DNA from: Armatimonadota bacterium
GTDB lineage: Bacteria; Sysuimicrobiota; Sysuimicrobiia; Sysuimicrobiales; Humicultoraceae
Direction: 5' to 3'
Assembly (NCBI GenBank): GCA_037443365.1
Contig: JBBIOM010000002.1
Location: forward strand, 57,268 to 121,267
Length of the DNA stretch: 64,000 bases
In this document: one piece after another, positions 1 through 64,000 of the stretch
How positions within the stretch are numbered: position 1 is the stretch's first letter
Layout of the letters: each line of letters opens with the position of its first letter
Program-made: the position numbers and the translations under genes
Notes under the pieces: model-generated
The model's input: the letters and a program-made list of their open reading frames with translations, nothing else
Told to the model about the DNA's origin: nothing
Databases searched by the model: none

Positions 1-56
1 AGAAGGTAAGCGGCCTGCTCGAGCTCGCGGCGAAGCGCAAGGCAGAGAAGAAGTAG
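1..56 (+). CDS. 3' end of a CDS cut by the window edge (product unknown; position would fit an Hdr/Mvh operon member)
   Basis: Frame 3..56 reads ...KVSGLLELAAKRKAEKK, then TAG at 54-56. The hdrC-like ATG follows 16 nt later behind a GGGAGA ribosome-binding site. Confidence 0.3.
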   Translation, partial: KVSGLLELAAKRKAEKK

Positions 57-72
57 CATAGGGAGAAACTCG

Positions 73-636
73 ATGCCAGCGAAACTAACGTTCTCGAACG
101 AGATCGTCAATCTCCTGTACAGCGCCGAGACGAACCCGGTGCAGAGCTGCATACAGTGCGGCACCTGCTCCTCCACCTGTCCGGTAGCCGGCTTCATGGA
201 TCACTCGCCGCGCAACATCATTGCCCTCATCCGGGCCGACCTCAGGCAGCCCGTGCTCTCGAGCAACGCCTTCTGGTACTGCGCCTCGTGCTACCAGTGC
301 ACCGTGAGGTGCCCGGCGGGCATTGACATTGCGGGCATGATGTACGGCCTCAAGCGCTACTCGATGTGGAGAGCCAGCATCAGGAAGGGCACGATCGGGG
401 CGGACTTCTCGAGGCGGTTCGCCAGGATGATTCTGAGGAACGGGAAGTCCTTCGAGCCCGCGCTTGCCACGCCGTACCTGTTCCGCTACGGCCTGAGGGA
501 CTTCCTCTACGATGCCCGCAACGCCCTGGCCCTCTTCAGGAAGGGGAGGCTGCCTCTCTTTCCCAAAAGGCTCAAGCGGGCGGCCAGGTTCCGAAGGATC
601 CTCAGCCGGATCATCCCGATGGGGAGGGCGGCATGA
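73..636 (+). CDS. hdrC: Heterodisulfide reductase subunit C-like (2x[4Fe-4S]), copy 1
   Basis: Two ferredoxin-type Cys motifs, CIQCGTCSSTCP and CASCYQCTVRCPAGIDI. The stop overlaps the next ATG (ATGA at 633-636). Confidence 0.85.
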   Translation: MPAKLTFSNEIVNLLYSAETNPVQSCIQCGTCSSTCPVAGFMDHSPRNIIALIRADLRQPVLSSNAFWYCASCYQCTVRCPAGIDIAGMMYGLKRYSMWRASIRKGTIGADFSRRFARMILRNGKSFEPALATPYLFRYGLRDFLYDARNALALFRKGRLPLFPKRLKRAARFRRILSRIIPMGRAA

Positions 637-1499
637 AGGCCTACAGTTACTACCCAGGTTGCTCGCTCGAGAAGATGGCCGCGTCCTACCACGTCTCCAC
701 CATGGAGGTTGCAGAGCGGCTCGGACTGGAGTTCAGGGAGTTGGACGACTGGAACTGCTGCGGCGCCACCGCGTACTTTCACGTCGACGAGCTTCTCGCG
801 CACACACTGTCCGCCCGCAATCTGGCCATAGCGGAGAAGGCGGGCCTCGATATCGTAGCGCCCTGCAGCGGGTGCTACAAGAACATGTACTTCACCAACG
901 TGCACCTCAAGGAAGATCCTGACCTCGCGGAGCACATCAACTACGCCCTGCAGGCCGACGACCTGGAGTTCTCCGGAAGTATCCGGGTGCGGCACCTGAT
1001 CGAGGTCTTCGTACAGGATGTGGGACTGGAAGAGATACGGAAGCAGGTCACCAATCCGCTGAACGGCCTTCGCGTGGCGCCCTACTACGGGTGCCAAGTG
1101 GTCCGACCGCAGAAGGACCGGGAGGACGTGGAGCATCCCAGGTTCTTCGAGGATCTGCTCTCCGCCGCGGGCGCCACTCCCATAGACTACCCGCTGAAGC
1201 TGCGGTGCTGCGGCGGCTCCCTGATCGTGACCAGCCGAAAGGCGGCGCTGACCATGGTGCGCGACCTGCTCGAGAACGCGGTGGATCGCGGCGCCGAGGT
1301 GGTAGCCACCACCTGCCCGCTCTGCCAGCTCAACCTCGAGTGCTATCAGCGCCACGTGAACAGCGAGTTCGGCACCAATCTGTCCATACCGATCCTGTAC
1401 TTCACGCAGTTGCTCGGGCTTGCTATGGGCGTCCCCGCGAAGCGGCTGGGCATAGGTACGGAGCTGGTGGTGCCCTCATTCGCCGCTGCGCGTTCCTAG
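633..1499 (+). CDS. hdrB: Heterodisulfide reductase subunit B-like (CCG domains), copy 1
   Basis: MKAYSYYPGCSL...DDWNCCGAT and APYYGCQ...LRCCGGS...CPLCQ. The start is taken at the internal ATG 633 of ORF 366..1499; the upstream part overlaps hdrC out of frame. Confidence 0.85.
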   Translation: MKAYSYYPGCSLEKMAASYHVSTMEVAERLGLEFRELDDWNCCGATAYFHVDELLAHTLSARNLAIAEKAGLDIVAPCSGCYKNMYFTNVHLKEDPDLAEHINYALQADDLEFSGSIRVRHLIEVFVQDVGLEEIRKQVTNPLNGLRVAPYYGCQVVRPQKDREDVEHPRFFEDLLSAAGATPIDYPLKLRCCGGSLIVTSRKAALTMVRDLLENAVDRGAEVVATTCPLCQLNLECYQRHVNSEFGTNLSIPILYFTQLLGLAMGVPAKRLGIGTELVVPSFAAARS

Positions 1500-1565
1500 G
1501 ACAAGGGCGACGGGGTGACTTCGGCAACAGAAGCAGCACAGATGCCGCGAGAAAGGACCCGGTGA

Positions 1566-3107
1566 GTGAAGATGACCAAGAAGATCTCAGAGGCCGCACA
1601 GCAGGCATGGGAAGCGGGCAAGGAGCGTGCAGACCAGGCCTACAGCCAGCGACGCCGGGTGGTGATCGACCCGATCACGCGCCTGGAAGGGCACGGCAAG
1701 ATAGACATCTTCCTGGACGAGGCAGGAGAGGTGGAGCGCGCCTACTTCCAGGTGCCGGAGCTGCGGGGATTTGAGACCTTCAGCCGCGGCCGCCCCGCGG
1801 AGGACATGCCTCAGATCACCTCGCGCATATGCGGGGTCTGCCCGCTCGCTCATCACATGGCATCGGCCAAGGCGCTGGACGACCTCTACAAGGTGGATCC
1901 CCCGCCGGCGGCCAAGAAGATCCGCGAACTCGACTACTCGCTCTTCATGGTCGAGGACCACGCGCTGCACTTCTACTTCCTGGGCGGCCCGGACTTCGTG
2001 GTAGGCCCCACCGCGCCCAAGGCGCAGCGCAACGTGCTGGGGGTCATCGGCGCCGTCGGGGTCGAGGTCGGCAAGCAGGTCATCGCGATGCGCCGTGCGC
2101 TGCGCGATCTGGAAACCTACCTGGGAGGCAAGACCATCCACCCGGTGATGGGGCTCCCCGGCGGCGTGGCCAAGGGCATCGCCCCCGATGACCTCCCCCG
2201 CTTCAAGGAGGTGGCGGCCAACGCGGTGGAGTTCGCCAAGTTCACGCTCGACGTGTTCCGCAAGGTGGTGCTGGCGAACCCCGACTACGTCCGCCTGATC
2301 ACATCCGACGCCTATACCCACCGTACCTACTACATGGGCATGGTGGACTCCAACAACAGGGTCAACTTCTATGACGGGCTGATTCGAGTGGTGGACCCGT
2401 CCGGGAAGGAGTACGCGAAGTTCAAGCCGCAGGACTACCTGGACTACGTCGCGGAGCAGGTGGAGCCGTGGAGCTACATCAAGTTCTGCTACCTCAAGCC
2501 GGTTGGGTGGAAGGGCTTCGCCGACGGCCCGGACAGCGGCGTCTACGCGGTGGCACCCCTGGCGCGCCTCAACGCCGCCGACGGCATGACGACGCCGCTG
2601 GCGCAGCAGGCCTACGAGGAGTTCTACGCCACGCTGGGCGGGAAGCCGGTGCACCACACCCTGGCCAACCACTGGGCCCGGGTGATCGAACTGCTCTACG
2701 CCGCCGAGCGCCTTGTGGAGCTTACCAATGACCCCGAGATCACGAGCACAGAACTGCGCGTGCTGCCCACAAGGGAACCATCGGTTGGCGTCGGTGTTGT
2801 GGAGGCGCCCCGGGGCACGCTGATCCACCACTACGAGACGGACAAGCAGGGGCTCATAACCAGGGCCAACCTGATTGTCGCCACGCAGAACAACGCGGCG
2901 CGCATCGCGATGTCCGTGGACAGCGCCGCCAAGGGGGTCATCCACAAGGGCCAGGTGGACGACGGCCTCCTCAACATGGTCGAGATGGCCTTCCGTGCCT
3001 ACGACCCCTGCCATGGATGCGGTACGCACTCCCTGCCTGGGGAGATGCCGCTCGTGGCATCGATCTACAACAGCGACGGAGAGCTCGTGCGTCAGATAAG
3101 GCGATGA
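1566..3107 (+). CDS. [NiFe]-hydrogenase large subunit (group 3, Mvh/Hox-like)
   Basis: RLEGHGKI near the N-terminus. N-terminal Ni-binding motif RICGVCPLAHH and C-terminal motif DPCHGCGTHS, followed by a 24-aa extension typical of protease-processed large subunits. Confidence 0.9.
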   Translation: MKMTKKISEAAQQAWEAGKERADQAYSQRRRVVIDPITRLEGHGKIDIFLDEAGEVERAYFQVPELRGFETFSRGRPAEDMPQITSRICGVCPLAHHMASAKALDDLYKVDPPPAAKKIRELDYSLFMVEDHALHFYFLGGPDFVVGPTAPKAQRNVLGVIGAVGVEVGKQVIAMRRALRDLETYLGGKTIHPVMGLPGGVAKGIAPDDLPRFKEVAANAVEFAKFTLDVFRKVVLANPDYVRLITSDAYTHRTYYMGMVDSNNRVNFYDGLIRVVDPSGKEYAKFKPQDYLDYVAEQVEPWSYIKFCYLKPVGWKGFADGPDSGVYAVAPLARLNAADGMTTPLAQQAYEEFYATLGGKPVHHTLANHWARVIELLYAAERLVELTNDPEITSTELRVLPTREPSVGVGVVEAPRGTLIHHYETDKQGLITRANLIVATQNNAARIAMSVDSAAKGVIHKGQVDDGLLNMVEMAFRAYDPCHGCGTHSLPGEMPLVASIYNSDGELVRQIRR

Positions 3108-3556
3108 GCCGCGACGGGCTGCTCGTCCTAGGCATCGGCAACGACCTGCTGGGGGACGACGCCGTGGGCTTGCTGGCCGCCGAAGCCCTGCGGGACGAGG
3201 GCCTGCCGGTCAGAACAGGGGTGCGGTCGGGCCTGGCCCTCCTGGATGAGGTCGTCGGGGCCCGCCGCGTCCTGGTTGTGGACAGCCAGTCCACCGGAGG
3301 GCTCCCGGGGGCGATCTGCGAGTTCTCCCTGGAGCCCTGTTCCCTCCGCAGCCCGTCGGCGCACTACATCGGTTACGGCGAGGCACTGGCAATAGGCGCC
3401 GCCGTGGGGCTGGAGATGCCGGAGGAAATCCGCGTGGTGGCGGTGGAGCGCACGCCCGAGATATGCATCGGGGCCGAGCTGTCCGAGCCGGTGCGCGCCG
3501 CCCTGCCGGCCCTGGTGGCGCGTGCCCGGACCGTAATCAGGGAGTGGCTCTGCTGA
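3104..3556 (+). CDS. Hydrogenase maturation endopeptidase (HycI/HoxW family)
   Basis: LLVLGIGNDLLGDDAVG motif. The ATG at 3104 overlaps the hydrogenase stop (ATGA). The N-terminal extension of ORF 3017..3556 was rejected. Confidence 0.8.
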   Translation: MSRDGLLVLGIGNDLLGDDAVGLLAAEALRDEGLPVRTGVRSGLALLDEVVGARRVLVVDSQSTGGLPGAICEFSLEPCSLRSPSAHYIGYGEALAIGAAVGLEMPEEIRVVAVERTPEICIGAELSEPVRAALPALVARARTVIREWLC

Positions 3557-4112
3557 AGGCCTTCTTCCCCTCGGCGTAGAGATCTCCCCCGAACGCGTCG
3601 TTGACCACGATGGCGGGGAAGTCTGCCACCTCGAACCGGAAGAGCGCTTCCGGGCCGAGATCCTCGTAGGCGACCACCTCGGCGCGCGTGAAGCATCGCG
3701 CCAGCAGGGCCCCGGCGCCGCCGGTCGCGGCCATGTAAACCGCCCGATGCTTCGCCATGGCCTCCAGGACGGGCCTAGAGCGGTAGCCCTTGCCGATCAT
3801 CCCCTTCAATCCATGGGCCATGAGCACGGGGGCGTAGGTGTCCATTCGGGTGCTGGTGGTCGGCCCTGCTGACCCGATCACCTGGCCGGGCTTCGGAGGC
3901 GTGGGACCCACATAGTACACTATCTGGCCGCGCAAGTCGGCGGGCAGCGCCTCGCCGCGCTCGAGCGCCTCCACCAGGCGCTTGTGCGCGGCGTCCCTCG
4001 CGCCGTAGATCACGCCGCTGATCAGCACGAGATCCCCTGCGCGGAGTCCTTCCACGATCGCGTCGGTCCAGGGCGTGGTGAGTCGCTTCGGGTTCATGGT
4101 TGCCATCTCCAT
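3537..4112 (-). CDS. Class I (Fe-S) fumarate/tartrate hydratase, beta subunit
   Basis: GVIYGARDAAHKRL, YYVGPTPPKPGQVIGSAGPTTSTRMD and AVYMAATGGAGALL are typical of the Fe-S hydro-lyase beta region. The 3' end overlaps the convergent protease gene by 20 nt. Confidence 0.8.
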   Translation of the reverse strand: MEMATMNPKRLTTPWTDAIVEGLRAGDLVLISGVIYGARDAAHKRLVEALERGEALPADLRGQIVYYVGPTPPKPGQVIGSAGPTTSTRMDTYAPVLMAHGLKGMIGKGYRSRPVLEAMAKHRAVYMAATGGAGALLARCFTRAEVVAYEDLGPEALFRFEVADFPAIVVNDAFGGDLYAEGKKAFSRATP

Positions 4113-4116
4113 CGCC

Positions 4117-4959
4117 TCAGAGTTCGGCGCGAGCCACGCGCGCCGCGTGACACTGCAGGTTCACGGCCACCGGCAGGCTGACGATGTGGCATGGGTAGAC
4201 CTCGACGCGCACATCCAGCGCGGTGGCCAGGCCCCCGTACCCCATAGGGCCCACGCCCAGCGAGTTGATCGCCGCCAGGAGTTCCTCCTCCATGCGGGCG
4301 TAGTATGGGTCCGGGTGGCGCTCTCCCGCCTTCCGTATCAGGGCTCGCTTGGCAAGGAAGCCGACGGTGTCGAAGGTGCCGCCGATCCCCACGCCAACAA
4401 CCACGGGCGGGCAGGCGTTGGGCCCCGCCTTCTCCACGGTCTCGATCACGAAGGCACGCACACCGGCCTCACCGTCCGCTGGGGTCAGCATGGTCATCCG
4501 ACTCATGTTCTCGGCCCCGCCGCCCTTGGGCAGGAGGGTCATGCGCAGGCGATCGCCCGGGACCAACTCGATGTGCACCACGGCAGGGGAGTTGTCTCCG
4601 GTGTTCCGGCGCCGCAGCGGGTCAGCCACCATCGACTTCCGCAGGAACCCCTCCGTGTACCCGCGCCGAACGCCTTCGTCCAGCGCGTCGCGCAGCGACC
4701 CGCCGGTCACGCAGACCTGGTCGCCCAACTCAACGAACACAAACGCCGTCCCGGTGTCCTGGCAGATGGGCACGGCCTCGGTCGCGGCTATCCTGTTGTT
4801 CTCAAGGATCTCGTCCAGCACGCGCTGCCCGAGTGTTGAGGGTTCGCGTTCCCGGGCGGAGCGAAGCAGCGAGAGCACATCCCCCCCCAGGTAGACGTTG
4901 GCATCAATGCACAGCCGCCTTGCGGCTTCTGCTACGTCCTGGTACTGGATCGTCCGCAT
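4117..4959 (-). CDS. Class I (Fe-S) fumarate/tartrate hydratase, alpha subunit
   Basis: ICQDTGTAFVFVELG and LLPKGGGAENMS motifs. The start is taken at internal Met51 (MRTIQYQD) of ORF 4117..5109. Confidence 0.8.
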   Translation of the reverse strand: MRTIQYQDVAEAARRLCIDANVYLGGDVLSLLRSAREREPSTLGQRVLDEILENNRIAATEAVPICQDTGTAFVFVELGDQVCVTGGSLRDALDEGVRRGYTEGFLRKSMVADPLRRRNTGDNSPAVVHIELVPGDRLRMTLLPKGGGAENMSRMTMLTPADGEAGVRAFVIETVEKAGPNACPPVVVGVGIGGTFDTVGFLAKRALIRKAGERHPDPYYARMEEELLAAINSLGVGPMGYGGLATALDVRVEVYPCHIVSLPVAVNLQCHAARVARAEL

Positions 4960-5014
4960 GTCCCCCTCCGTCCTCTCCGACCATGGTCGTCTGCGCTCGG
5001 CACCCGCGCAGAGG

Positions 5015-7909
5015 TCACGTCTCGCCTCCGGCAGTGCCAGCGCGTTCGGCGCGCAGGCGTTCCAGCCGCACCGCCGCGAACTTGAACTCAGGCGTCTTGG
5101 CACCGGCATCCAGGCCGTCGGCGTGTGTAAGCAGGTTGGCCGCGGCCTCGCGGAAGTGGAACGGCATGTAGATCATGCCCTGCGGCACGACATCCCCCAC
5201 CCTTGCCTGGACGCGAACGCTGCCGCGCCGGCTGCTAACGAGGCACGCCTGACCATCGCGCACGCCCGCGCGTGCGGCATCCTCGGGGTGGATCTCGGCG
5301 TAGGCCCTCGGTTCGCGCCAGTCCAGGGGCGCGGCGCGCCGCGTCATGGGCCCGCCGTTGTAGTGGTACAGCATACGACCCGTGGAGAGCACGAGCGGGT
5401 AGGTCTGGTCGGTGGGCTCGAACGGGGGTGCCGGAGAGGTCGCGTGGAACCGCCCCCTGCCCCGCGAGAACTGCCCCTCGTGCAGGTACACCGTTCCAGG
5501 GTGCTCACTGGAGGTGCAAGGCCACTGCAGCCCCACCTTCTCAAGCCGATCGTGCGTGATGCCGCCGAAGATCGGGCAGAGCGCGGCCACCTCGCGCATG
5601 ATCTCGGCCGCTGAGTTGTACTCCCAGCGCAGCGGGCGGCGCAGTCTCTTGCCCAACCGCTTCCCAACCTCGCAGAGAATTTCCCAATCGGGCCGGGCCT
5701 CGCCCGGGGCGGCCGCAAACGGGCGAACGAGCTGCACCCGCCGCTCAGTGTTGGTGAAGGTTCCGCTCTTCTCGGCGAACGACGCCGCGGGCAGGACCAC
5801 GTGCGCCAGTTGGGCGGTCTCGGTCAGGAAGATCTCCTGCACGACCAGGAACTCGAGCGAGCGCATGGCCCGCTCCATCAAGGTGGCATCGGGGTTGGTC
5901 ATCATGAGGTTCTCGCCCATGATGTACATCGCCCGAATCCTCCCGTCGGCGGCGGCACGGATCATCTCGATGAAGGTAAGCCCGGGCCTATCGGGCAGGG
6001 TCAGTTCGCGGCCGGCCCTGGATCGGCGCTCCCCCCAGGCGCGCGCGAACTTGGCGCGCACCGCGGGGTCGGAGACCTGCTGGTAGCCGGGGTAGACGTT
6101 GGGCAGCGAGCCCATGTCGCAGCCACCCTGCACGTTCACCTGCCCCCGCAGCGGGTTGACCCCGGTAGAGAGGCGGCCGATCTGCCCGGTCACCATGGCC
6201 AGGTTGGCCAGCGTCTTGACCAGCTCGGTGCCGTTGGAGCGTTCCGTTATGCCCATCCCGTAGAGGATCGTTGAAGCCCCGCGCCTCGTCGTGTTCGCGG
6301 CCTCTTCCGCAGTGACCCGGCGCAACCCCAGCGCATACATCCGGGCTGCCTCGACGATCTGCTCGGCGGGCACCCCGCAGGCCGCCGATGCGGCCTGCGG
6401 GGTCCAGGCCTCCAGGGATTGGGCAAACACGTCGAAGCCCTCAGTGCGGGCGGCGATGAACTCCCGGTCGAGCCAGCCGTTGGTCACAATCGCGTTCAGC
6501 ATCCCCAGGTACAGGGCGTGGTCGGTGCCAGGTGACGGCCGGAGGTGCAACGCAGCGTGCCGGGTGAGACTGATCCTGCGAGGGTCAATCACTATCAGCG
6601 TCGCCCCACGCCTTGTTGCGCGGACCACCTCGTAGGAGATGACCGGGTGCGCCTCGCCGGTGTTGGAACCGGTCACCAGGATGCAATCGGCATCCCTGAT
6701 CTCCCGGATGCTGTTGGTCATTGCTCCACTTCCGAAGGCGGCGGCCAGACCGGCCACCGAGGGAGCGTGTCAGACCCTGGCGCAGAGATCCACGTTGTTG
6801 GTGTCCATCACCCCGCGCACCAGTTTCTGGAAGGCGTAGTTGTCCTCGTTGGTGCACAAGGCCGAGCCGATCCCGGCAAAGGAGTCGGGGCCCGATTCCC
6901 TCACGATCGCGGCCAGACGATCGGCGACCAGGTCCAGGGCGACCTCCCAATCCACCTCGACGTGCGTCTCCCCGGCAGCCGGCGGGCGGCCCAGCGGCGA
7001 ACGGCCCAGCGCCGCGGGCGGAGGCGTGTCCACGAGTCCGACGGAGTGGGCCAGATCACGCCGGACCAGCGGTCGGCGCAGCCGGTCCGGGTGTCCCACG
7101 AACCCCAGGCCGAATCGGCCCTTGGTGCAGAGGAACTCGCCGTTGGCAGGCGCGCCGTAGCCCGAAACGGACACGGCCTCGCCCCCACGAGTGGCTACCT
7201 CGATGCCGCAGCCCGTGCCGCAGTACGGGCAGACGGTACGGGTGCGCACAAGATCCCATTCGCGTCCCTTGCCGATGCGATCCACCGGTACCAACGCCGC
7301 GGTCGGGCAGACCTGCACGCAGTTGCCACAGAAGGTGCACGGTGTCTCCACCAGGGGCGCGTCGAACGGCGTAGCCACGAGCGCCCCAAACCCGCGCTGC
7401 GCCACCTCTATCGCGCTAGCCCCAACTACCTCGTCGCAGACCCGCACGCAGCGCGTGCAGAGAATGCAGTACTGGTGATCCCGGATGAGGAAGGCGTTCT
7501 CGTCCTGGTAGAGCGTGCGCGCGATCTCCTTCTCGTGGCTGCTCTCGGCGAGACCAAACTCGTAGGCGTAGCGCTGCAGATCGCAGGCGCCGGCCTTCTC
7601 GCAGATGACGCAGTTCAGGGGGTGGTCGGACAGCAGCAGGTCGAGGACCTCGCGACGCTGCGCCGTGAGTTGTTCGCTGTGCGTGGTGACCACCATGCCG
7701 TTCTTGACGGACAGCCCGCAGCTTGGCATGGCAGCAGCGTGCCCTTCGACCTCGACCAGGCACAGTCGACAGCCACCCCAGGCAGTCAACTCTGGATGGT
7801 CGCAGAGACGTGGGATGTCAAACCCCGCCGCGAGCGCAGCCTCCAGCACGGTGGCCCCTTCTCTCGCTTCCACCGTTCGTTCGTTGATCGTCAAGGTCAC
7901 CATCGCCAT
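5015..7909 (-). CDS. fdhA: Formate dehydrogenase alpha subunit, selenocysteine-containing, NuoG/FdsA-type N-terminus (2Fe-2S plus 4Fe-4S domains fused to a Mo/W-bisPGD domain)
   Basis: ORFs 6770..8170 and 5015..6757 are in the same frame, separated only by TGA at 6770-6772. Read-through gives [29 protein letters not shown], the conserved Sec/Cys active-site context. N-terminus is MAMVTLTINERTVEA...CDHPELTAWGGCRLCLVEV; CPYCGTGCGIEV is the MopB 4Fe-4S motif. The ATG at 7909 overlaps the upstream stop (TGATG). Confidence 0.85.
6723..6769 (-). promoter_or_regulatory. Putative bacterial SECIS hairpin directly 3' of the Sec-TGA
   Basis: On the minus strand, 11 nt after UGA: GGUGGCC-GGUCU-GGCCGCC (7 bp stem including one G-U, 6740..6758), with a GGUCU apical loop resembling the E. 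coli fdhF SECIS loop. A possible lower stem pairs GCUCC (6762-6766) with GGAGC (6723-6727). Folded by eye only. Confidence 0.55.
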
Positions 7910-9603
7910 CACCTCAATGCCTCGCACGCCCCGGCCTGACAGTGCCGGTCCTGAACATGGGCCGCGTACTCGTCTCGAAAGTAGCGAAGCGTTGTAACAA
8001 CAGGATTCGGGGCCGTGAGCCCCAGGCCGCAAAGCGAGGAGGTGCGCACGGTCTGGGCTACCTGCTCCAGCCGGCCAATATCGTCGGGCCTGGCCTCGCC
8101 ACTGGTGATTCGCGTGAGTATTGCCAGCATCTTGCGGGTCCCAACCCGACAGGGCACGCACTTGCCGCAAGACTCGTCCTGCGTGAAGCTCAAGAAGTAG
8201 CGCGCCAGATCAACCATGCAAGTGGTGTCGTCGGCGACGACAAGCCCACCCGAGCCCATGATGGCTCCGGTCGCCCCCAGATCCTCATAGTCCACAGGGG
8301 TGTCGAGCATGGAGGCAGGAAGGCACCCGCCAGAGGGTCCTCCTATTTGCACGGCCTTTATGCGGCGTCCTGGGCGCGGGCCGCCTCCGATGTTCTCCAC
8401 CACGTGTCGTAGCGAAGTGCCAAGCGGCACCTCTACCAGGCCGGTGTTCTGGATGGCTCCGGTCAAGGCGAACACCTTGGTTCCCCCGCTGCCGTGTGTT
8501 CCGAGGCCGGCATACCAGTCTGGGCCCCGCATGATGATAAGCGGGATCGTGGCAAGCGTCTCGACATTGTTGATGCAGGTCGGAAGACCCCAGAGCCCGA
8601 GCTCGCTGGGGTACGGAGGACGCATGTAAGGAACGGCCCTTTCGCCCTGGATGGATCGGATCAGGGCGGTCTCCTCTCCGGACACAAAGGCCCCTGCGCC
8701 CTCGCGCAGGTGGATCTGGTACGCGAACCGAGTCCCCAAGACCGACGGGCCAAGCAATCCCCAGGCCGTTGCCTCCTCCACCGCTCGTCTCAGCCGCCGC
8801 ACGGCCAGGGGATACTCGTGCCGTACATACACGTACCCCTCCGAAGCACCGACGGCATACCCCGCAAGGAGCATTCCCTCGATGACCGCATGGGGATCTC
8901 CTTCCATGATGCTCCGGTCCATGAAGGCGCCAGGGTCACCCTCGTCCCCGTTGCAGATGATGTACTTCCGCGCTCCGGGCTGTTGACGGGTCAGTTCCCA
9001 CTTCGTGCCGGTCATGAAACCGGCGCCGCCACGTCCGCGCAGGCGTGATCTGGAAACCGCTCGAATGACTTCTTCTGGGCTCATGCGAAAGAGCGCGCGG
9101 TCCAGGGCGGAGTAGCCGCCCCTGGCGAAGTAGGTCCGTATGTCCTCGGGATCTACAACCCCGCAGTTGTGCAGCGTCATTCGCCTCTGGTGGTGATAGA
9201 ACGGGATGTGGCGCTCCAGGAGGTGCGCCTGGCCGGTCAGAGGGTCGTGGAAGATCAGATCCTCCGGCGGGTCTCGGCCGGCGTCAAGTCGCGCAACGAG
9301 GTCGGGGACACGCTCGGGGCGAACTCCAGTAAACAGGAACCCGTGTGGTTCAGACCGCACCAACGGGCCTCGAGCACAGAAGCCGTGGCATCCGGTGATG
9401 CTTACGGGCGAGGAGGTTGCCCTGCCCAGGGCTTCGGCAACCTGCAGGCTGCCGTTGGATACGCATCCCGTTCCGGCGCACACCTGGAACCGCCGTGGCG
9501 TTGCGGCCACCATCTCGGCAAACAGGCGTTCAGCCCGCAGTACGGCCCCCTCCCCTCTCAAGGGCGGCGCTATGGTGGGGGCGTGACTTCCGGTCTCGTT
9601 CAT
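7909..9603 (-). CDS. NuoF/FdsB/HydB-like NAD(P)H-binding flavoprotein (FMN, 4Fe-4S) with an N-terminal thioredoxin-like 2Fe-2S domain
   Basis: GRGGAGFMTGTKWE (FMN/NADH site), ESCGKCVPCRVGT (N3-type cluster), and N-terminal CAGTGCVSNG...CHGFCARGP. Confidence 0.85.
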   Translation of the reverse strand: MNETGSHAPTIAPPLRGEGAVLRAERLFAEMVAATPRRFQVCAGTGCVSNGSLQVAEALGRATSSPVSITGCHGFCARGPLVRSEPHGFLFTGVRPERVPDLVARLDAGRDPPEDLIFHDPLTGQAHLLERHIPFYHHQRRMTLHNCGVVDPEDIRTYFARGGYSALDRALFRMSPEEVIRAVSRSRLRGRGGAGFMTGTKWELTRQQPGARKYIICNGDEGDPGAFMDRSIMEGDPHAVIEGMLLAGYAVGASEGYVYVRHEYPLAVRRLRRAVEEATAWGLLGPSVLGTRFAYQIHLREGAGAFVSGEETALIRSIQGERAVPYMRPPYPSELGLWGLPTCINNVETLATIPLIIMRGPDWYAGLGTHGSGGTKVFALTGAIQNTGLVEVPLGTSLRHVVENIGGGPRPGRRIKAVQIGGPSGGCLPASMLDTPVDYEDLGATGAIMGSGGLVVADDTTCMVDLARYFLSFTQDESCGKCVPCRVGTRKMLAILTRITSGEARPDDIGRLEQVAQTVRTSSLCGLGLTAPNPVVTTLRYFRDEYAAHVQDRHCQAGACEALR

Positions 9604-10148
9604 CGTGGTGCCTCCGCCTCCAGTACCCTGTACATGTCGAGAATCTCGCCTGCTCTATTCAGGCCCACCGTTCCGTGCACATTCTGATTGACCACAATGG
9701 CCGGCGCCAGGCTGCAGCACCCGATGCACGCAACGGTCTGCAAGCTAAACATCCCATCGGGGGTGCTCTCGTCCTCCGAGATGTTCAGCTCCTTCCTCAT
9801 GGCGCTCAAGATCGCGGCGGATCCGGCGACGTGGCACGCGGTGCCGCGGCACACGTGAATCGCGTAGCGCGCTGGCGCGGTGAAGCGGAACTGGTTGTAG
9901 AAGGTGGCCACGCCATACATGCGTGCCAGAGGAACACCCAACTCGCGGGCAGCGTACCGCACGGCTCGCTCGGGAAGGAAACCGTAGCGCTCTTGAAGCG
10001 CCTGCAGCACGGAGACAACGGAATCACTGCGACCCCGATACGGATCAAGGAGAGAAAGCAGGTCTGGTGCGGGCGGCTCGGAGAGCGGGTCGCCCAGGTA
10101 TACCGTCTTGCGCGGCCGTCCAGCGGTGGTCGAAGGGGCAGTCGGCAC
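9600..10148 (-). CDS. NuoE/FdsG/HydC-like 2Fe-2S subunit
   Basis: CRGTACHVAGS ... VACIGCCSLAPA motifs. The stop overlaps the NuoF-like start (ATGA). Confidence 0.85.
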   Translation of the reverse strand: MPTAPSTTAGRPRKTVYLGDPLSEPPAPDLLSLLDPYRGRSDSVVSVLQALQERYGFLPERAVRYAARELGVPLARMYGVATFYNQFRFTAPARYAIHVCRGTACHVAGSAAILSAMRKELNISEDESTPDGMFSLQTVACIGCCSLAPAIVVNQNVHGTVGLNRAGEILDMYRVLEAEAPR

Positions 10149-10149
10149 G

Positions 10150-11073
10150 TCAGGCCCTCCCCGCCGCCCGGACTACGTTACGCATCAACAGGATGTTGGT
10201 GACCGACCCGACCCCTCCGGGCACCGGGGTAATGGCGCCGGCAACCTGGCAGACCTCATCGAATGCCACGTCGCCCACGGTCTTGCGCTTCGGACGACCG
10301 CGTTCATCCAGCACCGGCTGGCCCGCCGAGTCGAGCACCGGCTTCATGTTGATCCCCACGTCCACGACGATCGCGCCAGGCTTGACCATCTCGGCGGTGA
10401 TGAACTCGGCCTTCCCCATTGCGACGATCAGGATGTCGGCCCTGCGCGTGTGCGCGGGCAGGGTGCCGGCCCTGAACGTGAACGAGTGCACGGTGGTGGC
10501 CGTCGCGTTCCTCTCCAGCGCCAGGAAGTAGGCGGGCTTGCCCACGATGTTGCTGCGTCCCACGATGACCAGATCCTTACCCTCGAACGCGGCCTTCGGA
10601 TCCATGCCTTCGCGGGCGAAGAACCGTTCCAGCAGCACGTAGCATGCCCACGGGGTCGCCGGGTACACCGTGGGCTGCCCCAGGGCAAGCCGGCCGGCGT
10701 TGACCGCGTGGAGGCAGTCGATGTCCTTGGCAGGGTCTATCGCTTCGAGAACGGGCGCCTCGGGCATCCCCTTGGGGAAGGGCCGTAGCGGGAGAATACC
10801 GTGCACCCCCGCGTCCTGGTTGAGCGAGTGCATGCCGCCGATCACGTCGGCGAGCGTGGACTCGGCAGGGAGCGAGACGTCCCTGTAGGCGAGCCCTATC
10901 TCGGCCGCCACGCGCTCAACCTGGCGCCGGTACATCTTGGCGCCGTAGTCGTCTCCGATCAGAAGCGTGGCCACGCCTGGCGTGCGCCCCGCTTCTCGCA
11001 TCCTCGCGATCTCGGCCGCGACTTCGGACTTGATCTCCTCGGCAATGACGTTCCCGTCAATGATCTTAGCCAT
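10150..11073 (-). CDS. folD: Bifunctional methylene-THF dehydrogenase / methenyl-THF cyclohydrolase
   Basis: MAKIIDGNVIAEEIK..., VIVGRSNIVGKP and TPVPGGVGSVT motifs. Confidence 0.9.
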   Translation of the reverse strand: MAKIIDGNVIAEEIKSEVAAEIARMREAGRTPGVATLLIGDDYGAKMYRRQVERVAAEIGLAYRDVSLPAESTLADVIGGMHSLNQDAGVHGILPLRPFPKGMPEAPVLEAIDPAKDIDCLHAVNAGRLALGQPTVYPATPWACYVLLERFFAREGMDPKAAFEGKDLVIVGRSNIVGKPAYFLALERNATATTVHSFTFRAGTLPAHTRRADILIVAMGKAEFITAEMVKPGAIVVDVGINMKPVLDSAGQPVLDERGRPKRKTVGDVAFDEVCQVAGAITPVPGGVGSVTNILLMRNVVRAAGRA

Positions 11074-11079
11074 CCGCGC

Positions 11080-11706
11080 TCACCCGAGCCTCTCATAGGT
11101 GATCTTCACGACCTCGTCGCGCACCGCACGTATGTCCGCAAGGGTGGCCTGAATCCCGGCCCACAGCGGTTCGGTGAACGCGGGATCACCGATCGGTCCA
11201 AGGTTGATCTTGACGTTGAGGGCGGCGCTCTGAGCGGCCGAGTCGGCCAGCAGAGCCGCGATTGCGGCGTCGGTTATCACCTGGGGGTTGCCCTTCTCGG
11301 TCGTCACCTTGCTCCAGCGGGCGACCTCTTCGCACAGGCGGATCACCCCGGCCGGGACCTCGGACGCCTCGCGGAGGGCCTGCTGGATCGCCGCCTTGCG
11401 GGCGGCCTTCTGTTCATCGGTGTCGCGGGGGTGCTTGTAGGCATCCATCACGCGCCGGAACGACTCGGCGTCCCTGTCAATGGCCGCGAGGAACTCGGCG
11501 CGCAGCGCTTCGGCCCTGTCCCTGGCCTGCTCCATCTCGGCCTGGACCGCCGCGTACTTCTCGCGGCCCACCGTAAGGTTGGCCACCATGCTGACCAGGG
11601 CAGCCCCGGTAGCGCCTGTCAGGGCCGCGGCGGCTCCACCTCCTGGCTCTGGGGCTGCCGACGCCAGCTTGGCTAGGAACTCATCAATTGGCTTCTCCGG
11701 GTACAT
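11080..11706 (-). CDS. fchA: Methenyl-THF cyclohydrolase / cyclodeaminase-family protein
   Basis: FLAKLASAAPEPGGGAAAALTGATGAALVSMVANLT is typical of the formiminotransferase-cyclodeaminase C-terminal domain family. Confidence 0.75.
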   Translation of the reverse strand: MYPEKPIDEFLAKLASAAPEPGGGAAAALTGATGAALVSMVANLTVGREKYAAVQAEMEQARDRAEALRAEFLAAIDRDAESFRRVMDAYKHPRDTDEQKAARKAAIQQALREASEVPAGVIRLCEEVARWSKVTTEKGNPQVITDAAIAALLADSAAQSAALNVKINLGPIGDPAFTEPLWAGIQATLADIRAVRDEVVKITYERLG

Positions 11707-11722
11707 GGCTACCTCCCTGTTG

Positions 11723-13087
11723 TCAGATCTTGCCCGCAGAGCTGGTCAGCCCCCGCATCTGAAGCAGCGGGCGCGGATCGGTGATCAGCCCCCCGAGGCC
11801 TGCGGCCTTCTCCTGGAGACCGAACGCGATCGCCATCAATTGCGTGAAGTAGAACGCCGGCATGGGCGGAAGCCCGGCCGCGCGTGCCGCCTCCTCCTGC
11901 CTGGCGTCGAGGTTGTTGTGGCACAGCGGGCAGGCCACCGCGAGCGCCTCGGCGCCGGCCGCCTGAGCGTCGCGCAGGATGCGGCCGGTCAACTCGACCA
12001 CGAGGTCCGGGCGCACTACCGCGTGGCCGGCCCCGCAGCACTCGGTCTTGTGCGACCAGGCCACCGGAACCCCGCCCAGCGCCGAGATCAACCTGTCCAT
12101 CTCCATCGGATTTTCGGGCCGCGCCGCACCCGTGACCGCGGGCGGCCGCGTGAGCAGGCAGCCGTAGTAGCAGGCCACCCGGAGCCCGCGCAGCGGGTTA
12201 CGCGCCTGCGCGCGGATTCCCTCGAGCCCGCCTTCGAGCAGCGTGTGCAGGATGTGCTGTACGCGCAGCCCTTCGGGCGACCGGTCAGGAGCGTCCACCT
12301 GCGCGTGACGCAGGCGGGAGAAGCAGGCGGCGCAGGGCGCCGTCACCGCGGTGTGCCCCGCCCGCGCCGCCAGGCTCAGGTTGGCCAGCGGCAGTTCCAG
12401 CGCGAGATCCGCGGAGGTCTGGTGTGCCGCCGTCGCCCCGCAGCACCGCCACGCTTCGATCTCACGCAGCCGCACCCCGAGGGCCGCGGCCACGCCGCGC
12501 GTCGAGGCATCGTATTCCCTGGCGCTGGCGTGCAGCGCGCAGCCGGGGTAGTAGGCGATCTCGCCCGGCTCCGCCCGCCGGCCCGAACGGCGGTTCGGGA
12601 GGCCGGGGATCAGCCGCAGCTTGCCGGCGCGGAACAGCCTGAGCGCGAACCTGCTCTGGCGGAGCGGCTGGCGCATCCGCATGTTCACCTCCAGGCCTAC
12701 CCCCGCCTCGAAGAGGCGCCCGAAGAGACGGATGCTGCGGATCGCCGCCTGCGTGAAGACCGGCGCCTCGGGCACGCGCGCCGGGATGCGCCGCGATGAA
12801 GCCACGATCCTGAGCGCGTCCATGACGCGGGCCACGTCGATCCCCTGGGGGCAGCGAGCCGTACAGGCCTGGCAGGAGGCGCACAGCCAGAAGGTGTTGC
12901 CCCGCAGCAGCCGATCGTCGAAGCCGAGCTGCAGGGCGCGCATGGCGGCATGAGGCGCCAGATCCATCTCGGCGGCCAGCGGGCATCCGCTCGTGCACAC
13001 CTTGCACTGGAAGCACAGTGCGGGGTCCTGGCCGCTCTCCTGCGCGACCTCCCGTGCCAGCATCGCGCGCGTCGCTGTCTGTTCCAT
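11723..13087 (-). CDS. Fused HdrC-HdrB-like subunit (module 1)
   Basis: The N-terminal half carries CFQCKVCTSGCP and CASCQACTARCPQGIDV (HdrC-like). The C-terminal half carries IAYYPGCAL...WRCCGAT and ACYYGC...TECCGAG...CPLCH (HdrB CCG domains). The start is at internal Met79 (MEQTATR) of ORF 11723..13321 and overlaps the mvhD stop (TGATG). Confidence 0.8.
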   Translation of the reverse strand: MEQTATRAMLAREVAQESGQDPALCFQCKVCTSGCPLAAEMDLAPHAAMRALQLGFDDRLLRGNTFWLCASCQACTARCPQGIDVARVMDALRIVASSRRIPARVPEAPVFTQAAIRSIRLFGRLFEAGVGLEVNMRMRQPLRQSRFALRLFRAGKLRLIPGLPNRRSGRRAEPGEIAYYPGCALHASAREYDASTRGVAAALGVRLREIEAWRCCGATAAHQTSADLALELPLANLSLAARAGHTAVTAPCAACFSRLRHAQVDAPDRSPEGLRVQHILHTLLEGGLEGIRAQARNPLRGLRVACYYGCLLTRPPAVTGAARPENPMEMDRLISALGGVPVAWSHKTECCGAGHAVVRPDLVVELTGRILRDAQAAGAEALAVACPLCHNNLDARQEEAARAAGLPPMPAFYFTQLMAIAFGLQEKAAGLGGLITDPRPLLQMRGLTSSAGKI

Positions 13088-13557
13088 CACGGGGCATCTC
13101 CGATCTTCGCCCGCCGAAGCGGCGTCGGTCCCAACGCCGTGATGCGCTCGGTCATCTCCCGGGCTATCTCGGCGAACCGCGGGCCCTGGGCCGACGACAG
13201 GTTGAACATCTCCAGGCGCGCCCCCCCGATGCCGGCCTCGTCGAGACGCTCCTTGAGGTACCGCACACGCGCCTTGGCATGGTAGTTGCCGGCCTGGTAG
13301 TGGCACTGCCCCTCCAGGCACCCGGCCACGAACACCCCGTCCGCTCCTGCCTCGAAGGCGCGCAGGATGTAGATCGCGTCAATCCCGCCGGTGCAGGGCA
13401 GCAGCACGACCTTCACATTGGGCGGATACGGCAGGCGCATCACGCCTGCAAGGTCTGCCGCCGCGTAGGCGCAGTAGAAGCAGCAGAAGGCCACTATCTC
13501 AACCGAGGCCTTGGACGCCTCCGATTGCGCTGGGGCCACGGTAAGGTCAGCCGACAC
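13087..13557 (-). CDS. mvhD: MvhD-like (methyl-viologen-reducing hydrogenase delta subunit family) 2Fe-2S protein
   Basis: IVAFCCFYCAYAAADLAG...VKVVLLPCTGGID...GADGVFVAGCLEGQCHY. Confidence 0.85.
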   Translation of the reverse strand: MSADLTVAPAQSEASKASVEIVAFCCFYCAYAAADLAGVMRLPYPPNVKVVLLPCTGGIDAIYILRAFEAGADGVFVAGCLEGQCHYQAGNYHAKARVRYLKERLDEAGIGGARLEMFNLSSAQGPRFAEIAREMTERITALGPTPLRRAKIGDAP

Positions 13558-14668
13558 GCGCCCCCTCCATCTCGCCCAGCAGCGCCTCGATCTTGGCGAT
13601 CATCTGATCGCGCGAGTAGTGCCCCAGGCTGAGCGCGCTGCCCGGGCACACAGACACGCAAAGGCCGCATCCCTGGCAGCGTGTGGGTTCGACGACGGCT
13701 ATTCCGTCGCCGTCGAACGATATGGCGTCGTAGGCGCAGACCCGGAGGCATGTCAGGCACGTCGTGCAGCGGTCGCGATCCACCTGGGTGACGACGCCTC
13801 CGACCTCCAGGCTATCACGCCACAGCAGGGTGCTTGCCCTGGCCGCCGATGCCAGGGACTGGGCGATCGCCTCGTCCAGCAACTTGGGGTAGTGCGCGCC
13901 GCCGCAGAGGAACAGGCCTTCGCTGGCGAAGTCCGCCGGGCGCAGCTTGACGTGGGCTTCCAGGAAGAAGCCGTCGGCCGACGCCGGCACCTTGAAGATC
14001 TCCGTCAGGCCGCAGGCGCCTTCTGAGGGCACCTGAGCCGGCGCCACCACCATCAGCCCGGCATCGAGCGTGATCTCCTCGCCGAGCGCCTGGTCCCGCA
14101 GGGTAACGCGGACGGCCTCTGGAGTGCGCGTGACTTGCGGGGGCTCATCCGGCGAGTGGCGGAACACCACGACCCCGGCCTGCCGCGCCTGCGTGAAGAG
14201 CACCTCGGATGTCCCGTAGGTCCGGATCTCGCGCGCGATGACCGTGACCGGGACCTCGGGATGGGCCCGTTTGAACGCCAGCGCGGCGGCCATGGACTGG
14301 GCGCAGCACGTGCGGCTGCAGTAGAAGGGCATGCGGTCCCAGGGGCCCGCGCAGAGCAACATGACCACCGAGGCCGGGACCTCAACGGGCGCCACAACCG
14401 GAGTGAGACGCGCCTCAAACTCTGAGAGCGTTATCACGCGCGCATCCTCGCCGACCCCGTAGGCGGCGGGCTTCCACTCCTGCAGGCCGGTGGCGATGAC
14501 GGTAACCCCGTGCGAGATGGTGTGCTCGCCGTCCGGGCCTGCCACGGTTGTCTCGAAGTTGCCGACCGTGCCGTGGGAGGACCCGATCGTGCAGCCGGTC
14601 AATACGCGCACGCGGGGATGGCTGGTTGCGCGTTCGGCCAGCTCCCTCAGCAACTCCGCGGGCGCGGT
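13547..14668 (-). CDS. C-terminal part of the giant HdrA-type protein (continuation of 14647..18717 after a frame change inside a G10 run)
   Basis: The frame reads TAPAELLRELAERATSHPRVRVL...FYCSRTCC...GLFLCGGAHYP...CTTCLTCLRVCAYDAI...CQGCGLCVSVCP. This is the expected continuation of the Rossmann domain that ends the upstream ORF at ...LGGRLRSPLLAWGGG. Confidence 0.7.
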   Translation of the reverse strand, partial: TAPAELLRELAERATSHPRVRVLTGCTIGSSHGTVGNFETTVAGPDGEHTISHGVTVIATGLQEWKPAAYGVGEDARVITLSEFEARLTPVVAPVEVPASVVMLLCAGPWDRMPFYCSRTCCAQSMAAALAFKRAHPEVPVTVIAREIRTYGTSEVLFTQARQAGVVVFRHSPDEPPQVTRTPEAVRVTLRDQALGEEITLDAGLMVVAPAQVPSEGACGLTEIFKVPASADGFFLEAHVKLRPADFASEGLFLCGGAHYPKLLDEAIAQSLASAARASTLLWRDSLEVGGVVTQVDRDRCTTCLTCLRVCAYDAISFDGDGIAVVEPTRCQGCGLCVSVCPGSALSLGHYSRDQMIAKIEALLGEMEGARVG

Positions 14669-17600
14669 CCCCCCCCCCAGGCCAGAAGCGGTGAACGCAG
14701 CCGGCCGCCAAGCGTCTGCGACCGCTCCACCAGCGTGACCGGGAATCCCTGCTCGGCCAGGTTGAGGCTGGCGGTCAGGCCCGCGACGCCTCCGCCGATG
14801 ACAAGCGCTTCGCGCCGCATCGGCACCAGCACCTTGTGAAGCGGCGACAGGCGCGCGGCGCGAGCGACGGCCGCCGTGATCAGGGCCTGCGCCTTCTCCG
14901 TGGCGCCAGCGGGATCATCGCGGTGAACCCAGCTACACTGATCGCGGATGTTGGCCATCTCGAACAGGTAGGGGTTGAGCCCGGCCTCGCGCAGCGTCTC
15001 GCGGAAGATGGGTTCGTGTGTGCGCGGGGTGCAGCTGGCCACGACCACCCTGTTCAGGTGCGCTTCGGCCACGGCCTCCTTGATGCGTATCAGGGTGTCG
15101 GCCGAGCAGGTGTAGAGGGACGTCTCGGCCAGGACCACGCCCGGCAACGTCTTGGCATGCGCGGCCAGGCCGGCCACGTCCACGACGCCGGCGATGTTCG
15201 ATCCGCAGTGGCACACGAACACCCCTATGCGCGGCTCCGGATCCAACAGCATCTCAGGAGGATAGACCTTGGCTGAGATCTGGGTCCCGCGGGCCGACCC
15301 GATGATGGCCATCGCCGCGGCGGCCGCGCCGCTGCCGTCCGTGACTGAATCTGGAATGTCCCTGGGTCCGCGGAATCCGCCGGCCACGAACACGCCGGGG
15401 CGGCTGGCCTGCATAGGCGCAGAGGGCACCGTGGCGGCGAACCCGTGCTCGTCGAGGGCTATGCGGGCGGCGCAGGCAAGGGCTGCGGCACCCTTGGGCG
15501 GGGTCAGGCCCACGGCCAGCACAACCAGGTCGGCCTGCTCCTCGCGCACTGCGCCGTTCTCCTCGACGCGGAAGTGAAGCGACCGGGTCTGTGCGTCTTC
15601 CCGAAGGGCCGCCACGCGCGTGCGCACGAACCGGATCTGTTCGCGGCTGGCCCGTTCGACGTAGGCGTCGAACCCCTTGCCGAAGGCGCGCATGTCCGCG
15701 TAGTAGACAGTGCATTCGGTGCCCGGAGCGTGCTCGCGGGCGAGTATCGCTTCCTTGGTTGCGTACATGCAGCACACCGAGGAGCAGTACCGGTTCTGCT
15801 GATCGCGCGAGCCCACGCACTGCAGGAACGCTATGCGCTTGGGTTCGGCGCCGTCGGAGGGACGAGCAACGTGTCCCTGCGTCGGCCCCGACGCCGACAG
15901 GAGCCGCTCGAACTGCGGGCCGGTGAGGACGTTCGGGAAGCGGCCCGCGCCGTAGGCGTCGGCAAGCGCGGCGTCGAACGGCTCGATGCCAGGAGCCAGG
16001 ATCACGGCGCCGACATTCAGCGTCTCCTCCCGTTCGGTCTCGGCATGGTTGATCGCCTCACGGCGGCATGCCTGCACGCAGGCCAGGCACTCGGCGCACA
16101 CGCCGCAGGACAGACAGCGCGCAGCCTCAAACCGCGCCTCTTCTTCGGTCAGCCCCTCGTCCACCTCGATGAACGAGGCGCGCCTGACCTCTGCCGGGAG
16201 TTCGTGAACGCCTTGGCGCGGCTGCGGCCGTATCTGACCGCGCGCCAGGCGGTCCTCGACCTCCTCCAGCGTGAGTCTGGCGACCTGGGGTTGCGGGTCG
16301 GCCTGCAGGAACGTTCCGCGCAGGTACGCGTGAATGCCTTGTGCGGCCCGGCGGCCCGCGGCGATGGCGTCCACGATGTAGGCCGTGCCAGTTGCCAGGT
16401 CCCCTCCGGCGAACAAACCGGGGTAGCCCGTGGACTGCGACTCCGCGTCCACCTGCAGCGCCCCCCAGGGCGTGGTTACGAGGCCGGGCAGATCAGAGAA
16501 GATCTCGTTCTGCGGGGCCAGGCCTATCGCGAAGACAATCGTGTCCGCCTCTATCAGGTGCTCGCTACCCTCGATGAGTTCGAGGTGCAGCCGCCGGTTC
16601 TCGTCGAAGTGCATGGAGCGCACCCCCCGGCACTCCATGCCCGCGGCGCGGCCGTCCCGTTCCACGACGCGGACGAACGACGTGGAGGGATACACCCGCA
16701 CGCCCTCTTCTTCGGCCGCTGCCACCTCCCAGGGGTGAGCCGGCATGGCCCCGCGCGCCTCGGGACATGCCAGGAGCACCTCGGCGCCGAGCCGCACGCA
16801 TGTTCGGGCCACATCGATGCCGACGTTGCCGCCTCCCAGCACGAGCACCCGCCGACCCAGAGAGACCGGTTGCCCCAGCCGGGCGTTCTGCAGAACGTCG
16901 GTGCTGACCAGGACGCCCGGCAGATCGGCCCCAGGGATGGGGAGCTTGCGGGCCCGGTGGGTTCCGGTGGCCAGGAAGATCGCGCTGTACCCTTGCGCGA
17001 ATAGCTCGCGCACGTGCGAGACGCGGCTGGAGGTGCGTATCTCGACGCCCAAGGCAGCGATTGCCGCGACCTCGCGCTCAACTATGCTCGCCGGCAACCT
17101 GTGCTCCGGGATGCCGACGCGCATCATGCCTCCCGGAACAGGCAGCGCCTCGTGGACGGTCACGCGGTAGCCCAGCACGGCCAGATCCCGGGCCGCCGTC
17201 AGCCCGGCGGGGCCTGAGCCTACAACCGCCACGCGTTCGGGGTGCGCCGGCTCCACCTGCGCCGGAGGCTCGCCCGGCCGCGCATATGCCCAGTCGGCCA
17301 CGAACCGCTTGAGCGCAGCGATGTTCACGGCCCCGTCAACGAGCGAACGCGAGCAGGCGTCCTCGCACCGGTGGTTGCACACTCGGCCGCAGATCCCGGG
17401 AAACGGGTTCTCCATCTGGATCACGCGGAACGCCTCTTCGTAGCGTCCCTGGGCCACCAGCGCCACGTACCCCTGCGCCCTCTGGTGAATGGGACAGGCG
17501 TCGCGGCAAGGTGCACGCCCCCGCTTGTCAATGGCGTATGCGCCTGGAACGGCCTGGGCATAGGAGCGGTATATGGCACTGCGCGCGGCCAGCCCCGCGT

Positions 17601-18717
17601 TGAACTCGCTGGGCACGCCCACAGGGCACGCCGCGGCGCAGTCACCGCAGCCTGTGCAGCGGAGCGGATCCACGAAGCGGGGGCGCTGCCGTATGGTGGC
17701 GGCGAAGTCCCCGGCGCTCCCCTCCAGACTCTCCAGCTCGGCCAGCGTGTGGATCTCGATGTTAGGATGCAGCCTGACACCCGACAGCTTGGGCGACAGG
17801 ATGCACATCGCGCAGTCGTTCGTGGGGAAGGTCTTGTCGAGCGTGGCCATGCGACCGCCTATGGCTGGGCCGCGCTCGACCAGGTGCACCTTGATGCCAG
17901 CGTCCGCCAGATCGAGCGCAGCCTGGATTCCCGCGATCCCGCCGCCGACCACCACGGCCGCGCCCACCACGCCGTCGCCGGTCTCCTCGGGAGGCCCGGC
18001 CGGTCTTGCCTCCTCGATCGCGGTGGCCACGCGGGCTGCCCCCCCGGGGGCCGGGCCTTCGTCGAGGTCGTCGCGCGCGGCCGCGGGCACTCGCACCATG
18101 CGGTCCAGCAGCTCGATCTGATCGGCCAGCCGCTGGCGGCAGCGCACAAGGATGTGCCGCTGATCATCGGTGAGATCGCCGGCCGTTCCCGCCAGCATCG
18201 CCTCCAGGTAGCCGGCCACCCTGGCGGCGGGAGACCGCAGGTCGTACGTGGCCACCGCCTGCATCTGGGTCAGTCGGGCTCGCACCTGCGCCATGCGCGA
18301 TTCGATGAGGTCCACTAGACCGGCCATTATGGGATACCCGATCTCCCAGTCCAGCGATATCAACCTGCGCAGAACCGGGCCGCTGATGGCCACCAGAACC
18401 GTGGGCTCGACGCTGACCGCAGACATCGTCAGCACAAACGGCGGCACAAGGGCAGACCATCCGAGGCTCTCGCCCGCCCCGAGCACGGACACGACGACCG
18501 ACCTGGGCAGGTCCCCTTCCTGCTCCGGTGTTCGCATCTCCAGGGCCACCCGGCCCGTGTGGATCACGAAGAAGTCGCGGGCCTCGTCCCCTTCAGAGAA
18601 GATGCGCTCCCCCGGCTGGAAGGAGACAACGGTGCCCAGCGAGGCCACCAGGTCTCGGGCCGATGGGCTAAGCCCTGCGAGAAGGGCGCACCGGCCCATG
18701 GCTTCACGCTGGATCAT
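14647..18717 (-). CDS. Giant multi-domain HdrA-type flavo-FeS protein: cNMP-binding-like domain + His-less DHp-like domain + HdrA unit with inserted GltD/NfnB-like NAD(P)H module + start of a second HdrA unit
   Basis: Residues 1-130 are CRP/FNR-type (SFQPGERIFSEGDEA...GRVALEM). Residues ~140-210 are DHp-like (ATYDLRSPAARVAGYLEAML). Residues 251 onward are HdrA (VVVGGGIAGIQAALDLADAG...GGRMATLDKTFPTNDCAMC). Residues ~403-800 are glutamate-synthase-small-subunit-like (CGRVCNHRCEDAC; RVAVVGSGPAGLTAARDL; VLVLGGGNVGIDVA; FAGGD). Then FLQCVGSRD..YCSSVCCMY, followed by a second unit with IGVFVCHCGSNIAG...ALVIGGGVAGLTASL. Confidence 0.8.
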   Translation of the reverse strand: MIQREAMGRCALLAGLSPSARDLVASLGTVVSFQPGERIFSEGDEARDFFVIHTGRVALEMRTPEQEGDLPRSVVVSVLGAGESLGWSALVPPFVLTMSAVSVEPTVLVAISGPVLRRLISLDWEIGYPIMAGLVDLIESRMAQVRARLTQMQAVATYDLRSPAARVAGYLEAMLAGTAGDLTDDQRHILVRCRQRLADQIELLDRMVRVPAAARDDLDEGPAPGGAARVATAIEEARPAGPPEETGDGVVGAAVVVGGGIAGIQAALDLADAGIKVHLVERGPAIGGRMATLDKTFPTNDCAMCILSPKLSGVRLHPNIEIHTLAELESLEGSAGDFAATIRQRPRFVDPLRCTGCGDCAAACPVGVPSEFNAGLAARSAIYRSYAQAVPGAYAIDKRGRAPCRDACPIHQRAQGYVALVAQGRYEEAFRVIQMENPFPGICGRVCNHRCEDACSRSLVDGAVNIAALKRFVADWAYARPGEPPAQVEPAHPERVAVVGSGPAGLTAARDLAVLGYRVTVHEALPVPGGMMRVGIPEHRLPASIVEREVAAIAALGVEIRTSSRVSHVRELFAQGYSAIFLATGTHRARKLPIPGADLPGVLVSTDVLQNARLGQPVSLGRRVLVLGGGNVGIDVARTCVRLGAEVLLACPEARGAMPAHPWEVAAAEEEGVRVYPSTSFVRVVERDGRAAGMECRGVRSMHFDENRRLHLELIEGSEHLIEADTIVFAIGLAPQNEIFSDLPGLVTTPWGALQVDAESQSTGYPGLFAGGDLATGTAYIVDAIAAGRRAAQGIHAYLRGTFLQADPQPQVARLTLEEVEDRLARGQIRPQPRQGVHELPAEVRRASFIEVDEGLTEEEARFEAARCLSCGVCAECLACVQACRREAINHAETEREETLNVGAVILAPGIEPFDAALADAYGAGRFPNVLTGPQFERLLSASGPTQGHVARPSDGAEPKRIAFLQCVGSRDQQNRYCSSVCCMYATKEAILAREHAPGTECTVYYADMRAFGKGFDAYVERASREQIRFVRTRVAALREDAQTRSLHFRVEENGAVREEQADLVVLAVGLTPPKGAAALACAARIALDEHGFAATVPSAPMQASRPGVFVAGGFRGPRDIPDSVTDGSGAAAAAMAIIGSARGTQISAKVYPPEMLLDPEPRIGVFVCHCGSNIAGVVDVAGLAAHAKTLPGVVLAETSLYTCSADTLIRIKEAVAEAHLNRVVVASCTPRTHEPIFRETLREAGLNPYLFEMANIRDQCSWVHRDDPAGATEKAQALITAAVARAARLSPLHKVLVPMRREALVIGGGVAGLTASLNLAEQGFPVTLVERSQTLGGRLRSPLLAWGGGPRPRSC
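14669..14678 (-). repeat. G10 homopolymer (C10 on plus strand) at the frame break inside the HdrA-type gene
   Basis: The ORF-track translations of all three frames cross the same TGGGGGGGGGGAC tract. One extra G, or a -1 slip, joins the two ORFs. Confidence 0.9.
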
Positions 18718-19900
18718 CGGCAGATGTCTCCCCCTGCCCCACCGGCGGCGAATCGCCGGGGGGGAGTTCGACGGCGAGGGCCCGGGGTATCGAGAGCGTG
18801 AAAACCGCGCCGCTTGTCTCTCCTGGAGGCGGGCTCTCTGCCCAGATCTGACCGCGGTGGGCCTCGACGATCCTCTTCACGAGGGACAAACCCAGCCCCA
18901 ACCCCTTCGACTGGGCCATCTGCCCCCTGTAGAACTCGTCGAAGATGCGGGGCAGATCGGACGGCGCTATCCCAGCGCCGTTGTCGCGCACCTGCACCCG
19001 GATCTCATCTCCCCGGTCCAGGGCGGACACGACGACTTCTCCGCCGGAGGGCGTAAACTTCACGGCGTTGTCCAGGAGGTTGGTAATGGCTTCCTGCATG
19101 CGCAGCGGCGCCATCAAGAGCGACGGCATGCCCCGAGGCACCAGCGCCTCCAGGCGCACTCCCTTTGCCCGGGCCGCGGCCGCCACGTTCTCCACGGCCT
19201 TCTCAATGATATCCTGCATGGATGCGACGCCCAGCTCCGCGGAGAAGTCGCCGGTCTCGATCCGGGAGACCCGCAGAAGGCTGTTGATGAGCTCGATCAG
19301 CTCCTGCACACGGATGCTGCACCGCTCCAACATCTCTCGCTGCCGGTCAGCGACCTCCCCGGCGTAGCCGCCCAGCATCACCTGAAGGTAGCTCTCCACG
19401 GCCGCCAGGGGCGCCTTCAGTTCGTGTGACACCATTGCGATGACGAAGCCCAGCTTGGCCCTCGCCTCCTGGAGGCGGCTTCCCACCAGCTGGGCCAGGC
19501 CGCGCATCAGGAGGGCCCCGGCCCGAGGGTCCTCGGCGATCAGTCGTTCCAGCATCTCGCGCTCGAATGCCACGACCGTCGTGGGCTGAATTGCCACGGC
19601 CGACATGGTGCGCGTGTGAGGAGGCACGAGCGCGGACCAGCCGAAGCAGTCGGGGGGACCAAGCACCGCGGCGAATGTGCGCCGCTCGCCCGCCTCGGAC
19701 CTGCCGATCTGCAGGTCCATCTCGAGGGCGACGCGTCCCCGCTCAATGATGCACAGGTGTGTGGCGCCCTCCCCCTCCTCGAAGATCCGCTGCCCGGGCT
19801 CGAACGATCGCTGCTCACCCATAGCCGCCAGGCGGCGCAGAAGCGCCACGGGCAGGTCCTTGAACAGGGACGAGCGCTCCAGGGCCGCCTGGCTGGCCAT
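18704..19900 (-). CDS. Sensor histidine kinase with N-terminal cNMP-binding-like domain (no TM segments seen)
   Basis: CRP/FNR-type N-terminus (SFEPGQRIFEEGEGA...GRVALEM), H-box AMVSHELKAPL (His159), N-box NLLDNAVKF, and G-boxes VRDNGAGI and GLGLGLSLV. Confidence 0.85.
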   Translation of the reverse strand: MASQAALERSSLFKDLPVALLRRLAAMGEQRSFEPGQRIFEEGEGATHLCIIERGRVALEMDLQIGRSEAGERRTFAAVLGPPDCFGWSALVPPHTRTMSAVAIQPTTVVAFEREMLERLIAEDPRAGALLMRGLAQLVGSRLQEARAKLGFVIAMVSHELKAPLAAVESYLQVMLGGYAGEVADRQREMLERCSIRVQELIELINSLLRVSRIETGDFSAELGVASMQDIIEKAVENVAAAARAKGVRLEALVPRGMPSLLMAPLRMQEAITNLLDNAVKFTPSGGEVVVSALDRGDEIRVQVRDNGAGIAPSDLPRIFDEFYRGQMAQSKGLGLGLSLVKRIVEAHRGQIWAESPPPGETSGAVFTLSIPRALAVELPPGDSPPVGQGETSADDPA

Positions 19901-19901
19901 G

Positions 19902-20786
19902 CTACTCCACTCCCGGAGCCGCCAGGCCGCCGGCCTCGAGCACGCGCGGCAGCAGGTGATCCCATCCCATGGCCATCAGGTGGATGCCCTGGCACAGCGG
20001 CCGCAGTTCCCGGATCAGCCCGGCGGCCACGCCCACGCTGGCCTCCTGGCGGTCCTTGGCTGTCTCCATGATCTCGATGAGGCGGCCGGGAACGTGCACG
20101 CCCGGGACATTCCGGTTCATGAACCGGGCCATACCGGCGGACTTCAGCATGATGATGCCTGCCAGTACCGGCTTGCCCACGGGCCGGGCGGCTTCCATGA
20201 AGCGGGCGAAGCCGTCCGGGTCGAAGATGGCCTGGGTCTGGAAGAAGTCGGCGCCGGCCTGAGCCTTCTTCGCCATCTTGAGCAGTTGGGGCTCAACCGG
20301 ATCCGCGCCCGGGCTGACGACCGCGCCCAGGAGGAACTCGGGGGCGCCGTCCAGTTGCTTCCCCGCCATGTCCTGCCCCTGCTCCAGCCCGACCGCGGCG
20401 CGCAGCAGGGAAACCGAGTCCAGGTCGAACACGGGCTTGGCCTGCGGGTGGTCACCAAGCTTCACGTGGTCTCCCGTAAGGCACAGCACGTTCTCGATGC
20501 CCAGCGCCGCCGCGCTCAGGAGATCCGACTGCAGCGCAATCCGGTTTCTGTCGCGGCAGGTGACCTGGAAGATGGGCTCGAGGCCCCGCTCCCGAAGCAT
20601 GTGGCAGAGCACCAGCGAACCCAGGCGCATCACCGAGCTCTGCTGGTCGGTGACGTTGAACGCCTGCACCCGTCCCCGCAGGCGCTCGGCTTCCTGAATG
20701 GCTCCTGCCACGTTGATTCCCTTGGGCGGGGAGGCCTCGGCCGTCACCACGAACCGGCCTCCGGTCAGGGCCTCTCGCAGGGTCAT
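19902..20786 (-). CDS. metF: Methylenetetrahydrofolate reductase, paralogue 1
   Basis: GRFVVTAEASPPKG..., QVTCRDRNRIALQSDLL and LCLTGDH. The ATG overlaps the stop of the receiver gene upstream (ATGA). Confidence 0.85.
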   Translation of the reverse strand: MTLREALTGGRFVVTAEASPPKGINVAGAIQEAERLRGRVQAFNVTDQQSSVMRLGSLVLCHMLRERGLEPIFQVTCRDRNRIALQSDLLSAAALGIENVLCLTGDHVKLGDHPQAKPVFDLDSVSLLRAAVGLEQGQDMAGKQLDGAPEFLLGAVVSPGADPVEPQLLKMAKKAQAGADFFQTQAIFDPDGFARFMEAARPVGKPVLAGIIMLKSAGMARFMNRNVPGVHVPGRLIEIMETAKDRQEASVGVAAGLIRELRPLCQGIHLMAMGWDHLLPRVLEAGGLAAPGVE

Positions 20787-21208
20787 GGCGTCTCAGAGCC
20801 TCCCTCGGACCGGCCGCGGCGTGCCAGCAGCTTCTCCACCCTTTCTAGGAGCAGGCCCGGAGGAGCGGGCTTGTCGAGATAGTCCTCTGCCTCCAGGCTG
20901 AGCCCTGCGCTGACCGGAAGGCCGGACTCCCCGTGGCGCTCGGCGAACGAGGTGAGCATGATGACAGGCACCGAGGAGAGCACCGGGTCGCGCTTCAGCT
21001 CCTCGCAGACCGTGAAGCCGTCCTTGAACGGCATGATCACGTCCAGGATGATCAGGTCGGGCGGATCCTCGCGCGCCAGACGCAGCCCCTCAACGCCATC
21101 CAGCGCCGCGGTCACCCGATAGTTGCGGCTCTCCAGCACCGTCCGGGTGGTCTCGACCAGGTCCGGGTCATCGTCAATGAGCAGAATGCGCTCCTGGGTC
21201 TTAGCCAA
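20783..21208 (-). CDS. Stand-alone receiver (CheY-like) response regulator 2, no output domain
   Basis: ILLIDDDPDL, DLIILDVIMPFKDG, VIMLTS and DYLDKP. The start is proposed at in-frame TTG 21208 (MAKTQERILL), 7-8 nt after a GGAGAGG SD-like site that lies within the last codons of the upstream gene. The longer ORF (to 21310) overlaps receiver 1. Confidence 0.8.
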   Translation of the reverse strand: MAKTQERILLIDDDPDLVETTRTVLESRNYRVTAALDGVEGLRLAREDPPDLIILDVIMPFKDGFTVCEELKRDPVLSSVPVIMLTSFAERHGESGLPVSAGLSLEAEDYLDKPAPPGLLLERVEKLLARRGRSEGGSETP

Positions 21209-21212
21209 GGTC

Positions 21213-21629
21213 CTACACCTCTCCGGGGTTGCCCGATCGCTTGCCGCGCCTGTCCAGCACCTTGCGGACACGATGCAGCAGATCCACCGGCCGCACCGGC
21301 TTCTCGACATAGTCGTCCACGTCCATGGCCAGCCCGGCCTCGAGTTCGTACCTGCGCCGGCTGGCCTCTTCGCCCACGGCAGAGAAGATCACAATCGGAA
21401 TGGTCGCCCAGCGGGGTTTCTCCTTCAGGGCCCGCACCACGGCGTATCCGTCCATCCTGGGCATCATCATGTCCAGGATGATCAGGTCGGGGGCCTCCCG
21501 GCGTATGCACTCGAGCCCCTGCTCGCCGTCGGGGGCGGTCTCGACACTGTAGCCAGCAGCCTCCAGTACCATCCGGACCGCCACGGTGATATCCTGATCG
21601 TCGTCCACCACCAGGATCCGAGGTTGCAT
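21213..21629 (-). CDS. Stand-alone receiver (CheY-like) response regulator 1, no output domain
   Basis: MQPRILVVDDDQDI, DLIILDMMMPRMDG, IVIFSA and DYVEKP. Confidence 0.85.
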   Translation of the reverse strand: MQPRILVVDDDQDITVAVRMVLEAAGYSVETAPDGEQGLECIRREAPDLIILDMMMPRMDGYAVVRALKEKPRWATIPIVIFSAVGEEASRRRYELEAGLAMDVDDYVEKPVRPVDLLHRVRKVLDRRGKRSGNPGEV

Positions 21630-21661
21630 TCAGGCCAGCCCTCCTTCTCACGCCTGTTGCG

Positions 21662-22579
21662 TCATATCAGCGGCCGAGGCAGAAGCCCGGCCCTCTCCGC
21701 CAGAACGGGGACGACCTCTTCCCACCCCACGGCCATGATGTGCACACCCCGCACGCCTGGTATGTCGCGCACGGCGTCAATGATGTCCACCGCGATGGCC
21801 ATTCCCTCGGCCTTGGGATCCGAGGCATCTTCCATGCGCGAGACCACGCCGTCAGGAACGACAATGCCGGACACGTAGTCCCGCATGTAGCGCGCCATAC
21901 CAACCGATTTCAGGGGCACGATTCCGGCCAGGATCGCCGTCTTCTCGTGCAGCCCCCGCGCCCTGACCTGGGCCATCCAGCGCGCGAAGATCTCGAGATC
22001 ATATACGGCCTGCGTCTGTATGAAGCTGGCGCCCGCGCGCACCTTCTTCGCCAGGCGCACCACCCGGTATGGAAGCGGGTCGGCGAACGGGTTGGCCGCG
22101 GCCCCGATGAACATCGAAACGTCGCCGGTGAACTCATCGCCACTCTGGAACCTGCGCGCATCGCGCATGCCGGCCAGCACCTGTATCAGCTGGATCGAGT
22201 CGAGATCGAAGACGTTCTTGGCCCCCGGGTGGTTGCCGAACTGCTGGTGGTCCCCGCTCAGGCACAGGAAGTTGCGCACTCCGGCCCCCACGGCACCCAA
22301 CACGTCCGACTGCAGCGCCAGGCGGTTCCGGTCGCGGCACGTCATCTGCATCACGGGGTCCAGACCCATGCGGCGCAGATGGATCGCGCAGGCCAGGCTG
22401 GACATGCGCACGATCGCGGTCTGGTTGTCGGTCAGATTGATGGCGTCACAGCAGTGCCGGAGGATCTCGGCCTTGCGCTCCACGACGCCCAGGTTCGTGC
22501 CCTTGGGCGGGCCCAGCTCGGCGGTCACAGCGAACCGCCCAGCGGCCAGCACGACCTCCAGGTTGCTGCCCGCGGGCAT
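21662..22579 (-). CDS. metF: Methylenetetrahydrofolate reductase, paralogue 2
   Basis: GRFAVTAELGPPKG, QMTCRDRNRLALQSDVL and LCLSGDH. Confidence 0.85.
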   Translation of the reverse strand: MPAGSNLEVVLAAGRFAVTAELGPPKGTNLGVVERKAEILRHCCDAINLTDNQTAIVRMSSLACAIHLRRMGLDPVMQMTCRDRNRLALQSDVLGAVGAGVRNFLCLSGDHQQFGNHPGAKNVFDLDSIQLIQVLAGMRDARRFQSGDEFTGDVSMFIGAAANPFADPLPYRVVRLAKKVRAGASFIQTQAVYDLEIFARWMAQVRARGLHEKTAILAGIVPLKSVGMARYMRDYVSGIVVPDGVVSRMEDASDPKAEGMAIAVDIIDAVRDIPGVRGVHIMAVGWEEVVPVLAERAGLLPRPLI

Positions 22580-22584
22580 GGCCG

Positions 22585-23262
22585 CTACACCTCCTCCTCG
22601 ACCATCTCGCGCAGGTCAGGCCGCGTGATGCGGCGCGGCCCGCCGGAGTGGCTCGCCTTCCAGTCCCGGGCCGGGATGATCTCCTCGAGCTGGTCCAGGC
22701 GTCCCTGCGCTTCCAGGCGCTCGTGGATCAGAACCCAGGCGCAGGGATTGTCTACCGACAGCTCGCAGTGCCCATCCTGGGGCCCTCCGCAGGGGCCGTT
22801 CAGGAGGCTCTTGGCGCACCTGGCCACCGGACAGATCCCTCCGGTGCGGTGCAGGAGGCAATCACCGCAGGCCATGCACCGCTCACCCCATATCCCAGGG
22901 GCCTCGGTCAGCCCCATGAAGGCGGTGTTGAGCCCAGGCAGCGCGATCACACCTCCGTAGCGCTCCCCTATTCCCTGCACACCCACCCCGCATCCCAGGG
23001 ACAGCACGGCATCGGCCCGGCGCACCGCCTCGCCGACCTGATCCAGGAACTCCCACTCGCACTGCCGCTGAACCACGGCCTCCCCGATCTCGACCTCTGG
23101 GCCCAGCACCGAGCGCAGCGCGGTGGCCACCACGGCGACTTCCTTCTCTCCCCCGGCAAAGCAGACAGTCGTGCACGTTCCGCAGCCGAGCACCAGGAGG
23201 CGGCGGAACCCGCTCACCATCTGCCGGATCTCGTCCAGGGGCTTCTGTTGTGCAACAATCAC
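22585..23262 (-). CDS. metV: MetV (MTHFR C-terminal-domain-like FeS/zinc-ribbon protein), copy 1
   Basis: MIVAQQKPLDEI..LVLGCGTCTTVCFAGGEKEV; CMACGDCLLHRTGGICPVARCAKSLLNGPCGG. Confidence 0.8.
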   Translation of the reverse strand: MIVAQQKPLDEIRQMVSGFRRLLVLGCGTCTTVCFAGGEKEVAVVATALRSVLGPEVEIGEAVVQRQCEWEFLDQVGEAVRRADAVLSLGCGVGVQGIGERYGGVIALPGLNTAFMGLTEAPGIWGERCMACGDCLLHRTGGICPVARCAKSLLNGPCGGPQDGHCELSVDNPCAWVLIHERLEAQGRLDQLEEIIPARDWKASHSGGPRRITRPDLREMVEEEV

Positions 23263-23278
23263 GGCCAGACCGCCTTCC

Positions 23279-24148
23279 CTATACGGCCAGCGCTTGGATC
23301 ACCGGCCGGACCTCCACCAGGTGCCTTCCGAACCCCAAGCGTCGCGGACTCGCTCCCAGCGCGAGCGCGGTCAGTTGAGTGAAGAACACCACCGGGAGGG
23401 GACGCTCGAACCCCGCCCTGGCGGACGTGGCGCCCTGCAGCAGATCCAGGTTGAGCTGGCACAGCGGACAGGCAGTGGCCAAGCAGTCGGCGCCCGCTCG
23501 GTGGGCCTGCTCCAAGATGCGGCCAACCAGATCCGCGGCAAGATCGGGCGCCGTGGCGGCCAGGCTGGCGCCACAGCACCAGGTCCTCCCCTGCCACTCG
23601 ACCACGTCGGCCCCACACGATCCGAGCACGCGCTCCATGATCCTCGGGTTCTCCGCATCGTCTATCCCACCACACCTGGGCACGCGCACGAGCAGGCAGC
23701 CGTAATAGCACGCCACCTTCACTCCTGCCAGAGACCGCCGGACCCGCGCGGAGAGGTCGATCTCGTCCAGGACCGAGAGCAGGTGCCGCACCCGGACCCC
23801 ACCGCCGTAGGCGAGGCCCGCCTGCGCGGCTGCCTGCGCCGCCTCCGCCGAGGCGCCAAGCTCGTGCTCTGCCTGAACCAGCCTGTGGTGACAGGCGGCG
23901 CACGCGGTCAGCACGTCGGTCCCGCGGGCCTGGGCAATCGCTAGGTTGCGGGCGGGCAGCAGGACCGCCAGGTCCGCGTCCACGAAGTGGGCCGAGCTGG
24001 CGCCGCAGCAGTTCCAATCCGGCAGTTCCTTCACCTGCATCCCCAGGGCGCGCAGCGTCTCACGCACGGAATCCAGATAGGGGGAGCCGGTGCTCTGCAA
24101 TGAACAGCCCGGGTACAAGGCGAGCGGCCTGGCCGGCGCATTCTGCAT
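23279..24148 (-). CDS. hdrB: HdrB-like (CCG domains), module 2
   Basis: LALYPGCSL...PDWNCCGAS; ACYYGC...RTWCCGAS...CPLCQ. The start is at internal Met72 (MQNAPARP) of ORF 23279..24361 and overlaps the hdrC stop (TGATG). Confidence 0.8.
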   Translation of the reverse strand: MQNAPARPLALYPGCSLQSTGSPYLDSVRETLRALGMQVKELPDWNCCGASSAHFVDADLAVLLPARNLAIAQARGTDVLTACAACHHRLVQAEHELGASAEAAQAAAQAGLAYGGGVRVRHLLSVLDEIDLSARVRRSLAGVKVACYYGCLLVRVPRCGGIDDAENPRIMERVLGSCGADVVEWQGRTWCCGASLAATAPDLAADLVGRILEQAHRAGADCLATACPLCQLNLDLLQGATSARAGFERPLPVVFFTQLTALALGASPRRLGFGRHLVEVRPVIQALAV

Positions 24149-24720
24149 CAGCGCCCACCCCCCTTGCCGGTCGTCCGGAACAGGCGGCGGACCTCTTTGC
24201 GCCCCCGCACGAGGTGGGGCAGCAGCGCAAGCCGGCGGTGCCGCACCAGCGCCAGGCCCGTGGCCAGGTCCTGCCGGAGGCGTCCCTGCTGCAGGCTGTG
24301 CCCGGCCGAGAGCAGACCCTCGTGGGCCCGACCGAACATCCACACGGTGCGCAGGAACCACCGGTGGAATCCGAGGATGCCCGCCCTGGGGGGAGGCCCT
24401 CCCCTGGCCAGGGAGGCCTGCCGCACCGCGTCCATCACCCGGGCGACGTCAATCCCGTTCGGGCACCGGATGGCGCAGGTCTCGCACGCCACGCACAGGT
24501 AGGGCGCCGCGGCTTCGAGGACACGCTCCCGGAGGCCCAACTGCACCGCCTTCATCAGGCGGCTCGGAAGGATGTCCATCGCATGAGCCAGCGGACAGCT
24601 CCCGGTGCAGACCCCGCACCCGTAGCAGAGCCGCACGCGCTCCCCGCTGGCCGCCTCTATGGCCAGCGGCCAGGAGGAATCCCGCGGGGACGGCTGCGTG
24701 GGCGCCTCATGCTGGGGCAT
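24148..24720 (-). CDS. hdrC: HdrC-like (2x[4Fe-4S]), module 2
   Basis: CYGCGVCTGSCP and CVACETCAIRCPNGIDV. Confidence 0.8.
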   Translation of the reverse strand: MPQHEAPTQPSPRDSSWPLAIEAASGERVRLCYGCGVCTGSCPLAHAMDILPSRLMKAVQLGLRERVLEAAAPYLCVACETCAIRCPNGIDVARVMDAVRQASLARGGPPPRAGILGFHRWFLRTVWMFGRAHEGLLSAGHSLQQGRLRQDLATGLALVRHRRLALLPHLVRGRKEVRRLFRTTGKGGGR

Positions 24721-26527
24721 GCGATGCCACCTTCAGGGAGTCGTGCGGCGCATTGAGAAGCGCGCTCATCCTGTGCCAATCGACCGGGGCCAGCGAGGCA
24801 ACCTGGATTGACTCGGGATCGAGGCCGAGCGTCCCTGCCAGCGCGCGGGCACGGTCCACCATCCTGCGGGCCGAGGCCGGCCCCACCAGGTGCTCACAGC
24901 TCCGATCGTAGCAGCCGCAGAGAAGGACACGCCGCGCCCCGGCAGCCAGCGGCCGCACGCAGTGAATCGGCTCCAGCCGCCCCAGGCAGGGCACCGGGAC
25001 AACCAGCACGGACGCGGGGTAGGACAGGCGCAGCCGTCCCATGGCCCCAAGGGTGGGAACCGCGGAGTTGACGCAGGCAAGCACGACCGTCACGGCCCCG
25101 CCCAGAAAGGGGCCCTGCATCAGCGCGTCGATCTCGGCCAGGAGCCGGCGGTTGGGGCTCTCCGCGACCTGGATCGCTCCGGCAGGACAGGCCGCTGCGC
25201 ACACCCCGCACCCCTGGCATGCTGCCGGCAGCACCCGCATGCTTCCGCCCAGAGCCGTGGTCACGGCCTGGTGAGGGCACAGACGCAGGCATGTCAGGCA
25301 GAAGGCACACTTCTCGGTGTCGATGCACGCACGCCCCGCGATCGCCAGCGTGCCCGGAGCAGCCACGGCGAGCGCGGCCATGGCCGCTGCCTCTCCCTGG
25401 CGTGCCGCCTGGACGGCGGTGTACGGGCCGCGCGCGCCGCCGATCAGGAACACGCCGTTTCGCTCGGTCGCTATGGGCTCCAGGAAGATGCGCTCCCTGG
25501 GTGCCCAACCGCCCTGCCGGGGCGCCACGCCGAGTGCGTCCGCCAGTCTGCGCGCGCCCTGGCGAGTGGCCGCGGCGCCGCCAAGTATCGCATCCACGGT
25601 CTCGGTGACAGGGCCCAGCCCAGGCACGTCGGCGGTGACCACCCATTCGCCGTCAACCTCGCAGACCTGGGGTGGTGCGGCCTCCACGCGGATGAACGTG
25701 ACTCCCTGCCCCCGCGCCTCGGTGTAGAGTTCCTCCAATCCGGGTCCGGCAACTCCCATGTCGCGAAAGAGCACGAGCACGCGGCACCCGCAGTCCCGCA
25801 CCAGGTGCAGGGCGGCCTGCAGCGTTGACTCGGTCTGTGAGGGCCAGGGATCGCCGTCCAGCAGAAAGGCCACCCTCCTGCCGAACGGGAACTCGGGCAG
25901 ACCGGGAGATGCGTCGCCGGCCGCGATCACGGCGCCCACCGTGTGGCGCTCGCTTCCCTCACCGGTCCGGAGCGTGGCCTCGAACTCGCCCGCCTGCCCA
26001 ACAAGGCGCTCGAGCGTTCCCGCGGCCGGCACCACCTCGCAGCCCAGCTCCTCGAGGCGCGCCGCCGCTGCCCCGGAGCCCGGCCCGGTTCCAACCAGCA
26101 GCACCCGCCCCGTGGACGTGATCTCGGAGCAGGCCGCAGGAGGTTGGCCGGCGGCGACGCCGGCCGCGCCCGCGGCCACCATCCTCTGCGCCTTGGCCGT
26201 GGCCTGGTCAGGTCGCGGGTGAACCCATGCACACCCTTCCCTCACATCTACAAGACAGGCACGGTGTCCTGCTACCCCTGCACCTTCGAGCACTTCCGCG
26301 AGCGCCTGCGTCGCGGACGGGATCCCGCATGCCGCCACCACCAGGCCGTCGGATGCGGTCTCGCGAAGCCAGGCAGCGACGCGCATCCGGCCCGGGCCTG
26401 AGCAGAAGTCGTGCGTGATCAGGGCCGAGGCGAATCCTGGGGCCGAGGCGATGCGCTCAGGCGCAATGCGGCAGCACAGCGTACCGCCGCATGTGCATAC
26501 GACCAGGGCCGTCCGCGCGGCGCTCAT
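24707..26527 (-). CDS. HdrA-related protein (N-terminal Cys domain + degenerate Rossmann + 2x[4Fe-4S]) fused to a C-terminal MvhD-like domain
   Basis: ALVVCTCGGTL...LVVAACGIPS..CAWVH parallels VFVCHCGSNI...VVVASCTPR..CSWVH of the giant HdrA. CAFCLTCLRLCP and CQGCGVCAAACP are present. The C-terminus VVLACVNSA...VPVPCLGRL...LLCGCYDRSCEH is MvhD-like. The start is at internal Met30 and overlaps the upstream stop (ATGA). Confidence 0.65.
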   Translation of the reverse strand: MSAARTALVVCTCGGTLCCRIAPERIASAPGFASALITHDFCSGPGRMRVAAWLRETASDGLVVAACGIPSATQALAEVLEGAGVAGHRACLVDVREGCAWVHPRPDQATAKAQRMVAAGAAGVAAGQPPAACSEITSTGRVLLVGTGPGSGAAAARLEELGCEVVPAAGTLERLVGQAGEFEATLRTGEGSERHTVGAVIAAGDASPGLPEFPFGRRVAFLLDGDPWPSQTESTLQAALHLVRDCGCRVLVLFRDMGVAGPGLEELYTEARGQGVTFIRVEAAPPQVCEVDGEWVVTADVPGLGPVTETVDAILGGAAATRQGARRLADALGVAPRQGGWAPRERIFLEPIATERNGVFLIGGARGPYTAVQAARQGEAAAMAALAVAAPGTLAIAGRACIDTEKCAFCLTCLRLCPHQAVTTALGGSMRVLPAACQGCGVCAAACPAGAIQVAESPNRRLLAEIDALMQGPFLGGAVTVVLACVNSAVPTLGAMGRLRLSYPASVLVVPVPCLGRLEPIHCVRPLAAGARRVLLCGCYDRSCEHLVGPASARRMVDRARALAGTLGLDPESIQVASLAPVDWHRMSALLNAPHDSLKVASHAPA

Positions 26528-27702
26528 CCCAGACCCTCCAGAACCCGAAGCGCGGCCCCCGCGGCACGGAGCCCATCCCCGATGGCCTCTGGGATGCTGG
26601 CCGGGCCCCCACACGCGCCGGCCGCCACGATGCCTGGAGCAGAACCCGACGCCGGTCTCTCAACCAGCGGCGGCGCGCCCGCGGCTGCCGCCGCAGCATC
26701 CATGCCCACCGCCAGAACCACCAGATCGAACACCCCCTGGCGCCTTGCGGCGGTGGCGACATCCTCGTATACAAGCATCAGCCCCTCGGGCTCGCCGAGC
26801 ACCTCCGCAGGGATACCGCGCACAAGGCGGATCTCTGGAGGCAGGTCATCGAACAGCCGGGCGACCCCTGGGGCTGCTCGCTGCAGATCCATGTAGAAGA
26901 GCGTGACCTCAAGGCCCGGCATCTCACGCGCCATGCGGCTGGCCAGGCGCAGCACGGTGGGACAGCATACCTGAGAACACCATCCCCTGCCGGCGGCCAG
27001 GTCCCTGGAGCCGACGCAGTGGATCATGGCCACGCGCCGGCGCGCCGGCATCAGGCGCGTCAGGTACGCGAGGCCGTGCTGCCACAGGCCCTTTTCCAGG
27101 TCCATGGTTGTGATCACGCCCGGGTGCCGGCCGTAGCCGAACTGCCCCTTGCGGGCCGCCGGGAACGGCTCGAACCCCGTGGCCAGCACCACCACGTCCG
27201 CGGTCACCAGTTCTTCGCGCTGAGAATCATCCAGCGACATGGCGTCGAAGGGGCATGCTTCACTGCAGACCGCGCATTCCTCGCCCCGGGCGCGCAGACA
27301 CGCCGTGGGGTCGACAACATAAGCCACAGGCAGGGCCTGGGGGTGCGGTTGGGCTATCGCGGAGGCCGGACAAAGTTCAGCGCATCTTCCGCACCCGGTG
27401 CAGCGCGACACGTCCACGCCCCGGGGCCTGTGGGCCAGGCGAACGGCGAATTCGCCCGGCCCCCCTTCAATCCCCAGCACGCGCGTGTCCACGCTCAGCG
27501 TTATCCCGGCATCCGCGTGCACCGCCCTGGAGGCGCGAAAGGCCAGGCATACCCCGCAGAGAGTGCAGTCGGAGTCGGCCTTGCAGGCGTAGCCTGCTGC
27601 CCATCCGCCGACCGAGGGCCCCTGCTCGGCCAGCAGGACGCGAACCCCCCGGGCAGCCAGAGCCTGCGCTGCCGTAAGGCCGGCGGGCCCGGCCCCCACC
27701 AC
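26524..27702 (-). CDS. HdrA-related FAD/FeS protein with a divergent active-site region
   Basis: VGAGPAGLTAAQALAARGVRVLLAE (Rossmann), CTGCGRCAELCP, CAVCSEACP and IHCVGSRD...WCSQVCC. The canonical DKTFPTxDCxxC is replaced by YACKADSDCTLCGVC. The GTG start is uncertain. Confidence 0.7.
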   Translation of the reverse strand: MVGAGPAGLTAAQALAARGVRVLLAEQGPSVGGWAAGYACKADSDCTLCGVCLAFRASRAVHADAGITLSVDTRVLGIEGGPGEFAVRLAHRPRGVDVSRCTGCGRCAELCPASAIAQPHPQALPVAYVVDPTACLRARGEECAVCSEACPFDAMSLDDSQREELVTADVVVLATGFEPFPAARKGQFGYGRHPGVITTMDLEKGLWQHGLAYLTRLMPARRRVAMIHCVGSRDLAAGRGWCSQVCCPTVLRLASRMAREMPGLEVTLFYMDLQRAAPGVARLFDDLPPEIRLVRGIPAEVLGEPEGLMLVYEDVATAARRQGVFDLVVLAVGMDAAAAAAGAPPLVERPASGSAPGIVAAGACGGPASIPEAIGDGLRAAGAALRVLEGLG

Positions 27703-27722
27703 GACCGCGCTGCGTGTGTCGC

Positions 27723-29432
27723 TCAGAACAGTCCCACCACCTTGCCTGTCTTCAAGTCGATGTCCACCCGGACGGCGGCCGGCGTCTTGGGCAGGCCGGG
27801 CATGGTGCGCATCTGCCCGCAGAGCGGGTAGAGGAACCCTGCTCCCACCGAAGCCCGGATGTCCCGCACCGTCACGCGGAAGTTCCTCGGCCGGTTCTTG
27901 AGCGCCGGGTTGTCCGACAGCGACAGGTGCGACTTGGCCATGCAGATCGGGAGCTTGTCATAGCCCAGCTTGGTGTAGAGCTTGAGCTTGGCCTCCGCGG
28001 CCGGCTCGAAGTCCACACCGTCGGCGCCGTAGACCCGGGTGGCGATGGTCTCGATCTTCTCGCGGATCGGCATCTCCAGCGGGTACAGGAACTCCATGGC
28101 GCCTGGGCCTTCGGCGGCCCGGACCACGGCCTTGGCAAGCTCGAGCGCGCCTTCCCCGCCGCGGGCGTGGTGATCGCTCGTGACGGCATCCAGGGCGCCT
28201 GCGGCCAGCGAGGCCTCACGCACCGCCTCGATCTCGCGCGCGGTATCGGTGGGGAAGAGGTTGATGGCCACCACGACGGGCAGGCCGTGCATCCGCATGT
28301 TCTCGATGTGCTTCTGGAGGTTCTCGCAGCCGCGCGTGACCGCCTCGACGTTCTCACTCACGAGCTCAGGCGGAAGCGGCCGGCCCGGGACCACGCGACC
28401 CACGCCTCCGTGCATCTTGAGGGCCCGGATGGTTGCCACCACAACCGCCGCGTTCAGCTTGAGCCCGGAGTAGCGGCACTTGACATTGAGCATCTTCTCG
28501 GCGCCAATATCGGCCCCGAATCCGCTCTCCGTGACCACGTAGTCGGCCACCTTGACCGCGATCTTGTCGGCGACGATGGAGTTGTTGCCGTGGGCGATGT
28601 TGGCAAACGGCCCGGCGTGCACGATGACCGGGGTGTTCTCAACGGTCTGGATCAGCGTGGGCATCAGGGCGTCCTTCAGCAGCACCGCCATGGCACCCGC
28701 CGCCTTGAGGTCCTCGGCGGTCACAGGGTCGCCGTCCTCGTTGGTGCCGATCACGATCCGCCCCAGGCGCGCCCGCAGGTCGTTCAGGTCGCTGGCCAGT
28801 GCCAGGATCGCCATCACCTCGGAGGCCACGGTTATGTCGAAGCCGGTCGCCCGCGGCCGGCCGTCGTCCTTGGTGCCCAGGCCGATGACGATGTTGCGCA
28901 GGGCCCTGTCGCTGATGTCCATCACGCGCGGCCACGTGATCGAGTAGGGGTCGATGCGCAACTCGTTGCCCTGCGAGATGTGGTTGTCAATCATCGCCGC
29001 GAGCAGGTTGTGGGCGACACCGACCGCGTGAATATCCCCTGTGAAGTGGAGGTTGAAGTCCTCCATGGGGACAGCCTGCGAGTAGCCGCCACCGGCGGCG
29101 CCGCCCTTGATGCCGAAGGTTGGCCCCATCGAGGGCTGGCGGAGGGTGTTGATGGTCTTGTGACCGAGCTTGTTGAGCGCCATCCCAAGGCCGATCGCGG
29201 TCGTGGTCTTGCCCTCCCCCAGCGGCGTCGGCGTGATAGCGGTGACCATGACGTACTTGCCGCTCGGACGGGCGTCCAGGCGATCCATCACGTCGAGATG
29301 TACCTTGGCCTTGTACTTCCCGTACATGTCCAGGTCGTCCTCGGTAAGGCCCAGACGCTTCGCGATCTCAAGAACCGGAAGAAGCCTGGCCTCCTGGGCA
29401 ATCTCAAGGTCGCTTCCGATCTTTCTGCTCAT
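27723..29432 (-). CDS. fhs: Formate-tetrahydrofolate ligase
   Basis: TPTPLGEGKTTTAIGL, plus length and overall pattern. The start is at internal Met70 (MSRKIGSDLEIAQE) of ORF 27723..29639 and overlaps the metV stop (ATGA). Confidence 0.95.
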   Translation of the reverse strand: MSRKIGSDLEIAQEARLLPVLEIAKRLGLTEDDLDMYGKYKAKVHLDVMDRLDARPSGKYVMVTAITPTPLGEGKTTTAIGLGMALNKLGHKTINTLRQPSMGPTFGIKGGAAGGGYSQAVPMEDFNLHFTGDIHAVGVAHNLLAAMIDNHISQGNELRIDPYSITWPRVMDISDRALRNIVIGLGTKDDGRPRATGFDITVASEVMAILALASDLNDLRARLGRIVIGTNEDGDPVTAEDLKAAGAMAVLLKDALMPTLIQTVENTPVIVHAGPFANIAHGNNSIVADKIAVKVADYVVTESGFGADIGAEKMLNVKCRYSGLKLNAAVVVATIRALKMHGGVGRVVPGRPLPPELVSENVEAVTRGCENLQKHIENMRMHGLPVVVAINLFPTDTAREIEAVREASLAAGALDAVTSDHHARGGEGALELAKAVVRAAEGPGAMEFLYPLEMPIREKIETIATRVYGADGVDFEPAAEAKLKLYTKLGYDKLPICMAKSHLSLSDNPALKNRPRNFRVTVRDIRASVGAGFLYPLCGQMRTMPGLPKTPAAVRVDIDLKTGKVVGLF

Positions 29433-30118
29433 GCGGTCGCCTCCTCGACGGGTGCTTTGACGTCCTCTCGAACAACCTGCCGCGGCCGTCCGGTCGCGGC
29501 GACTGACCAGTCCTTCGGATCCATGATGACGCGCAGGGACTCCATCTCTCCCAGTGCCTGGAGCCGGTTGTAGATCAGCAGCCAGGCGCAGTCCACCGAA
29601 GCATCCACCTCGCACTTGCCGTCGCGATAACCCCCGCACGGCCCGTTCAGCAATCCCTTGGAGCAGCGCGCTATCGGGCAGATTCCGCCCGTCCGATCAA
29701 GAACGCACTCGCCGCACCCGCGGCAGCGCTCGGCCCACACCCCAGGCTGAAGGGTGATACCCATGAACCTGGTGTCGAGCAGCGGGAACACACGGCGGTG
29801 GGGGAAGGTCTCGGCCATCAACTGAACCCCACACCCGCACCCCATCGAGAACACCGCCTCGGCCGCCTCCACCTGGGGAGCCAGCGGCAGGATGAACTCT
29901 TGATCGCACTGGCGGTGCACCGTGGCCTCGATCGTCTCGACCGGAGCGCCCTGGGCGCGGCGGGCCAGCCGCGCCAGCGAGCTGAGCACGGAGACCTCGC
30001 GCTCGCCCCCGGCGAGGCAGACCGACACGCAGCTGGCGCAGCCGACGACCAGCACCCGCCCGTACGGTGCCATCATCTTGAGGACGGCCTCCAGCGGCTT
30101 CTGCTCGGCAACAATCAT
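29429..30118 (-). CDS. metV: MetV (MTHFR C-terminal-domain-like protein), copy 2, not adjacent to a metF
   Basis: MIVAEQKPLEAV..LVVGCASCVSVCLAGGEREV; CRGCGECVLDRTGGICPIARCSKGLLNGPCGG. Confidence 0.8.
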   Translation of the reverse strand: MIVAEQKPLEAVLKMMAPYGRVLVVGCASCVSVCLAGGEREVSVLSSLARLARRAQGAPVETIEATVHRQCDQEFILPLAPQVEAAEAVFSMGCGCGVQLMAETFPHRRVFPLLDTRFMGITLQPGVWAERCRGCGECVLDRTGGICPIARCSKGLLNGPCGGYRDGKCEVDASVDCAWLLIYNRLQALGEMESLRVIMDPKDWSVAATGRPRQVVREDVKAPVEEATA

Positions 30119-30127
30119 GGCGCCCTC

Positions 30128-31462
30128 CTATCCCGCCCGGAGCGCGGGGGTGGCGGCCAGGTGGGCGAGCACCGGGCCGGCCACGTGGAACGAGCCGGTC
30201 ACACAGACAACATCCTCGGGGGAAGCGGCTTCGAGCGCGCACTCGAGCGCGCCTACCGGGTCCTCCACGATGCGAACGTCGGAAACGCCTGCGCAGAACG
30301 CGAGCGCCACGTCGGCCGGCGGCAGCGCCCGGTCGTCGTCGGCCCTTGTCGCGACCACGACCGAGGCCCTGGGCGCGATGATGCGGGCGATGCCCGACAG
30401 GTCCTTGTTGCCGAGCACCCCGATCACCAGCACGACACGGCGCCCCGAGAAGACCTCGTCCAGCACGCCGCGCAGCGCCCTGAAGGAGACGGCGTTGTGC
30501 GCCACGTCCACTATCAGCGTGGGGCGCCACGGCCGGACCACCTCGATCCGCGCGGGCCAGCGCAGGCCGGCGAGACCTGCCCGCACCGCCTCCTCGCCGA
30601 CCGCAAACCCGGCGCCGGCAAGCCCCTCGGCCGCGCCGATGGCCGTCGCCGCGTTGAGGGCCTGATGCCGCCCGAGAAGCGGTATGGCAAGGTCCCGGTA
30701 GGAGCGCAGCCCTCCGCTGACGGTGACCCTGATCCCCGCCATCGAGGAGCTAAGCGTCCGGTAGCGGATCTCGCGGCCCACCCTGACAAGCGTGGCACCC
30801 CTGCCGGCGGCGGCCTGCTCGATCACCTCTCTGGCCGCCTCCGCCTGCGGAACGGTCACGGCCAGGCCGCCGGGGCGGATGATCCCGGTGTCCTCCTCCG
30901 CGATGCGCCGGAGGCTGTTGCCCAGCAGGTCGGTGTGGTCGTACCCCACCGTGGTGATGACCGAGACGAGCGGGTTCACCACGTTGGTGGCGTCCAGCCG
31001 CCCCCCGATGCCAACCTCCACGACGGCCAGGTCCACGGCCTGCCGCGCGAAGTGCATGAACGCGACCGCGGCCGAGGCGTCAAAGTAGGTCGGAGGCCAG
31101 CCCGGGCCGCCCTGCCCGCGATCGATCGCATCGCGCACCTCGGCCACGAGGAGGGACAGGTCACCCTTCGATATCAGCTCGCCGTTCGTGCGCACACGCT
31201 CCCTGAAGTCCACCAGGTGAGGCTTGGTGTAGAGGCCTACCCGGTGGCCGGCCGCCTGCGCCATCGCGGCGATCATCGCGGCCGTGGAGCCCTTGCCCTT
31301 CGTTCCCGCAACGAGCACCGCGGGGAATCGCTGCTCGGGGTCCCCGAGCAGTTCGCAGAGGCGCCGCATGCGCTCCAGCTTGACGGGCGTGTACGGAGCC
31401 GGCTGAGAGAACCGGCCGGCTATCAGCCCGTTGAGATAGGCGATCGACTCCTCGTAGTTCAT
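30128..31462 (-). CDS. folC: Folylpolyglutamate synthase / dihydrofolate synthase
   Basis: VAGTKGKGSTAAM P-loop of the Mur-ligase family, and overall FolC-like length (444 aa). Confidence 0.85.
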   Translation of the reverse strand: MNYEESIAYLNGLIAGRFSQPAPYTPVKLERMRRLCELLGDPEQRFPAVLVAGTKGKGSTAAMIAAMAQAAGHRVGLYTKPHLVDFRERVRTNGELISKGDLSLLVAEVRDAIDRGQGGPGWPPTYFDASAAVAFMHFARQAVDLAVVEVGIGGRLDATNVVNPLVSVITTVGYDHTDLLGNSLRRIAEEDTGIIRPGGLAVTVPQAEAAREVIEQAAAGRGATLVRVGREIRYRTLSSSMAGIRVTVSGGLRSYRDLAIPLLGRHQALNAATAIGAAEGLAGAGFAVGEEAVRAGLAGLRWPARIEVVRPWRPTLIVDVAHNAVSFRALRGVLDEVFSGRRVVLVIGVLGNKDLSGIARIIAPRASVVVATRADDDRALPPADVALAFCAGVSDVRIVEDPVGALECALEAASPEDVVCVTGSFHVAGPVLAHLAATPALRAG

Positions 31463-31477
31463 CCCGGCTCCCGGCCG

Positions 31478-32263
31478 CTAGCCAGTCCGCACCTGTAGGT
31501 AGTTGTCGCAGTAGATCTCCCGGTTGAGGAGCACGTTGGCGGTCCGCAGCGCATCCATCAGCTCCTGATCGAGCGGGTCCAGGATGGCTGCGTCCAGACC
31601 CATGGCCATGGCCATCGTCAGGAAAGTGCGATTGACCAGGCCGCGGTTGGGCGCGCCCTGGGAGACGTTGCTCAACCCGACGATGATGTGCGGGGTGGGC
31701 TCGCACAGTGACAGGAACGACGGGATCGCCCGCAGGGCTTCAGGGCCCTGCGCCTGTGCGGCGTTCACCGGCAGCACGATCGGGTCCAGGTACAGCCGAT
31801 CGGTCGGCAGGCCCGCCTCCATGGCCCGCGCAACGATGTTGAGCGCGATCTCGGCGCGCGCCTGCGCGTTGCGCGGGATGCCGCGCTCGTCAATCGTGAG
31901 GCCTATCAACCCGGCGTTGTGCTCCACCGCCAGCGGCAGCAGCGCGTCGAGCTTCTCCGCCGCGCCTGTCGTGGAGTTGATGATGGCGGGACGCCGGCAC
32001 GCGCGCAGCCCCGCGGCGATCACCGCCGGCTTGGGGCTGTCGAGCGAGAGCGTGGCATCCACGGCGTCCTGGACGGTCTCCACCAGCCAGGTCATCACCT
32101 CTGCCGGGTCCTCGCCCGTGGGCCCGGTGTTCAGGTCCAGGGCGTTGGCCCCGGCGCTCACCTGCCTCCTGGCCAGGTCGGCGATCGCGGCCGTGTCGCG
32201 CTCGCGTATCGCGCGGGCCACCGATCGAAACATCCCGTTGATCCGCTCACCCACGATGTACAT
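31478..32263 (-). CDS. acsE: Methyl-THF:corrinoid/iron-sulfur protein methyltransferase
   Basis: MYIVGERINGMFRSV..., GANALDLNTGP and the pterin-binding-domain pattern, in acs-cluster context. Confidence 0.85.
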   Translation of the reverse strand: MYIVGERINGMFRSVARAIRERDTAAIADLARRQVSAGANALDLNTGPTGEDPAEVMTWLVETVQDAVDATLSLDSPKPAVIAAGLRACRRPAIINSTTGAAEKLDALLPLAVEHNAGLIGLTIDERGIPRNAQARAEIALNIVARAMEAGLPTDRLYLDPIVLPVNAAQAQGPEALRAIPSFLSLCEPTPHIIVGLSNVSQGAPNRGLVNRTFLTMAMAMGLDAAILDPLDQELMDALRTANVLLNREIYCDNYLQVRTG

Positions 32264-32277
32264 CTGGCTCCTCCTTG

Positions 32278-33249
32278 TCAGGTCGTGGCCGCGCAGAGGT
32301 CGGCGATAGCGCGCCTCGTAGCCGCCACGGCTTCGGGATGCATGAGCACAAGGATGTCCGTCCCGGCCAGCAGGAAGGAGGTGGCCGTGATCGTCTCCCA
32401 GGCCGGCCCGCGCCGGGCCTCCGATCCCCAGACTGGCTGCGCGGATGCGGGCAGCTTGGCCTCCTTGGCCTTCCAGGACTCCTCGGCCGAGAGGGTAAGC
32501 ATGGGCTGCGCCAGCATCCTGTCGCCCTGCAGGCCTGCTATGCGAATCCGCTCCATGATCGAGTACTCGTACTCCAGGCCGTAGCCCAGCGAGGCGTTCC
32601 CCGGATGGATCACGATCCGGTCAGGAGAAAGCCCCATCTCGGTGATGAGGATGTTGAGCTGCTTCTGGATGTTGACGTCAATCGGCGATTCGGAGAGAAC
32701 CGCATGCCCGTCAGCCAGGCAGGAGACCACCAGTGTCTTGTAGTTCTCCGGAGAGGCCACGCCGATCAGGCACCGCTCGCCCCGAGTCGCCTCGGTCACG
32801 CGCGGCCAGACCTCGTTGTCCTTGTCGGCCTGCCCGCAGCCCAGAATGATCAGGGGCACGGGCACGGCCTCCAGCACCGACCGCACCGTGGCGACCGCGG
32901 CGTCCGGAGAGGCGTCGAGGACGTCGGGGTGCGTGCTGTTCAGGCGGAGGCAGATCAGCCCCGCCCCGTAGGCCTCCACGCACTTGCGCGCCCAGGCCGC
33001 GGGCGAGCCCATGACATCGCCCAGCTGCGACTTGAGGGCTTCGGGCCAGTCCTCAGGCACCGCGTCCAGCACCTCCATCGCCACAACCGGGGGGTTGGGG
33101 CTGCGAGCATCCCCCGGAAGGAACGGCAGCGCGGCGTGCCCTCCCACGGTCACGGTGTGGGTGCGCGTGCCGCCCTCCGCGGGCGTGGCACCGAGCGTCA
33201 CGGAGAAGATCTTGCCAGGCCAGGTCTCTCGCACCAGCTCAACGGTCAC
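32278..33249 (-). CDS. acsD: Corrinoid iron-sulfur protein small subunit
   Basis: 323-aa product when started at in-frame GTG 33249, 9 nt after an AAGGAGG site. Sits in acs context between acsE and acsC. The longer ORF (to 33504) overlaps the upstream gene. Confidence 0.8.
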   Translation of the reverse strand: MTVELVRETWPGKIFSVTLGATPAEGGTRTHTVTVGGHAALPFLPGDARSPNPPVVAMEVLDAVPEDWPEALKSQLGDVMGSPAAWARKCVEAYGAGLICLRLNSTHPDVLDASPDAAVATVRSVLEAVPVPLIILGCGQADKDNEVWPRVTEATRGERCLIGVASPENYKTLVVSCLADGHAVLSESPIDVNIQKQLNILITEMGLSPDRIVIHPGNASLGYGLEYEYSIMERIRIAGLQGDRMLAQPMLTLSAEESWKAKEAKLPASAQPVWGSEARRGPAWETITATSFLLAGTDILVLMHPEAVAATRRAIADLCAATT

Positions 33250-33871
33250 CTGAATCACCCTCCTTGCGTATGCGGTTGACTGCTGCCACCAGCCGCCGCG
33301 TCGTATGCTCAGCCAGCGCGGTGAGCACCTCGGCATCGAGGTACCCTCGAACCGACGAGTCGAACACCACCGAGACGCTGGGCGCGAACTCCTCATCGCC
33401 CTTCCACATGAGGTACGCCACCGGAACCCTGGGAAGCGCCGGAATGCAGACCGAGACATCGCCCTGCCCGAGCGGTTCGCCGCCGAGTTCCCTGCCGGCC
33501 TCAAGCAACAGCGAAGGATCCGGGCCGAAGGCGCGAAGGATCGGCGAGACGACCCGGCCGCGGAACGAGGCCAGGTATCCCGGGCCGCCTGGAAGCTGCT
33601 CGAACGAGATCCACCTGCCCTCTTGTGGGCCCCCGGTGGCCTCGAGCAGGTAGAGCAGCAACAGGATGGCGACGCCCACTTCGGCGGGCTGGCCCTCTGC
33701 GTCCAGCACGACGCCCTCCGGGTGGGCTATCGTATAGTCGCGCCCAACGCACCGCAGCCCGATCAGATTCGGGCCAAGCAACTCTGCGCCGCTGCGGGCG
33801 ACGAGCGAGTCCACGGCGTGAGCGCCGATCTTGACGCGAAGCCCGTCGTAGGTCCCTTGATAGATGCTCAT
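33239..33871 (-). CDS. Conserved hypothetical protein, DUF3786-like (family often seen inside acs clusters)
   Basis: 210-aa ORF translationally coupled on both sides: its ATG overlaps the cooC stop, and its 3' end overlaps the acsD start by 11 nt. The DUF3786 assignment is from memory of pattern and context, not from a search. Confidence 0.45.
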   Translation of the reverse strand: MSIYQGTYDGLRVKIGAHAVDSLVARSGAELLGPNLIGLRCVGRDYTIAHPEGVVLDAEGQPAEVGVAILLLLYLLEATGGPQEGRWISFEQLPGGPGYLASFRGRVVSPILRAFGPDPSLLLEAGRELGGEPLGQGDVSVCIPALPRVPVAYLMWKGDEEFAPSVSVVFDSSVRGYLDAEVLTALAEHTTRRLVAAVNRIRKEGDSGDR

Positions 33872-34635
33872 CGCCGCGCCGCCTCCGGCAGGCCGACCTC
33901 CGCCAGGATCTCGGCAACCGCCCGCGCGGCCGGGGAGTCGTCCGGTAGTTCCAGCAGAGGCCGGCCCTCCAGTTCGTAGGCCGCGACCAGCGGGTCCTCG
34001 GGCACCACCCCGCCCAGGCGGATACCTCCCTCGCCGAAGACGCGCTCTACCGCCACGGGGACCGCGGACGCGCGGTTGACGACGAGCGCGATCTCCCTGA
34101 CCGAGAGACCGAGCTCCTGCACGAGGTCCTGGATGCGCCGCGCGGCCTTCACCCCGGCCAGGCTGGGGTCGCTGACTATCAGGAGCAGCCCGACGTCGCG
34201 CGTGGTGCGCCGGCTGAGATGCTCCATCCCGGCCTCGTTGTCCATGACGACGAAGGGGTAGCCGCCCATGAGGCGGTCCAGGTAGTCGCGCAGCAAATGG
34301 TTGGCCGCGCAGTAGCAGCCCGCGCCCTCCGGCCTCCCCATCACGATCAGGTCGACGCCCTCCCCCTCGGCCAGGCAGTCCTCGAGGTGGTACTCCAGGT
34401 AGGTCGCGCGCGGAAGGTTGCCGGGCACTTCGCGCATCCCGCGGGTCTCGTGCAGCACGTCGGAGATCGCCCGGTTGGGCCGCAGCCCCAGCGCCGCGTC
34501 CAGGTTCGTGTTCGGATCTGCATCCACGGCGAGGATTGGGGTTCTTCCTGTGCGGCGCAGCGCTCGAATGACCAGCCCTGCCATGGTCGTCTTACCCGTT
34601 CCGCCCTTGCCGGCCACCGCCAACACAAACGGCAT
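33868..34635 (-). CDS. cooC: CooC/AcsF-type Ni-insertion ATPase
   Basis: P-loop AGKGGTGKTT and the CxC metal motif GAGCYCAANH. Confidence 0.85.
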   Translation of the reverse strand: MPFVLAVAGKGGTGKTTMAGLVIRALRRTGRTPILAVDADPNTNLDAALGLRPNRAISDVLHETRGMREVPGNLPRATYLEYHLEDCLAEGEGVDLIVMGRPEGAGCYCAANHLLRDYLDRLMGGYPFVVMDNEAGMEHLSRRTTRDVGLLLIVSDPSLAGVKAARRIQDLVQELGLSVREIALVVNRASAVPVAVERVFGEGGIRLGGVVPEDPLVAAYELEGRPLLELPDDSPAARAVAEILAEVGLPEAARR

Positions 34636-34648
34636 CCTCGCGCCCTCC

Positions 34649-36568
34649 TCAGTCCTGCCTGCCCAGCTGCGCGCAGGCGCGGGGGAACCTCGTGCAGTCC
34701 GTGTGCGGGAGGAACGTGGCCGAGACGTATTCCTCCATGAAGCCGGCGTCGGTGCTGAGTTCCCGGTAGGTCATCTTCGCCGCCACATCGGCGGCCCGGC
34801 GCCAGGTCTCATGGGAGAGCAGCGCCATCTTGGAGCCGGCCACCGACCCGTTGCCTATGAAGGTCACGCGCTCTACCGGCACATCAGGCAGCAGGCCGAT
34901 GAGGATGGCCTTCGAGATGTCGAGGTAGGTGCCGAAGCCGCCCGCCACATAGATGCGCTGGATGTCGCGGATGTCGATGCCCAGCCGCCGGGTGAGGAGC
35001 GAGCCGCCGGCGTAGACCGCGGCCTTCGCCCTCAGGAGGTTCTCGATGTCCGCCGAGGTCAGAACGATGTCGCGCCCCGCGGCGCTCTCCTGGGCCGGGA
35101 CGATCACCGCCTCAAGGCCGTCCGGGCCCTGGCGCACCACGGGCGCATCGGGCCGCAGCCGGCCAGCCCGGTCCAGGTACCCTGCCGCGAGCAGCTCCGC
35201 GAGGAGGTCAACCAGGCCCGAGCCGCAGATGCCCCTGGGCCTTCTGCCTCCAACCGTGGACCAGGAGAGCCCTCCATCGGGATTCACCTTCACGCGCTGC
35301 ACCGCCCCCATGGCCGCGCGCATCCCCCAGGTGATGCCACCCCCTTCAAACGCCGGGCCGGCTGAGCAGGCGCAACACACGAGGAAGTCGCGGTTTCCCA
35401 CAACGGTCTCGCCGTTGGTGCCCACGTCAACCAGCATGCCGAGCTCGTCGGCTTCATCCAGGCCGGCGGCCAGCACATCGGCGGTGATGTCCCCTCCCAC
35501 ATAGCTGCTGACCCCGGGCATCCAGAAGACCGCCCCGTGGGGATTCACGCGCAGCCCAACCTCGGCGGCGTGGAAGACCGGGGGTACGGAGATCACCGGG
35601 ATGTAGGGGTCCCGTCGTATCTCGGTCGGGGGAAGTCCAAGGAAGAGGTGCAGCATCGTGGTGTTGCCCGCCAGCACAACGCCGACGATCTCGTCTCGAG
35701 AGGCGCCCTGCGCCTGCGCGAGCCCGCCGATCAGCGCGTTGGCCCCGTCCAGCGCGGCGTCCCTCAGCCTCTGGAGCCCACCTGGCTCGTCGGCGTGAAC
35801 GATGCGCGAGATCACGTCATCTCCGTAGGTGGCCTGCCGGTTGAGCGCGGCCGCGGCTCCCAGCGTGGCTCCGCTCGCCAGGTCGACCAGGTGCGCCACG
35901 ATCGTGGTGGTGCCCACGTCCAGTGCCACGCCGTACAGCCCGGACGCGGCAGCGCCGGGCCGCAGCGCGACGAGACCGTGGGTGCCGTCCGTACGTGCCA
36001 GCACCGCGGTGACCTCCCAGTTGGCGTCACGCATCACCTGTGGCGCCGCGCGGAGCACCTCAAGGGGAACAACGAGGTCCTGGATGCCGCTGATCCGCCG
36101 CAGCTCACGGGTCAGGCGGCCGAGGTCGCTCAGGTTGTCATGGATGGTCGGCTCCGGCAGTTGCAGCGGAAGGGCGAACACCAGGGGATCGGCGGGAGCC
36201 GGGGCGGCGTACTCCGGAGGCCTGCCCACGGCCTCCTCGGGGGTCGGAACGAACAAGCCATTCCTCTCGGCCCCGGTCAGGATCTGCTCGCCCTCCAGCC
36301 GGGAGAGCTCGGAGACATCCACGGTGACGTCGCCGGTTATGCGGCAGAGGCAGGCCAGGACCTCCCCGCCGCCAGGGATGCGGCCGCCCTCCTCGACCTC
36401 GGCCCCGCCCGCAACGATCCGAACCCGGCACCTCCCGCAGATGCCTCTCCCGCCGCAGACGCTGTTCAGCGCGATCCCGGCCGCGAACGCCGCGTCCAGG
36501 ATGGTCTGCCCTGGCTCGGCCGCGACGGCGCCCGCATCCGGCTGGAATCTGACGATAGGCGCAGGCAC
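34649..36568 (-). CDS. Reductive activator of the corrinoid/FeS protein (RACo-type, 2Fe-2S ferredoxin + ASKHA ATPase)
   Basis: N-terminal CGGRGICGRCRV plant-type ferredoxin motif, followed by a large ATPase body (LDVGTTT, VDVGTNGE). The start is proposed at GTG 36568 (MPAPIVRFQP), just after the acsC stop. Confidence 0.75.
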   Translation of the reverse strand: MPAPIVRFQPDAGAVAAEPGQTILDAAFAAGIALNSVCGGRGICGRCRVRIVAGGAEVEEGGRIPGGGEVLACLCRITGDVTVDVSELSRLEGEQILTGAERNGLFVPTPEEAVGRPPEYAAPAPADPLVFALPLQLPEPTIHDNLSDLGRLTRELRRISGIQDLVVPLEVLRAAPQVMRDANWEVTAVLARTDGTHGLVALRPGAAASGLYGVALDVGTTTIVAHLVDLASGATLGAAAALNRQATYGDDVISRIVHADEPGGLQRLRDAALDGANALIGGLAQAQGASRDEIVGVVLAGNTTMLHLFLGLPPTEIRRDPYIPVISVPPVFHAAEVGLRVNPHGAVFWMPGVSSYVGGDITADVLAAGLDEADELGMLVDVGTNGETVVGNRDFLVCCACSAGPAFEGGGITWGMRAAMGAVQRVKVNPDGGLSWSTVGGRRPRGICGSGLVDLLAELLAAGYLDRAGRLRPDAPVVRQGPDGLEAVIVPAQESAAGRDIVLTSADIENLLRAKAAVYAGGSLLTRRLGIDIRDIQRIYVAGGFGTYLDISKAILIGLLPDVPVERVTFIGNGSVAGSKMALLSHETWRRAADVAAKMTYRELSTDAGFMEEYVSATFLPHTDCTRFPRACAQLGRQD

Positions 36569-36593
36569 TACGCCACCACTTCCACACGGTTCC

Positions 36594-37952
36594 TCAACTG
36601 CTGGCTGCGGCGCTTGCAGCCTTCCATTGCGTGCGCATGAAGGCCGGAATGCCCGCCGATTCGCGCGGCCCAACCATGATCTGCCAGCCACTCAGCTCCT
36701 CGAGCTTGCCGCTGAGGGCCGCTATCCCACCGGGAATCACCGCGCGGCGGTGGCCGACGCGGTCGGCGATTTGCGAGTCCGCGATCGCCTTGGCGATTGA
36801 CTCGGCGTTGAACTTGTCGGCCGCCCAGGCGGTCATCACGGATTGGCCTTCGGTGTTCACCACCACGACCCAGGCCGGCGTCCGGCTGGTCTCGGTATCG
36901 GCTTCCACCGTGAAATAGGTCAGCGAGAAGTTGGTCGTGACCAGTACCGGCGAGGCGTCGTCGGGTGTCCCGACGGTATGGATGCCCGGCTCCACCTGAA
37001 TCGGCTTCTGCGGGTCGGTGTATATGTTCTGGCGAGCGGTGACCAGTGCCAGCGCCTGCCAGGGCTCCAGTTCCTCGGTCACCACCAGGGCCGCGTACTT
37101 GCAGACGTACGCGCACGCCTGCACGAGATGGTCCAACGGGTCGTCGGCGGTGGCGAACGCCATCGCAGGATACCCCAGCGGCCGGAAGGTCTTGCGCAGC
37201 GCCAGGCGCCGGATCTGCGTGAGATCCTGCAGCGTCGCCGCAGGCGTCCTGGCCCCGCTATCAATGACCAGGTCGCTGACCCCGGCGGCGGCGATGCGCG
37301 CCGTAAGGTCGGCCAGCTCGTCGAGGTTACCCCCGCGCACAGCCAGCGGGCAGCCGCAGCTCTTGGCGAGCTTTGCCATCGCCTCCCAGTTCTCGGCGGT
37401 CGCCGCGTAGAGCAGCGGCCGGTTCGCCCGGACGGCGGAGGCGGCCGCGCCGAGCGCTTCGATCGAGGGGCTCACAAGGAGCAGGGCAAGACCCATCTCG
37501 TCGGCCAGCCTGGCCGCTGCCGCGAACCGCTCGGGCTCGCCGGTGGCGTCTTCGAGCGCAACCATCTCGATGCGCACGTGCTGGCCGACGCGATCGAACT
37601 GAAGCGCCTGGACGCGCTGGAAGGCCGCGCGCAGCTCCTCCGCGGAGCGGTCGGTGCGGACGCGCACGGCCACGGCCGTCGGGTGATAGAAGGTCTCCTC
37701 GTGCCGGAACAGCACCGTCTCCTTCCCCATGACGATGCACTGCTTCTCGGGCCCGACGCTGACCAGCCGTATGGGCGGCGCTGCCGCGCCGGCCAGTGTG
37801 GCCTTGGTGTCTTCGCTGGCGTACGGGCAGGCGTCAATGGCCACCTTCTTGGTGGCCAGCTGCATGGCGAACGCCAGGCAGGTGGGGAAGGCGCACTCCC
37901 CGCAGTTCGTCTTGGGCAGGAGCTTGTAGATGTCAAGCGCTGTGAGCGGCAT
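36594..37952 (-). CDS. acsC: Corrinoid iron-sulfur protein large subunit
   Basis: MPLTALDIYKLLPKTNCGECAFPTCLAFAM (N-terminal 4Fe-4S motif), 452 aa. Confidence 0.9.
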   Translation of the reverse strand: MPLTALDIYKLLPKTNCGECAFPTCLAFAMQLATKKVAIDACPYASEDTKATLAGAAAPPIRLVSVGPEKQCIVMGKETVLFRHEETFYHPTAVAVRVRTDRSAEELRAAFQRVQALQFDRVGQHVRIEMVALEDATGEPERFAAAARLADEMGLALLLVSPSIEALGAAASAVRANRPLLYAATAENWEAMAKLAKSCGCPLAVRGGNLDELADLTARIAAAGVSDLVIDSGARTPAATLQDLTQIRRLALRKTFRPLGYPAMAFATADDPLDHLVQACAYVCKYAALVVTEELEPWQALALVTARQNIYTDPQKPIQVEPGIHTVGTPDDASPVLVTTNFSLTYFTVEADTETSRTPAWVVVVNTEGQSVMTAWAADKFNAESIAKAIADSQIADRVGHRRAVIPGGIAALSGKLEELSGWQIMVGPRESAGIPAFMRTQWKAASAAASS

Positions 37953-37966
37953 CGTGTCTTGACCCC

Positions 37967-40153
37967 CTATAGCAACGCTGGCATCTGGAGCGCCGGGTGA
38001 CCCACTCGCTCCAGGTGTGCGACGAGTTCCTCGACCGTCGTGGCCATTGTCTCATCCGCGATCTTGTCCACAAAGCCTTCGTCGCCGATGTCCTTGGCCC
38101 GGACCGCGAGCTTCTCGCGAAGGGCGTCCTTCAGCTCCTTGGGCATCCACACCAGGCGTTGCAGCCCGCCGTCGGCCGGGATGAACTTGCGGCTGGCCAT
38201 GTACAGGCGCCCAACCCCCAGGAAGCCCGGAGTCTGAACGCCTCCGCCCACCATGCCCGCCAGCGTGCTGAAGGTCATGCCCAGCGGTGTGAGGCCAGCA
38301 AACTCCCGGTTGACGATGATGACACCGTTCGCCTCGGGCACCAGGCCCATGATGCACTCGAAACACCCGCACGACGTCATCGGCGAGTGAATCATCGAGT
38401 AGAGACTAACCTGCTCTACCGTCTTGTTGGTCTTGTTGTAGACGAAGGCGTTGATGCCCTCGTACATTCCAAGGTTGGCGTCCAGGCACGCGCCCTTCTC
38501 GATCGGCTGGTTGGGACCCGCGGAGTTGATCTCGTAGCTGGCCTTCCCGTCAAGCCAGTTGTAAGCGCCGCACAGACCAAGCCGCTCCGGCGAGATTACG
38601 CAGACGTGGTTGGGCGCGTAGGACTGGCAGAGGGTGCAGGAGTAAAACACGTCCACCGTCTCATCGGTCATGCCGGCCACGCGCGCGTCGCGCTCGTCCC
38701 AGACCTTGCGGGCTTCCTCGATGATCTGCGAAACCTGCTCAGCCTCCGAGTAGATGGTGACCGCGACCTTGTCAACCAGTGCCGGGAACTCCTCCAGGTA
38801 CTTGGCATGGAGGATCTCGCCGAAGTGACGGAGCCGGAACCCGGCGGCCACCGCATCCTTGCTGACCCTTATCCAGGGCATGTCGCGCTGGCCGATGTGC
38901 ATGACTCCCATGGCCCCGTTGATCAGCCGGTGAATCTGCCGTTCCAGGATTGGCTCGAAGTCCTTCTGGAGCTTGCGGCCGGCAACGTCAATCAGGATGC
39001 CGAGCGGCATCACGCCGCCGGGGGAGACCGTGTCCATGTCGGGCCCGATCACCTCGATCCGCCCGTCCTCGACCTCGTGCAGCTCCCTCCCTCGCAGGAA
39101 CTCGAACGCGGGCGAGACCTGGCGGCCAAACTCGACGTGGAGCTGCTCCTTGCGCACGCGTTCGCCCTCGAACGCCGCGCTGTAGGATACCGGGATCGGA
39201 ATCTTGGTGATCTTGAGCTTCAGTCCCCGCACCTCCACCGCCTTGGCTACCATGCGGTCGTGCGGGATGTTGCTCACCACGTGTTCGTAGGTGCAGATGC
39301 CGGTGGGGAGTATCTGGGGGATGTCGGTGTCCGCGATGACGGGGAAGCCGAAGTTGATGGCGCCCGCGGCTGTGGCGTACTTCTCGTCGTCAACCTCACC
39401 CAGGGCCAGCACAAAGGCAAACACCCGCTCCTTGTTGTAGAGCAGGATCTGCCTCCCGCGGGCCAGGTCGCCTGGGGCGATACCGCCGAACGTCATGGCT
39501 GCACGGGCGGCGAAGTTGAGCGCGTACACGGCGGCGCTGGTCTCCCGGCCGTAGGGTACCAGGTATGTGTCCCAGGACATCTCCACGCCGGCCTCGGCCA
39601 GCTGCTCGGCCATGCTGTGTCCATCGGTGCTGCTGGCCAGGAAGACCAGGATGTTGCGCTCCTGCAGCTCGCGGGCCAGCTTGACCGCGGCCTCGGTGGT
39701 CGGCATGGCGCCCACGCACGCGGCGAATCCGGGCATGCGGCCGTCCACGAGCTTGATTCCCTGTGTGCGCAGGATCGCGTCGTCGGTGAACCCGAGGAAC
39801 ACCCCATCGGGCTGAGTACCGTTGGCGTACCGCAGGGCCTCTATGATCTCCTGAGACATCAGCGTGGCGACCCCCGCGTCGAGCGCACCTCCCAGGTAAG
39901 GAAGCCACGTCTTGTCGGTGGGCACGGGCGGAAGCAGGTTCCGCGCGATGCGCAGCGGCTCCCACGCGTCCCCGAACGTCTTGACCCTGATCCCGGTCAG
40001 GGCCAGGATCAGGGGCAGGTTGAAAGCGGTGTTGGGAAACTCCAGCCGATGGCCGGCGCCCTTGGACTCGATGGCCTCAACGAGCTTGCCCTCGGCCTCG
40101 GCCACGTACTTGTGCGCCCCTCTGATCGCAGCGGTGGCGATGATGCGTGACAT
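37967..40153 (-). CDS. acsB: Acetyl-CoA synthase (A-cluster subunit of CODH/ACS)
   Basis: 728 aa, with the A-cluster motif TSCGCFECI and CTLCQSYAPNHVC. Confidence 0.95.
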   Translation of the reverse strand: MSRIIATAAIRGAHKYVAEAEGKLVEAIESKGAGHRLEFPNTAFNLPLILALTGIRVKTFGDAWEPLRIARNLLPPVPTDKTWLPYLGGALDAGVATLMSQEIIEALRYANGTQPDGVFLGFTDDAILRTQGIKLVDGRMPGFAACVGAMPTTEAAVKLARELQERNILVFLASSTDGHSMAEQLAEAGVEMSWDTYLVPYGRETSAAVYALNFAARAAMTFGGIAPGDLARGRQILLYNKERVFAFVLALGEVDDEKYATAAGAINFGFPVIADTDIPQILPTGICTYEHVVSNIPHDRMVAKAVEVRGLKLKITKIPIPVSYSAAFEGERVRKEQLHVEFGRQVSPAFEFLRGRELHEVEDGRIEVIGPDMDTVSPGGVMPLGILIDVAGRKLQKDFEPILERQIHRLINGAMGVMHIGQRDMPWIRVSKDAVAAGFRLRHFGEILHAKYLEEFPALVDKVAVTIYSEAEQVSQIIEEARKVWDERDARVAGMTDETVDVFYSCTLCQSYAPNHVCVISPERLGLCGAYNWLDGKASYEINSAGPNQPIEKGACLDANLGMYEGINAFVYNKTNKTVEQVSLYSMIHSPMTSCGCFECIMGLVPEANGVIIVNREFAGLTPLGMTFSTLAGMVGGGVQTPGFLGVGRLYMASRKFIPADGGLQRLVWMPKELKDALREKLAVRAKDIGDEGFVDKIADETMATTVEELVAHLERVGHPALQMPALL

Positions 40154-40210
40154 GGCTTCTTCCCTCCTAACGTTTCTATGGACCAGGGGTCCAGCATCAA
40201 CAGACCAGGG

Positions 40211-42145
40211 CTACGCCCCGACCAGAACGGCATCGTGCATCATGGGCCGCAGCTTGAGGGCCTCGCGCTTCTTGTTCAGGTGGGCCACGATGAGGCCGGC
40301 CCCCTTGATCGGGTCGGTCTCAAACGCGAACCGGCCCCCGGTTGCGCCCTCGATCTCCTCGGTCACGTAGCGGGTAACCGTGTCGCTCCCCAGGATGTTG
40401 AGAGGAGAACCCAGCACGGTCAGTATGCCGGAGGCGACGGCGTAGAACCCAATCGCTATCGCCTTCTCTGACCACCAGCCAGGGGCGGCCGCGGCCACGG
40501 GCAGCTCGGAGAAGTCGCGTCCGATCCCGCCTTCCTTCACCATCTCGACGCAGGCGGTGAGGATCCGGCTGTTGTCCACGCACGACCCGGCGTGCAGAAC
40601 CGGCGGGATTCCCACGGTCTCGCAGATCTCCTGCAGGCCCCGGCCGGCGTACTTGAGGGCCGCCTCCGGACGCAGGAGCCCGATCTTGCCGCAGGCAATG
40701 GCGGAGCACCCGGTCTGCACCACAAGCACATCGTGCCGGAGCAGCTCGGTCACCAGGTCGAGATGGCACTGGTCTTGGATCTGCTTCGGGCTGTCGCAGC
40801 CCACGACCCCTACCACGCCCCGGATACGGCCGGCGATGATGGCGTCGTTCAGAGGGCGCCACCCTCCGCGGTAGACGCCTCCCAGCATGTGCGTGATGGA
40901 CTCGGTCGTGAACCCTGCCACGACGTCCATCCTCTGGTCCGGGATAACGACCCTGGAGCGATCCCTGCGCGCGAAGTTCTCTACTGCCCGCCCGACGATC
41001 TCGCGCGCCGATTCAACGGCCCGGTCCTCGTGGAACGGGATGTGCCTGGTGCCCGGGATGCGGGCCTTCTCCGAGGTCGCGATGATCTCCGAGTGGAAGC
41101 ATGAGGCCGCCTCGACAAGGCCGGGCATTATGCACTGAACATCCACCAGGAACGCGTCCACCGCCCCGGTTATCATTGCCAGCTCCTGCTGCAGGAAGTT
41201 GCCGGCGATCGGAACGCCGCGGCGCATCAGAACCTCGTTGGCCGTGCAGCATATCCCGGCGACGTTGATTCCCGTCGCGCCCAGCTCCTTGGCCCGCTCT
41301 AGCAGCGCCGGGTCGGCGGCGGCGTCAACGATGGCCTCGGCCAGCATCGGCTCGTGGCCGTGCACGAGGACGTTCACCTGATCGGCCCGCAGCACGCCCA
41401 GGTTCACCTGGGCCCGCAACGGGACGGGGGTCCCGAAGAGGACATCCTGGAGGTCGGTGGCGACCATCGAACCGCCCCACCCATCTGCGAGCGAGCTGCG
41501 GATCCCGCCCAGGATGAGGCTCTTGTAGTCGGTGTCCACGCCCATGTTGGTGCGGTGCATCACGTCCACGACCTCGCGATCCACACCGCGCGGGGTGACG
41601 CCCAGCCTGCGCCATGCTTCCTGCTGCTTGGACGGCGCGCGGCGGACGAAGGCCAGCTCGCCTTCCTGCTGCCCGAACTGCGCCAGACAGGCCTGGGCCA
41701 CCTCCTCGGCGATCTCAGCCGCGCTGCGGCCATCCAGGGCGACCCCGAGTTCCGCGGCCAGCGCGCGCAGCTTGCCCTCATCCTTGATGCCGTAGCCCGG
41801 CGCCTTTCCACGCGCCGCCATGAGAAGCAACTGGGCCACCGACCGGCCGTGATCGGAGTGGGCGGCCGAGCCCGCAGCCATGTCGCGCGCCAGCCTCCGC
41901 GCGGCGACGGTGTCTATGTTCGCGCCGCATACGCCTATCTGGGGCCGCTTGCTGCCGGGCAGCCCCAGGTTGCACGGCCCGAGATGGCAGACGGTGCAGC
42001 AAATCCCCAACTCGCCCACGCGGCACTGGGAGCCCAGGGCTTCGTAGCGGTCCCAGATCGTGCTGATCTTCTCGGCCTTGGCGCGCCCCCGCATCTCCAC
42101 GCTGGCAGGATCCGTGCGGCCCGGTTGCTGGGCAGTGTCACTCAT
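40211..42145 (-). CDS. acsA: Ni-dependent carbon monoxide dehydrogenase catalytic subunit
   Basis: N-terminal Cys cluster GICCTVCHLGPC, plus CGANIDT, HGHEP and GSCVDN patterns; 644 aa. Confidence 0.9.
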   Translation of the reverse strand: MSDTAQQPGRTDPASVEMRGRAKAEKISTIWDRYEALGSQCRVGELGICCTVCHLGPCNLGLPGSKRPQIGVCGANIDTVAARRLARDMAAGSAAHSDHGRSVAQLLLMAARGKAPGYGIKDEGKLRALAAELGVALDGRSAAEIAEEVAQACLAQFGQQEGELAFVRRAPSKQQEAWRRLGVTPRGVDREVVDVMHRTNMGVDTDYKSLILGGIRSSLADGWGGSMVATDLQDVLFGTPVPLRAQVNLGVLRADQVNVLVHGHEPMLAEAIVDAAADPALLERAKELGATGINVAGICCTANEVLMRRGVPIAGNFLQQELAMITGAVDAFLVDVQCIMPGLVEAASCFHSEIIATSEKARIPGTRHIPFHEDRAVESAREIVGRAVENFARRDRSRVVIPDQRMDVVAGFTTESITHMLGGVYRGGWRPLNDAIIAGRIRGVVGVVGCDSPKQIQDQCHLDLVTELLRHDVLVVQTGCSAIACGKIGLLRPEAALKYAGRGLQEICETVGIPPVLHAGSCVDNSRILTACVEMVKEGGIGRDFSELPVAAAAPGWWSEKAIAIGFYAVASGILTVLGSPLNILGSDTVTRYVTEEIEGATGGRFAFETDPIKGAGLIVAHLNKKREALKLRPMMHDAVLVGA

Positions 42146-42942
42146 ACCCTTACCCTCCCCTTGAACCTGGTCTCCAGTGCGTCGGTCAGCCGGGCCACTG
42201 CGGCGGCCACGGCGGCATCGTCCGTTTCAGCCTGTCTTCCCGTGCGTTCGGCCTCTGCTAGGACTTCGCTATATGGAATCGTCCCGATCAGTTCGAGACC
42301 ATCGAGGTGCTCGGTCATGAAGGCCTCGTCGGTGGAGCCGCGTACTCGGTTGGCCACACCCAGCACCTCGGCGATCCCTATCTCGCCGGCCAGGCGCCTG
42401 ATACGGCCGGCCGTCTCCAGGCTCGCCCGGCTGGGATCCAGCACCACCAGCAGGGCGTCGGCCGCGTGGGCGCTGCGCCGCCCCAGGTGTTCGAGCCCGG
42501 CCTCCAGGTCAACCAGGAGGGCCTGGTCGCGCTCCAGCGCCAGGAACTCGATCACGCGACGCAGCAGAACGCTCTGAGGGCACGCGCACCCGGCTCCGCC
42601 TCGCGTTATGGCGCCCGCCACCACGAGACGGATGCCCCGGTGGGTCACCGCGACCCGCTCCACTAGGTCGTCCACCTTGGGGTTCAGCCGCACGATGCCG
42701 TCGGCGCCGCCGACCCGCTGCTCGATCTCCTCCCGCAACTCCAGCAGGGGCGTCATAGGCAGAGGCGGCAGCCCCAGGGCTGCCGCCAGGGTGGGGTTCG
42801 GGTCGGCGTCTATGACGGTCACGCGGTAGCCGCGCTCCGCCAGAGATGCCGCCAGAAGGGCCACCAGGGTAGTCTTGCCAACCCCCCCCTTCCCTGAGAC
42901 AGCAAGCTTCATGGGTGTAGTAGGCGCCATCTTCCCCTGCAT
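42142..42942 (-). CDS. cooC: CooC-type Ni-insertion ATPase, copy 2
   Basis: P-loop SGKGGVGKTT and GGAGCACPQ (CxC). The start could instead be Met11 (42912). The stop overlaps the acsA ATG (ATGA). Confidence 0.85.
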   Translation of the reverse strand: MQGKMAPTTPMKLAVSGKGGVGKTTLVALLAASLAERGYRVTVIDADPNPTLAAALGLPPLPMTPLLELREEIEQRVGGADGIVRLNPKVDDLVERVAVTHRGIRLVVAGAITRGGAGCACPQSVLLRRVIEFLALERDQALLVDLEAGLEHLGRRSAHAADALLVVLDPSRASLETAGRIRRLAGEIGIAEVLGVANRVRGSTDEAFMTEHLDGLELIGTIPYSEVLAEAERTGRQAETDDAAVAAAVARLTDALETRFKGRVRV

Positions 42943-43047
42943 TATCCGAAAACCCCCCTGGGGGGAGGCATCGGGTGTGGAGTGGATTCTTCGACTGCCC
43001 GCCCGATGACTCGCCGCGAGCGCCCGGATCCGTGGGCTTCTCGGGCC

Positions 43048-44124
43048 CTACAGCATCGGCACCCGTTGCATCAGCCGCCCGGCGACGCGATCGAGGATGT
43101 CGTCCAGGTCGGGGCCCGTGATGGTCAGGCCGTGATTGCGCAGGCCGATCACGGCGCGGCCAGGATCAGGGCTCTGGCGCACGAGCTCGGCCACCGCCTG
43201 GGCAAGCTGATAGGTGCCGCACGGGTACTGCACCTGTGTCGAGGCGACGCCCTCCATCCACGCGTGGACATGGATGATGGCGCCGACCCCGGGGTGCTCC
43301 GTGTAGATCATCCAGTGCTCGATCGCGTCCACCGACACGCGGCGCGGCTCGATCCCGGGAGGAACGCTCAGCAGTATGACGTTGCGTTCCTGGTCGTATC
43401 CCTTGACCATGAGGATGTCGCGACCCACTACGCGCATCGCGGCCTTGTTCACCCCGCTGGCGCTCATCCAGTAGCGCCGGGCGTCCTTGCGCGCGCTGAG
43501 GTTACCGTACGACAACCCCCCCAGGCCAAACAGCCGCCTGACGTGCTCGAGATCGCGCGGTGGGAGCAGTTCCTCGATGGGAAACGCCGCCGGCAGCAGG
43601 TTGAGCGCGTCGAGATGCGCTCCGGCCTCACCCAGCGCCGCGGTGAGCTCATCTCCCCCCCAGAGCTCCTCCTCCAGGTCCGTGTGGAACTCGTTGGCAA
43701 TGACGAGTTGCGCCGATGCAAGTGGGTACATCCTGGTGAAGATGCTGTCGAAGAACTCCTCCTCGCCGGCCCCATCCACGGCGAAGTAGCCCTGCTCCAG
43801 CGTCACGACGTAGGCGCGCGCCTCGCTTCCCTCCGGCAGCAGGTATATAACCATGTTGCTGAGCGTGCGCACCAGCAACGGGTACAGCGCCGGCAGGATC
43901 TCGCCCTCCGGAAGCGGGCCCTCTATCACCGAGACAACGAACGTTGCCTGCGCCCTGCGACGGAAGGGGCGGGGAGCCTCCAGGCTCACAAGGTGCAGTA
44001 CGACCCTGGGCGCCTGATCCGCTGAGGTCTCGTCGAGTCCTCGCGCCAGGAGCACCCGCCGCATCCCATCGGCGAACCACTTCTGCCTGCTGGTCCGCGG
44101 GTGACCGAAAGTGGCGAAGTTCAT
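43048..44124 (-). CDS. Class II aldolase/adducin-domain protein with an uncharacterised ~180-aa N-terminal domain
   Basis: The C-terminal half carries GNLSARKD...SASGVNK, SVDAIEHWMIY, AIIHVHAW and LRNHGLTITG, typical of class II aldolase-fold proteins. I did not recognise the N-terminal half. Confidence 0.45.
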   Translation of the reverse strand: MNFATFGHPRTSRQKWFADGMRRVLLARGLDETSADQAPRVVLHLVSLEAPRPFRRRAQATFVVSVIEGPLPEGEILPALYPLLVRTLSNMVIYLLPEGSEARAYVVTLEQGYFAVDGAGEEEFFDSIFTRMYPLASAQLVIANEFHTDLEEELWGGDELTAALGEAGAHLDALNLLPAAFPIEELLPPRDLEHVRRLFGLGGLSYGNLSARKDARRYWMSASGVNKAAMRVVGRDILMVKGYDQERNVILLSVPPGIEPRRVSVDAIEHWMIYTEHPGVGAIIHVHAWMEGVASTQVQYPCGTYQLAQAVAELVRQSPDPGRAVIGLRNHGLTITGPDLDDILDRVAGRLMQRVPML

Positions 44125-44151
44125 AGGCCCCCACCCCCTGAGTTTCGTGCC

Positions 44152-44808
44152 CTAGGGTTCGATGAGTCCCTTCCTGATCGCGTATCGAACCAGTTCGGTG
44201 CGATCGTGAAGCCCCAGCTTCTCAAAGATGTGCGCGCGGTGCGTCTGCACGGTCTTGATGCTGATGTAGAGGCGGCTGGCGATGCCCTGATTGGTCAACC
44301 CCTCTGCGATCAGCGCCAGGACTTCGCGCTCGCGCGAGGTCAGCCCGTCGAATCGCCTGCGCTCGGTCTCCCCGCTGTCCAGGCGCCTCAGGTAGTCTTG
44401 AACCACGGTCCGGGCAACCGATGGGTAGAGAAACGCCTCGCCCCGGCTCGCGGCCCGAACCGCGTCCACCAGGTCGGTGGCCGCCGCACGCTTCAGCACG
44501 TACCCGGACGCCCCGGCGCGCAGCAGCTGGAAGACGTAGTGCTCGTCCTCGTGCATCGTGAGCGCCAGGACCCGGACGCCCGGCATTCGTTCCCGAATCC
44601 GCCGGGTGGCCTCAATGCCGGTCATGCCGGGCATGCTGATGTCCATCACGACGACATCGGGGCACACCGACGCGACCAGTGCGATCGCCTGGGGTCCGGT
44701 TCCGGCCTCCGCCACTACCTGGATGTCGGGATGCGCCGCCAGGATCATGCGCACACCCTCGCGGACGATTGTGTGATCGTCCACGACTACCACGCGGATC
44801 CGCTTCAT
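44152..44808 (-). CDS. NarL/LuxR-family response regulator
   Basis: RVVVVDDH, VVVMDISMPGMTG and the LuxR HTH LTSREREVLALIAEGLTNQGIASRLYISIKTV. The start is at internal Met27 and overlaps the kinase stop (ATGA). Confidence 0.85.
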   Translation of the reverse strand: MKRIRVVVVDDHTIVREGVRMILAAHPDIQVVAEAGTGPQAIALVASVCPDVVVMDISMPGMTGIEATRRIRERMPGVRVLALTMHEDEHYVFQLLRAGASGYVLKRAAATDLVDAVRAASRGEAFLYPSVARTVVQDYLRRLDSGETERRRFDGLTSREREVLALIAEGLTNQGIASRLYISIKTVQTHRAHIFEKLGLHDRTELVRYAIRKGLIEP

Positions 44809-46586
44809 TGATCCGCCCCCGCGTCGCGCAGCGGCAGCGCGGCCGTGATTATCGTGCCTGCCCCGGGCCTTGAGTGCGCCTCCCAATGGCCTCCCACCAG
44901 CTCAACCCGTTCGCGCATGCCAATGAGACCGAACCCGCCGTCGCTGCCGGCCGTGCGGATCCTCTGGACGTCGAAACCCTGCCCGTTGTCTTCAATGCGG
45001 ACGCGCAACTCCCTCCCGGCGAGCGCCAGGCTCACGGTCACGGCGGTGGCCCTGGAGTGGCGCTGCACATTTGCCAAGGCCTCCTGCACGAGCCGAAACA
45101 CCACGGTCTCCATGGAGGGCGGGAGGCGGCCCGCCAGGCCGCTGACCGTAAGACTCCAACTGATGCCGCGGGGATCGAGAAGCGACTTGGCGTACCAGCG
45201 TAGCGCCGCGACGAGACCCAAATCGTCAAGGATAGACGGGCGCAGGTCGTATATCAGACGGCGGATCTCGGCCAGCGTTCTCTCGGCAAGATCACGCAGC
45301 TGGACAATGTGTGCCCGCACGCGCTCGGGCGATTCCTCCTGCGCGGCGAGCTCGAGGTTCACGATCAGCGCCGTCAGGGCCTGGCCGGCCTCGTCGTGCA
45401 GTTCGCGGGCGATGCGCCTGCGCTCGTCCTCGTGCGCGGAGATCAGCTTGTCGAGCAGTTCCCCACGGGCCCGCTCCTTGGCGGCGACCTCGTCGAAGAG
45501 CGAGCCGCGCTCCACGGCCAGACCGATCTGGTGTCCCACCGTCGAGAGCATCTGGAGCTCGCGCTCGCTGAAGGTGCGCCGGCCGGGCAGGACAAGGTTC
45601 ATCAACCCCAGGGTGCGCGCGCCCACGCGCACCGGAACGGTAGCGTGCCGCGTGTGGGCAATCCCAGCCCTTGCCATTCGCTGGCATTCCACGGCGTTGG
45701 CGGCAGGCGGCAGCCGATCCTCGGCCAGCATGCGCAAGCAGTGACAGTCTCCGCTCTCACCCGGGCTGGCGTTGACGACCAGCTGCGCCGCTCGCCCAAA
45801 GGAGGCGGCAAGGGTAGCACCATCGCCCTGGCGCAGGAAGACCCATCCCGACTCGACGCCTAGCAGCCGGCCTACCAGCCGCAGCGCCTCCTGAACCGAC
45901 TCCCGAACGTTGGTCAGGCGGTTCAGGGCACCGGCGATGGCGTTCAGCAGCTCAAGCTCGCGCGTGTCGCTCCACGAACGCAGGACCGCCCCTGCCCCCA
46001 GCATGAGGGTGAAGAGCCCTGCCAGCACGGTGCCGAGGTCCCCGCCCCACTCCAGCGACCGCACGAACGGAGAGCCCACGGCCAGCAACCCGGTCAGGGC
46101 GAGTCCCCCAACGATCAGGTGGGTGCCCGGGTCACGCCTGCGCTTCTGCGCTCGATGGTATCGCGCCGCGGATGCGACGAACAGCGCTCCGGCGACGAGC
46201 GCCGGTGGCAGCGCGCTCCAGGGCGGGACGCTTCCTGAGGCTCCTGGCAGGAAGGACGCGGAAGCAGCCATCAGGGCCGCCGCCGCTCCCCATCGGAGAA
46301 GAGGTCGGTGGGCCTGAAACGACCCAAACAGCATCAGGGCGGCCGCCAGTCGCAGTGCGTGCATTGCGGCCGCCAGCGCCGGGGGAGCGGCCGCACCGAT
46401 GATCGCGTCGGCCACCGCGTGCGCGGTGAGGAGCGTGTATGCCGCCGCCCACCACAGGACCACGCGCCCGCGCGTGTCGGCGTAGCGCAGCAGCATGAGC
46501 AGGGCCACGGCCAGGTGCGCGCCCACGCCGAAGGCGCCGGCGGCAGGCACCACTTGCAGCAGGCTGGAGCTCGACACGCCCGACAC
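44805..46586 (-). CDS. Membrane sensor histidine kinase (TM region + GAF-like + HisKA_3 + HATPase)
   Basis: Hydrophobic N-terminal ~200 aa, H-box HEDERRRIARELHDEAGQ, and EDNGQGF / GFGLIGMRER. Confidence 0.8.
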   Translation of the reverse strand: MSGVSSSSLLQVVPAAGAFGVGAHLAVALLMLLRYADTRGRVVLWWAAAYTLLTAHAVADAIIGAAAPPALAAAMHALRLAAALMLFGSFQAHRPLLRWGAAAALMAASASFLPGASGSVPPWSALPPALVAGALFVASAARYHRAQKRRRDPGTHLIVGGLALTGLLAVGSPFVRSLEWGGDLGTVLAGLFTLMLGAGAVLRSWSDTRELELLNAIAGALNRLTNVRESVQEALRLVGRLLGVESGWVFLRQGDGATLAASFGRAAQLVVNASPGESGDCHCLRMLAEDRLPPAANAVECQRMARAGIAHTRHATVPVRVGARTLGLMNLVLPGRRTFSERELQMLSTVGHQIGLAVERGSLFDEVAAKERARGELLDKLISAHEDERRRIARELHDEAGQALTALIVNLELAAQEESPERVRAHIVQLRDLAERTLAEIRRLIYDLRPSILDDLGLVAALRWYAKSLLDPRGISWSLTVSGLAGRLPPSMETVVFRLVQEALANVQRHSRATAVTVSLALAGRELRVRIEDNGQGFDVQRIRTAGSDGGFGLIGMRERVELVGGHWEAHSRPGAGTIITAALPLRDAGADQ

Positions 46587-46598
46587 CCTCCCCGGCCC

Positions 46599-47594
46599 TC
46601 AGCGGGTCCTGTCCACCACGAACTGCGACAGGCGCAGCAGGCTGGTCCGGGCCGGACCGCCCGGCAGCACATCGAGGGCGGCGGCGGCCGCAACCGCGTG
46701 TTCCGCAGCGGCGTCCACCGCGTGCCGGAGCCCGCCGAGACGAGCAAGCAGGCCCCGCGTCGCGGCGTGCGCGTCGGCATCCCGTGGCCGCCGCAGCATG
46801 TCAAGCAGGAGCTCGCGGTCGGGGCCCGACGCGTTGCGCAGCGCCGCGATGACAGGCAGCGTGATCGTACCCGTGGCGATGTCGCTCCCTGTGGGCTTCC
46901 CGAGCGACTCGAGATCTCCGACGAGATCGAGGATGTCATCGGTGATCTGAAACGCCAGCCCCCACCTGTGCCCGAACTCGGCCATCGCCGCGGCCATGGC
47001 AGGCGGTGCGCCGGCCAGCAGCGCGCCGCACCGGCACGCGGCGGAGAACAGGGCCGCGGTCTTGCCCCCGATGATCGAGTAGTAGCGCGCCTCGTCTTCG
47101 TGCATCTGGGAGCCGGTCTCGGCCGCCATGATCTCCGCCCGGCTCATCAAGACCGAGGCCTCGGCAATCGCCGGCGCAACCTGCGGGTGGCCGATGCGGC
47201 TGATCATACCGAAGGCCGTGGCGAACAGGTAGTCGCCAGCCAGGACCGCGATCTGGTTGCCCCAGCGGGCGTTCACGGTCCTGGTGCCCCGTCGCAGGTC
47301 GGCCGCGTCAATGATGTCGTCGTGGATGAGCGAGGCCACGTGCACCAACTCCACGGCGCCGGCCAGCAGGATCCGCTGCTCGCCGGCGCCCCCGCAGGCG
47401 TGCGCGCAAAGCAGCGCCAGCGCCGGGCGGATGAGCTTTCCCTTCGCTGACAGCACGTGATCCACCAGCCCAGAGATGAACGGGTCGCCGGACGCGAGCT
47501 CGCGGCGCAGGGTGTGAGCGAGCGCGTCCAGGTCCGCGGCCACCGGCGCGTAGATGCTATCCAGATCGTTTCCTGCGCGCGACGTCCCGGACAT
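46599..47594 (-). CDS. Long-chain polyprenyl diphosphate synthase
   Basis: DDxxD motifs LIHDDIIDAADLRRG and FQITDDILD. The start is at internal Met30 and overlaps the upstream stop (TGATG). Confidence 0.85.
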   Translation of the reverse strand: MSGTSRAGNDLDSIYAPVAADLDALAHTLRRELASGDPFISGLVDHVLSAKGKLIRPALALLCAHACGGAGEQRILLAGAVELVHVASLIHDDIIDAADLRRGTRTVNARWGNQIAVLAGDYLFATAFGMISRIGHPQVAPAIAEASVLMSRAEIMAAETGSQMHEDEARYYSIIGGKTAALFSAACRCGALLAGAPPAMAAAMAEFGHRWGLAFQITDDILDLVGDLESLGKPTGSDIATGTITLPVIAALRNASGPDRELLLDMLRRPRDADAHAATRGLLARLGGLRHAVDAAAEHAVAAAAALDVLPGGPARTSLLRLSQFVVDRTR

Positions 47595-48496
47595 CAGCGG
47601 CCTCCCTGGCGCAGCACGGCCCAGGCCAGCCCCAGGGTCAGCAGGCCGGCGAGCGTCGCGGCCGCCGCCGGCGCCGGCCATTGCCGCAGCACCGGCACGC
47701 CCTCTACCGTCAGGAGAAGATCGCCTGCGGGTACGGCGCGCGCGGCCGCGCGCGTGTAGGTTCGCCCCCCGGTGGTCAGCGGCGGGACCTGCGCCAGCAG
47801 CGGGGAACGCGCCTCGGCGGGGGCGGTGACAAACAGCTCCAGGCGTTCAGCCGAAAGCGGCAGCCTGCGCCCCAGGTCCACTTCGCCTGAGCCAGCCACG
47901 CTGTAGCCGTACGCGACCTGGTGAGTGCCAGGCCGCACCGTGAGCCTGTCCACGATCGCACCGCCCTCCAGCCCGGGCGCGTGCAGCCCGTCAAAGAAGG
48001 AAACGTACCTGGCTCCTGCGGGCAGGGGCAGGATCACGCGGCCCAAGAAGGTCGCTCCTCCCGTGTTCCTGATGTGGGCGGCTTCGGAGACGCGCACGTA
48101 TCCGGACCTGACCTCGACCGCGATGCCCAGAAGCGAGAGGCGAAGCGGCACCCGGTCCGAAGCATCGTACACCTGAATGACGGTCTCCTGCGGCATCCCG
48201 CTCCCCACAAGGGCGTGCGCCGCGTAGGTCACCCCGTCACGCACGCACTGCACGAGATATCGCCCCTCCGGCAGGCCGCGAAACTCAAACCTCCCGCGCG
48301 CGTCGCTGCGCGTCCGACCCGCCTGCACGGCGCCGTCCGGGCCGACCAGGAGGAGCGTCACCTCGGTCCCCGGGACAGGCTTCCCGGTGGTGGCGTGCCG
48401 CACCAGCCCGGAGGCAACCCCGCCCGCGGGCGCGGCAGCGACTAAGCCCTCCGGGACACCAGCGAGCAGCAGTGCGGCCAGCAGGAGTGCCCTCAC
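47594..48496 (-). CDS. Exported/anchored protein with a carboxypeptidase-regulatory-like (beta-sandwich) domain
   Basis: Signal-peptide-like MRALLLAALLLAGV, then GKPVPGTEVTLLL..DARGRFEFRGLPEGRYLV, and a C-terminal hydrophobic anchor. Function unknown. Confidence 0.5.
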   Translation of the reverse strand: MRALLLAALLLAGVPEGLVAAAPAGGVASGLVRHATTGKPVPGTEVTLLLVGPDGAVQAGRTRSDARGRFEFRGLPEGRYLVQCVRDGVTYAAHALVGSGMPQETVIQVYDASDRVPLRLSLLGIAVEVRSGYVRVSEAAHIRNTGGATFLGRVILPLPAGARYVSFFDGLHAPGLEGGAIVDRLTVRPGTHQVAYGYSVAGSGEVDLGRRLPLSAERLELFVTAPAEARSPLLAQVPPLTTGGRTYTRAAARAVPAGDLLLTVEGVPVLRQWPAPAAAATLAGLLTLGLAWAVLRQGGR

Positions 48497-48651
48497 TGGC
48501 CTGCCCCTGACCCGGGCATCTGGCGGGGGATATGCGCGGCCTCGAGCGCATCGCGCGGGTCAGCCTCTGCAATCCGCGTCGCCCGGAACACCGGCGCAAG
48601 CAGGTATGCTGCCAGAAGGACCGCCGTGACGAAGAAACCCGCCTCGATCAT
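48493..48651 (-). CDS. Small (52 aa) single-TM protein coupled to ccmF
   Basis: MIEAGFFVTAVLLAAYLLAPVF... Its ATG overlaps the ccmF stop (ATGA) and its own stop overlaps the next ATG (ATGA). The rest of ORF 48493..49779 is out of frame over ccmF and was rejected. Confidence 0.35.
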   Translation of the reverse strand: MIEAGFFVTAVLLAAYLLAPVFRATRIAEADPRDALEAAHIPRQMPGSGAGQ

Positions 48652-50591
48652 TGCGCCCTCAACCGTCGTTCGGGCAGGACCGCGAGCGCCGCCCCGAGCG
48701 CTGCCACGGCGCCCCCGGCCCAGAGCCACGATACCATGGGATGCACGAGTACGCGGATCGTCCCCGCACCATCCGGCGTCCACTCTGACAGGATCATGTA
48801 GAGATCTTCGCGCGGCGTCGAGCGTACGGCGACATGGTGCACCGGCTGCTCCTGCGCGCGATAGTAGTACCGCCCCGGCGTGTACGCCCCCAGGTACTTG
48901 TCGCCGGCCCAGACGCGCAGCGTTGCCTCGGTGACTTCTGTGCCCGGGAGATCCCTGTGGCTGAGGCCTCCGTACTCGATGGTGTAGCGCCCGATGCTCA
49001 TGCGCTCCCCCGGGCGCAGCGTGTCGCCGGCCTGGGTGTCGAAGACGCTGCTTGCCGCGGTCCCTGCGAGCAGCAGGAGGATACCGAGGTGCGCCACGTG
49101 GCCCCCGTAGCGGCGCCGGTCCTGTGCGAACAGCCTCGCCAGGGCTACGGGCGCGGCCTCCCCCTGTCGCACGCGAACCCACGTGCCCAGGACGGCCTCC
49201 TGCACGATCGTGCCCAGCACGAACAGGGCGGTGGCAAGCACGAGGAGAGCGCCCGCGTGACGCACGCCGAGCAGGCCCAGCACCAGTGCGCAGAGCACCG
49301 CCGCGGCCGCCGGGAGCGCGAGGTTCCTGGCAAGCCGGCCGGGCGACGCCTGGCGCCACGGCAGCAGCGGACCGATCCCCATCAGCAGCAGCACGCCTAC
49401 GCCGATGGGCACCATCACCGTGTTGAAGTAGGGTGGCCCGACGTTGATCTTGACGCCGCCCAGGGCCTCTGTCAGGATCGGGAACAGCGTGCCCAGCAGC
49501 ACAACGAAGGCCGCGGCCACAAACAGCAGGTTGTTGGCAAGAAAGGCCGTCTCCCGGCACAGAACCGACTCGACGGTTCCCCGGCCGCGCAGGCTCTCCC
49601 ACCGCCAGGTGAGCAGGCCGAAGGAGGCGAGCAGCAGGATCGCCAGGAAGCCCAGGAAGAGATAGCCTACGAGGGGCGCCTCGGCAAATGCGTGGACCGA
49701 GGACAGCACCCCGCTTCGCACAAGGAAGGTGCCGAGAACCGTCAGCCCGAAGGTGAGCAAGACCAGGGCCATGTTCCACGCCGCCAGCATTCCACGCCTC
49801 TGCTGGACCTGGACAGAGTGGATGAACGCCGTGGCCGTCAACCAGGGCATGAGCGCCGCGTTCTCAACCGGGTCCCACGCCCAGTAGCCACCCCATCCCA
49901 GCACCACGTACGACCACTTCGCCCCCAGCAGCAGGCCCAGCGTAAGGAAGATCCACGGCACGATGACCCAACGCCGCGAGAGCGCCACCCAGGTCTCGTC
50001 CAGGCGGCCCGTGATGAGCGATGCCACCGCAAGCGCGAACGGCACGCTCATGCCGACGAACCCCAGGTAGAGCATCGGAGGGTGAACCAACATCCACGGG
50101 TTGCGCAGTAGGGGGTTCAACCCCTGCCCATCAGGGGGCGGCGGAACCAGCGGCGAAAACGGATTGCTCGCGCCCGCCAGCAGGATTGAGAAGAAGACGG
50201 CCACGAACAGCAGCGTGGCGGTCGCAGGGCCCTGAAGGTCGGGGTGCGAGCGCAGGCCCCAGACCGCCGCGACCATGTAGCCCGCCAGGATGAGGGCCCA
50301 CAGCAGCAGCGCGCCGTCGTGCCCGCCCCAGAAGGCCGCAATCGTCTGCCCAAGGGGCTGTGCTGAGTCGCTCACCAGCGCGACGAAGCGCACAGAGAAG
50401 TCCCGGGTGAGGAACGCGGTCAACAGCGCGGCCGAAGCCAGCGCCACCAGGAGCGCCCAGACCGCCACGGCCCGACGCCCGCTGGCGAGACACCCGCCGT
50501 GGCGTAGCGCGATGCCCAGCGTCGTCGCCGCGAGGCCGTAGAGGGCGACAACAAGACCGGCCAGCAGGGCGAACCTGCCGATCTCACCCAC
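48648..50591 (-). CDS. ccmF: Cytochrome c-type biogenesis protein CcmF (heme lyase component)
   Basis: WWD motif WGGYWAWDPVENAALMPWL; polytopic, 647 aa. Confidence 0.9.
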   Translation of the reverse strand: MGEIGRFALLAGLVVALYGLAATTLGIALRHGGCLASGRRAVAVWALLVALASAALLTAFLTRDFSVRFVALVSDSAQPLGQTIAAFWGGHDGALLLWALILAGYMVAAVWGLRSHPDLQGPATATLLFVAVFFSILLAGASNPFSPLVPPPPDGQGLNPLLRNPWMLVHPPMLYLGFVGMSVPFALAVASLITGRLDETWVALSRRWVIVPWIFLTLGLLLGAKWSYVVLGWGGYWAWDPVENAALMPWLTATAFIHSVQVQQRRGMLAAWNMALVLLTFGLTVLGTFLVRSGVLSSVHAFAEAPLVGYLFLGFLAILLLASFGLLTWRWESLRGRGTVESVLCRETAFLANNLLFVAAAFVVLLGTLFPILTEALGGVKINVGPPYFNTVMVPIGVGVLLLMGIGPLLPWRQASPGRLARNLALPAAAAVLCALVLGLLGVRHAGALLVLATALFVLGTIVQEAVLGTWVRVRQGEAAPVALARLFAQDRRRYGGHVAHLGILLLLAGTAASSVFDTQAGDTLRPGERMSIGRYTIEYGGLSHRDLPGTEVTEATLRVWAGDKYLGAYTPGRYYYRAQEQPVHHVAVRSTPREDLYMILSEWTPDGAGTIRVLVHPMVSWLWAGGAVAALGAALAVLPERRLRAQ

Positions 50592-50611
50592 GGGGCTCCC
50601 CGATCATGCGC

Positions 50612-51004
50612 TCACCGCCGCGGGCGCTTCTCCTTGTACTCGACCGGGTGCGTAGAGATGACTTGCGAGGCCTGCAGGACCCCGTCGCTGGCCAGCCGTC
50701 CCTCCACGAGCACGTCCTTGCCCTCAGCGAACAGGTCGGGCAGCGGCCCGCGATAGCGCACCTCCAGGCGCGCGGCCTCGTCGGCGATCACGAACCGGGA
50801 TTCGCCGCCGAACCTGACCACGGATCCCTCCGCCACCCTCCCGGCTATCCTGACCCGGGCCGCGCGCAGTTCCGTCCGGGCCGCGAACTCGGAGGTGGTC
50901 AGGTAGTACACCAGGGAGGACCGGGCGCCCTGGTAGGCCGCGAACGCCAACCCCAGCACGATGATCGCTCCGCCGGCGAGCAGTTTGCGGCGCGCCGGGA
51001 TCAC
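50612..51004 (-). CDS. ccmE: Heme chaperone CcmE
   Basis: N-terminal TM segment and OB-fold pattern (RIAGRVAEGSV), with a C-terminal HxxxY heme-binding motif (THPVEY). Confidence 0.8.
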   Translation of the reverse strand: MIPARRKLLAGGAIIVLGLAFAAYQGARSSLVYYLTTSEFAARTELRAARVRIAGRVAEGSVVRFGGESRFVIADEAARLEVRYRGPLPDLFAEGKDVLVEGRLASDGVLQASQVISTHPVEYKEKRPRR

Positions 51005-51132
51005 CGGCGAGCCCCCCGCGCGCCGGTCGCGTCCCGAAGGTCGGCGATCAGGCGCTGCCGCGCCACGAGCGTGGCGGCGTACCCCGCCAGCAGCAGGACC
51101 ATGACGATGTAGGCCGCGGCCACGTATCCCAC
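51001..51132 (-). CDS. ccmD: CcmD-like small membrane protein
   Basis: 43 codons from GTG 51132 (VGYVAAAYIVMVLLLAGYAATLVARQRL), downstream of a GAGGAGG site and between ccmC and ccmE. The stop overlaps the ccmE ATG. Confidence 0.4.
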   Translation of the reverse strand: MGYVAAAYIVMVLLLAGYAATLVARQRLIADLRDATGARGARR

Positions 51133-51134
51133 CC

Positions 51135-51794
51135 CTACGCGTCCTCCTCCAGGGCCTCCGACAGCGCGTCCAGGGTCCGTTCCTGCCCGATGCGCAGAAG
51201 GAGCAGCGCGGAGAAGAAGACCAGGAACGCGGCCAGATTGACCAGGAGCGGGATCAGCATGCCAGCAGGCAGCGCAGGCCCCTCGACGCGGAAGACCGTC
51301 GGCTGCGGGTGAAGCGTGCGCAGGATACGGGCCGACCAGTGAATGACAGGGATGTCCAGCACTCCCACGATTCCAATGACCGCGGCCGCGCTCGCGCCGC
51401 GGACCCCAGGCGCCCAGGCGCGCACCATCAGGTACCCTACGTAGATGAACCAAAGAACCAGCGTGGTGGTCAGGCGCGCGTCCCAGGTCCACCAGGCGCC
51501 CCAGACCGCCCTCCCCCAGATAGCGCCCGAGAGCAGGGTAATGGAGACGAACAGCACACCCAGCTCGGCCGCCGAGCGCGCCAGGCGGTCCCAACGAGGG
51601 TCGCGACGAGACAGGTACAGCACGCTCCCGACAAACACAACGAGCAGCGCCACGTAGGCGGTGATCACGCTGGGCACGTGCACGTACATGATCCGCTGCG
51701 GGGCGCCCTGAAACAGTTCGATGGGCGCCACCAGCAACGCCCAGGCGACGCCCACGAGCAACAGCGCGCCTCCGAGGAACAGCAGCACCCTCAC
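51135..51794 (-). CDS. ccmC: Heme exporter protein CcmC
   Basis: WWD motif WGAWWTWDARL. The start is proposed at in-frame GTG (Val40 of ORF 51135..51911), after the ccmB stop. Confidence 0.8.
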   Translation of the reverse strand: MRVLLFLGGALLLVGVAWALLVAPIELFQGAPQRIMYVHVPSVITAYVALLVVFVGSVLYLSRRDPRWDRLARSAAELGVLFVSITLLSGAIWGRAVWGAWWTWDARLTTTLVLWFIYVGYLMVRAWAPGVRGASAAAVIGIVGVLDIPVIHWSARILRTLHPQPTVFRVEGPALPAGMLIPLLVNLAAFLVFFSALLLLRIGQERTLDALSEALEEDA

Positions 51795-51822
51795 CCGTAT
51801 GCTCCCCCCGGCGACCGGCCGA

Positions 51823-52470
51823 TCATTCCTCAACGACGTACTCGAACAGCAAGAAACTCGCCGTGACGAAGATGATATCAAAAGCCAGTAGCAGCCGCAA
51901 TTCCGAGCCAACTGCTCGAAGCGGCAGGCCTTCGAGGATTCCGGCCGTCGCGCCCACGGCCGCGATCACAAGGGGGAGCACGACCGGGAGCATGAGGATC
52001 GGCAGGAGCGCTTCCCTCAGGCGAGCCTGCACGACGAGCGCCCCGAGCAGGGTTCCCACGGCGGCTAGACCGATCCCGCCCAGCAACAGGGGCAGGGCAA
52101 GCGCGGGAAGATGCCTCCAGATAGCCTCGGTAAACAGCGCGCCGAGCAGCGGCAGGGACAACACCTGAACGACCACCAGCCCGAGCCAGTTGGCCAGCGC
52201 CTTGGTCAGGAAGATCAGCCCGCGGTCCAGCGGGGCAAGCAAGAGCCCGGCCAGGTGGTCGCGCTCTATGACGAAGGTGCGAGCAAACCCCAACGTTGCG
52301 CCGAAGGCGTAGGTCACCCACATCGCCGAGGGCGCGGCATCCGCGCCCGACCGCGTGGCGCCGAGCACGATGGCCAGCAGCAGCGCAAGCAGGCCCATGA
52401 CCGAGACGATCTCTCGGCCGCGCCACTCCAGGAGCAGGTCCTTGCCTACCAGCAGGCGCACGGCCTTCAA
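51823..52470 (-). CDS. ccmB: Heme exporter permease CcmB
   Basis: Polytopic, ~215 aa, between ccmA and ccmC. The start is proposed at TTG 52470, overlapping the ccmA stop (TTGA); GTG 52461 is an alternative. Confidence 0.75.
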   Translation of the reverse strand: MKAVRLLVGKDLLLEWRGREIVSVMGLLALLLAIVLGATRSGADAAPSAMWVTYAFGATLGFARTFVIERDHLAGLLLAPLDRGLIFLTKALANWLGLVVVQVLSLPLLGALFTEAIWRHLPALALPLLLGGIGLAAVGTLLGALVVQARLREALLPILMLPVVLPLVIAAVGATAGILEGLPLRAVGSELRLLLAFDIIFVTASFLLFEYVVEE

Positions 52471-53180
52471 CGCCGTCCCTCGCGAAGCCAGTCGCAGAGC
52501 ATGCTTCTGTTCAGCCCCATCGCCGCTCCCACACCGGTGAGCCGCCCATCCAGCAGGATGGCGACGCTGGCATCGAGCGCCTCGGCTCCGGCCGGGTCGT
52601 GCGTCGTCAGGATCACGGCGCAGCCGCGCGCCGCGCATGCGCGCAGCGTGGAGGTCAGACGCCCGGCTGCTCCCACGTCGAGCCCGGTGTACGGCTCATC
52701 CAGGATGAGCAGATCCGGGGCGTGCAGCAGGGCGCGTGCCAGATTGACCTGTTGACGCTGTCCCCTCGATAGCACGCGCACCCTCCGTGCGGCCAGGGGC
52801 GCCAGCGCGTGCTCGTCCAGAACCGACTCCACCCGGGAAGGCGCCACGGCGTACAGCCCCCCGTAGAACACGAGGTTCTCCCTCACGGTCAGCGAGTCGT
52901 AGAGCAGTGATTCGTGCGGGACAAGGCCGATTCGGCGCCTGGTCGCCTGCGGCGGCGCCGACGGGTCGCCGAACCAGGTCAGGCTCCCACGCGTGGGGGC
53001 AAGCAGGGTAGAGATCAGACGAAGCAGCGTGGTCTTGCCCGAGCCGTTGGCGCCCAGGATCGCCAGCGTCTCGCCAGGGCGCACGCGCAGGTCTATCCCC
53101 CGCAGCACTGGCCGGTAGTCGAAGACCTTCACCAACCGGTGCGCCTCCACGACCCACCCGGGCAGATTGCCGCCGCTCAT
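52467..53180 (-). CDS. ccmA: Heme exporter ATP-binding protein CcmA
   Basis: Walker A GANGSGKTT, signature LSRGQRQ and Walker B LLILDEP. Confidence 0.85.
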   Translation of the reverse strand: MSGGNLPGWVVEAHRLVKVFDYRPVLRGIDLRVRPGETLAILGANGSGKTTLLRLISTLLAPTRGSLTWFGDPSAPPQATRRRIGLVPHESLLYDSLTVRENLVFYGGLYAVAPSRVESVLDEHALAPLAARRVRVLSRGQRQQVNLARALLHAPDLLILDEPYTGLDVGAAGRLTSTLRACAARGCAVILTTHDPAGAEALDASVAILLDGRLTGVGAAMGLNRSMLCDWLREGRR

Positions 53181-54766
53181 CCGGGCTCTTCTCCTGTTCT
53201 GGGAGCGCCGCCCAGCCGGTCCACGAGATCGTCCACCGCCTCAACCGGGAAGAGGAGGAACGGGTAGCCGCGGTAGCCGACCACCTCGGCCTCCTGCTCG
53301 CGCCGGCTGTGCTGGCGGAGCGCCTCCTGTGTCGCCTCAACGCGATCGGCGACAGCGACGCGCATGATGAGGTTGAGCTCGCGGATGCGCTGGGTTGCCG
53401 CCCTGCGCTCCCGCCGTGTCAGCCCTCCGGCGCCCTCGAGGTGCCGGATCAGCGCCCACTTCTCGTTCACGAGCGCGCTGTGAGGTCCATCACCCGGAGG
53501 AAGGAAGCGATCGGGGTTGTGCTGCAACTCGAGCAGCAGGCGACTCAGTTGGCGGCGCTCCTCCTGCGAGGGCGCGCCCTCGGGGAACGGCAGGTGAAGC
53601 GTCGCGGTCACCGTGGCGTAGGCCGGAGGGCGTACGCCGTAGAACGTCTCCATGATGGCGTCGGTCGCGCGGTCGTACCTCCCGCCGCTGATGCCGTGGA
53701 TGAACAGGTCGCAGACAGCCAGCCGGGCAAACGCGGTAAGCGCCAGCGCGCGGGGGCGGATCGCCATCGCCGCGAGCGCCGGATCGTCCGGATCGTCGGG
53801 AACCGGGCCGGCGTCGCGGCCGTCGGCCCAAAACCTGCCGCCCGAGGCGACGAACAGCGCCTGCCTCACGCCTTCCGTCACCAGCCAGAACGGCAGTTCG
53901 GTCCGCCCGGGGTCTGTCTCCAAGTCCGGAAACGGCTGTGCGCCGGTGCGAATACCGTGGCGCGCGCGGTAGGCTGCAAGCGTCGTGTTGTGCGCCGCAG
54001 CGAAGCGGGCTGGATCACTGGCGATGGAGAGCACGAAGCGGCGGAACGCCCGCGTGCGGGCAAGCCATGAAACAGGCAGGTCAAGGTAGGGACGCCGTCC
54101 TTCCAGGGCTCGGCGCGCCGCGGCTATCGCTCCAGCAAGCCCCAGCCCCGCAGGCGGCGCCGGCAGGAGCCGGGCTCGGCTCCATCCCCTGGCCAGTTCA
54201 GCCCCCCCGGCGGTCCGCAGGCAAGCGTCAATGGCTTCCAGGAACGCCTGCCACTGCGCGGGATCCGGTGATGGAAGACACTCCACAGGGACCTCGGGGG
54301 CGGCGGTGGCAAGCACGATCCGCTCGCGGCGAAGCAGGCCGTTGGCCCTGGGCACCTCCGCGGCAATCTCCGCAACCGCGTCGGTGTCCACGATCAGGTC
54401 GAGCCCCACACCCCCGGGCTGCACCAGGCGCGCCAGGGCCAGGTACTTGATCCAGATGCCCGGGTGCGCCAGCACGGGCTGGTGACCGGTGCACAGCACC
54501 TGCGCGTCGGCGTGCTCGGGCACCCCAAGCCCCAACCGGGCGGTGTAATCCGCGGCCAGGGCCAATGCCTCGGCGCGCGCTTCGCGCCTCAGCCCGCCCA
54601 GCGGGAGCCCGCCGACGACCGTGGTGGCGGCATCGAACTCGCGCCGGTTGTCCCTCGCCAGCCCGGGCCACACCGCGTAGTCCGGGCTCGCCACCGCCAC
54701 CGGAGAGGTGGCAGGGATATCTATCTCGGCATCCGGCCATGTGAGCGGGTCCGCGGCAGCAGGCAT
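53177..54766 (-). CDS. Hypothetical protein, distantly BshC-like (putative ligase fold)
   Basis: CTGHQPVLAHPGIWIKY and IRPRAL..FIHGISGGRYD resemble GGQQ.GL..GPLYT..K and RP....FIAGPGE..YW of BshC, recalled from memory. The start is taken at Met7 (54766), overlapping the PIG-L stop (TGATG). Confidence 0.3.
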   Translation of the reverse strand: MPAAADPLTWPDAEIDIPATSPVAVASPDYAVWPGLARDNRREFDAATTVVGGLPLGGLRREARAEALALAADYTARLGLGVPEHADAQVLCTGHQPVLAHPGIWIKYLALARLVQPGGVGLDLIVDTDAVAEIAAEVPRANGLLRRERIVLATAAPEVPVECLPSPDPAQWQAFLEAIDACLRTAGGAELARGWSRARLLPAPPAGLGLAGAIAAARRALEGRRPYLDLPVSWLARTRAFRRFVLSIASDPARFAAAHNTTLAAYRARHGIRTGAQPFPDLETDPGRTELPFWLVTEGVRQALFVASGGRFWADGRDAGPVPDDPDDPALAAMAIRPRALALTAFARLAVCDLFIHGISGGRYDRATDAIMETFYGVRPPAYATVTATLHLPFPEGAPSQEERRQLSRLLLELQHNPDRFLPPGDGPHSALVNEKWALIRHLEGAGGLTRRERRAATQRIRELNLIMRVAVADRVEATQEALRQHSRREQEAEVVGYRGYPFLLFPVEAVDDLVDRLGGAPRTGEEPG

Positions 54767-55449
54767 CAGATCAGGCCGTCCCACCGGGCGACCCCAATCT
54801 CCTCGCGGCAGACAAACGCCTCGCCGTACCGCCGGTGGATGAGGCCCCCCCAGTAGGCGCTGGTCTCCCGTATCAAGTCAAGGAGCGCCGCGTTGCCCCG
54901 CTCGTCGCCAAACTGCGAGGCGTAGGCCGCGATCGCGGCCATCTTGGTCTCGATGTGATCGGAGATGTCCACGATGAACGACGGCTTGACGTGGAGGCGG
55001 TAGTGCGTGCTGAGGAAGTGGTAGATGCGGTCGGGGTAGTGCGGATCGCCCCTCATCGGCGTGCGCGTGAGCTTGGCGGTGAAACGCGCGGCCTCGGCCA
55101 GTGCGCAGGCCGCGACGTGATCGGGGTGCGCGTCCACCCAGTACGGGATGAAGAGGACGTCGGGGCGCACCTCGCGGATCACCTCGGCCACCTGGAGCCG
55201 CGCCTCGATCGTGTCCTGAAGGAACCGGTTGGGCAGGCCAAGGGTCAGGCGGCGCCGCAGGCCCAGCAGGCGCGAGGCCTCCTCTGCCTCCGCGGCGCGG
55301 CGCTCGGGCGACCCTATGGGGGTGGGCTCGCCGTCGGTGAGATCGCACAGGACCACCTCGTGTCCCTGCTCCCGCAGCAGGCACACGGTTCCTCCCATGG
55401 CGATCTCCACATCGTCCGGGTGGGGGCTTATGGCAAGGACAACGGCCAA
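54766..55449 (-). CDS. PIG-L/LmbE-family N-acetylglucosaminyl deacetylase
   Basis: ISPHPDDVEIAMGG motif and HPDH. The start is proposed at TTG 55449 (MAVVLAISPHPDD), after a GAGGTGG site. Confidence 0.75.
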   Translation of the reverse strand: MAVVLAISPHPDDVEIAMGGTVCLLREQGHEVVLCDLTDGEPTPIGSPERRAAEAEEASRLLGLRRRLTLGLPNRFLQDTIEARLQVAEVIREVRPDVLFIPYWVDAHPDHVAACALAEAARFTAKLTRTPMRGDPHYPDRIYHFLSTHYRLHVKPSFIVDISDHIETKMAAIAAYASQFGDERGNAALLDLIRETSAYWGGLIHRRYGEAFVCREEIGVARWDGLI

Positions 55450-56141
55450 CGCACCACCTCTCTCTCCAGCACCTCCTCGTAGTATCGCCGCCTGACGTCC
55501 ACGTCGTCCAGCCCTCCCCAGAAGCGGCGCTTCGGGTTCTTGTAGATGCGCGGAACCCCAATCTCGACCACGCGCATCCGGTGGTGGGCGGCCTGAACCC
55601 ACACCTGCAGCGGCAGCCCGTAGGAGGGCTCGGTCAGTTCCATCTTGCGCAGGGCTTCCGCGCGGTAGGCCTTGAAGCCGCAGAACGCGTCGGTGATCGC
55701 GTAGCCCGTGAGCGCGCGCAGGCGCCCGGTCATTTCCTCGTTCAGCGCACGCCGGTCGGCCGGAGGTTTGTCGCCGCCGATGCGCGGGTCCAGGTAGCGG
55801 CTCCCGGAGGCGATGTCGACGGCCTCCAGCGCGGATGTGAACTCGGGTATCTGCCTGGGCTCGTGCTGCTCGTCGCAGTCAAGCGTGACCACCGTGTCGT
55901 ACCCGTGCGCCAGGGAATACGCGAAGCCGTCGATCAGCGACTGGCCGTAGCCCTCGTTATGCGCGTGGGTTATGACGGCGATGTCGGGGTAGGAGCGCAG
56001 CACCCCGGGGGAGCCGTCGGTCGAGCCGTCGTCCACGACGACCACGGATGCGCCCCCAGCCCACCGCCGCACGCCGTCGAGCACACGCGCGAGTGTGGGC
56101 TCCTCGTTGAAAAGGGGTAGAACCACAGCTGTTCGGCGCAT
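55428..56141 (-). CDS. Family 2 glycosyltransferase (DPM1-like, soluble)
   Basis: VVLPLFNEE, VVVDDGSTDGS and LDCDEQH (DxD-type). Confidence 0.8.
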   Translation of the reverse strand: MRRTAVVLPLFNEEPTLARVLDGVRRWAGGASVVVVDDGSTDGSPGVLRSYPDIAVITHAHNEGYGQSLIDGFAYSLAHGYDTVVTLDCDEQHEPRQIPEFTSALEAVDIASGSRYLDPRIGGDKPPADRRALNEEMTGRLRALTGYAITDAFCGFKAYRAEALRKMELTEPSYGLPLQVWVQAAHHRMRVVEIGVPRIYKNPKRRFWGGLDDVDVRRRYYEEVLEREVVRWPLSLP

Positions 56142-56147
56142 ACACGG

Positions 56148-56837
56148 CTAGAGCAACTTGACCCCGTTTATCTGTAACTTGAAGCCGCACCCCAGAAATT
56201 CCGCGGCGCGGCGGCACATCAACATCCTGTCCAGGAAGATCTCGAAGTACTCCATGACCTGAGACATCGTGGTGTCGATCGTCAGTTCCAGGGTGATGGT
56301 CTTGCTCTTCTCGTCCACTCGCAGGAACGAGTGCTCCGCGGCGTAGTTAACGCGGTCGTGGATGTCAAAGTCCTTGGGCTCGGGGTTGCGCACCCGCGAG
56401 CGGTGGACGTCGGACTTGTCGGCCAGGATCACCGCGGCGCCCACGGCGCTGACGACGTCCCCGTGCCGTTCCTCGTGATTGCCTATCGCGCCCATCACGA
56501 TGGCCCTCTCATCCGGCGGCATCTGCAGGCGCGCCAGGATGCGATCGGCCAGGATGGCCGAGGCCTGTTCGTGGCTCGTCCGGCTGACCAGGTTGCCTAT
56601 GTCGTGCAGGTACGCCGCGATGGCCCCCAGCTCGACGGTCCTGGCATCGTGCCCCAGCCTGCGCAGGACGTTGGTGGCGATGTTGGCACTCAAGCTGGCG
56701 TGGCGCACACCATGCTCGGTGTAGCCGATCACGCCGGTGTACTCGTTGGCCTTGGTGACGAAGGCCTCGACTTCGGGATCGCGCTTGATTTCCTCCAGGG
56801 TCGGCGACCCGCCGGCGGGGCGCTGCTCCGTGGTCAC
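56148..56837 (-). CDS. HD-domain phosphohydrolase-family protein
   Basis: HGVRHA ... YLHDIGN. The start is proposed at GTG 56837, overlapping the yajC stop (GTGA). Confidence 0.7.
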   Translation of the reverse strand: MTTEQRPAGGSPTLEEIKRDPEVEAFVTKANEYTGVIGYTEHGVRHASLSANIATNVLRRLGHDARTVELGAIAAYLHDIGNLVSRTSHEQASAILADRILARLQMPPDERAIVMGAIGNHEERHGDVVSAVGAAVILADKSDVHRSRVRNPEPKDFDIHDRVNYAAEHSFLRVDEKSKTITLELTIDTTMSQVMEYFEIFLDRMLMCRRAAEFLGCGFKLQINGVKLL

Positions 56838-57133
56838 TCCTCTCCCTTCGGCTCGGCCTTCGACCGCACGTAGCTCACGGCCCCGCGGTCGGCCTTGACG
56901 CGGAGGTTGGGGGCCAGGTCGAGGCTCAGGACGTCCTCCTTGATCTCGGCGATCGTGGCGTGGATCCCGCCGATGGTGACGACGCGATCTCCCCGCCGCA
57001 GCGCATCGAGCATCTCCTTGCGCTTGCGCGCCTGGGCCCTCTGGGGGCGGATCATCAACAGGTAGAAGACAACGAAGATCAATACCCACAGAACAATCAC
57101 CGCGACCTGCGACTGCTGTTGAGGCATCGGCAC
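56834..57133 (-). CDS. yajC: Preprotein translocase subunit YajC
   Basis: One TM segment, then MIRPQRAQARKRKEMLDALRRGDRVVTIGGIHATI. Confidence 0.85.
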   Translation of the reverse strand: MPMPQQQSQVAVIVLWVLIFVVFYLLMIRPQRAQARKRKEMLDALRRGDRVVTIGGIHATIAEIKEDVLSLDLAPNLRVKADRGAVSYVRSKAEPKGEE

Positions 57134-57196
57134 AACCCTCCTGCGTGATCAGGGGATGAGCAACGGTTTCTCTCGTCCGGGCGCGTCTCCTCTAAG

Positions 57197-58309
57197 TTAC
57201 CACCGCGCGAGGTGCCTCGCCAGTACCCCCAAGACCCATTGCTCGTAGCGGTCCTGGCGCAGTGCCGCGCGAGCCTCCTCGAGCAGCGCGCCCATGAAGG
57301 CCAGATTGTGGTAGGTGGCCAGGCGGGGGCCCAGCATCTCGTCGGCTGCAAAGAGGTGCCGCAGGTAGGCACGTGTGGTCCGCGCGCAGACGCGGCAGGG
57401 ACAGTCGGGGTCGGGTGGTGAGAGATCGTCTCGAAAGCGCGCGTTCCGCAGGTTGATCCTGCCCGTGCGAGTCAGCAGGACCCCGGTACGGGCCACGCGT
57501 GTCGGCAGCGCGCAGTCGAAGAGGTCTATCCCGCGCCTGATGGCTTCCAGCACGCCCGGCGTATCTCCCAGGCCCATGACGTACCGCGGCCGCTCTCCTG
57601 GCAGTTCGGCGACCGCGGCCTCGATCGCCTCCATCATGACCTGGCGGGGCTCACCGACGGCGAGCCCTCCCAGCGCGTAGCCCACGAAGTCCATCTCCGC
57701 GGTGCGCCGGGCCGCCTCGGCGCGCAGGACGGGATCGAACCCACCCTGCACTATGCCGAAGAGCGCTCCTGCTCCGCTCCTTGAGTGGTGCGCCCGTGAA
57801 CGCGCGGCCCAGGCCAGCGTGGTCTCGAGCGCGGCCCTGTCCTCGCCGGGGTCGTGGGGATAGCCTAGGCAGACATCCAGCGGCATGACGATGTCGGAGC
57901 CGAGCCGCCGCTGGATGTCCACCACGCCCTCGGGCGTCAGCCGGTGCTGGCTGCCGTCTATGGGCGACCGGAAGACGACCCCCTCCTCGTCCACCGTCCG
58001 GGTCCTCGCCAGGCTGTGGACCTGGTACCCGCCGCTGTCAGTCAGGATCGGACCGGCCCACCCCATGAAGGCGTGCAGCCCCCCGGCACGCTCGATGATC
58101 ACGGGCCCGGGTCTCAGGTAGAGGTGAAACGCGTTGGCCAGGATGATGCGCGCGCCGGTTTCGGCCACCTCGTCGGGGGTCAGGGCCTTCACGGTGGCGT
58201 TGGTGCCTACCGGCATGAACGCCGGGGTCTCCACCTCTCCCCGGGAAGTGCGAAGCCGTCCGGCGCGGGCGGCGCTGCGCGGCGCCTGGCGTAGCACCTC
58301 GAAGTCCAT
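57197..58309 (-). CDS. tgt: Queuine tRNA-ribosyltransferase
   Basis: TPAFMPVGT, TDSGGYQ and the zinc motif CPCRVC...H. The start is at internal Met71 (MDFEVLRQ). Confidence 0.9.
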   Translation of the reverse strand: MDFEVLRQAPRSAARAGRLRTSRGEVETPAFMPVGTNATVKALTPDEVAETGARIILANAFHLYLRPGPVIIERAGGLHAFMGWAGPILTDSGGYQVHSLARTRTVDEEGVVFRSPIDGSQHRLTPEGVVDIQRRLGSDIVMPLDVCLGYPHDPGEDRAALETTLAWAARSRAHHSRSGAGALFGIVQGGFDPVLRAEAARRTAEMDFVGYALGGLAVGEPRQVMMEAIEAAVAELPGERPRYVMGLGDTPGVLEAIRRGIDLFDCALPTRVARTGVLLTRTGRINLRNARFRDDLSPPDPDCPCRVCARTTRAYLRHLFAADEMLGPRLATYHNLAFMGALLEEARAALRQDRYEQWVLGVLARHLARW

Positions 58310-58323
58310 GGCGGCGTGTGCGG

Positions 58324-59607
58324 CTACGGGTAGATCCCGCGTATCATCAGCGCCTCCGCCACGCGCTCCACCGCGCGCTGCATCGCGGCCAGCCGGTAGG
58401 AGATGCCCTGCGAGCGGGCCAGCTCGATCACCTCGCGCACGCTGCGGACCATTATGCGCTCGAGGCGCTGGTTGATGTCCTCCTCGCTCCAGAAGAACGA
58501 CTGCAGGTCCTGCACCCACTCGAAGTACGACACTATTACCCCGCCGGAGTTGGCCAGGATGTCAGGCAGGACCGTCACGCCCTTTCGCTCCAGGATCGCG
58601 TCGGCGTCGGGCGTGGTGGGACCGTTGGCGCCCTCCACGATCACGCGGGCCTTGATGCGGTCGGCGTTGGCATCGGTTATCTGGCCTTCCAGGGCGGCCG
58701 GCACAAGATAGGTGCAGGGCAGCTCGAGCAGCTCCTTGTTGGAGATCGCGTCGGCTCCGGGGAATCCCACGACGCTCTTGGTTTGCGCCACGTGCCTCAA
58801 CAGCGCGGGGACATCGAACCCGGCGGGGTTGTAGATGCCCCCGTACACGTCGCTGGCGCCCACTATCTTGCAGCCCTCGGCGTGCATCAGCGCCGCGGTG
58901 GCCGATCCGACGTTCCCGAATCCCTGCACGACCACGGTCGCTCCGCTCCAGGGAAGGCCGAGCATGCGCGCCGCCTCGCGCGCGGAGATCATGCAGCCGC
59001 GGCCGGTCGCCTCCTTCCGGCCCACCGAGCCCCCGATCGAGACCGGCTTGCCGGTAACCACGGCGGACACCGAGTGCCCGGCATGCATGCTGTAGGTGTC
59101 CATGATCCAGGCCATGACCTGGTCGTTGGTGCCCACGTCCGGCGCCGGGATGTCGCCCAGGGGATGCATCATAACGCTGATCTCGGAGGCGTAGCGCCGC
59201 GTCAGGCGCTCCAGTTCGCCGGCGGACAGCGTGGTGGGATCAACGACCACGCCGCCCTTGGCGCCGCCGTACGGCAGGTTCACCAGGGCGCACTTCCAGG
59301 TCATCCACATGGCCAGCGCGCGAACCTCGTTGAGGGTCACGTCCTGGTGGTAGCGTATGCCTCCCTTGCTCGGGCCGAGCACGGTGCTGTGGTGCACGCG
59401 GTATCCCGTAAAGATCCGGATGGACCCATCGTCCATCTTTACCGGGAAGTTCACGGTCAACTCGCGGTGCGGCGTAACCAGGTATTCCTTGATCCCGCGC
59501 TTGAGCGCCAGGCGTTCGGCCACCTGCCAGAACTGCTCCAGGGCCATCTCCCAGGGATCGTCCTTGATCTGTACCACGTTGGCGTCGCCCGCTTCCTTGA
59601 TCACCAT
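58324..59607 (-). CDS. Glutamate dehydrogenase (Glu/Leu/Phe/Val dehydrogenase family)
   Basis: [10 protein letters not shown] and VQGFGNVG. The start is at Met86 (MVIKEAGD), 5 nt after a GGGAGGG site. Confidence 0.9.
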
Positions 59608-59748
59608 CCACCCTCCCTTGTTCACCCCCTGCATCCTTCCGGCGAGGGAGCGCGTTTTCCTCCACGACAGGCCAGGGATGTGCGGCCGCATTGCCCGCCC
59701 CCTGGCAAGGCCGTAGAATGTGGGCATACACACCCCCTGGAGGCCGGA

Positions 59749-60051
59749 ATGCCTGAGGAAGAAGGCGCTGGTGCTCTGACTCCCCCTGAGGTCGCTGTTT
59801 CCTCGCTCAATCCCGGCGGGCGGCCGGCGGCCGCGATCCAGGCCCGCGCGGTCCAGGTGCACGACACGCCCAACAGCGGCGTCGAGATCCGCGCCGGGGA
59901 GTCTGAGGACGAGAACATCAGGAGGCTGCTGGGAGGACTGGGAGCGTACCAGAACCCGCTGCGCCCGGGCGCCTGGCAGCTCGACCGCCGGTACCGCGCC
60001 GATGCGGTGCGCCGCCTGGAGACGGCCGGGTACGAGGTCGCCGGTCGCTAG
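59749..60051 (+). CDS. Hypothetical 100-aa protein (only plus-strand candidate outside 1..3556)
   Basis: ATG 5 nt after a GGAGG site. Divergent from gdh and convergent with queA, with a 4-nt overlap. No recognisable motif, and the region is otherwise non-coding on the minus strand. Confidence 0.3.
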
Positions 60052-61079
60052 AGAACCAGCATCGCGTCACCGAAACTGTAGAAGCGATAGCGCTCCGCGA
60101 CCGCCTCGGCATACGCTCGCAGGACCGCCTCGCGCCCGGCGAACGCGCATACGAGCATAAGCAGCGTGGTCCTGGGCAGGTGGAAGTTCGTCACCAACCC
60201 CTCTGTGGCGCGAAACGCGTGACCGGGCGTAATGAACAGGTCGGTCCACCCGCTGTACGCCTGTAGCCGGCCGTCCGGGGCCGCCGCGGTCTCCAGGGCG
60301 CGCACGGCCGAGGTGCCCACCGCTATCAGCCGGCCCTGGCGCGCGTTGATGGCCGCGGCGGCCTGCGGGGTCAGCGTCAGGTGTTCGGATTCCATTCGGT
60401 GCGTGCGCACATCCTCTGCGCGCACGTTCTGGAAGGTCCCCAGCCCGATGTGCAGGGTCAGCGTCACCAGCCCCACGCCCTGATCTTGCAGCCGAGCGAG
60501 CAGCTCGGGCGTGAAGTGCAGCCCGGCCGTGGGCGCTGCCACCGAGCCTTCCTCGCGGGCATAGACGGTCTGGTAGTCCTCGGGGCCAGAGCACCGATCC
60601 CGGATGTACGGGGGAAGCGGCACCTCGCCGCAGCGGCGCAGCAGGTCGAGCATGCTCTCACCGGAAGCCAGCCGCACGAGGCGGCGTCCGTGCGGCAGGC
60701 GGCCCACCACCTCCAGGAGTGTGCTGTCAGGGCCGACCTCTACGACCGCCCCAGGCCGAAGCCGGCGCCCGGGTCGCGCCAGTGCCTCCCAGACCTCCTC
60801 GCTCCCTGCTCCCCCACCCACTGCGCGCAGCAGCAGCAGCTCGGCCGCCCCGCCGCCCCCCCGGCGCCGCCCGCGCAGGCGCGCCGGAATCACGCGCGTG
60901 TCATTTGCCACCAGGACGTCTCCGGCGCGCAGGTAGTCGCCGATCTCGCGAAAGATGCGGTGCGCTACACGCTGCGTGGGGCGGTCGAGCACCAGCAGCC
61001 GCGATGCGTCGCGGGGCGAGGCCGGATGCTGCGCGACGAGTTCAGGAGGAAGCGTGTAGTCGAAATCCGACAGGCGCAT
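60048..61079 (-). CDS. queA: S-adenosylmethionine:tRNA ribosyltransferase-isomerase
   Basis: [25 protein letters not shown] and the C-terminal [10 protein letters not shown]. Confidence 0.9.
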
Positions 61080-62224
61080 CAGGGCCGCGCGGCAATCACG
61101 ATTCCCGTGTAGTAGTGTCTAAGGATGGCGGTGTAGTCGCGGCCCGCCAGCGCCATTCCGCGGGCGCCCCACTGGCTCATTCCCACGCCGTGTCCGAACC
61201 CCCGTCCGGCGAGTTCGACGGTGTCCTCGGCAGGATAGGAGCGCACGGCGAACAGGGTGCTGCGCAGCACGTTGGGGTCCATGGCGGCGCGGAACTCACT
61301 GCCCCGCACCTCGCCTCCTCCGGAGGCGGCCACCAGCCGCAGGAGCATCACGCGCCCTGACGGACTGGTGGAGGCGACCTCGAGCCGGGACAGGCCCCTC
61401 AAGGGACGGCCCGCGCGCCCAAGGCGCGCCTCGATCGCCGCCAGCTGCAGCCGGAGCGTCCACTCATGGTTGGGCGCGTCCCTGGAGAAGGGATCGGGCA
61501 CGCCGCGAAGATGAGGTGTCACGCTTCCCCATACGTACTCGCTGCTCTCCGTGGCGCCGCCCGAATCGGCGTGATACGCGGCGAACGCGGGCCTGCCGCC
61601 GTAGAGCAGCACGAGCCCGCGCGTGGCGTCCACCGCGGCCGATGTGCGGGCGTCCTCGGCGGCTATCCCGCCGTAGACCTGCGAATCGGTTGTCGAGCGC
61701 ACATCGTAGCCCTCGGACGCGAACCTCCCGGCACTCCCGGCGGCCAGCGAGCGCGCGGCTATCGCCTGCGCCCGCAAGGCCTCGGGCGGCCAGCGCGGAT
61801 CCATCTCGCTGCGCACGACGCCGTAGAGATACTCCTCGACGTCGAGCTCGTTGATGGCGGTCACGCGCCCGGCCGCGGTGCGGCGCAGCTCGACGACGCC
61901 CCGGTATGGCCTGCCGCCGAGAGAGATAGGGACGCCCCGCGGCACCAGGCGGACCGTGGCGCCGTAGCCGATGCCTTCCATTTCGAGCCCTGCGGGCGCA
62001 GCGCGCACGCTCAGGCGGCCTGCCTCGAGCGTCTCGCGGCGTCCTGAGTCGACGTCTATCAGGTCGAACGGCGCGGCGCATGCTACGGTCAGGGACTCCT
62101 GGCCCAGCAGCAGCCCCACGCGCACCAGGTCCGCGGACTGCGCAGCGGCCTCGCCCGGGCCCCCCGGGACAAAGCAGGCGAGAAGCACCGCAACCAGCAG
62201 TCCGGCCAGCACGCCCGGGGACAT
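61079..62224 (-). CDS. SpoIID/LytB-domain protein
   Basis: Signal-like N-terminus, VEEYLYGVVRSEM...EALRAQAIAARS and HADSGG. The start is at Met5, overlapping the ruvB stop (TGATG). Confidence 0.8.
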   Translation of the reverse strand: MSPGVLAGLLVAVLLACFVPGGPGEAAAQSADLVRVGLLLGQESLTVACAAPFDLIDVDSGRRETLEAGRLSVRAAPAGLEMEGIGYGATVRLVPRGVPISLGGRPYRGVVELRRTAAGRVTAINELDVEEYLYGVVRSEMDPRWPPEALRAQAIAARSLAAGSAGRFASEGYDVRSTTDSQVYGGIAAEDARTSAAVDATRGLVLLYGGRPAFAAYHADSGGATESSEYVWGSVTPHLRGVPDPFSRDAPNHEWTLRLQLAAIEARLGRAGRPLRGLSRLEVASTSPSGRVMLLRLVAASGGGEVRGSEFRAAMDPNVLRSTLFAVRSYPAEDTVELAGRGFGHGVGMSQWGARGMALAGRDYTAILRHYYTGIVIAARP

Positions 62225-63255
62225 CACTTCGTCCAAAGGCTCCCCTGCGCGCGCGCGCCCTCTGGAGCGGTCAGGCCCAGGTGGACGTAGGCGGCCGGCG
62301 TGGCGCGTCGTCCGGCAGGCGTGCGGGCGATGAGCCCGGCCTTCAGGAGGTAGGGCTCCACCACCTCCTCGAGGGTATCGGTCTCCTCGTGCAGTGATGC
62401 GGCCAGGGCCTCGATGCCAGCAGGGCCGCCCGCGTACACCTGGATCAGGGTGCGCAGCAGGTCGCGGTCGAGGCCGTCCAGCCCCAGGTGATCCACACCC
62501 TCGAACTCGAGCGCCTCCTGCGCGACGGTCCGGGTCACGACGCCGTCGGCCCGCACCTGCGCGTAGTCGCGCACACGGCGCAGCAGCCGGTTCGCGATCC
62601 TGGGCGTGCCGCGCGAACGCCGCGCGATCTCCTCGGCTCCTCCCTGCTCCACCGGCACCTGCAGGATCCCGGCCGAGCGCAGCACGACCCGTATCAGATC
62701 CTCGACCGTGAAGAAGTCGAGGTGGTGGAATATCCCGAACCGCTCGCGTAGGGGACTCGACAGCAGCCCGGCGCGCGTCGTCGCACCCACCAGCGTGAAC
62801 GGCCGGAGCTGGTAGCGCAACGTGCGCGCGTGCTGCCCCTTGTCCAGCACGAAGTTCACGCAGAAGTCCTCCATGGCGGGATAGAGCAGCTCCTCGATCC
62901 CGCGCGAGAGACGGTGGATCTCGTCGATGAACAACACGTCTCCGGCGCCCAGGTTGGTGAGGATGCCCATGAGGTCGCCGCCCCGCTCCAGCGCCGGGCC
63001 GCTCGTGGCGACGAACTGCGCGCCCATCTCGCGGGCCACTACCGCAGCCAGCGTGGTCTTGCCGAGCCCGGGTGGGCCGTGGAGCAGGACGTGGTCGAGC
63101 GACTCGCTCCGCCCGCAGGCGGCGTCAATGCTGATGCGCAACCCCTCGATGACCCGCATCTGCCCGATGCACTCGGCGAGACGCTGAGGCCGCAGGCTGC
63201 GCATGACCTGCTCCTCCTCGCTCGAGGCCTCGGGGTCGAGGCGCTTGCGGCTCAT
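62224..63255 (-). CDS. ruvB: Holliday junction helicase RuvB
   Basis: [21 protein letters not shown] and GATTRAG. Confidence 0.95.
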
Positions 63256-63875
63256 TCGCCCTCGCTCCGTTCTATCCGGTAGACTTCCTGGAAGAGGGCG
63301 TCGGCCGAGTCCAGGTGCGGGGCGCGGCGCAGCGCCTCCTCCACCATCCGGCGGGCCTCGGCCGCGCGGTGCCCGAGCTGGCGGGTGAGCACGAGAACAA
63401 CCTCCTCGCGGAAGTCGGCCTCCGGGGGCCTGGGAGGCCCGACGGCCTCGCGCAGCAGCGCGTACTTGCCCATCTTGCCGTGCAGGGTGGCGATCACCTT
63501 CTCCGCGCTCCGTCCGCCGATGCCCGGCAGGCGCTGCAGGAAGACCGCGTCCCGGCGCTCGATCGCGTCGGCTATGTCGTGGATCGAGCGCACCATGGCG
63601 CGCACCGCCTTGGTCGGTCCCAGGCCGTCCACCGTGATGAACCGCTCGAAGAACTCCTGCTCGATTTCGCGCAGGAATCCGATCAGCACCGGCCGGGGCT
63701 GGTTGGCCGTCACGTGGTATGAGACGAACAGCTCGAGCGGTGCGTCCCCCTCACCGGAGGGCAGCGCGGCCTCCACCACGGGCGGCAGCGACACCTCGTA
63801 GCCCACGCCGCCCACATCGAGCACGACTACCCCCTCGCCTCGGCGCAGCACCTTCCCGCGCAGGAATCGGATCAT
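63252..63875 (-). CDS. ruvA: Holliday junction DNA-binding protein RuvA
   Basis: MIRFLRGKV...[11 protein letters not shown] and the HhH region [12 protein letters not shown]. The start is at internal Met13. Confidence 0.9.
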
Positions 63876-64000
63876 CGCGGGCCCCTCCCCATTCGGGCCA
63901 GCCCGGCGCACGCCAACGCCAGGGCGTCGGCGGCGTGCTGTGAGGGCCGGCGGCGCAGCCCCAGCAGCGCGCGTACGGCCTCCTGGACCTGCGCCTTGGT
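63872..64000 (-). CDS. ruvC: Holliday junction resolvase RuvC, 3' end only (gene runs off the window)
   Basis: The reverse-complement frame reads [42 protein letters not shown], then stop. DAADALA is the conserved RuvC C-terminal motif. The stop overlaps the ruvA ATG (ATGA). Confidence 0.7.
   Translation of the reverse strand, partial: TKAQVQEAVRALLGLRRRPSQHAADALALACAGLARMGRGPR

What the first reader, a model, noticed from the sequence alone, without database searches (positions are those of the whole stretch)
17968..18717. His-less copy of the neighbouring kinase's sensor and dimerisation region fused in frame to the electron-bifurcating HdrA subunit
Seen in sequence: the first ~210 residues of ORF 14647..18717 align position for position with the N-terminus of the histidine kinase encoded immediately upstream (18704..19900).
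- cNMP-binding-like fold: SFQPGERIFSEGDEA..GRVALEM versus SFEPGQRIFEEGEGA..GRVALEM, and LGWSALVPP..TMSAV versus FGWSALVPP..TMSAV.
- DHp helix pair: fusion AVATYDLRSPAARVAGYLEAMLAGTAGDLTDDQRHILVRC versus kinase AMVSHELKAPLAAVESYLQVMLGGYAGEVADRQREMLERC.
- The phospho-acceptor His (kinase His159, codon 19424-19426) is Tyr in the fusion (Tyr158, codon 18244-18246), and no HATPase domain follows.
- After a Pro/Ala/Gly/Glu-rich linker (residues ~211-250) the same frame runs, with no stop, into a canonical HdrA FAD domain (VVVGGGIAGIQAALDLADAG...GGRMATLDKTFPTNDCAMC).
- The kinase 3' end and the fusion 5' end overlap by 14 nt.

Inference: the flavin-based bifurcating subunit of a MetFV-Hdr-MvhD-type methylene-THF reductase carries a pseudo-kinase sensor. 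One possibility is direct allosteric control by whatever ligand the kinase also senses. Another is DHp-DHp heterodimerisation that docks the kinase onto the enzyme.

I am not aware of a described HdrA with this N-terminus, but I could not search.
Basis: partly seen in the sequence, partly recalled or inferred. Interest (0 to 1): 0.9.

Follow-up and report, generated by a model that had tools for sequence, protein, structure and literature searches.

The report
Kinase-derived sensor stub fused to HdrA
A giant flavoprotein subunit of a carbon-fixing (Wood-Ljungdahl) enzyme complex carries, at its front end, a conserved copy of the sensor and dimerisation half of the signalling kinase encoded next door, which suggests that a two-component signalling system acts directly on the enzyme; this has not been tested by experiment.

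Summary
Residues 1-242 of ORF 14647..18717(-) align with the upstream kinase at 39% identity (E 3e-47). A cNMP-binding-like domain passes Pfam, an AlphaFold model shows a DHp-like helical hairpin, no ATPase domain follows, and the frame runs without a stop into HdrA.

The fusion is not an artefact. At least 16 independent assemblies of the uncultured phylum Sysuimicrobiota (CSP1-3) carry it as one ORF of about 1720 aa. The sensor and hairpin evolve under purifying selection (dN/dS 0.13-0.43), while the linker evolves neutrally.

Three corrections:
- "His-less" is not a family trait. Orthologues next to a kinase and two receiver-only regulators keep His (6 of 7; the window has Tyr). Orthologues without them have Phe, Ser or Tyr (0 of 6).
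- The window gene is truncated by a frameshift in a C10 run (14669-14678). Relatives read on through ORF 13547..14653.
- The fusion lacks a pocket Arg that the kinase keeps, so a shared ligand is doubtful.

Related cNMP-kinases with receiver-only regulators sit in hdrA-mvhD-metVF clusters elsewhere, next to sensor-less HdrA.

Best reading: a regulatory and dimerising head that links the enzyme to this signalling system by docking, as in DivL. It is a new variant of known kinds, and I found no description in the papers searched.

The parts
18352..18717 (-). Residues 1-122: CRP/cNMP-binding-like beta-barrel sensor domain of the fusion protein
   Evidence: Pfam cNMP_binding at residues 31-121, 47.6-51.4 bits against a cut-off of 27.5. 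The AF2 model has pLDDT mostly above 85 here. Foldseek top hits are CRP, GlxR and PKA-R domains. The pocket is non-canonical: Trp87 and Leu96 align with PKA RI-alpha Glu324 and Arg333.
18088..18351 (-). Residues 123-210: DHp-like helical hairpin, with no ATPase domain after it
   Evidence: AF2 predicts helix 124-175, a loop, then helix 184-208. The stretch aligns with the kinase DHp. HisKA scores below threshold at 16.8 bits, E 0.007, cut-off 26.9. dN/dS is 0.13-0.42.
18244..18246 (-). Tyr158 codon (TAC) at the phospho-acceptor position
   Evidence: The same position is CAC or CAT (His) in L001, L002, L003, L009, L010, L011 and P0168. It is Tyr in P0169, Phe in five clusters and Ser in P0162, and P0164 reads 'SH' with the His shifted by one.
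17968..18087 (-). Residues 211-250: Pro/Ala/Gly/Glu-rich linker
   Evidence: pLDDT is below 50 for modelled residues 211-225. Length and sequence vary among orthologues. dN/dS is 0.28-1.27.
14647..17967 (-). Enzyme core: HdrA FAD domain (DKTFPTNDC), inserted NfnB/GltD-like NAD(P)H module, and the second HdrA N-domain with the start of its Rossmann fold
   Evidence: On the orthologue P0160, PDB hits are HdrA (8rvu, 5odc; E about 1e-170, 4 stretches) and NfnA/GltD-like proteins over its residues 402-880. Pfam finds Pyr_redox_2 and Fer4_20.
14669..14678 (.). C10 homopolymer (G10 on the coding strand) where the reading frame breaks
   Evidence: Orthologues read TGGGGCGGCGC here and stay in frame. 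Eight or eleven G would restore the frame. It is the only frame break within a gene in the roughly 22 kb compared with L001 and L014.
13547..14653 (-). Continuation of the same gene in relatives: the rest of the second HdrA plus a C-terminal 2x[4Fe-4S] ferredoxin domain
   Evidence: It aligns end to end with residues from about 1355 to the end of the single ORFs in L001-L004. Pfam finds Fer4 families.
18704..19900 (-). cNMP-binding / HisKA / HATPase_c histidine kinase, the paralogous source of the fused module
   Evidence: Pfam. Sister clade to the fusion sensors. It keeps the H-box His and the pocket Arg.
19902..20786 (-). MetF (MTHFR)
   Evidence: Pfam MTHFR, E 2e-37.
20783..21208 (-). Receiver-only response regulator 2
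   Evidence: Pfam Response_reg, E 5e-23, with no output domain. Gene limits come from the source record.
21213..21629 (-). Receiver-only response regulator 1
   Evidence: Pfam Response_reg, E 2e-26, with no output domain.
21662..23262 (-). Second MetF (21662-22579) and MetV (22585-23262)
   Evidence: Pfam MTHFR and DUF5981, the MTHFR C-terminal family.
23279..26614 (-). Second Hdr set: HdrB (CCG), HdrC (Fer4), and an HdrA-like C-terminal part fused to FlpD/MvhD. Start codons are uncertain.
   Evidence: Pfam. The synteny is the same in L014.
11723..13557 (-). MvhD (13087-13557) and fused HdrCB (11723-13087) downstream of the fusion gene
   Evidence: Pfam FlpD, E 9e-47, and Fer4_17 plus CCG. Gene limits.

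Best explanation
The first ~210 residues are a regulatory head. They arose by duplicating the sensor and DHp half of the cluster's own cNMP-type histidine kinase and grafting it, through a flexible linker, onto the giant HdrA subunit of a MetFV-HdrCB-MvhD methylene-THF reductase.

I propose two functions:
1. It dimerises HdrA through the DHp four-helix bundle and passes a conformational signal from the CRP-like domain to the enzyme.
2. In operons that also encode the kinase and two receiver-only regulators, as this window does, it gives the enzyme a transmitter-type docking surface. The two-component system can then act on the enzyme after translation.

In this genome the acceptor is Tyr. The coupling would therefore be by binding of phosphorylated receiver (or of the kinase), as in the pseudokinase DivL, and not by phosphorylation of the stub. 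In sister genomes that keep His, phosphotransfer to the stub remains possible.

Shown here: the homology, the fusion, its conservation, the selection on it, and the pattern of His retention with kinase context. Inferred: dimerisation, docking, and any effect on enzyme activity.
For: - Homology to the kinase: 39% identity, E 3e-47. The fusion sensors are sister to the operon kinases.
- Fold: beta-barrel plus helical hairpin, mean pLDDT 81.7.
- One uninterrupted ORF in L001-L004, L009-L011, L013-L016, L018 and L019, and 11 further 90%-identity clusters carrying PF00027.
- Purifying selection: cNMP domain 0.13-0.43 and DHp 0.13-0.42, against linker 0.28-1.27 and core 0.12-0.19.
- His is kept in 6 of 7 distinct forms that have kinase plus two receivers, and in 0 of 6 forms without them. 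Fisher's exact test on these counts gives p of about 0.004 by my own arithmetic. It ignores phylogeny.
- All 18 other cNMP-kinases sampled keep His.
- The only response regulators in the cluster lack an output domain.
- Related cNMP-kinases with receiver-only regulators are embedded in hdrA-mvhD-metVF clusters that have a sensor-less giant HdrA (L021, L024). Others sit next to metV or metF (L022, L025). That is 4 of 5 examined.
- A two-component system flanking metF was noted in Chloroflexi DscP3 (PMC5736913).
- DivL precedent: Tyr at the His site, no kinase activity, and specific binding of the phosphorylated single-domain regulator DivK through the DHp docking face. Y550H binds equally well in that study, which also cites earlier work showing that Y550F still binds DivK~P specifically (PMC4211667).
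Against: - No experiment or complex model supports docking or any effect on activity.
- The module survives under selection in six lineages that lack an adjacent kinase, receivers and His. Its core role therefore cannot depend on the two-component system. Those genes could, however, lie elsewhere in those genomes.
- Sensor-less orthologues P0170-P0172 nest among sensor-bearing ones in an unbootstrapped neighbour-joining tree. The head is dispensable in some lineages.
- HisKA does not reach Pfam's cut-off.
- The His/kinase association rests on few evolutionary transitions.
- The window gene carries a frameshift, so this particular copy could be decaying.
Confidence: 0.45

Rival explanations
1. 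The head is a cis-acting ligand sensor only. The CRP-like domain binds a small metabolite and switches the enzyme allosterically through the coiled hairpin, with no involvement of the kinase or receivers.
For: - The module is retained under purifying selection in six kinase-less, His-less lineages.
- The long helix 124-175 runs straight from the barrel into the hairpin, as in signalling helices.
- The pocket differs from the kinase's, Leu or Phe against Arg. The two would then sense different things.
Against: - It does not explain why His is kept only where the kinase and receivers are adjacent.
- Both residues that contact the cyclic nucleotide in PKA are replaced, by Trp and Leu, and no ligand can be named.
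- DHp constraint is somewhat tighter in kinase-containing operons: 0.13-0.16, against 0.22-0.42 without the kinase.
Confidence: 0.25
2. The head is a histidine phosphotransferase or phospho-acceptor of the Spo0B/ChpT kind. The kinase's ATPase domain, or a phosphorylated receiver, phosphorylates the His of the stub, and phosphorylation controls the enzyme.
For: - It is a DHp without an ATPase domain, and it keeps an H-box (THDLRSP) in six kinase-associated orthologues.
- Receiver-only proteins are encoded alongside.
Against: - It is impossible at this site in the window (Tyr) and in every Phe or Ser form.
- The acceptor was lost repeatedly while the rest of the hairpin stayed conserved.
Confidence: 0.15
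3. The head is a passive dimerisation or scaffold element, or a decaying remnant of a gene-fusion accident, with no signalling role.
For: - HdrA acts as a dimer in solved Hdr complexes. This rests on my knowledge of the 5ODC-type structures and was not tested here.
- Some lineages have lost the head.
- The acceptor His has been lost.
- The window gene is frameshifted.
Against: - dN/dS of 0.13-0.43 across both domains, including the ligand-binding barrel, contrasts with a near-neutral linker.
- A pure dimeriser would not need the barrel.
- The link between His retention and kinase context argues for signalling.
Confidence: 0.12
4. The fusion is an assembly or frameshift artefact that joins two separate genes.
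For: The same window gene has a homopolymer frameshift further downstream. In DNA of about 70% GC, long open frames arise easily.
Against: The junction is open in frame in at least 16 independent assemblies from NCBI, ENA, JGI and Logan, with variable linker sequences and lengths.
Confidence: 0.02

Closest known systems
DivL pseudo-histidine kinase of Caulobacter (PMC4211667)
   Same: - It has Tyr at the phospho-acceptor position of an otherwise conserved DHp.
- The transmitter is re-used as a receiver of information, binding a phosphorylated single-domain response regulator.
- The His, Tyr or Phe state does not matter for that binding.
- The window likewise encodes receiver-only regulators.
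   Different: - DivL keeps its ATPase domain and PAS sensors, and it regulates another kinase (CckA).
- Here the ATPase domain is gone and the stub is covalently joined to a redox enzyme.
- Binding of a receiver is not shown here.
Spo0B / ChpT histidine phosphotransferases
   Same: These are DHp-type four-helix bundles without autokinase activity that work with receiver-only proteins. The His-bearing orthologues fit this pattern.
   Different: Those proteins are free-standing, retain a degenerate ATPase-like domain and always need the His. The window has Tyr, and the stub is fused to an enzyme.
MetFV-HdrABC-MvhD methylene-THF reductase of Moorella thermoacetica and marine Chloroflexi (as described in PMC5736913)
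   Same: metF, metV, hdrA, hdrCB and mvhD lie together within a Wood-Ljungdahl cluster. In Chloroflexi DscP3 two metVF sets and a two-component system flanking metF were noted.
   Different: HdrA here is a tandem HdrA of about 1470 aa with an inserted NfnB/GltD-like module, plus the 250-residue sensor head. No sensor fused to HdrA is mentioned in that paper.
cNMP-binding-domain fusions that regulate enzymes (for example mycobacterial cAMP-dependent protein acetyltransferase, PKA regulatory subunits); cited from general knowledge
   Same: An N-terminal CAP-type effector domain controls an attached or associated catalytic unit.
   Different: Those bind cAMP through the canonical Glu and Arg. Here both positions are replaced, a DHp hairpin intervenes, and the target is an HdrA-type flavoprotein, a family known for electron bifurcation.
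Sensor-less giant HdrA orthologues (P0170 of Armatimonadetes bacterium CSP1-3; Chloroflexota proteins of about 1500 aa)
   Same: They share 70-78% identity (same phylum) or about 55% identity (Chloroflexota) over the whole enzyme core, with the same MetF-HdrA-MvhD-HdrCB-FchA-FolD synteny.
   Different: They start directly at the HdrA Rossmann motif (MIGAAMVVGGG...) and have no head.

Membership tests
Pfam cNMP_binding (PF00027) / CAP effector-domain fold | Profile score above the gathering cut-off, and a beta-barrel fold | tested here: met
   47.6-51.4 bits against 27.5. All 11 aligned members match. The AF2 model shows the barrel, and Foldseek hits are CRP, GlxR and PKA-R at E 1e-8 to 1e-10.
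Functional cyclic-nucleotide binders | Phosphate-binding-cassette Glu (ribose) and Arg (phosphate), as in PKA RI-alpha E324 and R333 | tested here: not met
   The HMMER alignment to PKA RI-alpha places Trp87 and Leu96 at these columns. All fusions have Trp plus Leu or Phe. The operon kinases have Trp plus Arg.
HisKA / DHp domain | Profile score above the Pfam cut-off | tested here: not met
   16.8 bits, E 0.007, against a cut-off of 26.9 in the window protein. Six of 11 aligned sequences match at E <= 1, and the best of these is the kinase.
HisKA / DHp domain | Antiparallel two-helix hairpin homologous to a bona fide kinase DHp | tested here: met
   Helices 124-175 and 184-208. Residue-for-residue alignment with the kinase DHp lies within a hit of E 3e-47.
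HisKA / DHp domain | Phospho-acceptor His in the H-box | tested here: not met
   Tyr158 (TAC) in the window. His is present in six kinase-associated orthologues.
Histidine kinase | HATPase_c catalytic domain | tested here: not met
   No HATPase_c match in the 1356-aa protein. It is present in the neighbouring kinase at E 4e-29.
DivL-type pseudokinase acting as a sensor of phosphorylated receiver | A non-His residue at the acceptor site in a conserved DHp, with single-domain regulators as partners | tested here: met
   Tyr158 with the DHp under purifying selection. Two receiver-only genes lie in the operon.
DivL-type pseudokinase acting as a sensor of phosphorylated receiver | Specific binding of the phosphorylated receiver to the DHp face | not testable with these tools
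   No complex prediction or biochemistry was available.
DivL-type pseudokinase acting as a sensor of phosphorylated receiver | A retained, inactive ATPase domain | tested here: not met
   No HATPase_c domain.
HdrA (heterodisulfide reductase subunit A) | Sequence homology to structurally defined HdrA, including the FAD domain | tested here: met
   On the orthologue P0160, 8rvu and 5odc HdrA at E about 1e-170 in four stretches. The DKTFPTNDCAMC motif is visible in the sequence.
Moorella-type MetFV-HdrABC-MvhD methylene-THF reductase | Co-located metF, metV, hdrA, hdrB/C and mvhD genes | tested here: met
   Pfam MTHFR, DUF5981 (MetV), CCG with Fer4_17 (HdrCB) and FlpD (MvhD) lie next to the fusion gene.
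Moorella-type MetFV-HdrABC-MvhD methylene-THF reductase | Complex formation and flavin-based electron bifurcation | not testable with these tools
   This needs biochemistry.

The most novel reading that the evidence does not exclude
A dedicated two-component system (a cNMP-type kinase plus receiver-only regulators), embedded in hdrA-mvhD-metVF clusters of several lineages, has the electron-bifurcating methylene-THF reductase itself as its output. In Sysuimicrobiota the enzyme has captured a copy of the kinase's DHp as a built-in docking or phospho-acceptor site. The fusion would thus reveal the system's otherwise hidden target, and would mean direct post-translational control of a Wood-Ljungdahl step by phosphosignalling.
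Probability: 0.3. Interest if true: 0.8.

Novelty: new variant of a known kind. Interest (0 to 1): 0.6.

Why it matters
How acetogen-type methylene-THF reductases of the Hdr type are regulated is unknown, and their electron partners are still debated.

A conserved signalling stub on HdrA, together with a kinase and receiver-only regulators embedded in these clusters in several lineages, gives a concrete and testable handle. One can ask which proteins dock, what the CRP-like domains bind, and whether enzyme activity or assembly responds.

It also adds an example to the short list of histidine-kinase transmitters re-used as protein-interaction modules. Here, unusually, the module is welded to a metabolic redox enzyme. 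The related genomes also offer a natural series to compare: kinase with His; kinase with Tyr; no kinase with Phe, Ser or Tyr; and head lost.

Tried and rejected
- **Word-indexed protein search with residues 1-250.** It returned only eight cNMP-only proteins of about 158 aa, and neither the window protein nor its orthologues. I treat this as a limit of the word pre-filter and not as absence. The genome and metagenome scans and the full-length search found the family.
- **Exhaustive search of cluster representatives.** It showed no HdrA fusion among the best 150 hits. Most likely the fusions are represented by sensor-less cluster heads. I used it only to define the kinase relatives.
- **PDB sequence search and Foldseek.** They see only the cNMP barrel. 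The hairpin is too small to drive a hit, so they say nothing for or against a DHp.
- **Assembly-artefact reading.** Rejected on 16 or more independent open junctions.
- **General indel errors as the cause of the frameshift.** tblastn of L001 and L014 proteins against the window found only this one frame break within a gene in about 22 kb. The split of the second HdrA' into two genes (26530-27741 and 24707-26614) also occurs in L001 and L014, so it is not an error.
- **Independent confirmation of Tyr and the C10 run.** The second contig carrying the 1356-aa protein was not shown and I could not tell whether it is an independent assembly, so I could not confirm either feature.
- **Phosphatase-sink idea.** I considered that the DHp dephosphorylates the receivers. 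The H-box reads H/Y-D-L-R-S/A, without the Thr or Asn of the HisKA phosphatase motif. That motif is recalled from memory, so I did not pursue the idea.
- **Literature searches for HdrA with cNMP, HisKA or histidine kinase and the Sysuimicrobiota description paper.** No mention of the fusion.
Full report
**1. What is in the window**

ORF 14647..18717 on the minus strand encodes 1356 aa. Its first 250 residues align with the kinase encoded just upstream (18704..19900, 398 aa). The alignment covers 242 residues at 39% identity and 58% positives, E 3e-47, and runs from residue 1 through the kinase's DHp.

- Pfam finds cNMP_binding above threshold in both proteins. HisKA and HATPase_c pass only in the kinase.
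- In the fusion, HisKA reaches only 16.8 bits (E 0.007, cut-off 26.9).
- An AlphaFold2 model built from 11 sequences has mean pLDDT 81.7. It shows a beta-barrel (residues 1-122), a 52-residue helix (124-175), a short loop and a second helix (184-208), followed by a disordered tail. This is a CAP-type sensor whose C-helix continues into a DHp-like hairpin.
- Foldseek matches CRP, GlxR and PKA regulatory domains.
- The acceptor codon 18244-18246 is TAC, Tyr.
- No stop separates the hairpin from VVVGGGIAGIQAALDLADAG...DKTFPTNDCAMC.
- The two genes overlap by 14 nt.

**2. The gene is longer than the ORF**

Orthologous loci carry a single ORF of 1717-1738 aa. The window follows them up to ...RLRSPLLAWGG and then changes frame inside a run of ten C (plus strand 14669-14678). 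It continues as ORF 13547..14653.

Orthologues read TGGGGCGGCGC at this point. Eight or eleven G would restore the frame. tblastn of L001 and L014 proteins against the window shows this as the only frame break within a gene in about 22 kb. The cause is either a single homopolymer error or a real lesion, and reads are needed to decide.

The window comes from GCA_964615245.1, contig CAZTQE010000002.1.

**3. The enzyme part**

PDB sequence searches with the orthologue P0160 give these hits:
- HdrA (8rvu, 5odc) at E about 1e-170, in four stretches.
- NfnA, NfnB-like and GltD-like proteins over P0160 residues 402-880.

The core is thus a tandem HdrA with an inserted NAD(P)H-flavin module. It is not a plain HdrA.

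The neighbouring genes are MetF (two copies), MetV, HdrB, HdrC, HdrCB, MvhD/FlpD, two receiver-only response regulators, FchA-like, FolD, NuoE/F-like proteins and a selenocysteine formate dehydrogenase. CODH/ACS, AcsE and FTHFS lie upstream, assigned only from ORF positions, ORF-end sequences and synteny with annotated loci. The setting is a Wood-Ljungdahl supercluster of the Moorella-type MTHFR kind. Bifurcation itself is inferred.

**4. The fusion is real, conserved and confined to one clade**

- A genome scan found four loci and a metagenome scan five more.
- The full-length protein search found 11 further 90%-identity clusters of 1695-1738 aa that carry PF00027.
- All junctions are open in frame, and the linkers vary in sequence and length.
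- One locus is Candidatus Fervidifonticultor quintus, of the phylum Sysuimicrobiota (CSP1-3).
- In the same phylum, sensor-less orthologues at 70-78% identity start directly at the Rossmann motif (P0170-P0173). Chloroflexota homologues at about 55% identity are also sensor-less.
- JGI's pipeline names the fused form 'heterodisulfide reductase subunit A-like polyferredoxin/CRP-like cAMP-binding protein'.
- I found no paper that describes it.

**5. Selection**

Pairwise Nei-Gojobori dN/dS values:

| Region | dN/dS |
|---|---|
| cNMP domain | 0.13-0.43 |
| Hairpin (DHp) | 0.13-0.42 |
| Linker | 0.28-1.27 |
| Enzyme core | 0.12-0.19 |

The head is a selected part of the protein, tethered by a freely evolving linker.

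**6. The acceptor residue follows the gene context**

Two contexts exist.

- **Type 1.** The order is HdrA'/FlpD-HdrC-HdrB-MetV-MetF-REC-REC-MetF-kinase-fusion-MvhD-HdrCB. It occurs in the window, L001-L003, L009-L011 and L014. The position is His in every case except the window.
- **Type 2.** The order is MetV-FTHFS-MetF-fusion-MvhD-HdrCB, with no adjacent kinase or receivers. It occurs in L004, L012/L013, L015, L016, L018 and L019. The position is Phe, Ser or Tyr, or a His shifted by one residue.

Counting distinct forms, His is kept in 6 of 7 type 1 and in 0 of 6 type 2. All 18 other cNMP-kinases sampled keep His.

In a neighbour-joining tree of the core, the type 1 His forms branch first, type 2 forms are derived, and three sensor-less proteins nest within type 2. 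There is no bootstrap, so this is indicative only. The simplest history is as follows:
1. The kinase's front half was duplicated onto HdrA while the kinase and receivers were present.
2. The kinase and receivers were later lost.
3. The His then decayed.
4. In some lineages the head itself was lost.

'His-less' is therefore a derived and variable state. Tyr recurs independently in P0169, so the window's Tyr is plausible biology.

**7. The kinase family belongs to these clusters**

The fusion sensors and the operon kinases are sister clades. I examined the gene context of five more distant cNMP-kinases:
- Two (L021, L024) lie inside clusters reading giant-HdrA(sensor-less)-FlpD-MetV-kinase-MetF-REC(-REC)-HdrCB.
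- Two more (L022, L025) abut MetF or MetV.
- One, on a short contig, has only a receiver next to it.

A two-component system flanking metF was also noted in Chloroflexi DscP3 (PMC5736913). The adjacent regulators have no output domain. This favours a protein-level target over transcriptional control.

**8. Ligand**

Two residues contact the cyclic nucleotide in PKA RI-alpha, Glu324 and Arg333. In the HMMER alignment to PKA RI-alpha they align with Trp87 and Leu96 of the fusion. All fusions have Trp plus Leu or Phe. All operon kinases have Trp plus Arg. A cyclic nucleotide is doubtful for both proteins, and a ligand shared by kinase and fusion is unlikely.

**9. Mechanism**

My best reading has confidence 0.45.
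- The head dimerises HdrA and regulates the enzyme.
- In type 1 operons it provides a transmitter-type surface through which the kinase and receiver system acts on the enzyme.
- With Tyr at the acceptor site, the window's protein would work by docking. DivL is the precedent: it has Tyr at the His site, shows no kinase or phosphatase activity, and binds phosphorylated DivK through the DHp face whether position 550 is Tyr or His, with earlier work cited there for Phe (PMC4211667).
- A weak lead supports this. Position H+7 of helix 1 is Ala in the kinase and in most type 1 fusions, but Met, Ile or Leu in most type 2 fusions. That this position determines partner specificity is recalled from the EnvZ literature and was not tested here.

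The rivals are:

| Rival reading | Confidence |
|---|---|
| Pure cis ligand sensor | 0.25 |
| Spo0B-like phospho-acceptor (excluded at this site in the window) | 0.15 |
| Passive dimeriser or remnant | 0.12 |
| Assembly artefact | 0.02 |

**10. Verdict**

The object is a new variant built from known kinds: a CAP-type sensor, a DHp and HdrA. It is restricted to an uncultured clade, is annotated automatically, and is not described in the papers I could search.

Its value lies in pointing to direct phosphosignalling control of an Hdr-type methylene-THF reductase, and in the natural series of His, Tyr, Phe and head-less states. Interest is 0.6.

Noticed in passing
window 14669-14678: A C10 homopolymer (G10 on the coding strand) splits the giant hdrA gene into ORFs 14647..18717 and 13547..14653. 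All relatives have one ORF. It is the only frame break within a gene seen in about 22 kb compared with two orthologous loci.
   Followed up: partly
window 6770-6772 (minus strand): An in-frame TGA lies in the formate dehydrogenase alpha subunit at ...NNVDLCARV*HAPSVAG..., the classic selenocysteine site. The frame continues for about 585 more codons, so ORF 6770..8170 and the ORF ending near 5015 are one Sec-containing gene.
   Followed up: partly
window 20783-21629: Two adjacent receiver-only response regulators, with no output domain, sit between the two metF genes. Both appear to keep the acidic pocket, the phospho-acceptor Asp, the Thr/Ser and the Lys, judged by eye from the sequence.
   Followed up: partly
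L021 (ENA ERZ4756918 NODE_997) and L024 (Logan SRR28822773_3914): Outside the fusion clade, cNMP-HisKA-HATPase kinases with receiver-only regulators are embedded in clusters reading giant-HdrA(sensor-less)-FlpD-MetV-kinase-MetF-REC-HdrCB. This kinase family seems dedicated to MTHFR/Hdr clusters. L022 and L025 also place it beside MetF or MetV.
   Followed up: partly
window 24707-27741: A second HdrA-like protein is encoded as two genes in different frames, 26530-27741 and 24707-26614, the latter ending in a FlpD/MvhD domain. The same split occurs in L001 and L014, so it is a genuine arrangement. Together with HdrC, HdrB, MetV2 and MetF2 it forms a second Hdr-MetVF set.
   Followed up: partly
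window 18430-18470 and 19620-19660 (pocket region of the two sensor domains): Both sensor domains carry a G-W-S-A-L motif where canonical cNMP binders have G-E. The kinase keeps the cassette Arg (PPHTRTMSA), and every fusion has Leu or Phe (PPFVLTMSA). The ligand of this large 'GWSAL' subfamily is unknown. The subfamily also includes many stand-alone proteins of about 155 aa.
   Followed up: partly
window 27723-42226: The rest of the Wood-Ljungdahl gene set appears to lie upstream on the same strand. It reads FTHFS, a further MetV, a FolC-like ligase, AcsE, and large ORFs in the position of CODH/ACS subunits. These are assigned only from ORF-end sequences and synteny with annotated loci. A separate NarL/LuxR-type two-component pair seems to sit at about 44152-46598.
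   Followed up: no
L014 15127-15753: In this orthologous locus the FTCD_C (cyclodeaminase-like) gene is called as two pieces of 56 and 151 aa. This may be another frameshift or assembly error in a related MAG.
   Followed up: no

Follow-up and report, generated by a model that had tools for sequence, protein, structure and literature searches.

A conserved kinase and receiver pair in the MetF/MetV/Hdr gene set of an Armatimonadota Wood-Ljungdahl cluster

Background

In Moorella thermoacetica, MetFV-HdrABC-MvhD is the methylene-THF reductase (Mock et al. 2014, as cited in PMC8515935 and PMC5736913). The cluster analyzed here resembles that system in having MetF, MetV, an HdrA-like flavoprotein, MvhD and HdrB/C, the last with CCG and Fe-S domains, within a Wood-Ljungdahl gene cluster. 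Unlike the Moorella system, it has two MetF and two MetV paralogs, two Hdr-like sets, an HdrA that is a fusion of about 1720 amino acids with GltD/NfnB-like domains and a kinase-derived N terminus, and an embedded histidine kinase with two receivers. Papers describing acetogen metFV-hdr clusters make no mention of signaling genes. A single sentence on the single-cell Chloroflexi genome DscP3 records two-component genes, annotated phoBR, adjoining the metF_1 locus, and the MetF that they flank is the Moorella-like copy (Sewell et al. 2017, PMC5736913). That locus evidently carries the same module, although the PhoB/PhoR annotation is a misfit for two receivers with no DNA-binding domain and a kinase with a cNMP-fold sensor. 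The breadth across phyla, the REC1 and REC2 orthogroups, the gene fusions and the HdrA fusion described below are absent from the DscP3 account.

Among signaling systems, pairs of a HisKA kinase and a single-domain receiver such as HK853-RR468 of Thermotoga maritima likewise combine a HisKA-type kinase with a stand-alone OmpR/PhoB-like receiver, and RR468 ranks with the closest structural counterparts of REC1 (TM about 0.8-0.9, 33-35% identity). In contrast to such pairs, the window encodes two paralogous receivers whose order is fixed and which are genomically coupled to a metabolic enzyme, and in REC1 the loop after the invariant alpha-4 is about 5 residues longer. One kinase with two receivers also recalls the branched DivJ/PleC-DivK/PleD system. 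The histidine phosphotransferases Spo0B and ChpT are kinase-derived DHp proteins, and the N terminus of HdrA shares their architecture as a kinase-derived DHp hairpin without catalytic ATPase function, but it forms part of a redox enzyme, still has its sensor domain and, in this genome, no longer has the His. Unlike both the DivJ/PleC and the Spo0B/ChpT systems, the cluster has no terminal output regulator.

We propose, with confidence evenly balanced between acceptance and doubt, that a dedicated two-component module is an ancestral, co-inherited part of the two-paralog MetF/MetV/Hdr methylene-THF reductase gene set, its receivers acting on the reductase machinery.

Results and discussion

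Gene organization

The window is a 64,000-nucleotide stretch from an Armatimonadota bacterium (GCA_037443365.1, JBBIOM010000002.1:57268-121267). The minus-strand set and order given in a preliminary description of this DNA (metVb, metF2, REC1, REC2, metF1, kinase, HdrA-like, mvhD, hdrCB) was confirmed, and the relevant features are as follows.

29429..30118, minus: metVa, second MetV paralog, 229 aa, at the head of an 18-gene run (Pfam DUF5981, 6.1e-36)
23279..27702, minus: second Hdr-like set, upstream of metVb, comprising hdrA-like (392 aa), a Fer4+MvhD fusion (606 aa), hdrC (190 aa) and hdrB (289 aa) (Pfam and gene calls)
22585..23262, minus: metVb, MetV subunit, 225 aa, immediately preceding metF2 (Pfam DUF5981/MTHFR_C, 6e-36)
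21662..22579, minus: metF2, the MetF paralog that accompanies the kinase and receivers, 305 aa (Pfam MTHFR, 4.9e-36)
21213..21629, minus: REC1, stand-alone receiver, 138 aa (Pfam Response_reg only, 2.3e-26)
20783..21208, minus: REC2, stand-alone receiver, 141 aa, TTG start (Pfam Response_reg only, 5.2e-23)
19902..20786, minus: metF1, second MetF paralog, 294 aa, belonging to the type that metV normally precedes (Pfam MTHFR, 2e-37)
18704..19900, minus: soluble histidine kinase with CRP-like cNMP-fold sensor, HisKA (DHp) and HATPase_c (Pfam)
18073..18717, minus: N-terminal region (~215 residues) of the HdrA-like protein, paralogous to the kinase sensor and DHp but without the ATPase domain (BLASTP, AF2)
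13547..18717, minus: giant HdrA/GltD-like flavo-iron-sulfur protein, called as 1356 + 368 aa (Pfam Fer4_20, Pyr_redox_2, FAD/NAD domains, Fer4)
14647-18717, minus: first ORF of the HdrA-like protein, with cNMP_binding and then HdrA/GltD-like domains (Pfam)
13087..13557, minus: mvhD, 156 aa (FlpD in the gene calls; NCBIfam VhuD-like, 3.9e-49)
11723..13087, minus: fused hdrCB, 454 aa (Pfam Fer4_17/Fer4_8 and CCG; gene calls)

Eighteen genes run on the same strand from metVa to folD, with intergenic gaps of -14 to +32 nucleotides. metVa and fhs overlap by 4 nucleotides, metVb and metF2 are 5 nucleotides apart, the metF1 stop lies 1 nucleotide before the kinase ATG, and the end of the kinase gene overlaps the start of the hdrA-like gene by 14 nucleotides. 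The reported overlap of the REC2 stop with the metF1 ATG (ATGA) is plain in the sequence. The signaling genes are intact and tightly packed with the metF and hdr genes, and a scan of 18.7-23.3 kb found no promoter-like or terminator-like site between genes.

Conservation of the linkage

A kinase-MetF2-REC1-REC2 module beside MetV, MetF1 or Hdr genes occurs in the Armatimonadota, the lineage of the window, and in Dehalococcoidia, Anaerolineae, Bipolaricaulia/Acetothermia, Fraserbacteria and Syntrophobacteraceae. Much had been made to hang on whether relatives keep the linkage; they do, across uncultured bacteria whose labels span at least five major groups, and in each of three independent query directions (kinase, MetF2 and REC1). 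From the kinase, all seven context look-ups (homologs 40-79% identical) returned kinase-MetF2-REC(-REC) by MetV/MetF1, most with Hdr genes as well. From MetF2, with loci picked solely by MetF2 similarity and contig size, three of three read MetV-kinase-MetF2-REC-REC; in two of these a 6TM kinase sensor replaces the cNMP fold while the neighbors are the same, so that the sensor varies and MetF2-REC-REC is constant. From REC1, locus L095 has the same module.

In a survey of one genome per species, taking kinases of at least 190 bits as orthologs (63 loci), MetF lies within 5 kb of the kinase in 53 of the 63 genomes, and MetF, MetV or an Hdr gene is nearby in 59. Two of the remaining four loci are contig-limited; the other two (L040 and L047) have sufficient flanking sequence and yet show no MetF, MetV or Hdr gene close by, which counts against the proposed coupling. 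Neither MetF nor MetV was found near any of 16 control loci with weaker, unrelated kinases. The linkage is far above chance. An independently acquired, unrelated insertion that lies here by accident, for which only the general expectation speaks that two-component systems are frequent and mobile, is thus already contradicted by the survey, and we consider it extremely improbable: besides the survey counts, the REC1-REC2 order is fixed, the genes are translationally coupled here and in relatives, and the scan above detected no promoter-like or terminator-like site between them.

The signaling genes had also been described as inserted between the metF genes, a wording that does not hold, as the order kinase-MetF2-REC1-REC2-(MetV)-MetF1 is widespread and apparently ancestral. 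In separate neighbor-joining trees, the kinase and MetF2 of Syntrophobacteraceae each cluster with L029 and L035, Chloroflexota loci common to both trees, and these matching groupings suggest that the module moves as a unit.

Conserved synteny can, in general, come from co-regulation without physical contact.

The MetF paralogs

The two metF genes are old paralogs rather than recent duplicates, with 43% identity and placement in separate clades, that of metF2 consisting of the kinase- or REC-adjacent MetFs across phyla. Nearly all of the best MetF2 matches are exactly 305 aa long. The catalytic residues of metF1 are conserved, and MetF2 retains the residues that correspond to E28, D120, Q183 and H273 of the E. 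coli enzyme.

MetF2 could conceivably be an input rather than a target, binding methylene-/methyl-THF or reductant as a co-sensor that informs the adjacent kinase of C1-folate or redox status, with the receivers carrying the output elsewhere. Its position is suggestive, between kinase and receivers in most phyla (26 of 47 MetF2-type genes are flanked as kinase-MetF2-REC1), and it is constant where the kinase sensor is interchangeable (cNMP fold, 6TM or both). However, all of the checked catalytic-residue equivalents are kept, MetF2 usually has its own MetV, and it is 65-69% identical to homologs labelled Dehalococcoidia or Anaerolineae, compared with about 40% for the kinase across phyla, as for a working enzyme in a complex. 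We therefore regard a sensory MetF2 as improbable.

The kinase and its sensor

H159 of the kinase (codon 19424-19426) and the residues of the N, G1, F and G2 boxes do not vary among 22 kinase homologs. The protein is soluble, as had been stated, and has no transmembrane segment, the maximal Kyte-Doolittle 19-residue mean being 1.42, in the H-box helix. The label of cNMP-domain kinase is apt for the fold and fails for the canonical pocket. Pfam cNMP_binding scores above threshold, and the best Foldseek matches are GlxR and CRP, so the sensor has the fold of CRP/FNR-type effector domains (GlxR, M. tuberculosis CRP). Unlike those effectors, it is joined to a DHp rather than a helix-turn-helix, and its pocket is non-canonical: read against the E. 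coli CRP sequence, the equivalent of the ribose-contacting Glu72 is Trp in 70 of 77 members of the sensor family and the phosphate-contacting Arg82 position is mostly Leu or Phe. The ligand is for this reason probably neither cAMP nor cGMP.

The receivers and their likely target

Both receivers carry the motifs ascribed to them and have no output domain; by direct reading these are VVDDDQD, DLIILD and EKP in REC1, and LIDDDPD, DLIILD and DKP in REC2. The 141-aa length and TTG start of REC2 match the gene calls of the source MAG. The phospho-acceptors are D53 in REC1 (codon 21471-21473) and D56 in REC2 (codon 21041-21043). D9/D10/D11, D53 and K110-P111 are 100% conserved in 50 REC1 orthologs, as are DDD, D56, T86 and K113-P114 in REC2; the alpha-4 switch position is a Thr/Ser mix in REC1 and always Thr in REC2, the remaining phospho-pocket residues being fully conserved in both. 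REC1 and REC2 are 41% identical to each other, REC1 orthologs are 54-65% identical across phyla, and the order of the two is kept in 49 of 50 pairs. They represent two ancient orthogroups whose order is fixed, and the phospho-acceptor pocket is complete in both. The AF2 model of REC1 (pLDDT 89.6) has a (beta-alpha)5 fold, nearest to the receivers of RpaA, RR468 and PhoB. Its alpha-4 helix (residues 87-98) is almost invariant, with E87, S90 and R92-R93-Y94-E95-L96-E97 at least 94% conserved, in contrast to the variable alpha-4 of REC2.

Fusions occur as kinase::REC1 hybrids with a free REC2 at six Dehalococcoidia loci and as REC1::REC2 at locus L009. The kinase::REC1 hybrids keep the invariant alpha-4, and the adjoining MetFs are of the MetF1 or a long (665-773 aa) type, not MetF2; alpha-4 thus need not bind MetF2 specifically. 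Such retention also speaks for a conventional regulatory system of indirect effect, in which the receivers are a phosphate sink or connector to an unlinked partner (a transcription factor, second kinase or protease adaptor) and synteny reflects co-expression only. Single-domain receivers often act on other signaling proteins, as do DivK, CpdR and Spo0F; some loci have two kinases with different sensors, like multi-input signaling networks; and no REC-MetF or other REC-enzyme fusion was found among the 120 best REC1 homologs. Yet no candidate partner recurs across about 70 loci, the sole constant neighbors being MetF2, MetV, MetF1 and Hdr genes. Transcriptional control would need no embedded module, since a classical DNA-binding system, a GAF-HisKA_3 kinase with a REC-GerE regulator, already lies upstream of the CODH/ACS genes in the same window, and the kinase sensor and DHp are fused to HdrA itself. 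An indirect effect is accordingly a credible but unlikely alternative.

The best-supported reading is that the receivers would directly control the reductase/Hdr machinery. The kinase would sense a cytoplasmic ligand through its CRP-like domain, autophosphorylate on H159 and pass phosphate to D53 of REC1 and D56 of REC2. Lacking output domains, the receivers would act through protein contacts, probably as a pair, the contact face of REC1 being most likely alpha-4. We infer that the target is the machinery encoded around them, namely MetF2/MetV and the HdrA-like complex, and that the likely effect would be to adjust how active the MTHFR step is or to pick between MetF2-based and MetF1-based forms. 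Gating of bifurcation, as raised in the preliminary description, would be a further possible effect. A central carbon-fixation enzyme of a CO2-fixing bacterium thus probably has its own dedicated and so far unstudied phosphorylation switch.

The HdrA-like protein

The N terminus of the HdrA-like protein is 39% identical to the kinase over 242 residues (BLASTP, E 3e-47), and AF2 predicts a CNB barrel (28-112) and a helical hairpin (124-175/184-219). A neighbor-joining tree places this module as sister to the Armatimonadota kinases; from these comparisons, it is a lineage-specific paralog of the kinase sensor and DHp. A reductase subunit carrying such a module is a new argument for post-translational action. 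In this lineage, the acquired copy could sense the same ligand as the kinase, and could give a docking or dimerization site for the kinase or receivers.

The system had been called a phosphorelay, which goes beyond what is seen, namely one kinase and two receivers. In a true His-Asp-His-Asp relay, the HdrA module would be a Spo0B/ChpT-like phosphotransferase between REC1 and REC2, and the enzyme itself would be phosphorylated. The architecture class fits, two receivers are on hand, and the phospho-His position is His in five of seven Armatimonadota orthologs. Against this, the position is Tyr158 here (TAC, 18244-18246; also in Logan assembly L002) and Phe in L006, Pfam detected no Hpt domain or other phosphotransferase in the cluster, and HdrA lacks the module in all other phyla with the kinase-MetF2-REC-REC set. 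Restricted to Armatimonadota and without a conserved His, it cannot be a general mechanism, and we hold a relay in the strict sense to be highly improbable.

The mvhD gene is the 156-aa ORF at 13087-13557, whereas the 368-aa ORF at 13547-14653 encodes the C-terminal portion of the HdrA-like protein, split off near a run of ten G (14669-14678). The overlap of the two HdrA-like ORFs, at 14647-14653, lies just downstream of this run, and in relatives the gene calls give a single ORF of 1705-1726 aa.

The signalling genes lie within a Wood-Ljungdahl cluster

All elements of the gene list in the preliminary description were recovered in the window by Pfam and gene calls, with MetF, MetV, HdrA-like, MvhD and HdrB/C genes encoded together. 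They belong to a Wood-Ljungdahl cluster on one strand of this DNA (G+C about 69%), whose nearest relatives in the species-level genome collection carry the labels Armatimonadota or "Candidatus Nitrosymbiomonas sp.". The cluster includes cooC-cooS-acsB, acsCD, RACo, acsE, a folC-like gene, metVa, fhs, a first Hdr-like set, metVb, metF2, REC1, REC2, metF1, the kinase gene, a giant HdrA-like gene, mvhD, hdrCB, fchA, folD, nuoEF-like genes and a selenocysteine fdhA. By the module we mean the kinase, MetF2 and the two stand-alone receivers, REC1 and REC2.

Pfam assignments of the module and adjoining genes.
22585-23262, minus strand, MetV (metVb)
21662-22579, minus strand, MTHFR (metF2)
21213-21629, minus strand, Response_reg alone (REC1)
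20783-21208, minus strand, Response_reg alone (REC2)
19902-20786, minus strand, MTHFR (metF1)
18704-19900, minus strand, cNMP_binding, HisKA and HATPase_c (kinase)
14647-18717, minus strand, cNMP_binding followed by HdrA/GltD-like domains (HdrA-like)

The genes are tightly packed. The REC2 stop overlaps the metF1 ATG (ATGA), as had been described, the kinase ATG begins 1 nucleotide past the end of metF1, the kinase gene and the hdrA-like start overlap by 14 nucleotides, and the 18 consecutive genes from metVa to folD are separated by gaps of -14 to +32 nucleotides. Between 18.7 and 23.3 kb, a simple consensus scan detected neither promoter-like nor terminator-like sites, which supports co-transcription weakly because the consensus patterns may not suit the host phylum. 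Taken together, packing and scan are consistent with, rather than proof of, a single transcript. The mvhD gene is present as claimed, but the true gene is a 156-amino acid FlpD at 13087-13557; the 368-amino acid ORF preceding it encodes the C-terminal portion of the HdrA-like protein, whose gene is split into ORFs of 1356 and 368 amino acids beside a run of ten G (14669-14678, minus strand; window 14647-14678). Gene calls in relatives give a single ORF of 1705-1726 amino acids that lacks the homopolymer, and either an indel in the assembly or a frameshift of recent origin probably accounts for the split.

A conventional two-component pair (44152-46586, minus strand) is located just upstream of an aldolase-like gene and cooC-cooS-acsB.

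Conventional two-component pair.
44805-46586, minus strand, GAF-HisKA_3 kinase
44152-44886, minus strand, NarL/LuxR-type regulator, REC and GerE

This pair is an obvious candidate for transcriptional control of the Wood-Ljungdahl cluster, which leaves the embedded module free for another regulatory layer.

The module is conserved across phyla

To survey the linkage, we took one genome per species, scanned by kinase alignment, and annotated the resulting 80 loci by phmmer with the window's proteins. Among kinase homologues examined individually, those at 58-79% identity occur in the same gene order on other Armatimonadota-like contigs. At 40-48% identity, on contigs with kinases labelled Chloroflexota or Bipolaricaulia, the order is kinase - MetF (305-307 amino acids) - REC - REC, with a MetV - MetF (276-295 amino acids) pair next to it on one side or the other and, usually, HdrA-like, MvhD, HdrCB, FolD, Fhs or NiFe-hydrogenase genes nearby. 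In the survey of 80 loci, where the kinase match reached at least 190 bits, a MetF gene lay within 5 kb in 53 of 63 loci, and MetF, MetV or Hdr genes were found in 59 of the 63; two of the remaining four are on contigs too short to tell. Weaker matches, confined to the HisKA-ATPase part (Omnitrophota, Planctomycetota and others), had MetF or MetV in none of 16 loci. Labels of the positive loci are Armatimonadota, Dehalococcoidia, Anaerolineae, Chloroflexota, Candidatus Acetothermia, Candidatus Fraserbacteria, and Syntrophobacter/Syntrophobacteraceae or "delta proteobacterium". Starting from MetF2 instead, three of three loci (picked for long contigs only) read MetV - kinase - MetF2 - REC - REC, and starting from REC1, one long-contig locus, L095, carries the same module.

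The linkage is therefore kept in relatives whether the kinase, MetF2 or REC1 serves as the query, and the earlier idea that the signalling genes had been inserted between the metF genes is untenable; a chance insertion can be given next to no weight. The kinase and MetF2 of Syntrophobacteraceae both group, in separate trees, with the same Chloroflexota loci (L029, L035), suggesting that the module moves as a unit.

In some loci with Bipolaricaulia- or Dehalococcoidia-type modules, genes for the small and large subunits of a NiFe-hydrogenase adjoin the module (L010, 7135-10089; L011, 5473-8412; L095, 3618-6078). In L010 and L011 they are followed by a gene for a HycI protease; the corresponding gene of L095 is located at a greater distance downstream (12567-13043). 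These genes hint at an H2-linked (Mvh-like) reductase complex.

Two receiver orthogroups without output domains

Both receivers have the DDD, LIILD and K-P motifs that had been read from the sequence (pocket residues D9/D10/D11, D53, S83 and K110 in REC1; D12/D13/D14, D56, T86 and K113 in REC2). Across 50 orthologues of each, the three acidic residues, the phospho-Asp and the Lys-Pro are 100% conserved; the switch residue is Thr in 100% of REC2 orthologues and a mix of Thr and Ser in REC1. An AF2 model of REC1 gives the (beta-alpha)5 fold (pLDDT 89.6). The reported absence of an output domain also stands, with Response_reg the sole Pfam family above threshold in these proteins of 138 and 141 amino acids; among the best 120 REC1 homologues, 117 are 129-154 amino acids long and all have PF00072 alone.

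REC1 and REC2 of the window are 41% identical, and the first gene of adjacent receiver pairs is REC1-like and the second REC2-like in 49 of 50 cases; as judged from these comparisons, they are two old orthogroups in a fixed order. REC1 orthologues retain 54-65% identity between phyla, unusually high for receivers. Residues E87, S90 and R92-R93-Y94-E95-L96-E97 are nearly invariant and coincide with helix alpha-4 (residues 87-98 of the AlphaFold model). In a by-eye alignment, the loop after this helix exceeds that of PhoB by about five residues; the alpha-4 region is variable in REC2. The alpha4-beta5-alpha5 face of receivers generally serves phosphorylation-dependent contacts, and the invariance of alpha-4 in REC1 points to a conserved partner. 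That partner might be encoded elsewhere, with the module signalling indirectly through an unlinked protein, a reading we consider rather doubtful beside the conserved linkage to MetF, MetV and Hdr genes.

Fusions bear on which proteins work together. In six Dehalococcoidia loci, a hybrid kinase of 521-528 amino acids ends in a REC1-type receiver with the alpha-4 motif and is followed by a free REC2, and in one further locus (L009) REC1 and REC2 form a single 259-amino acid protein from one fused gene. These Rosetta-stone fusions argue that the kinase has REC1 as a cognate partner and that the two receivers act jointly. No REC-MetF or REC-MetV fusion occurs among the 120 best REC1 homologues, which are stand-alone receivers and a few tandem REC1-REC1 fragments. 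Three metagenomic proteins (P0251, P0253, P0259), some of them fragments, contain two tandem REC1-type domains with the RRYELETG helix in each.

The nearest solved folds to REC1 are the receivers of RpaA, RR468, PhoB and YycF, which fits a partner kinase of the HisKA type. PhoB itself carries a winged-helix DNA-binding domain at its C-terminus, and PhoR is anchored in the membrane and has a PAS domain. PhoB/PhoR identity was rejected, as the receivers have no Trans_reg_C domain and the kinase has a cNMP-fold sensor and no transmembrane segment; the NCBIfam PhoB, OmpR and RpaB models match the receiver half only, at no more than 100 bits against cut-offs of about 300.

A histidine kinase with a variable sensor

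The kinase has matches to HisKA (Pfam, 5.8e-12) and HATPase_c (4.2e-29). The phospho-acceptor candidate H159, in SHELKAPL, is invariant in 22 homologues, as are N274/N278, D306/G308/G310, F320/F323 and G333/G335/G337 of the N, G1, F and G2 boxes. By its H-box and ATP-binding domain, the protein is thus predicted to be a HisKA-type sensor histidine kinase. It has no hydrophobic segment of transmembrane strength, in agreement with the earlier view that it is soluble, so that a membrane sensor kinase is ruled out for the window; variants with six transmembrane segments occur in other loci.

The "cNMP domain" claimed for the sensor holds as a fold, with a non-canonical binding pocket. Pfam cNMP_binding matches the kinase at 2.2e-16 and the HdrA-like protein at 1.6e-12, and the N-terminal model of the latter has GlxR and CRP as its best Foldseek matches, in keeping with a CNB beta-barrel. 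The Glu and Arg with which the phosphate-binding cassette contacts the cNMP are mostly replaced: aligned to a CRP reference, the Glu72 position is Trp in 70 of 77 family members, and the Arg82 position is Leu or Phe in most of the 77, being Arg in the window's kinase and Leu in its HdrA copy. From this pattern, binding of cAMP or cGMP appears doubtful. Fe-S or heme sensing was also considered and set aside, there being no conserved Cys/His pattern in the alignment.

The sensor has the cNMP fold in most loci. A 6TM_PilS-like membrane domain replaces it in the kinases of L093 (1484-2920) and L094 (6553-8004), both occur in Bipolaricaulia/Fraserbacteria kinases of about 620 amino acids (precomputed Pfam hits; for example L010, 10001-11878), and some Anaerolineae and Dehalococcoidia loci have two kinases in tandem. 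MetF2-REC1-REC2 thus remains constant while the kinase sensor varies. Near the module in Dehalococcoidia, we also observed stand-alone homologues of the cNMP-fold domain, 160-170 amino acids long (L011, 2492-2986; L021, L027, L062, L063); this sensor fold thus occurs as a free protein, on the kinase and on HdrA.

A kinase-derived domain fused to the HdrA-like protein

The first 215 or so residues of the HdrA-like protein align to kinase residues 1-235 (39% identity, E 3e-47), a stretch that takes in the cNMP-fold domain, the helix that connects it onward and the complete DHp hairpin with its H-box. In an AlphaFold model, a CNB barrel (28-112) precedes two long helices (124-175 and 184-219). 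This N-terminal module has no ATPase domain. In the tree it is sister to the Armatimonadota kinases, and therefore represents a duplication specific to that lineage and joined to HdrA. DHp hairpins serve dimerisation and the docking of receivers, and in the window's lineage this one could plausibly form a physical bridge from the signalling proteins to the flavoenzyme. It is no universal mechanism, because other phyla lack the module.

The position of the phospho-His is Tyr158 in the window (TAC, 18244-18246, minus strand), and the Logan assembly L002, perhaps derived from that very sample, shares the TAC; relatives have His in five cases (CAT or CAC) and Phe in one. The signalling genes had been called a phosphorelay, a term not borne out in the window: no Hpt domain was detected in any cluster gene, and the sole candidate, this DHp-like module, has Tyr158. 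A Spo0B-like relay through the HdrA module, conceivable in the relatives keeping His, is very unlikely.

Two probably active MetF paralogues

The metF genes had been described as duplicated, yet the window pair are paralogues of 43% identity and no recent duplicates. In the MetF1 group (41 sequences) and the MetF2 group (47 sequences) alike, the equivalents of E. coli E28, D120 and Q183 are at least 90% conserved and that of His273 is likewise kept; the Asp and Gln also align to Thermus MTHFR. With these catalytic residues retained, MetF1 and MetF2 are both probably active, and a degenerate paralogue was rejected on the same ground.

Each group has conserved residues of its own, those specific to MetF2 being R139-D140, R175, R248, E258-G259 and a C-terminal P-R-P. 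The best 120 homologues of MetF2 are 65-92% identical to it and nearly all exactly 305 amino acids long. In a rough neighbour-joining tree, MetFs from different phyla that adjoin the kinase or REC1 fall together in one clade, and those preceded by MetV fall in another. MetF2 might for its part be a co-sensor of the kinase; it keeps company with the kinase across phyla, and it also keeps its catalytic residues, and we regard this role as unlikely. A PDB sequence search with MetF2 returned classical MTHFRs only, with weak E-values, and no MetFV or Hdr-MetFV structure onto which the residues specific to MetF2 could be mapped.

The best NCBIfam match of both window MetFs is the YitJ-like bifunctional homocysteine methyltransferase/MTHFR model. 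In L023, L032, L039, L045 and L059, a minus-strand MetF-like ORF of 665-773 amino acids adjoins a hybrid kinase, a length reminiscent of that bifunctional model.

Relation to described systems

Taken singly, the HisKA kinase, the CheY-like receivers and the components of the MetFV-Hdr-MvhD set are all unremarkable members of their families. Each strict definition, of "phosphorelay", of "PhoBR" and of "functional cNMP sensor", is contradicted by a feature that was tested. In DscP3, a single-cell Chloroflexi genome, one sentence mentions a putative phoBR system flanking metF_1, and the MetF flanked by the two-component system was found closer to Moorella MetF, the other copy being closer to that of Acetobacterium woodii (Sewell et al. 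2017, PMC5736913). Apart from that paper, full-text literature searches (MTHFR/MetF/MetV with response regulator, histidine kinase, cNMP or Dehalococcoidia) gave no study of the module, and papers classifying MTHFR types leave the signalling genes unmentioned. The lack of biochemistry is explained by the nature of the carriers found, every one of them a MAG or a single-cell assembly. The module is a genuine and conserved feature that has received almost no study. In it, a two-component system whose receivers lack output domains is hard-wired to a central enzyme of C1 metabolism; the arrangement had been glimpsed before, and its mechanism we infer.

Proposed mode of action

Methylene-THF reductase is the least understood step in Wood-Ljungdahl energetics, as regards the electron partner, direction and control of the Hdr-linked enzyme. 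In many uncultured anaerobes (Dehalococcoidia, Anaerolineae, Bipolaricaulia, Armatimonadota and Syntrophobacteraceae, several from subsurface, groundwater or sediment samples), one particular MetF paralogue is permanently linked with a kinase and a pair of receivers that lack outputs, and in one lineage the kinase sensor module is fused onto HdrA itself.

As the best-supported reading, we propose a branched two-component module that acts directly on the enzyme complex. That the genes form a dedicated two-component module is very likely; direct action on the complex is about evenly poised, and the statement taken whole has a roughly even chance. The kinase would pass its signal to both REC1 and REC2, and the receivers would work through protein contacts with the reductase machinery whose genes surround theirs, with alpha-4 of REC1 as the likely output face. 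Tentatively, the receivers may further be regulatory subunits of the methylene-THF reductase/Hdr machine, phosphorylated REC1, alone or with REC2, docking via alpha-4 on MetF2-MetV or on the HdrA DHp module and thereby switching the complex. Docking could then, for example, exchange the MetF2 form for the MetF1 form, shift the complex between its reductive and its oxidative direction, or gate electron bifurcation. In relatives that keep the His, the enzyme itself would on this reading join in phosphotransfer. If true, a two-component system would directly control a flavin-based electron-bifurcating enzyme of the Wood-Ljungdahl pathway, and not via transcription. The result is a concrete, testable hypothesis, in which C1 flux is regulated rapidly after translation or the cell changes from one form of the reductase to the other; it is relevant to research on the bioenergetics of acetogens and the Wood-Ljungdahl pathway and on two-component signalling. 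REC1 with its SRRRYELE helix and the 305-amino acid MetF2 provide annotation markers for genes at present labelled PhoB/OmpR/CheY-like or simply MTHFR.

Other features of the cluster

An Rfam gathering scan of the whole window found no RNA elements. The Hdr-like set upstream of metVb (23279-27702, minus strand), second to the one beside the kinase gene, comprises a 392-amino acid HdrA-like protein, a 606-amino acid Fer4 and MvhD fusion, HdrC and HdrB, and a second MetV gene (metVa) is located at 29429-30118 (minus strand), so that two distinct MetFV-Hdr assemblies may be encoded here. The formate dehydrogenase alpha gene (5015-8170, minus strand) contains an in-frame TGA at 6770-6772 within the motif CARV-U-HAPSVAG, which we take to be the classical selenocysteine site, and is therefore a single selenocysteine-containing fdhA and not two genes.

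Follow-up and report, generated by a model that had tools for sequence, protein, structure and literature searches.

Coupling of methylene-THF reduction to energy conservation is a long-standing question in the Wood-Ljungdahl pathway. An Hdr-type (type IV) methylene-THF reductase, MetFV-HdrCBA-MvhD, has been described in Sporomusa ovata, where the Hdr, MvhD, and MetVF proteins interact physically and HdrA has an extra TrxR unit that lacks GltD (Kremp et al. 2022, PMC9430772). According to the same paper, no one has yet purified the complex of this Hdr-type enzyme, and which second electron acceptor or donor it uses is not known. Moorella thermoacetica has a MetFV-HdrABC-MvhD (Mock et al. 2014, as cited in PMC9430772 and PMC9012536), and the HdrL of Desulfobacterium autotrophicum is like the Moorella HdrA (PMC2702500).

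Tandem or fused “heterodimeric” HdrA proteins are described in ANME archaea as HdrA5/6, HdrA12/13, HdrA3, and HdrA4 (Chadwick et al. 2022, PMC9012536), and the same paper describes Cys197 of HdrA as a cluster ligand donated to the partner subunit. In the methanogen HdrABC-MvhAGD complex (5ODC, 8RVU, 7BKB), a single HdrA polypeptide forms a homodimer with two FAD, and the substrate is CoM-S-S-CoB. The published signature of bifurcation is Glu356 together with Lys409 in the numbering of Methanothermococcus thermolithotrophicus (PMC9430772). In sulfate reducers, QmoA is a short HdrA-like flavoprotein, QmoB is a longer HdrA-like protein with an MvhD domain, and both subunits bind FAD (PMC3333476).

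The gene set between fhs and metV-metF

Positions 23279 to 27702 of the window (the whole 64,000-nt stretch of DNA that was analyzed) are predicted to encode a second Hdr-like electron-transfer module, here called module 2, beside the folate reductase genes in a subsurface bacterium that fixes CO2. An earlier sequence-only reading had proposed that these four genes form a second Hdr-type module, and the ORFs, the domains, and the matches to solved structures agree. The features are as follows.

73..1499 (+): third HdrC/HdrB pair, followed by the VhuA/MvhA-like large subunit of a [NiFe] hydrogenase and by a maturation protease
11723..13321: module 1, fused HdrC-HdrB
13087..13557: module 1, separate MvhD
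19902..20786: MetF2, 43% identity with the MetF at 21662..22579
21662..22579 (-): MetF (subtype 1), methylene-THF reductase catalytic subunit; PF02219, E = 5e-36
22585..23262 (-): MetV; PF12225, E = 6e-36; 16 nt downstream of HdrB
23279..24148 (-): HdrB; PF02754 in two stretches, that is, two complete CCG domains; PDB HdrB over the full length, E = 2e-38
24148..24720 (-): HdrC, 2x[4Fe-4S]; Fer4_17/Fer4_8; PDB HdrC, E = 9e-14
24707..26527 (-): P2, 606 aa; HdrA-like scaffold and C-terminal MvhD
24740..25087 (-): MvhD ([2Fe-2S]) domain of P2, residues 481 to 596; PF02662 FlpD, E = 2e-22
25163..25330 (-): C-terminal ferredoxin domain of P2; two CxxCxxCxxxCP motifs, Fer4 matches at 400 to 458
26132..26527 (-): N-terminal HdrA domain of P2, aligned to HdrA residues 14 to 197
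26524..27702 (-): P1, 392 aa; HdrA flavin core of the CKA-motif subfamily
27547..27609 (-): motif GGWAAGYACKADSDCTLCGVC, P1 residues 32 to 52
27723..29639 (-): fhs, formate-THF ligase, directly upstream of P1; PF01268, E = 3e-259

P1 and P2 join in an ATGA, P2 and HdrC overlap by 14 nt, and HdrC and HdrB join in a TGATG. MetF begins 5 nt past MetV, and metV and metF are on the same strand as the hdr and mvhD genes. The module sits within a complete Wood-Ljungdahl cluster, and the gene order fhs-P1-P2-HdrC-HdrB-MetV-MetF is kept in related MAGs (L001, L065, L117). The sole uncertain point among the ORF calls is the start of P1, which is called 20 nt past the fhs stop and leaves a very short N terminus. 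The runs that contain the sequence are four DNA runs of one subsurface metagenome study, with no RNA run among them. The locus contains the genes that characterize type IV clusters: adjacent metVF, an HdrA-like FAD protein, an HdrB with two CCG domains, an HdrC with two [4Fe-4S] motifs, and MvhD.

As the sequence-only reading had noted, the parts list mirrors that of module 1 with different fusion boundaries, in that P1 stands alone, MvhD is fused to P2, and HdrC and HdrB are separate. The HdrA of module 1 is a megaprotein (1,356 aa + 368 aa) with a GltD-like insert (Fer4_20, Pyr_redox_2); by its domain content it is assigned to the Moorella/HdrL type, and module 1 is thus predicted to be able to oxidize NAD(P)H. 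P1 and P2 have neither Fer4_20 nor a second Pyr_redox_2 block, both of which are present in module 1, and the domain search of P1 found no GltD or Fer4_20 domain, in agreement with the earlier remark that the unit-1-like protein has no GltD-like insert. Lacking the GltD/NfnB-like insert, module 2 would be unable to oxidize NAD(P)H itself. The locus sets a Moorella-type NAD(P)H-linked module beside one that lacks GltD and whose ferredoxin arm is complete.

Each module has its own MvhD and HdrCB and lies near its own MetF, and the HdrB, HdrC, and MvhD copies have 26 to 42% identity between modules. In the tree, unit 1 of module 1 groups with canonical HdrA and not with P1; P1 is not a recent paralogue of that unit. 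The sequence-only reading had further suggested that the two complexes use different electron donors or acceptors and serve the same metFV genes. A different donor is plausible for a second Hdr module that lacks the NAD(P)H/GltD insert; a shared metFV is not a forced conclusion, since the cluster contains two metF and two metV genes.

The two modules might instead belong to one supercomplex, with P1/P2, the HdrL megaprotein, and the MvhD, HdrCB, MetF, and MetV copies in a single multiflavin machine that NAD(P)H enters at HdrL and in which P1 is a second bifurcation or exit point. HdrL-type genes and P1/P2 pairs do recur around the same metVF in other phyla, sometimes with only one MvhD or HdrC visible (L002/L003; L010, Dehalococcoidales; L056, Atribacterota; L031; L054; L081; L111), and between the two modules of the window lies a phosphorelay whose sensor stub is part of HdrL. 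However, the complete duplicate sets in the window (two each of MvhD, HdrCB, MetF, and MetV) fit two separate assemblies, and many lineages have P1/P2 with metVF and no HdrL within the 8-kb blocks in which loci were compared. We regard a supercomplex as unlikely.

P1 and P2 compared with described HdrA proteins

P1 matches residues 149 to 561 of HdrA in the PDB (phmmer, E = 2e-54), and its AF2 model (pLDDT, 90.1) matches HdrA in Foldseek (TMq, 0.85). [quoted passage not shown] The FAD signature, consisting of GxGxxG, an acidic residue at the end of beta2, and GG, is invariant among 52 family members. P1 and P2 score 215 and 203 bits, respectively, against the NCBIfam equivalog models for HdrA/HdrA2, where the cutoff is 1,100; each spans only part of the model, and neither passes any HdrA cutoff.

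The sequence-only reading had described the active-site motif of P1 as rewritten. The altered motif, GGWAAGYACKADSDCTLCGVC, is present, and relative to the canonical loop it has Cys in place of D186, is shorter by two residues, and gains one further Cys. C46 and C49 correspond to C194 and C197 of HdrA, whose loop has no counterpart of C40 and C52. However, this is no private rewrite: C40, K41, A42, C46, C49, and C52 are invariant among the 52 aligned members, and the motif is the hallmark of a subfamily found at no fewer than 120 loci. P1 falls within the 81-member side of a branch (SH-aLRT, 99) that is apart from canonical HdrA. E203 is conserved in P1, and the equivalent of K409 is Arg252, with Arg in 97 of 101 family members; since this residue is not Lys, only half of the published bifurcation signature is present.

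P2 aligns with the N-terminal domain of HdrA (residues 14 to 197), then with residues 429 to 656, and then with MvhD of solved structures. Its Cys11, Cys13, Cys42, and Cys66 align with the canonical cluster cysteines of the N-terminal domain, and the eight cysteines of its C-terminal ferredoxin domain are invariant among 48 family members. P2 has no inserted ferredoxin domain, no Cys197 region, and no CVGSRD cluster motif. The degenerate Rossmann motif that had been reported for the unit-2-like protein, LLVGTGPGSGAAAARL, is indeed found in the TrxR-like body, where the dinucleotide motifs are eroded; of the 48 members, 33 retain the second Gly, whereas conservation of the acidic residue is lost and GG is missing. 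The AF2 model has a pLDDT of 88.2 and matches HdrA in Foldseek (E = 5e-32), and the MvhD domain superposes on 5odc_D with an rmsd of 1.6 Å (TMt, 0.78). P2 is a structurally intact HdrA-like scaffold, probably without flavin.

In PMC9012536, a heterodimeric HdrA is one in which one unit has Cys197 and no N-terminal domain and the other has the reverse, and this is the distribution found in P1 (Cys197 equivalent, no N-terminal domain) and P2. In the ANME proteins, as described there, the C-terminal ferredoxin domain is likewise complementary, and the HdrA dimer is predicted to lose its two-fold symmetry as a result. The genomes described there are archaeal, and Moorella is compared with them only as regards the fusion of two units; the four-Cys CKA loop and the eroded flavin site of the partner, as seen in module 2, are not part of the passages drawn on here.

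The Moorella/HdrL proteins have the same enzyme context and two fused HdrA units with a complementary Cys197 and N-terminal domain, but their unit 1 is interrupted, within its inserted ferredoxin domain, by a GltD/NfnB-like NAD(P)H-FAD module and has the canonical DKTFPTNDCxxC, neither of which is found in module 2. In architecture, P1/P2 can be equated with split or fused versions of the tandem or heterodimeric HdrA already described (PMC9430772; PMC9012536).

The S. ovata locus, SOV_1c07680-07710, is similar in that MetV/MetF adjoin HdrC, HdrB, MvhD, and an HdrA in both. By its published domain description, the S. ovata HdrA consists of the extra GltD-less TrxR-like flavin unit followed by an HdrA body without an inserted ferredoxin domain, which is the order of P1 and then P2. 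In module 2, however, each unit has a gene of its own and the second is joined to MvhD; the 2x[4Fe-4S] ferredoxin insertion is kept in P1, but the extra unit of S. ovata is described as TrxR-like only; and the equivalent of K409 is Arg rather than the Lys of S. ovata. In domain order, P1/P2 looks like the GltD-less HdrA of the Sporomusa type divided into two proteins. Natural P1+P2 and P1+P2+MvhD fusions exist in other genomes, and with a natural Bacillota fusion as the query, no named Sporomusa protein was among the matches.

Module 2 has the folds of all of its parts in common with the methanogen complex, and HdrB and HdrC align with their counterparts over the full length; the split HdrA, its flavin content, and the substrate would set it apart. 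In methanogen HdrA a cluster is shared, with three cysteines coming from the N-terminal domain of the partner in addition to Cys197, in contrast to a loop that carries four cysteines of its own.

The gross architecture of P1/P2, a short HdrA-like protein and a longer one fused to MvhD, is also similar to that of QmoAB, and a unit of that kind would be linked with APS reductase or the quinone pool. There is no QmoC, however; the module 2 HdrC, a 190-aa soluble-type protein, scores 58 bits against a qmoC cutoff of 300, with the match limited to the HdrC-like part, and there is no apr or sat among the annotated genes of the window. Module 2 also has HdrC and HdrB as separate proteins, and its second subunit, with the flavin motifs eroded throughout the P2 family, probably lacks the FAD found in both Qmo subunits. 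A QmoAB-like role is highly improbable, and Qmo membership was rejected on the lack of QmoC and of apr linkage. The sequence-only reading had allowed that the proteins might belong to an already characterized non-Hdr family, such as Flx or Qmo, with conserved versions of these motifs. This is borne out only in part: a family that conserves the motifs does exist, but it is of the Hdr type and is neither Qmo nor Flx.

The CKA-motif subfamily and its gene neighborhoods

The loop GGxAxxxxCKAxxxCxxCxxC was found in at least 120 species genomes with about ten phylum labels, in every case in an HdrA-like ORF. The labels “Myxococcota” and “Pseudomonadota” come from legacy “Deltaproteobacteria/Proteobacteria bacterium” titles and are read here as unclassified Desulfobacterota-like MAGs. 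With the CK[A/G] variants of the loop included, the subfamily is defined by GGxAxxxxCK[A/G]xxxCxxCxxC and the CVGSR cluster motif. A P2-like gene is directly downstream of P1 in 65 of the 68 listed loci where 2 kb or more of downstream sequence is available; the presence of a fused MvhD at other loci was judged from tblastn query coverage. Module 2 is, on its predicted proteins, an ordinary member of a widespread, little-studied family of well over 100 species and no one-off invention. Taken by itself, the window mainly yields a clarification, namely that the feature exists but is nothing unusual within its family.

The degenerate Rossmann motif of P2 and the very short N terminus of P1 at its called start could be signs that module 2 is a decaying, nonfunctional duplicate of module 1. 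However, the frames are open, the genes are translationally coupled, both AF2 models are of high confidence, all cluster cysteines are conserved, and P1 is not derived from module 1. Furthermore, the “degenerate” features are themselves conserved across the approximately ten phylum labels, and on this ground the idea of decay, to which we give almost no credence, was rejected.

Gene neighborhoods also bear on what the module does. It could be a general soluble HdrABC-like reductase for a thiol/disulfide or other acceptor that is merely packaged with Wood-Ljungdahl genes and delivers nothing to MetVF. HdrB keeps both CCG domains complete, and in methanogens these make up the site of disulfide reduction; P1-P2-HdrC clusters without metVF occur in some Desulfobacterales beside a PocR sensor gene. 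However, metF or metV lies beside P1/P2 in 16 of the 20 listed loci with room on both sides, a tight linkage that crosses phyla; HdrB is only 16 nt from metV in this lineage; and the S. ovata pull-downs link the Hdr, MvhD, and MetVF proteins (PMC9430772). A general reductase thus seems quite unlikely. At the remaining 4 of these 20 loci the P1-P2 pair occurs with no metVF, in some cases following a PocR-domain gene, which indicates that the module is not exclusively a partner of MetVF.

Proposed electron path

The reading that we prefer, and consider fairly likely, is that module 2 is an NAD(P)H-independent, single-flavin, probably bifurcating Hdr module with a split HdrA that acts together with the neighboring MetV-MetF. 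Its direct basis is what the sequences show in their domains, conserved motifs, folds, gene coupling, synteny, and distribution; from these we infer the heterodimer, a P2 that has lost its flavin, bifurcation, and both the donor and the path of the electrons. P1 and P2 would most likely form an asymmetric heterodimer in place of the methanogen HdrA homodimer. P1 would be the catalytic subunit, with one FAD and the cluster leading to HdrC/HdrB; its inserted ferredoxin domain would be the low-potential exit, and its Cys-rich CKA loop would hold the Cys197 equivalent. P2 would supply a cluster domain at its N terminus, a ferredoxin domain with two clusters toward its C terminus, and, in the fused MvhD, the [2Fe-2S] entry.

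A donor would dock at MvhD, and candidates are the Mvh/Vhu-type hydrogenase of the window, whose gene is 20 kb away, or another MvhD-binding dehydrogenase. Electrons would then pass from MvhD through the C-terminal clusters of P2 to the FAD of P1. From there, the high-potential branch would run through the CVGSRD cluster of P1 to HdrC, HdrB, MetV, and MetF and finally to methylene-THF, and the low-potential branch would run through the CKA-loop/N-domain cluster to the inserted ferredoxin domain of P1 and on to ferredoxin.

The third hdrCB pair reported by the sequence-only reading is present beside the hydrogenase, with the VhuA/MvhA-like large subunit after it. The hydrogenase of the window has its own HdrCB alongside and may not serve module 2.

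A more far-reaching proposal, which we put forward tentatively and as rather doubtful, is that the CKA loop of P1 binds its own four-Cys [4Fe-4S] cluster and defines a distinct, very widespread class of HdrA with a flavin-less second copy, at the heart of a methylene-THF reductase that does not depend on NAD(P)H. If so, the second HdrA copy, which in most lineages has also lost the N-terminal cluster domain, would be no more than a wire for the C-terminal ferredoxin and MvhD clusters, and Wood-Ljungdahl bacteria of about ten phylum labels would have a ferredoxin-reducing enzyme that is possibly driven by H2 or formate. The GltD-less family offers concrete proteins with which to ask whether one flavin per heterodimer suffices for bifurcation, and it bears on the role of the extra cysteines and on the donor to MetVF where NAD(P)H cannot serve. 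At least one cultivated organism, Desulfosarcina variabilis str. Montpellier, has at locus L059 a member of this family.

Two Hdr modules in a Wood-Ljungdahl supercluster

The window (GC, ~69%), whose source organism is represented by subsurface metagenome DNA only, is annotated with one minus-strand Wood-Ljungdahl supercluster spanning 5015..43047. The order begins with cooC, CODH, ACS, AcsC, RACo, a CooC-like gene, AcsD, and AcsE and continues with folC, a second metV, fhs, the four genes of module 2 (P1-P2-HdrC-HdrB), metV, and metF. Next come two receiver genes, a second metF, and a histidine kinase, then module 1 (a giant HdrA that carries a GltD insert, mvhD, and fused hdrCB) and finally a cyclohydrolase-like gene with an FTCD_C domain, folD, and NuoE-like and NuoF-like genes. 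All four open reading frames that the sequence-only reading had placed at 23279-27702 match their description exactly:

26524..27702, minus strand, P1, flavin core of HdrA (392 aa)
24707..26527, minus strand, P2, HdrA-like protein fused to MvhD (606 aa)
24148..24720, minus strand, HdrC
23279..24148, minus strand, HdrB

They are translationally coupled through ATGA (P1/P2), a 14-nt overlap (P2/HdrC), and TGATG (HdrC/HdrB), and HdrB lies 16 nt from the start of metV. The called start of P1 is a GTG only two residues ahead of the GxGxxG glycines (27699-27726, minus strand), and an in-frame extension (..SDTRSAV/VVGAG) that reaches back to the fhs stop is paralleled in the closely related locus L001 (9974-10003; ..THARTAL/VVGAG). 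Thus, the real start may lie upstream, perhaps at a CTG overlapping the fhs TGA.

The HdrA of module 1, which is of the HdrL type, consists of a 1,356-aa frame and, after a frame break, a 368-aa frame, with three parts that include a sensor stub; its unit 1 is an HdrA core that bears the canonical GGRMATLDKTFPTNDCAMC motif and is broken up by a GltD/NfnB-like block. The two frames overlap by a few bases (14647-14680, minus strand), and the L001 orthologue is a single 1,723-aa gene, consistent with a frame break in the window. On the basis of domain content, P1 is the counterpart of unit 1 and P2 that of unit 2, so the claim that module 2 repeats the parts list of module 1 was correct. HdrC, HdrB, and MvhD are 26 to 42% identical between the modules, and a third HdrCB pair (73..1499) is as distant as these copies are from each other; by their sequences, the Hdr copies of the two modules are old. 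The two MetF copies (19902-20786 and 21662-22579) share 43% identity and belong to two subtypes, each of which adjoins P1/P2 pairs elsewhere; both occur within a single 8-kb block in several Deltaproteobacteria-labelled MAGs (loci L043, L061, L104, L109, and L118). For the two copies of MetV, the identity is 48%.

HdrA domains divided between P1 and P2

[quoted passage not shown] P2 carries the HdrA N-terminal domain, skips ~230 residues (Cys197 region, inserted ferredoxin domain, and CVGSRD..CC cluster motif), and resumes at HdrA 429-656, which takes in the C-terminal ferredoxin domain, before ending in MvhD. HdrC and HdrB match methanogen HdrC and HdrB over their full lengths, with every cluster cysteine present.

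AF2 models built from family alignments were confident for both P1 (pLDDT, 90.1; pTM, 0.88), whose top PDB matches are HdrA (TMq, 0.85), and P2 (pLDDT, 88.2; pTM, 0.81), for which full-length HdrA (E=5e-32) and MvhD (1.6-Å rmsd over 116 residues) rank highest. The model therefore shows P2 as a folded HdrA-like protein, and a reading of P2 as a remnant is rejected. The degenerate Rossmann motif reported from sequence alone is borne out across 48 P2-family members, in which the second Gly of the dinucleotide-binding signature is present in 33, beta2 lacks a conserved acidic residue at its end, and the GG is absent. Nothing in P2 corresponds to the Glu356/Lys409 region when P2 is aligned to HdrA. 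P1 retains the glutamate E203; the Lys409 position, which belongs to a bifurcation signature from the literature, is Arg in P1 (residue 252; 26947-26949) and in 97 of the 101 HdrA proteins that bear the P1 loop motif, with Lys in four Bacillota members only.

This loop (P1 residues 32-52; GGxAxxxxCKAxxxCxxCxxC, here the CKA motif) aligns the canonical GGRMAQLDKTFPTNDCSIC with GGWAAGYACKADSDCTLCGVC. K41 corresponds to the canonical Lys, and C46 and C49 correspond to C194 and C197, whereas C40 takes the place of D186, there is a two-residue deletion, and C52 is extra. Among 52 aligned P1-family members, C40, K41, A42, C46, C49, and C52 are (near-)invariant, as are C229, C242, and C246 and the FAD signatures (GxGxxG, the acidic end of beta2, and GG). 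With an HMM, the N-terminal domain of HdrA was detected in only 17 of 73 P2-like partners, several of these copies lacking cysteines, yet the four loop cysteines are invariant, which suggests that the P1 loop may be able to ligate a cluster unaided.

The CKA-motif subfamily and its neighbourhood

A protein search returned a small close clade at 58 to 78% identity, followed by proteins that are ~37% identical yet bear the motif. The back-translated motif, scanned against one genome per GTDB species, gave at least 120 matches; all those listed sit within HdrA-like reading frames, nearly all full-length frames among them also containing CVGSR. Record titles among the matches listed name Desulfobacterota (including the cultivated Desulfosarcina variabilis), Atribacterota, Actinomycetota, Dehalococcoidia, Anaerolineales, Bacillota, Spirochaetota, Planctomycetota, Kiritimatiellae, Latescibacterota, and Armatimonadota. 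Conservation of the motif, as far as sequences can tell, reaches far past the close relatives of the window. In a 106-sequence tree, a branch with an SH-aLRT of 99 separates off the 81 proteins that bear the motif; the window HdrL unit 1, an HdrL unit 2, and the P2 core group with canonical HdrA, although the latter two are long branches, so their exact positions are not interpreted.

Window proteins were compared by tblastn with 8-kb blocks around these loci, and counts among the loci listed are lower bounds. Of the 68 loci that leave at least 2 kb of room, 65 have a P2-like gene as the immediate downstream neighbour on the same strand. P2 carries a fused MvhD in 50 loci and is followed by a separate mvhD gene in 17, and 16 of the 20 blocks that leave room on either side contain metF or metV. 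Frequent orders are metV-metF-P1-P2::MvhD-hdrC and (fhs-)P1-P2-mvhD-metV-metF. The window order, fhs-P1-P2::MvhD-hdrC-hdrB-metV-metF, is shared by the closest relatives, L001, L065, and L117, the latter two labelled Armatimonadota. Natural P1+P2 fusions of 737 to 890 aa also occur (e.g., 890 aa in Kiritimatiellae locus L090 and 781 aa in "Ca. Acetocimmeria" locus L106), as do P1+P2+MvhD fusions of 907 to 983 aa with a CKG variant in Bacillota (P0147-P0154).

HdrL-type genes and a P1/P2 pair surround a single metVF in Desulfobacterota, Dehalococcoidales, and Atribacterota; thus, judging from gene order, the two-module layout is not peculiar to this genome. Loci L010 (Dehalococcoidales) and L056 (Atribacterota) have the order P1-P2-(mvhD)-metV-metF-hdrC-HdrL(GltD), with one visible mvhD in L010 and none in L056. 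Both HdrA types there share one operon with a single metVF, which favours the idea that they can act within one complex. In the window, modules 1 and 2 may be either alternative complexes or parts of one super-complex. A minority of Desulfobacterales loci have P1-P2::MvhD-hdrC with no metVF nearby and a small PocR-domain gene directly ahead, suggesting a possible second use for the module:

L092, 3704-4237, PocR sensory-domain gene (~170 aa)
L089, 4699-5208, PocR sensory-domain gene (~170 aa)
L093, 6844-7356, PocR sensory-domain gene (~170 aa)

Known systems and a possible electron path

Tandem or fused HdrA genes, with the N-terminal domain and Cys197 split reciprocally between two copies, are described by Chadwick et al. 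(PMC9012536), where a heterodimeric HdrA is inferred and the Moorella MTHFR HdrA is noted as such a fusion. P1 and P2 fit the pattern described there exactly. According to Kremp et al. (PMC9430772), Hdr-type MTHFR has two HdrA types, one from Moorella (1,487 aa, its extra TrxR unit split by GltD) and one from Sporomusa ovata (942 aa, its extra TrxR-like unit lacking GltD), and HdrA, HdrB, MvhD, MetV, and MetF interact in pull-downs. Module 1 is the counterpart of the Moorella type. Module 2 is thus best described, by comparison with the published S. ovata domain description, as related to the Sporomusa-type arrangement but split and fused to MvhD, with an inserted ferredoxin domain kept in its unit 1. 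The likeness to QmoA/QmoB (PMC3333476) is in architecture only; identity with QmoAB was rejected on the grounds that there is no QmoC (58 bits versus a cut-off of 300), the annotated window genes include no apr genes, and HdrB is separate.

P1 and P2 contain, each once, an intact FAD site, an HdrBC-facing cluster, the inserted ferredoxin domain, the N-terminal cluster domain plus a Cys197-type ligand, the C-terminal ferredoxin domain, and MvhD. Together, we infer, they hold each functional element of half a methanogen HdrA dimer exactly once, and we therefore propose that P1-P2 forms a single-flavin heterodimer. Electrons would enter at MvhD and be carried by the P2 clusters to the P1 FAD, after which the path would split into two branches, one of them running via HdrC, HdrB, MetV, and MetF to methylene-THF. 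P1-P2 has no NAD(P)H-binding module, as the earlier report of a missing GltD-like insert had it, so the donor would have to dock on MvhD or be ferredoxin itself. One candidate donor of module 2 would be the hydrogenase with its own HdrCB, encoded at the window edge:

73-3556, plus strand, third hdrC-hdrB pair, then the large subunit of a VhuA/MvhA-like [NiFe] hydrogenase (VhuA score of 395 bits, under the cut-off), then a hydrogenase maturation protease

The remainder of this operon extends past the window start.
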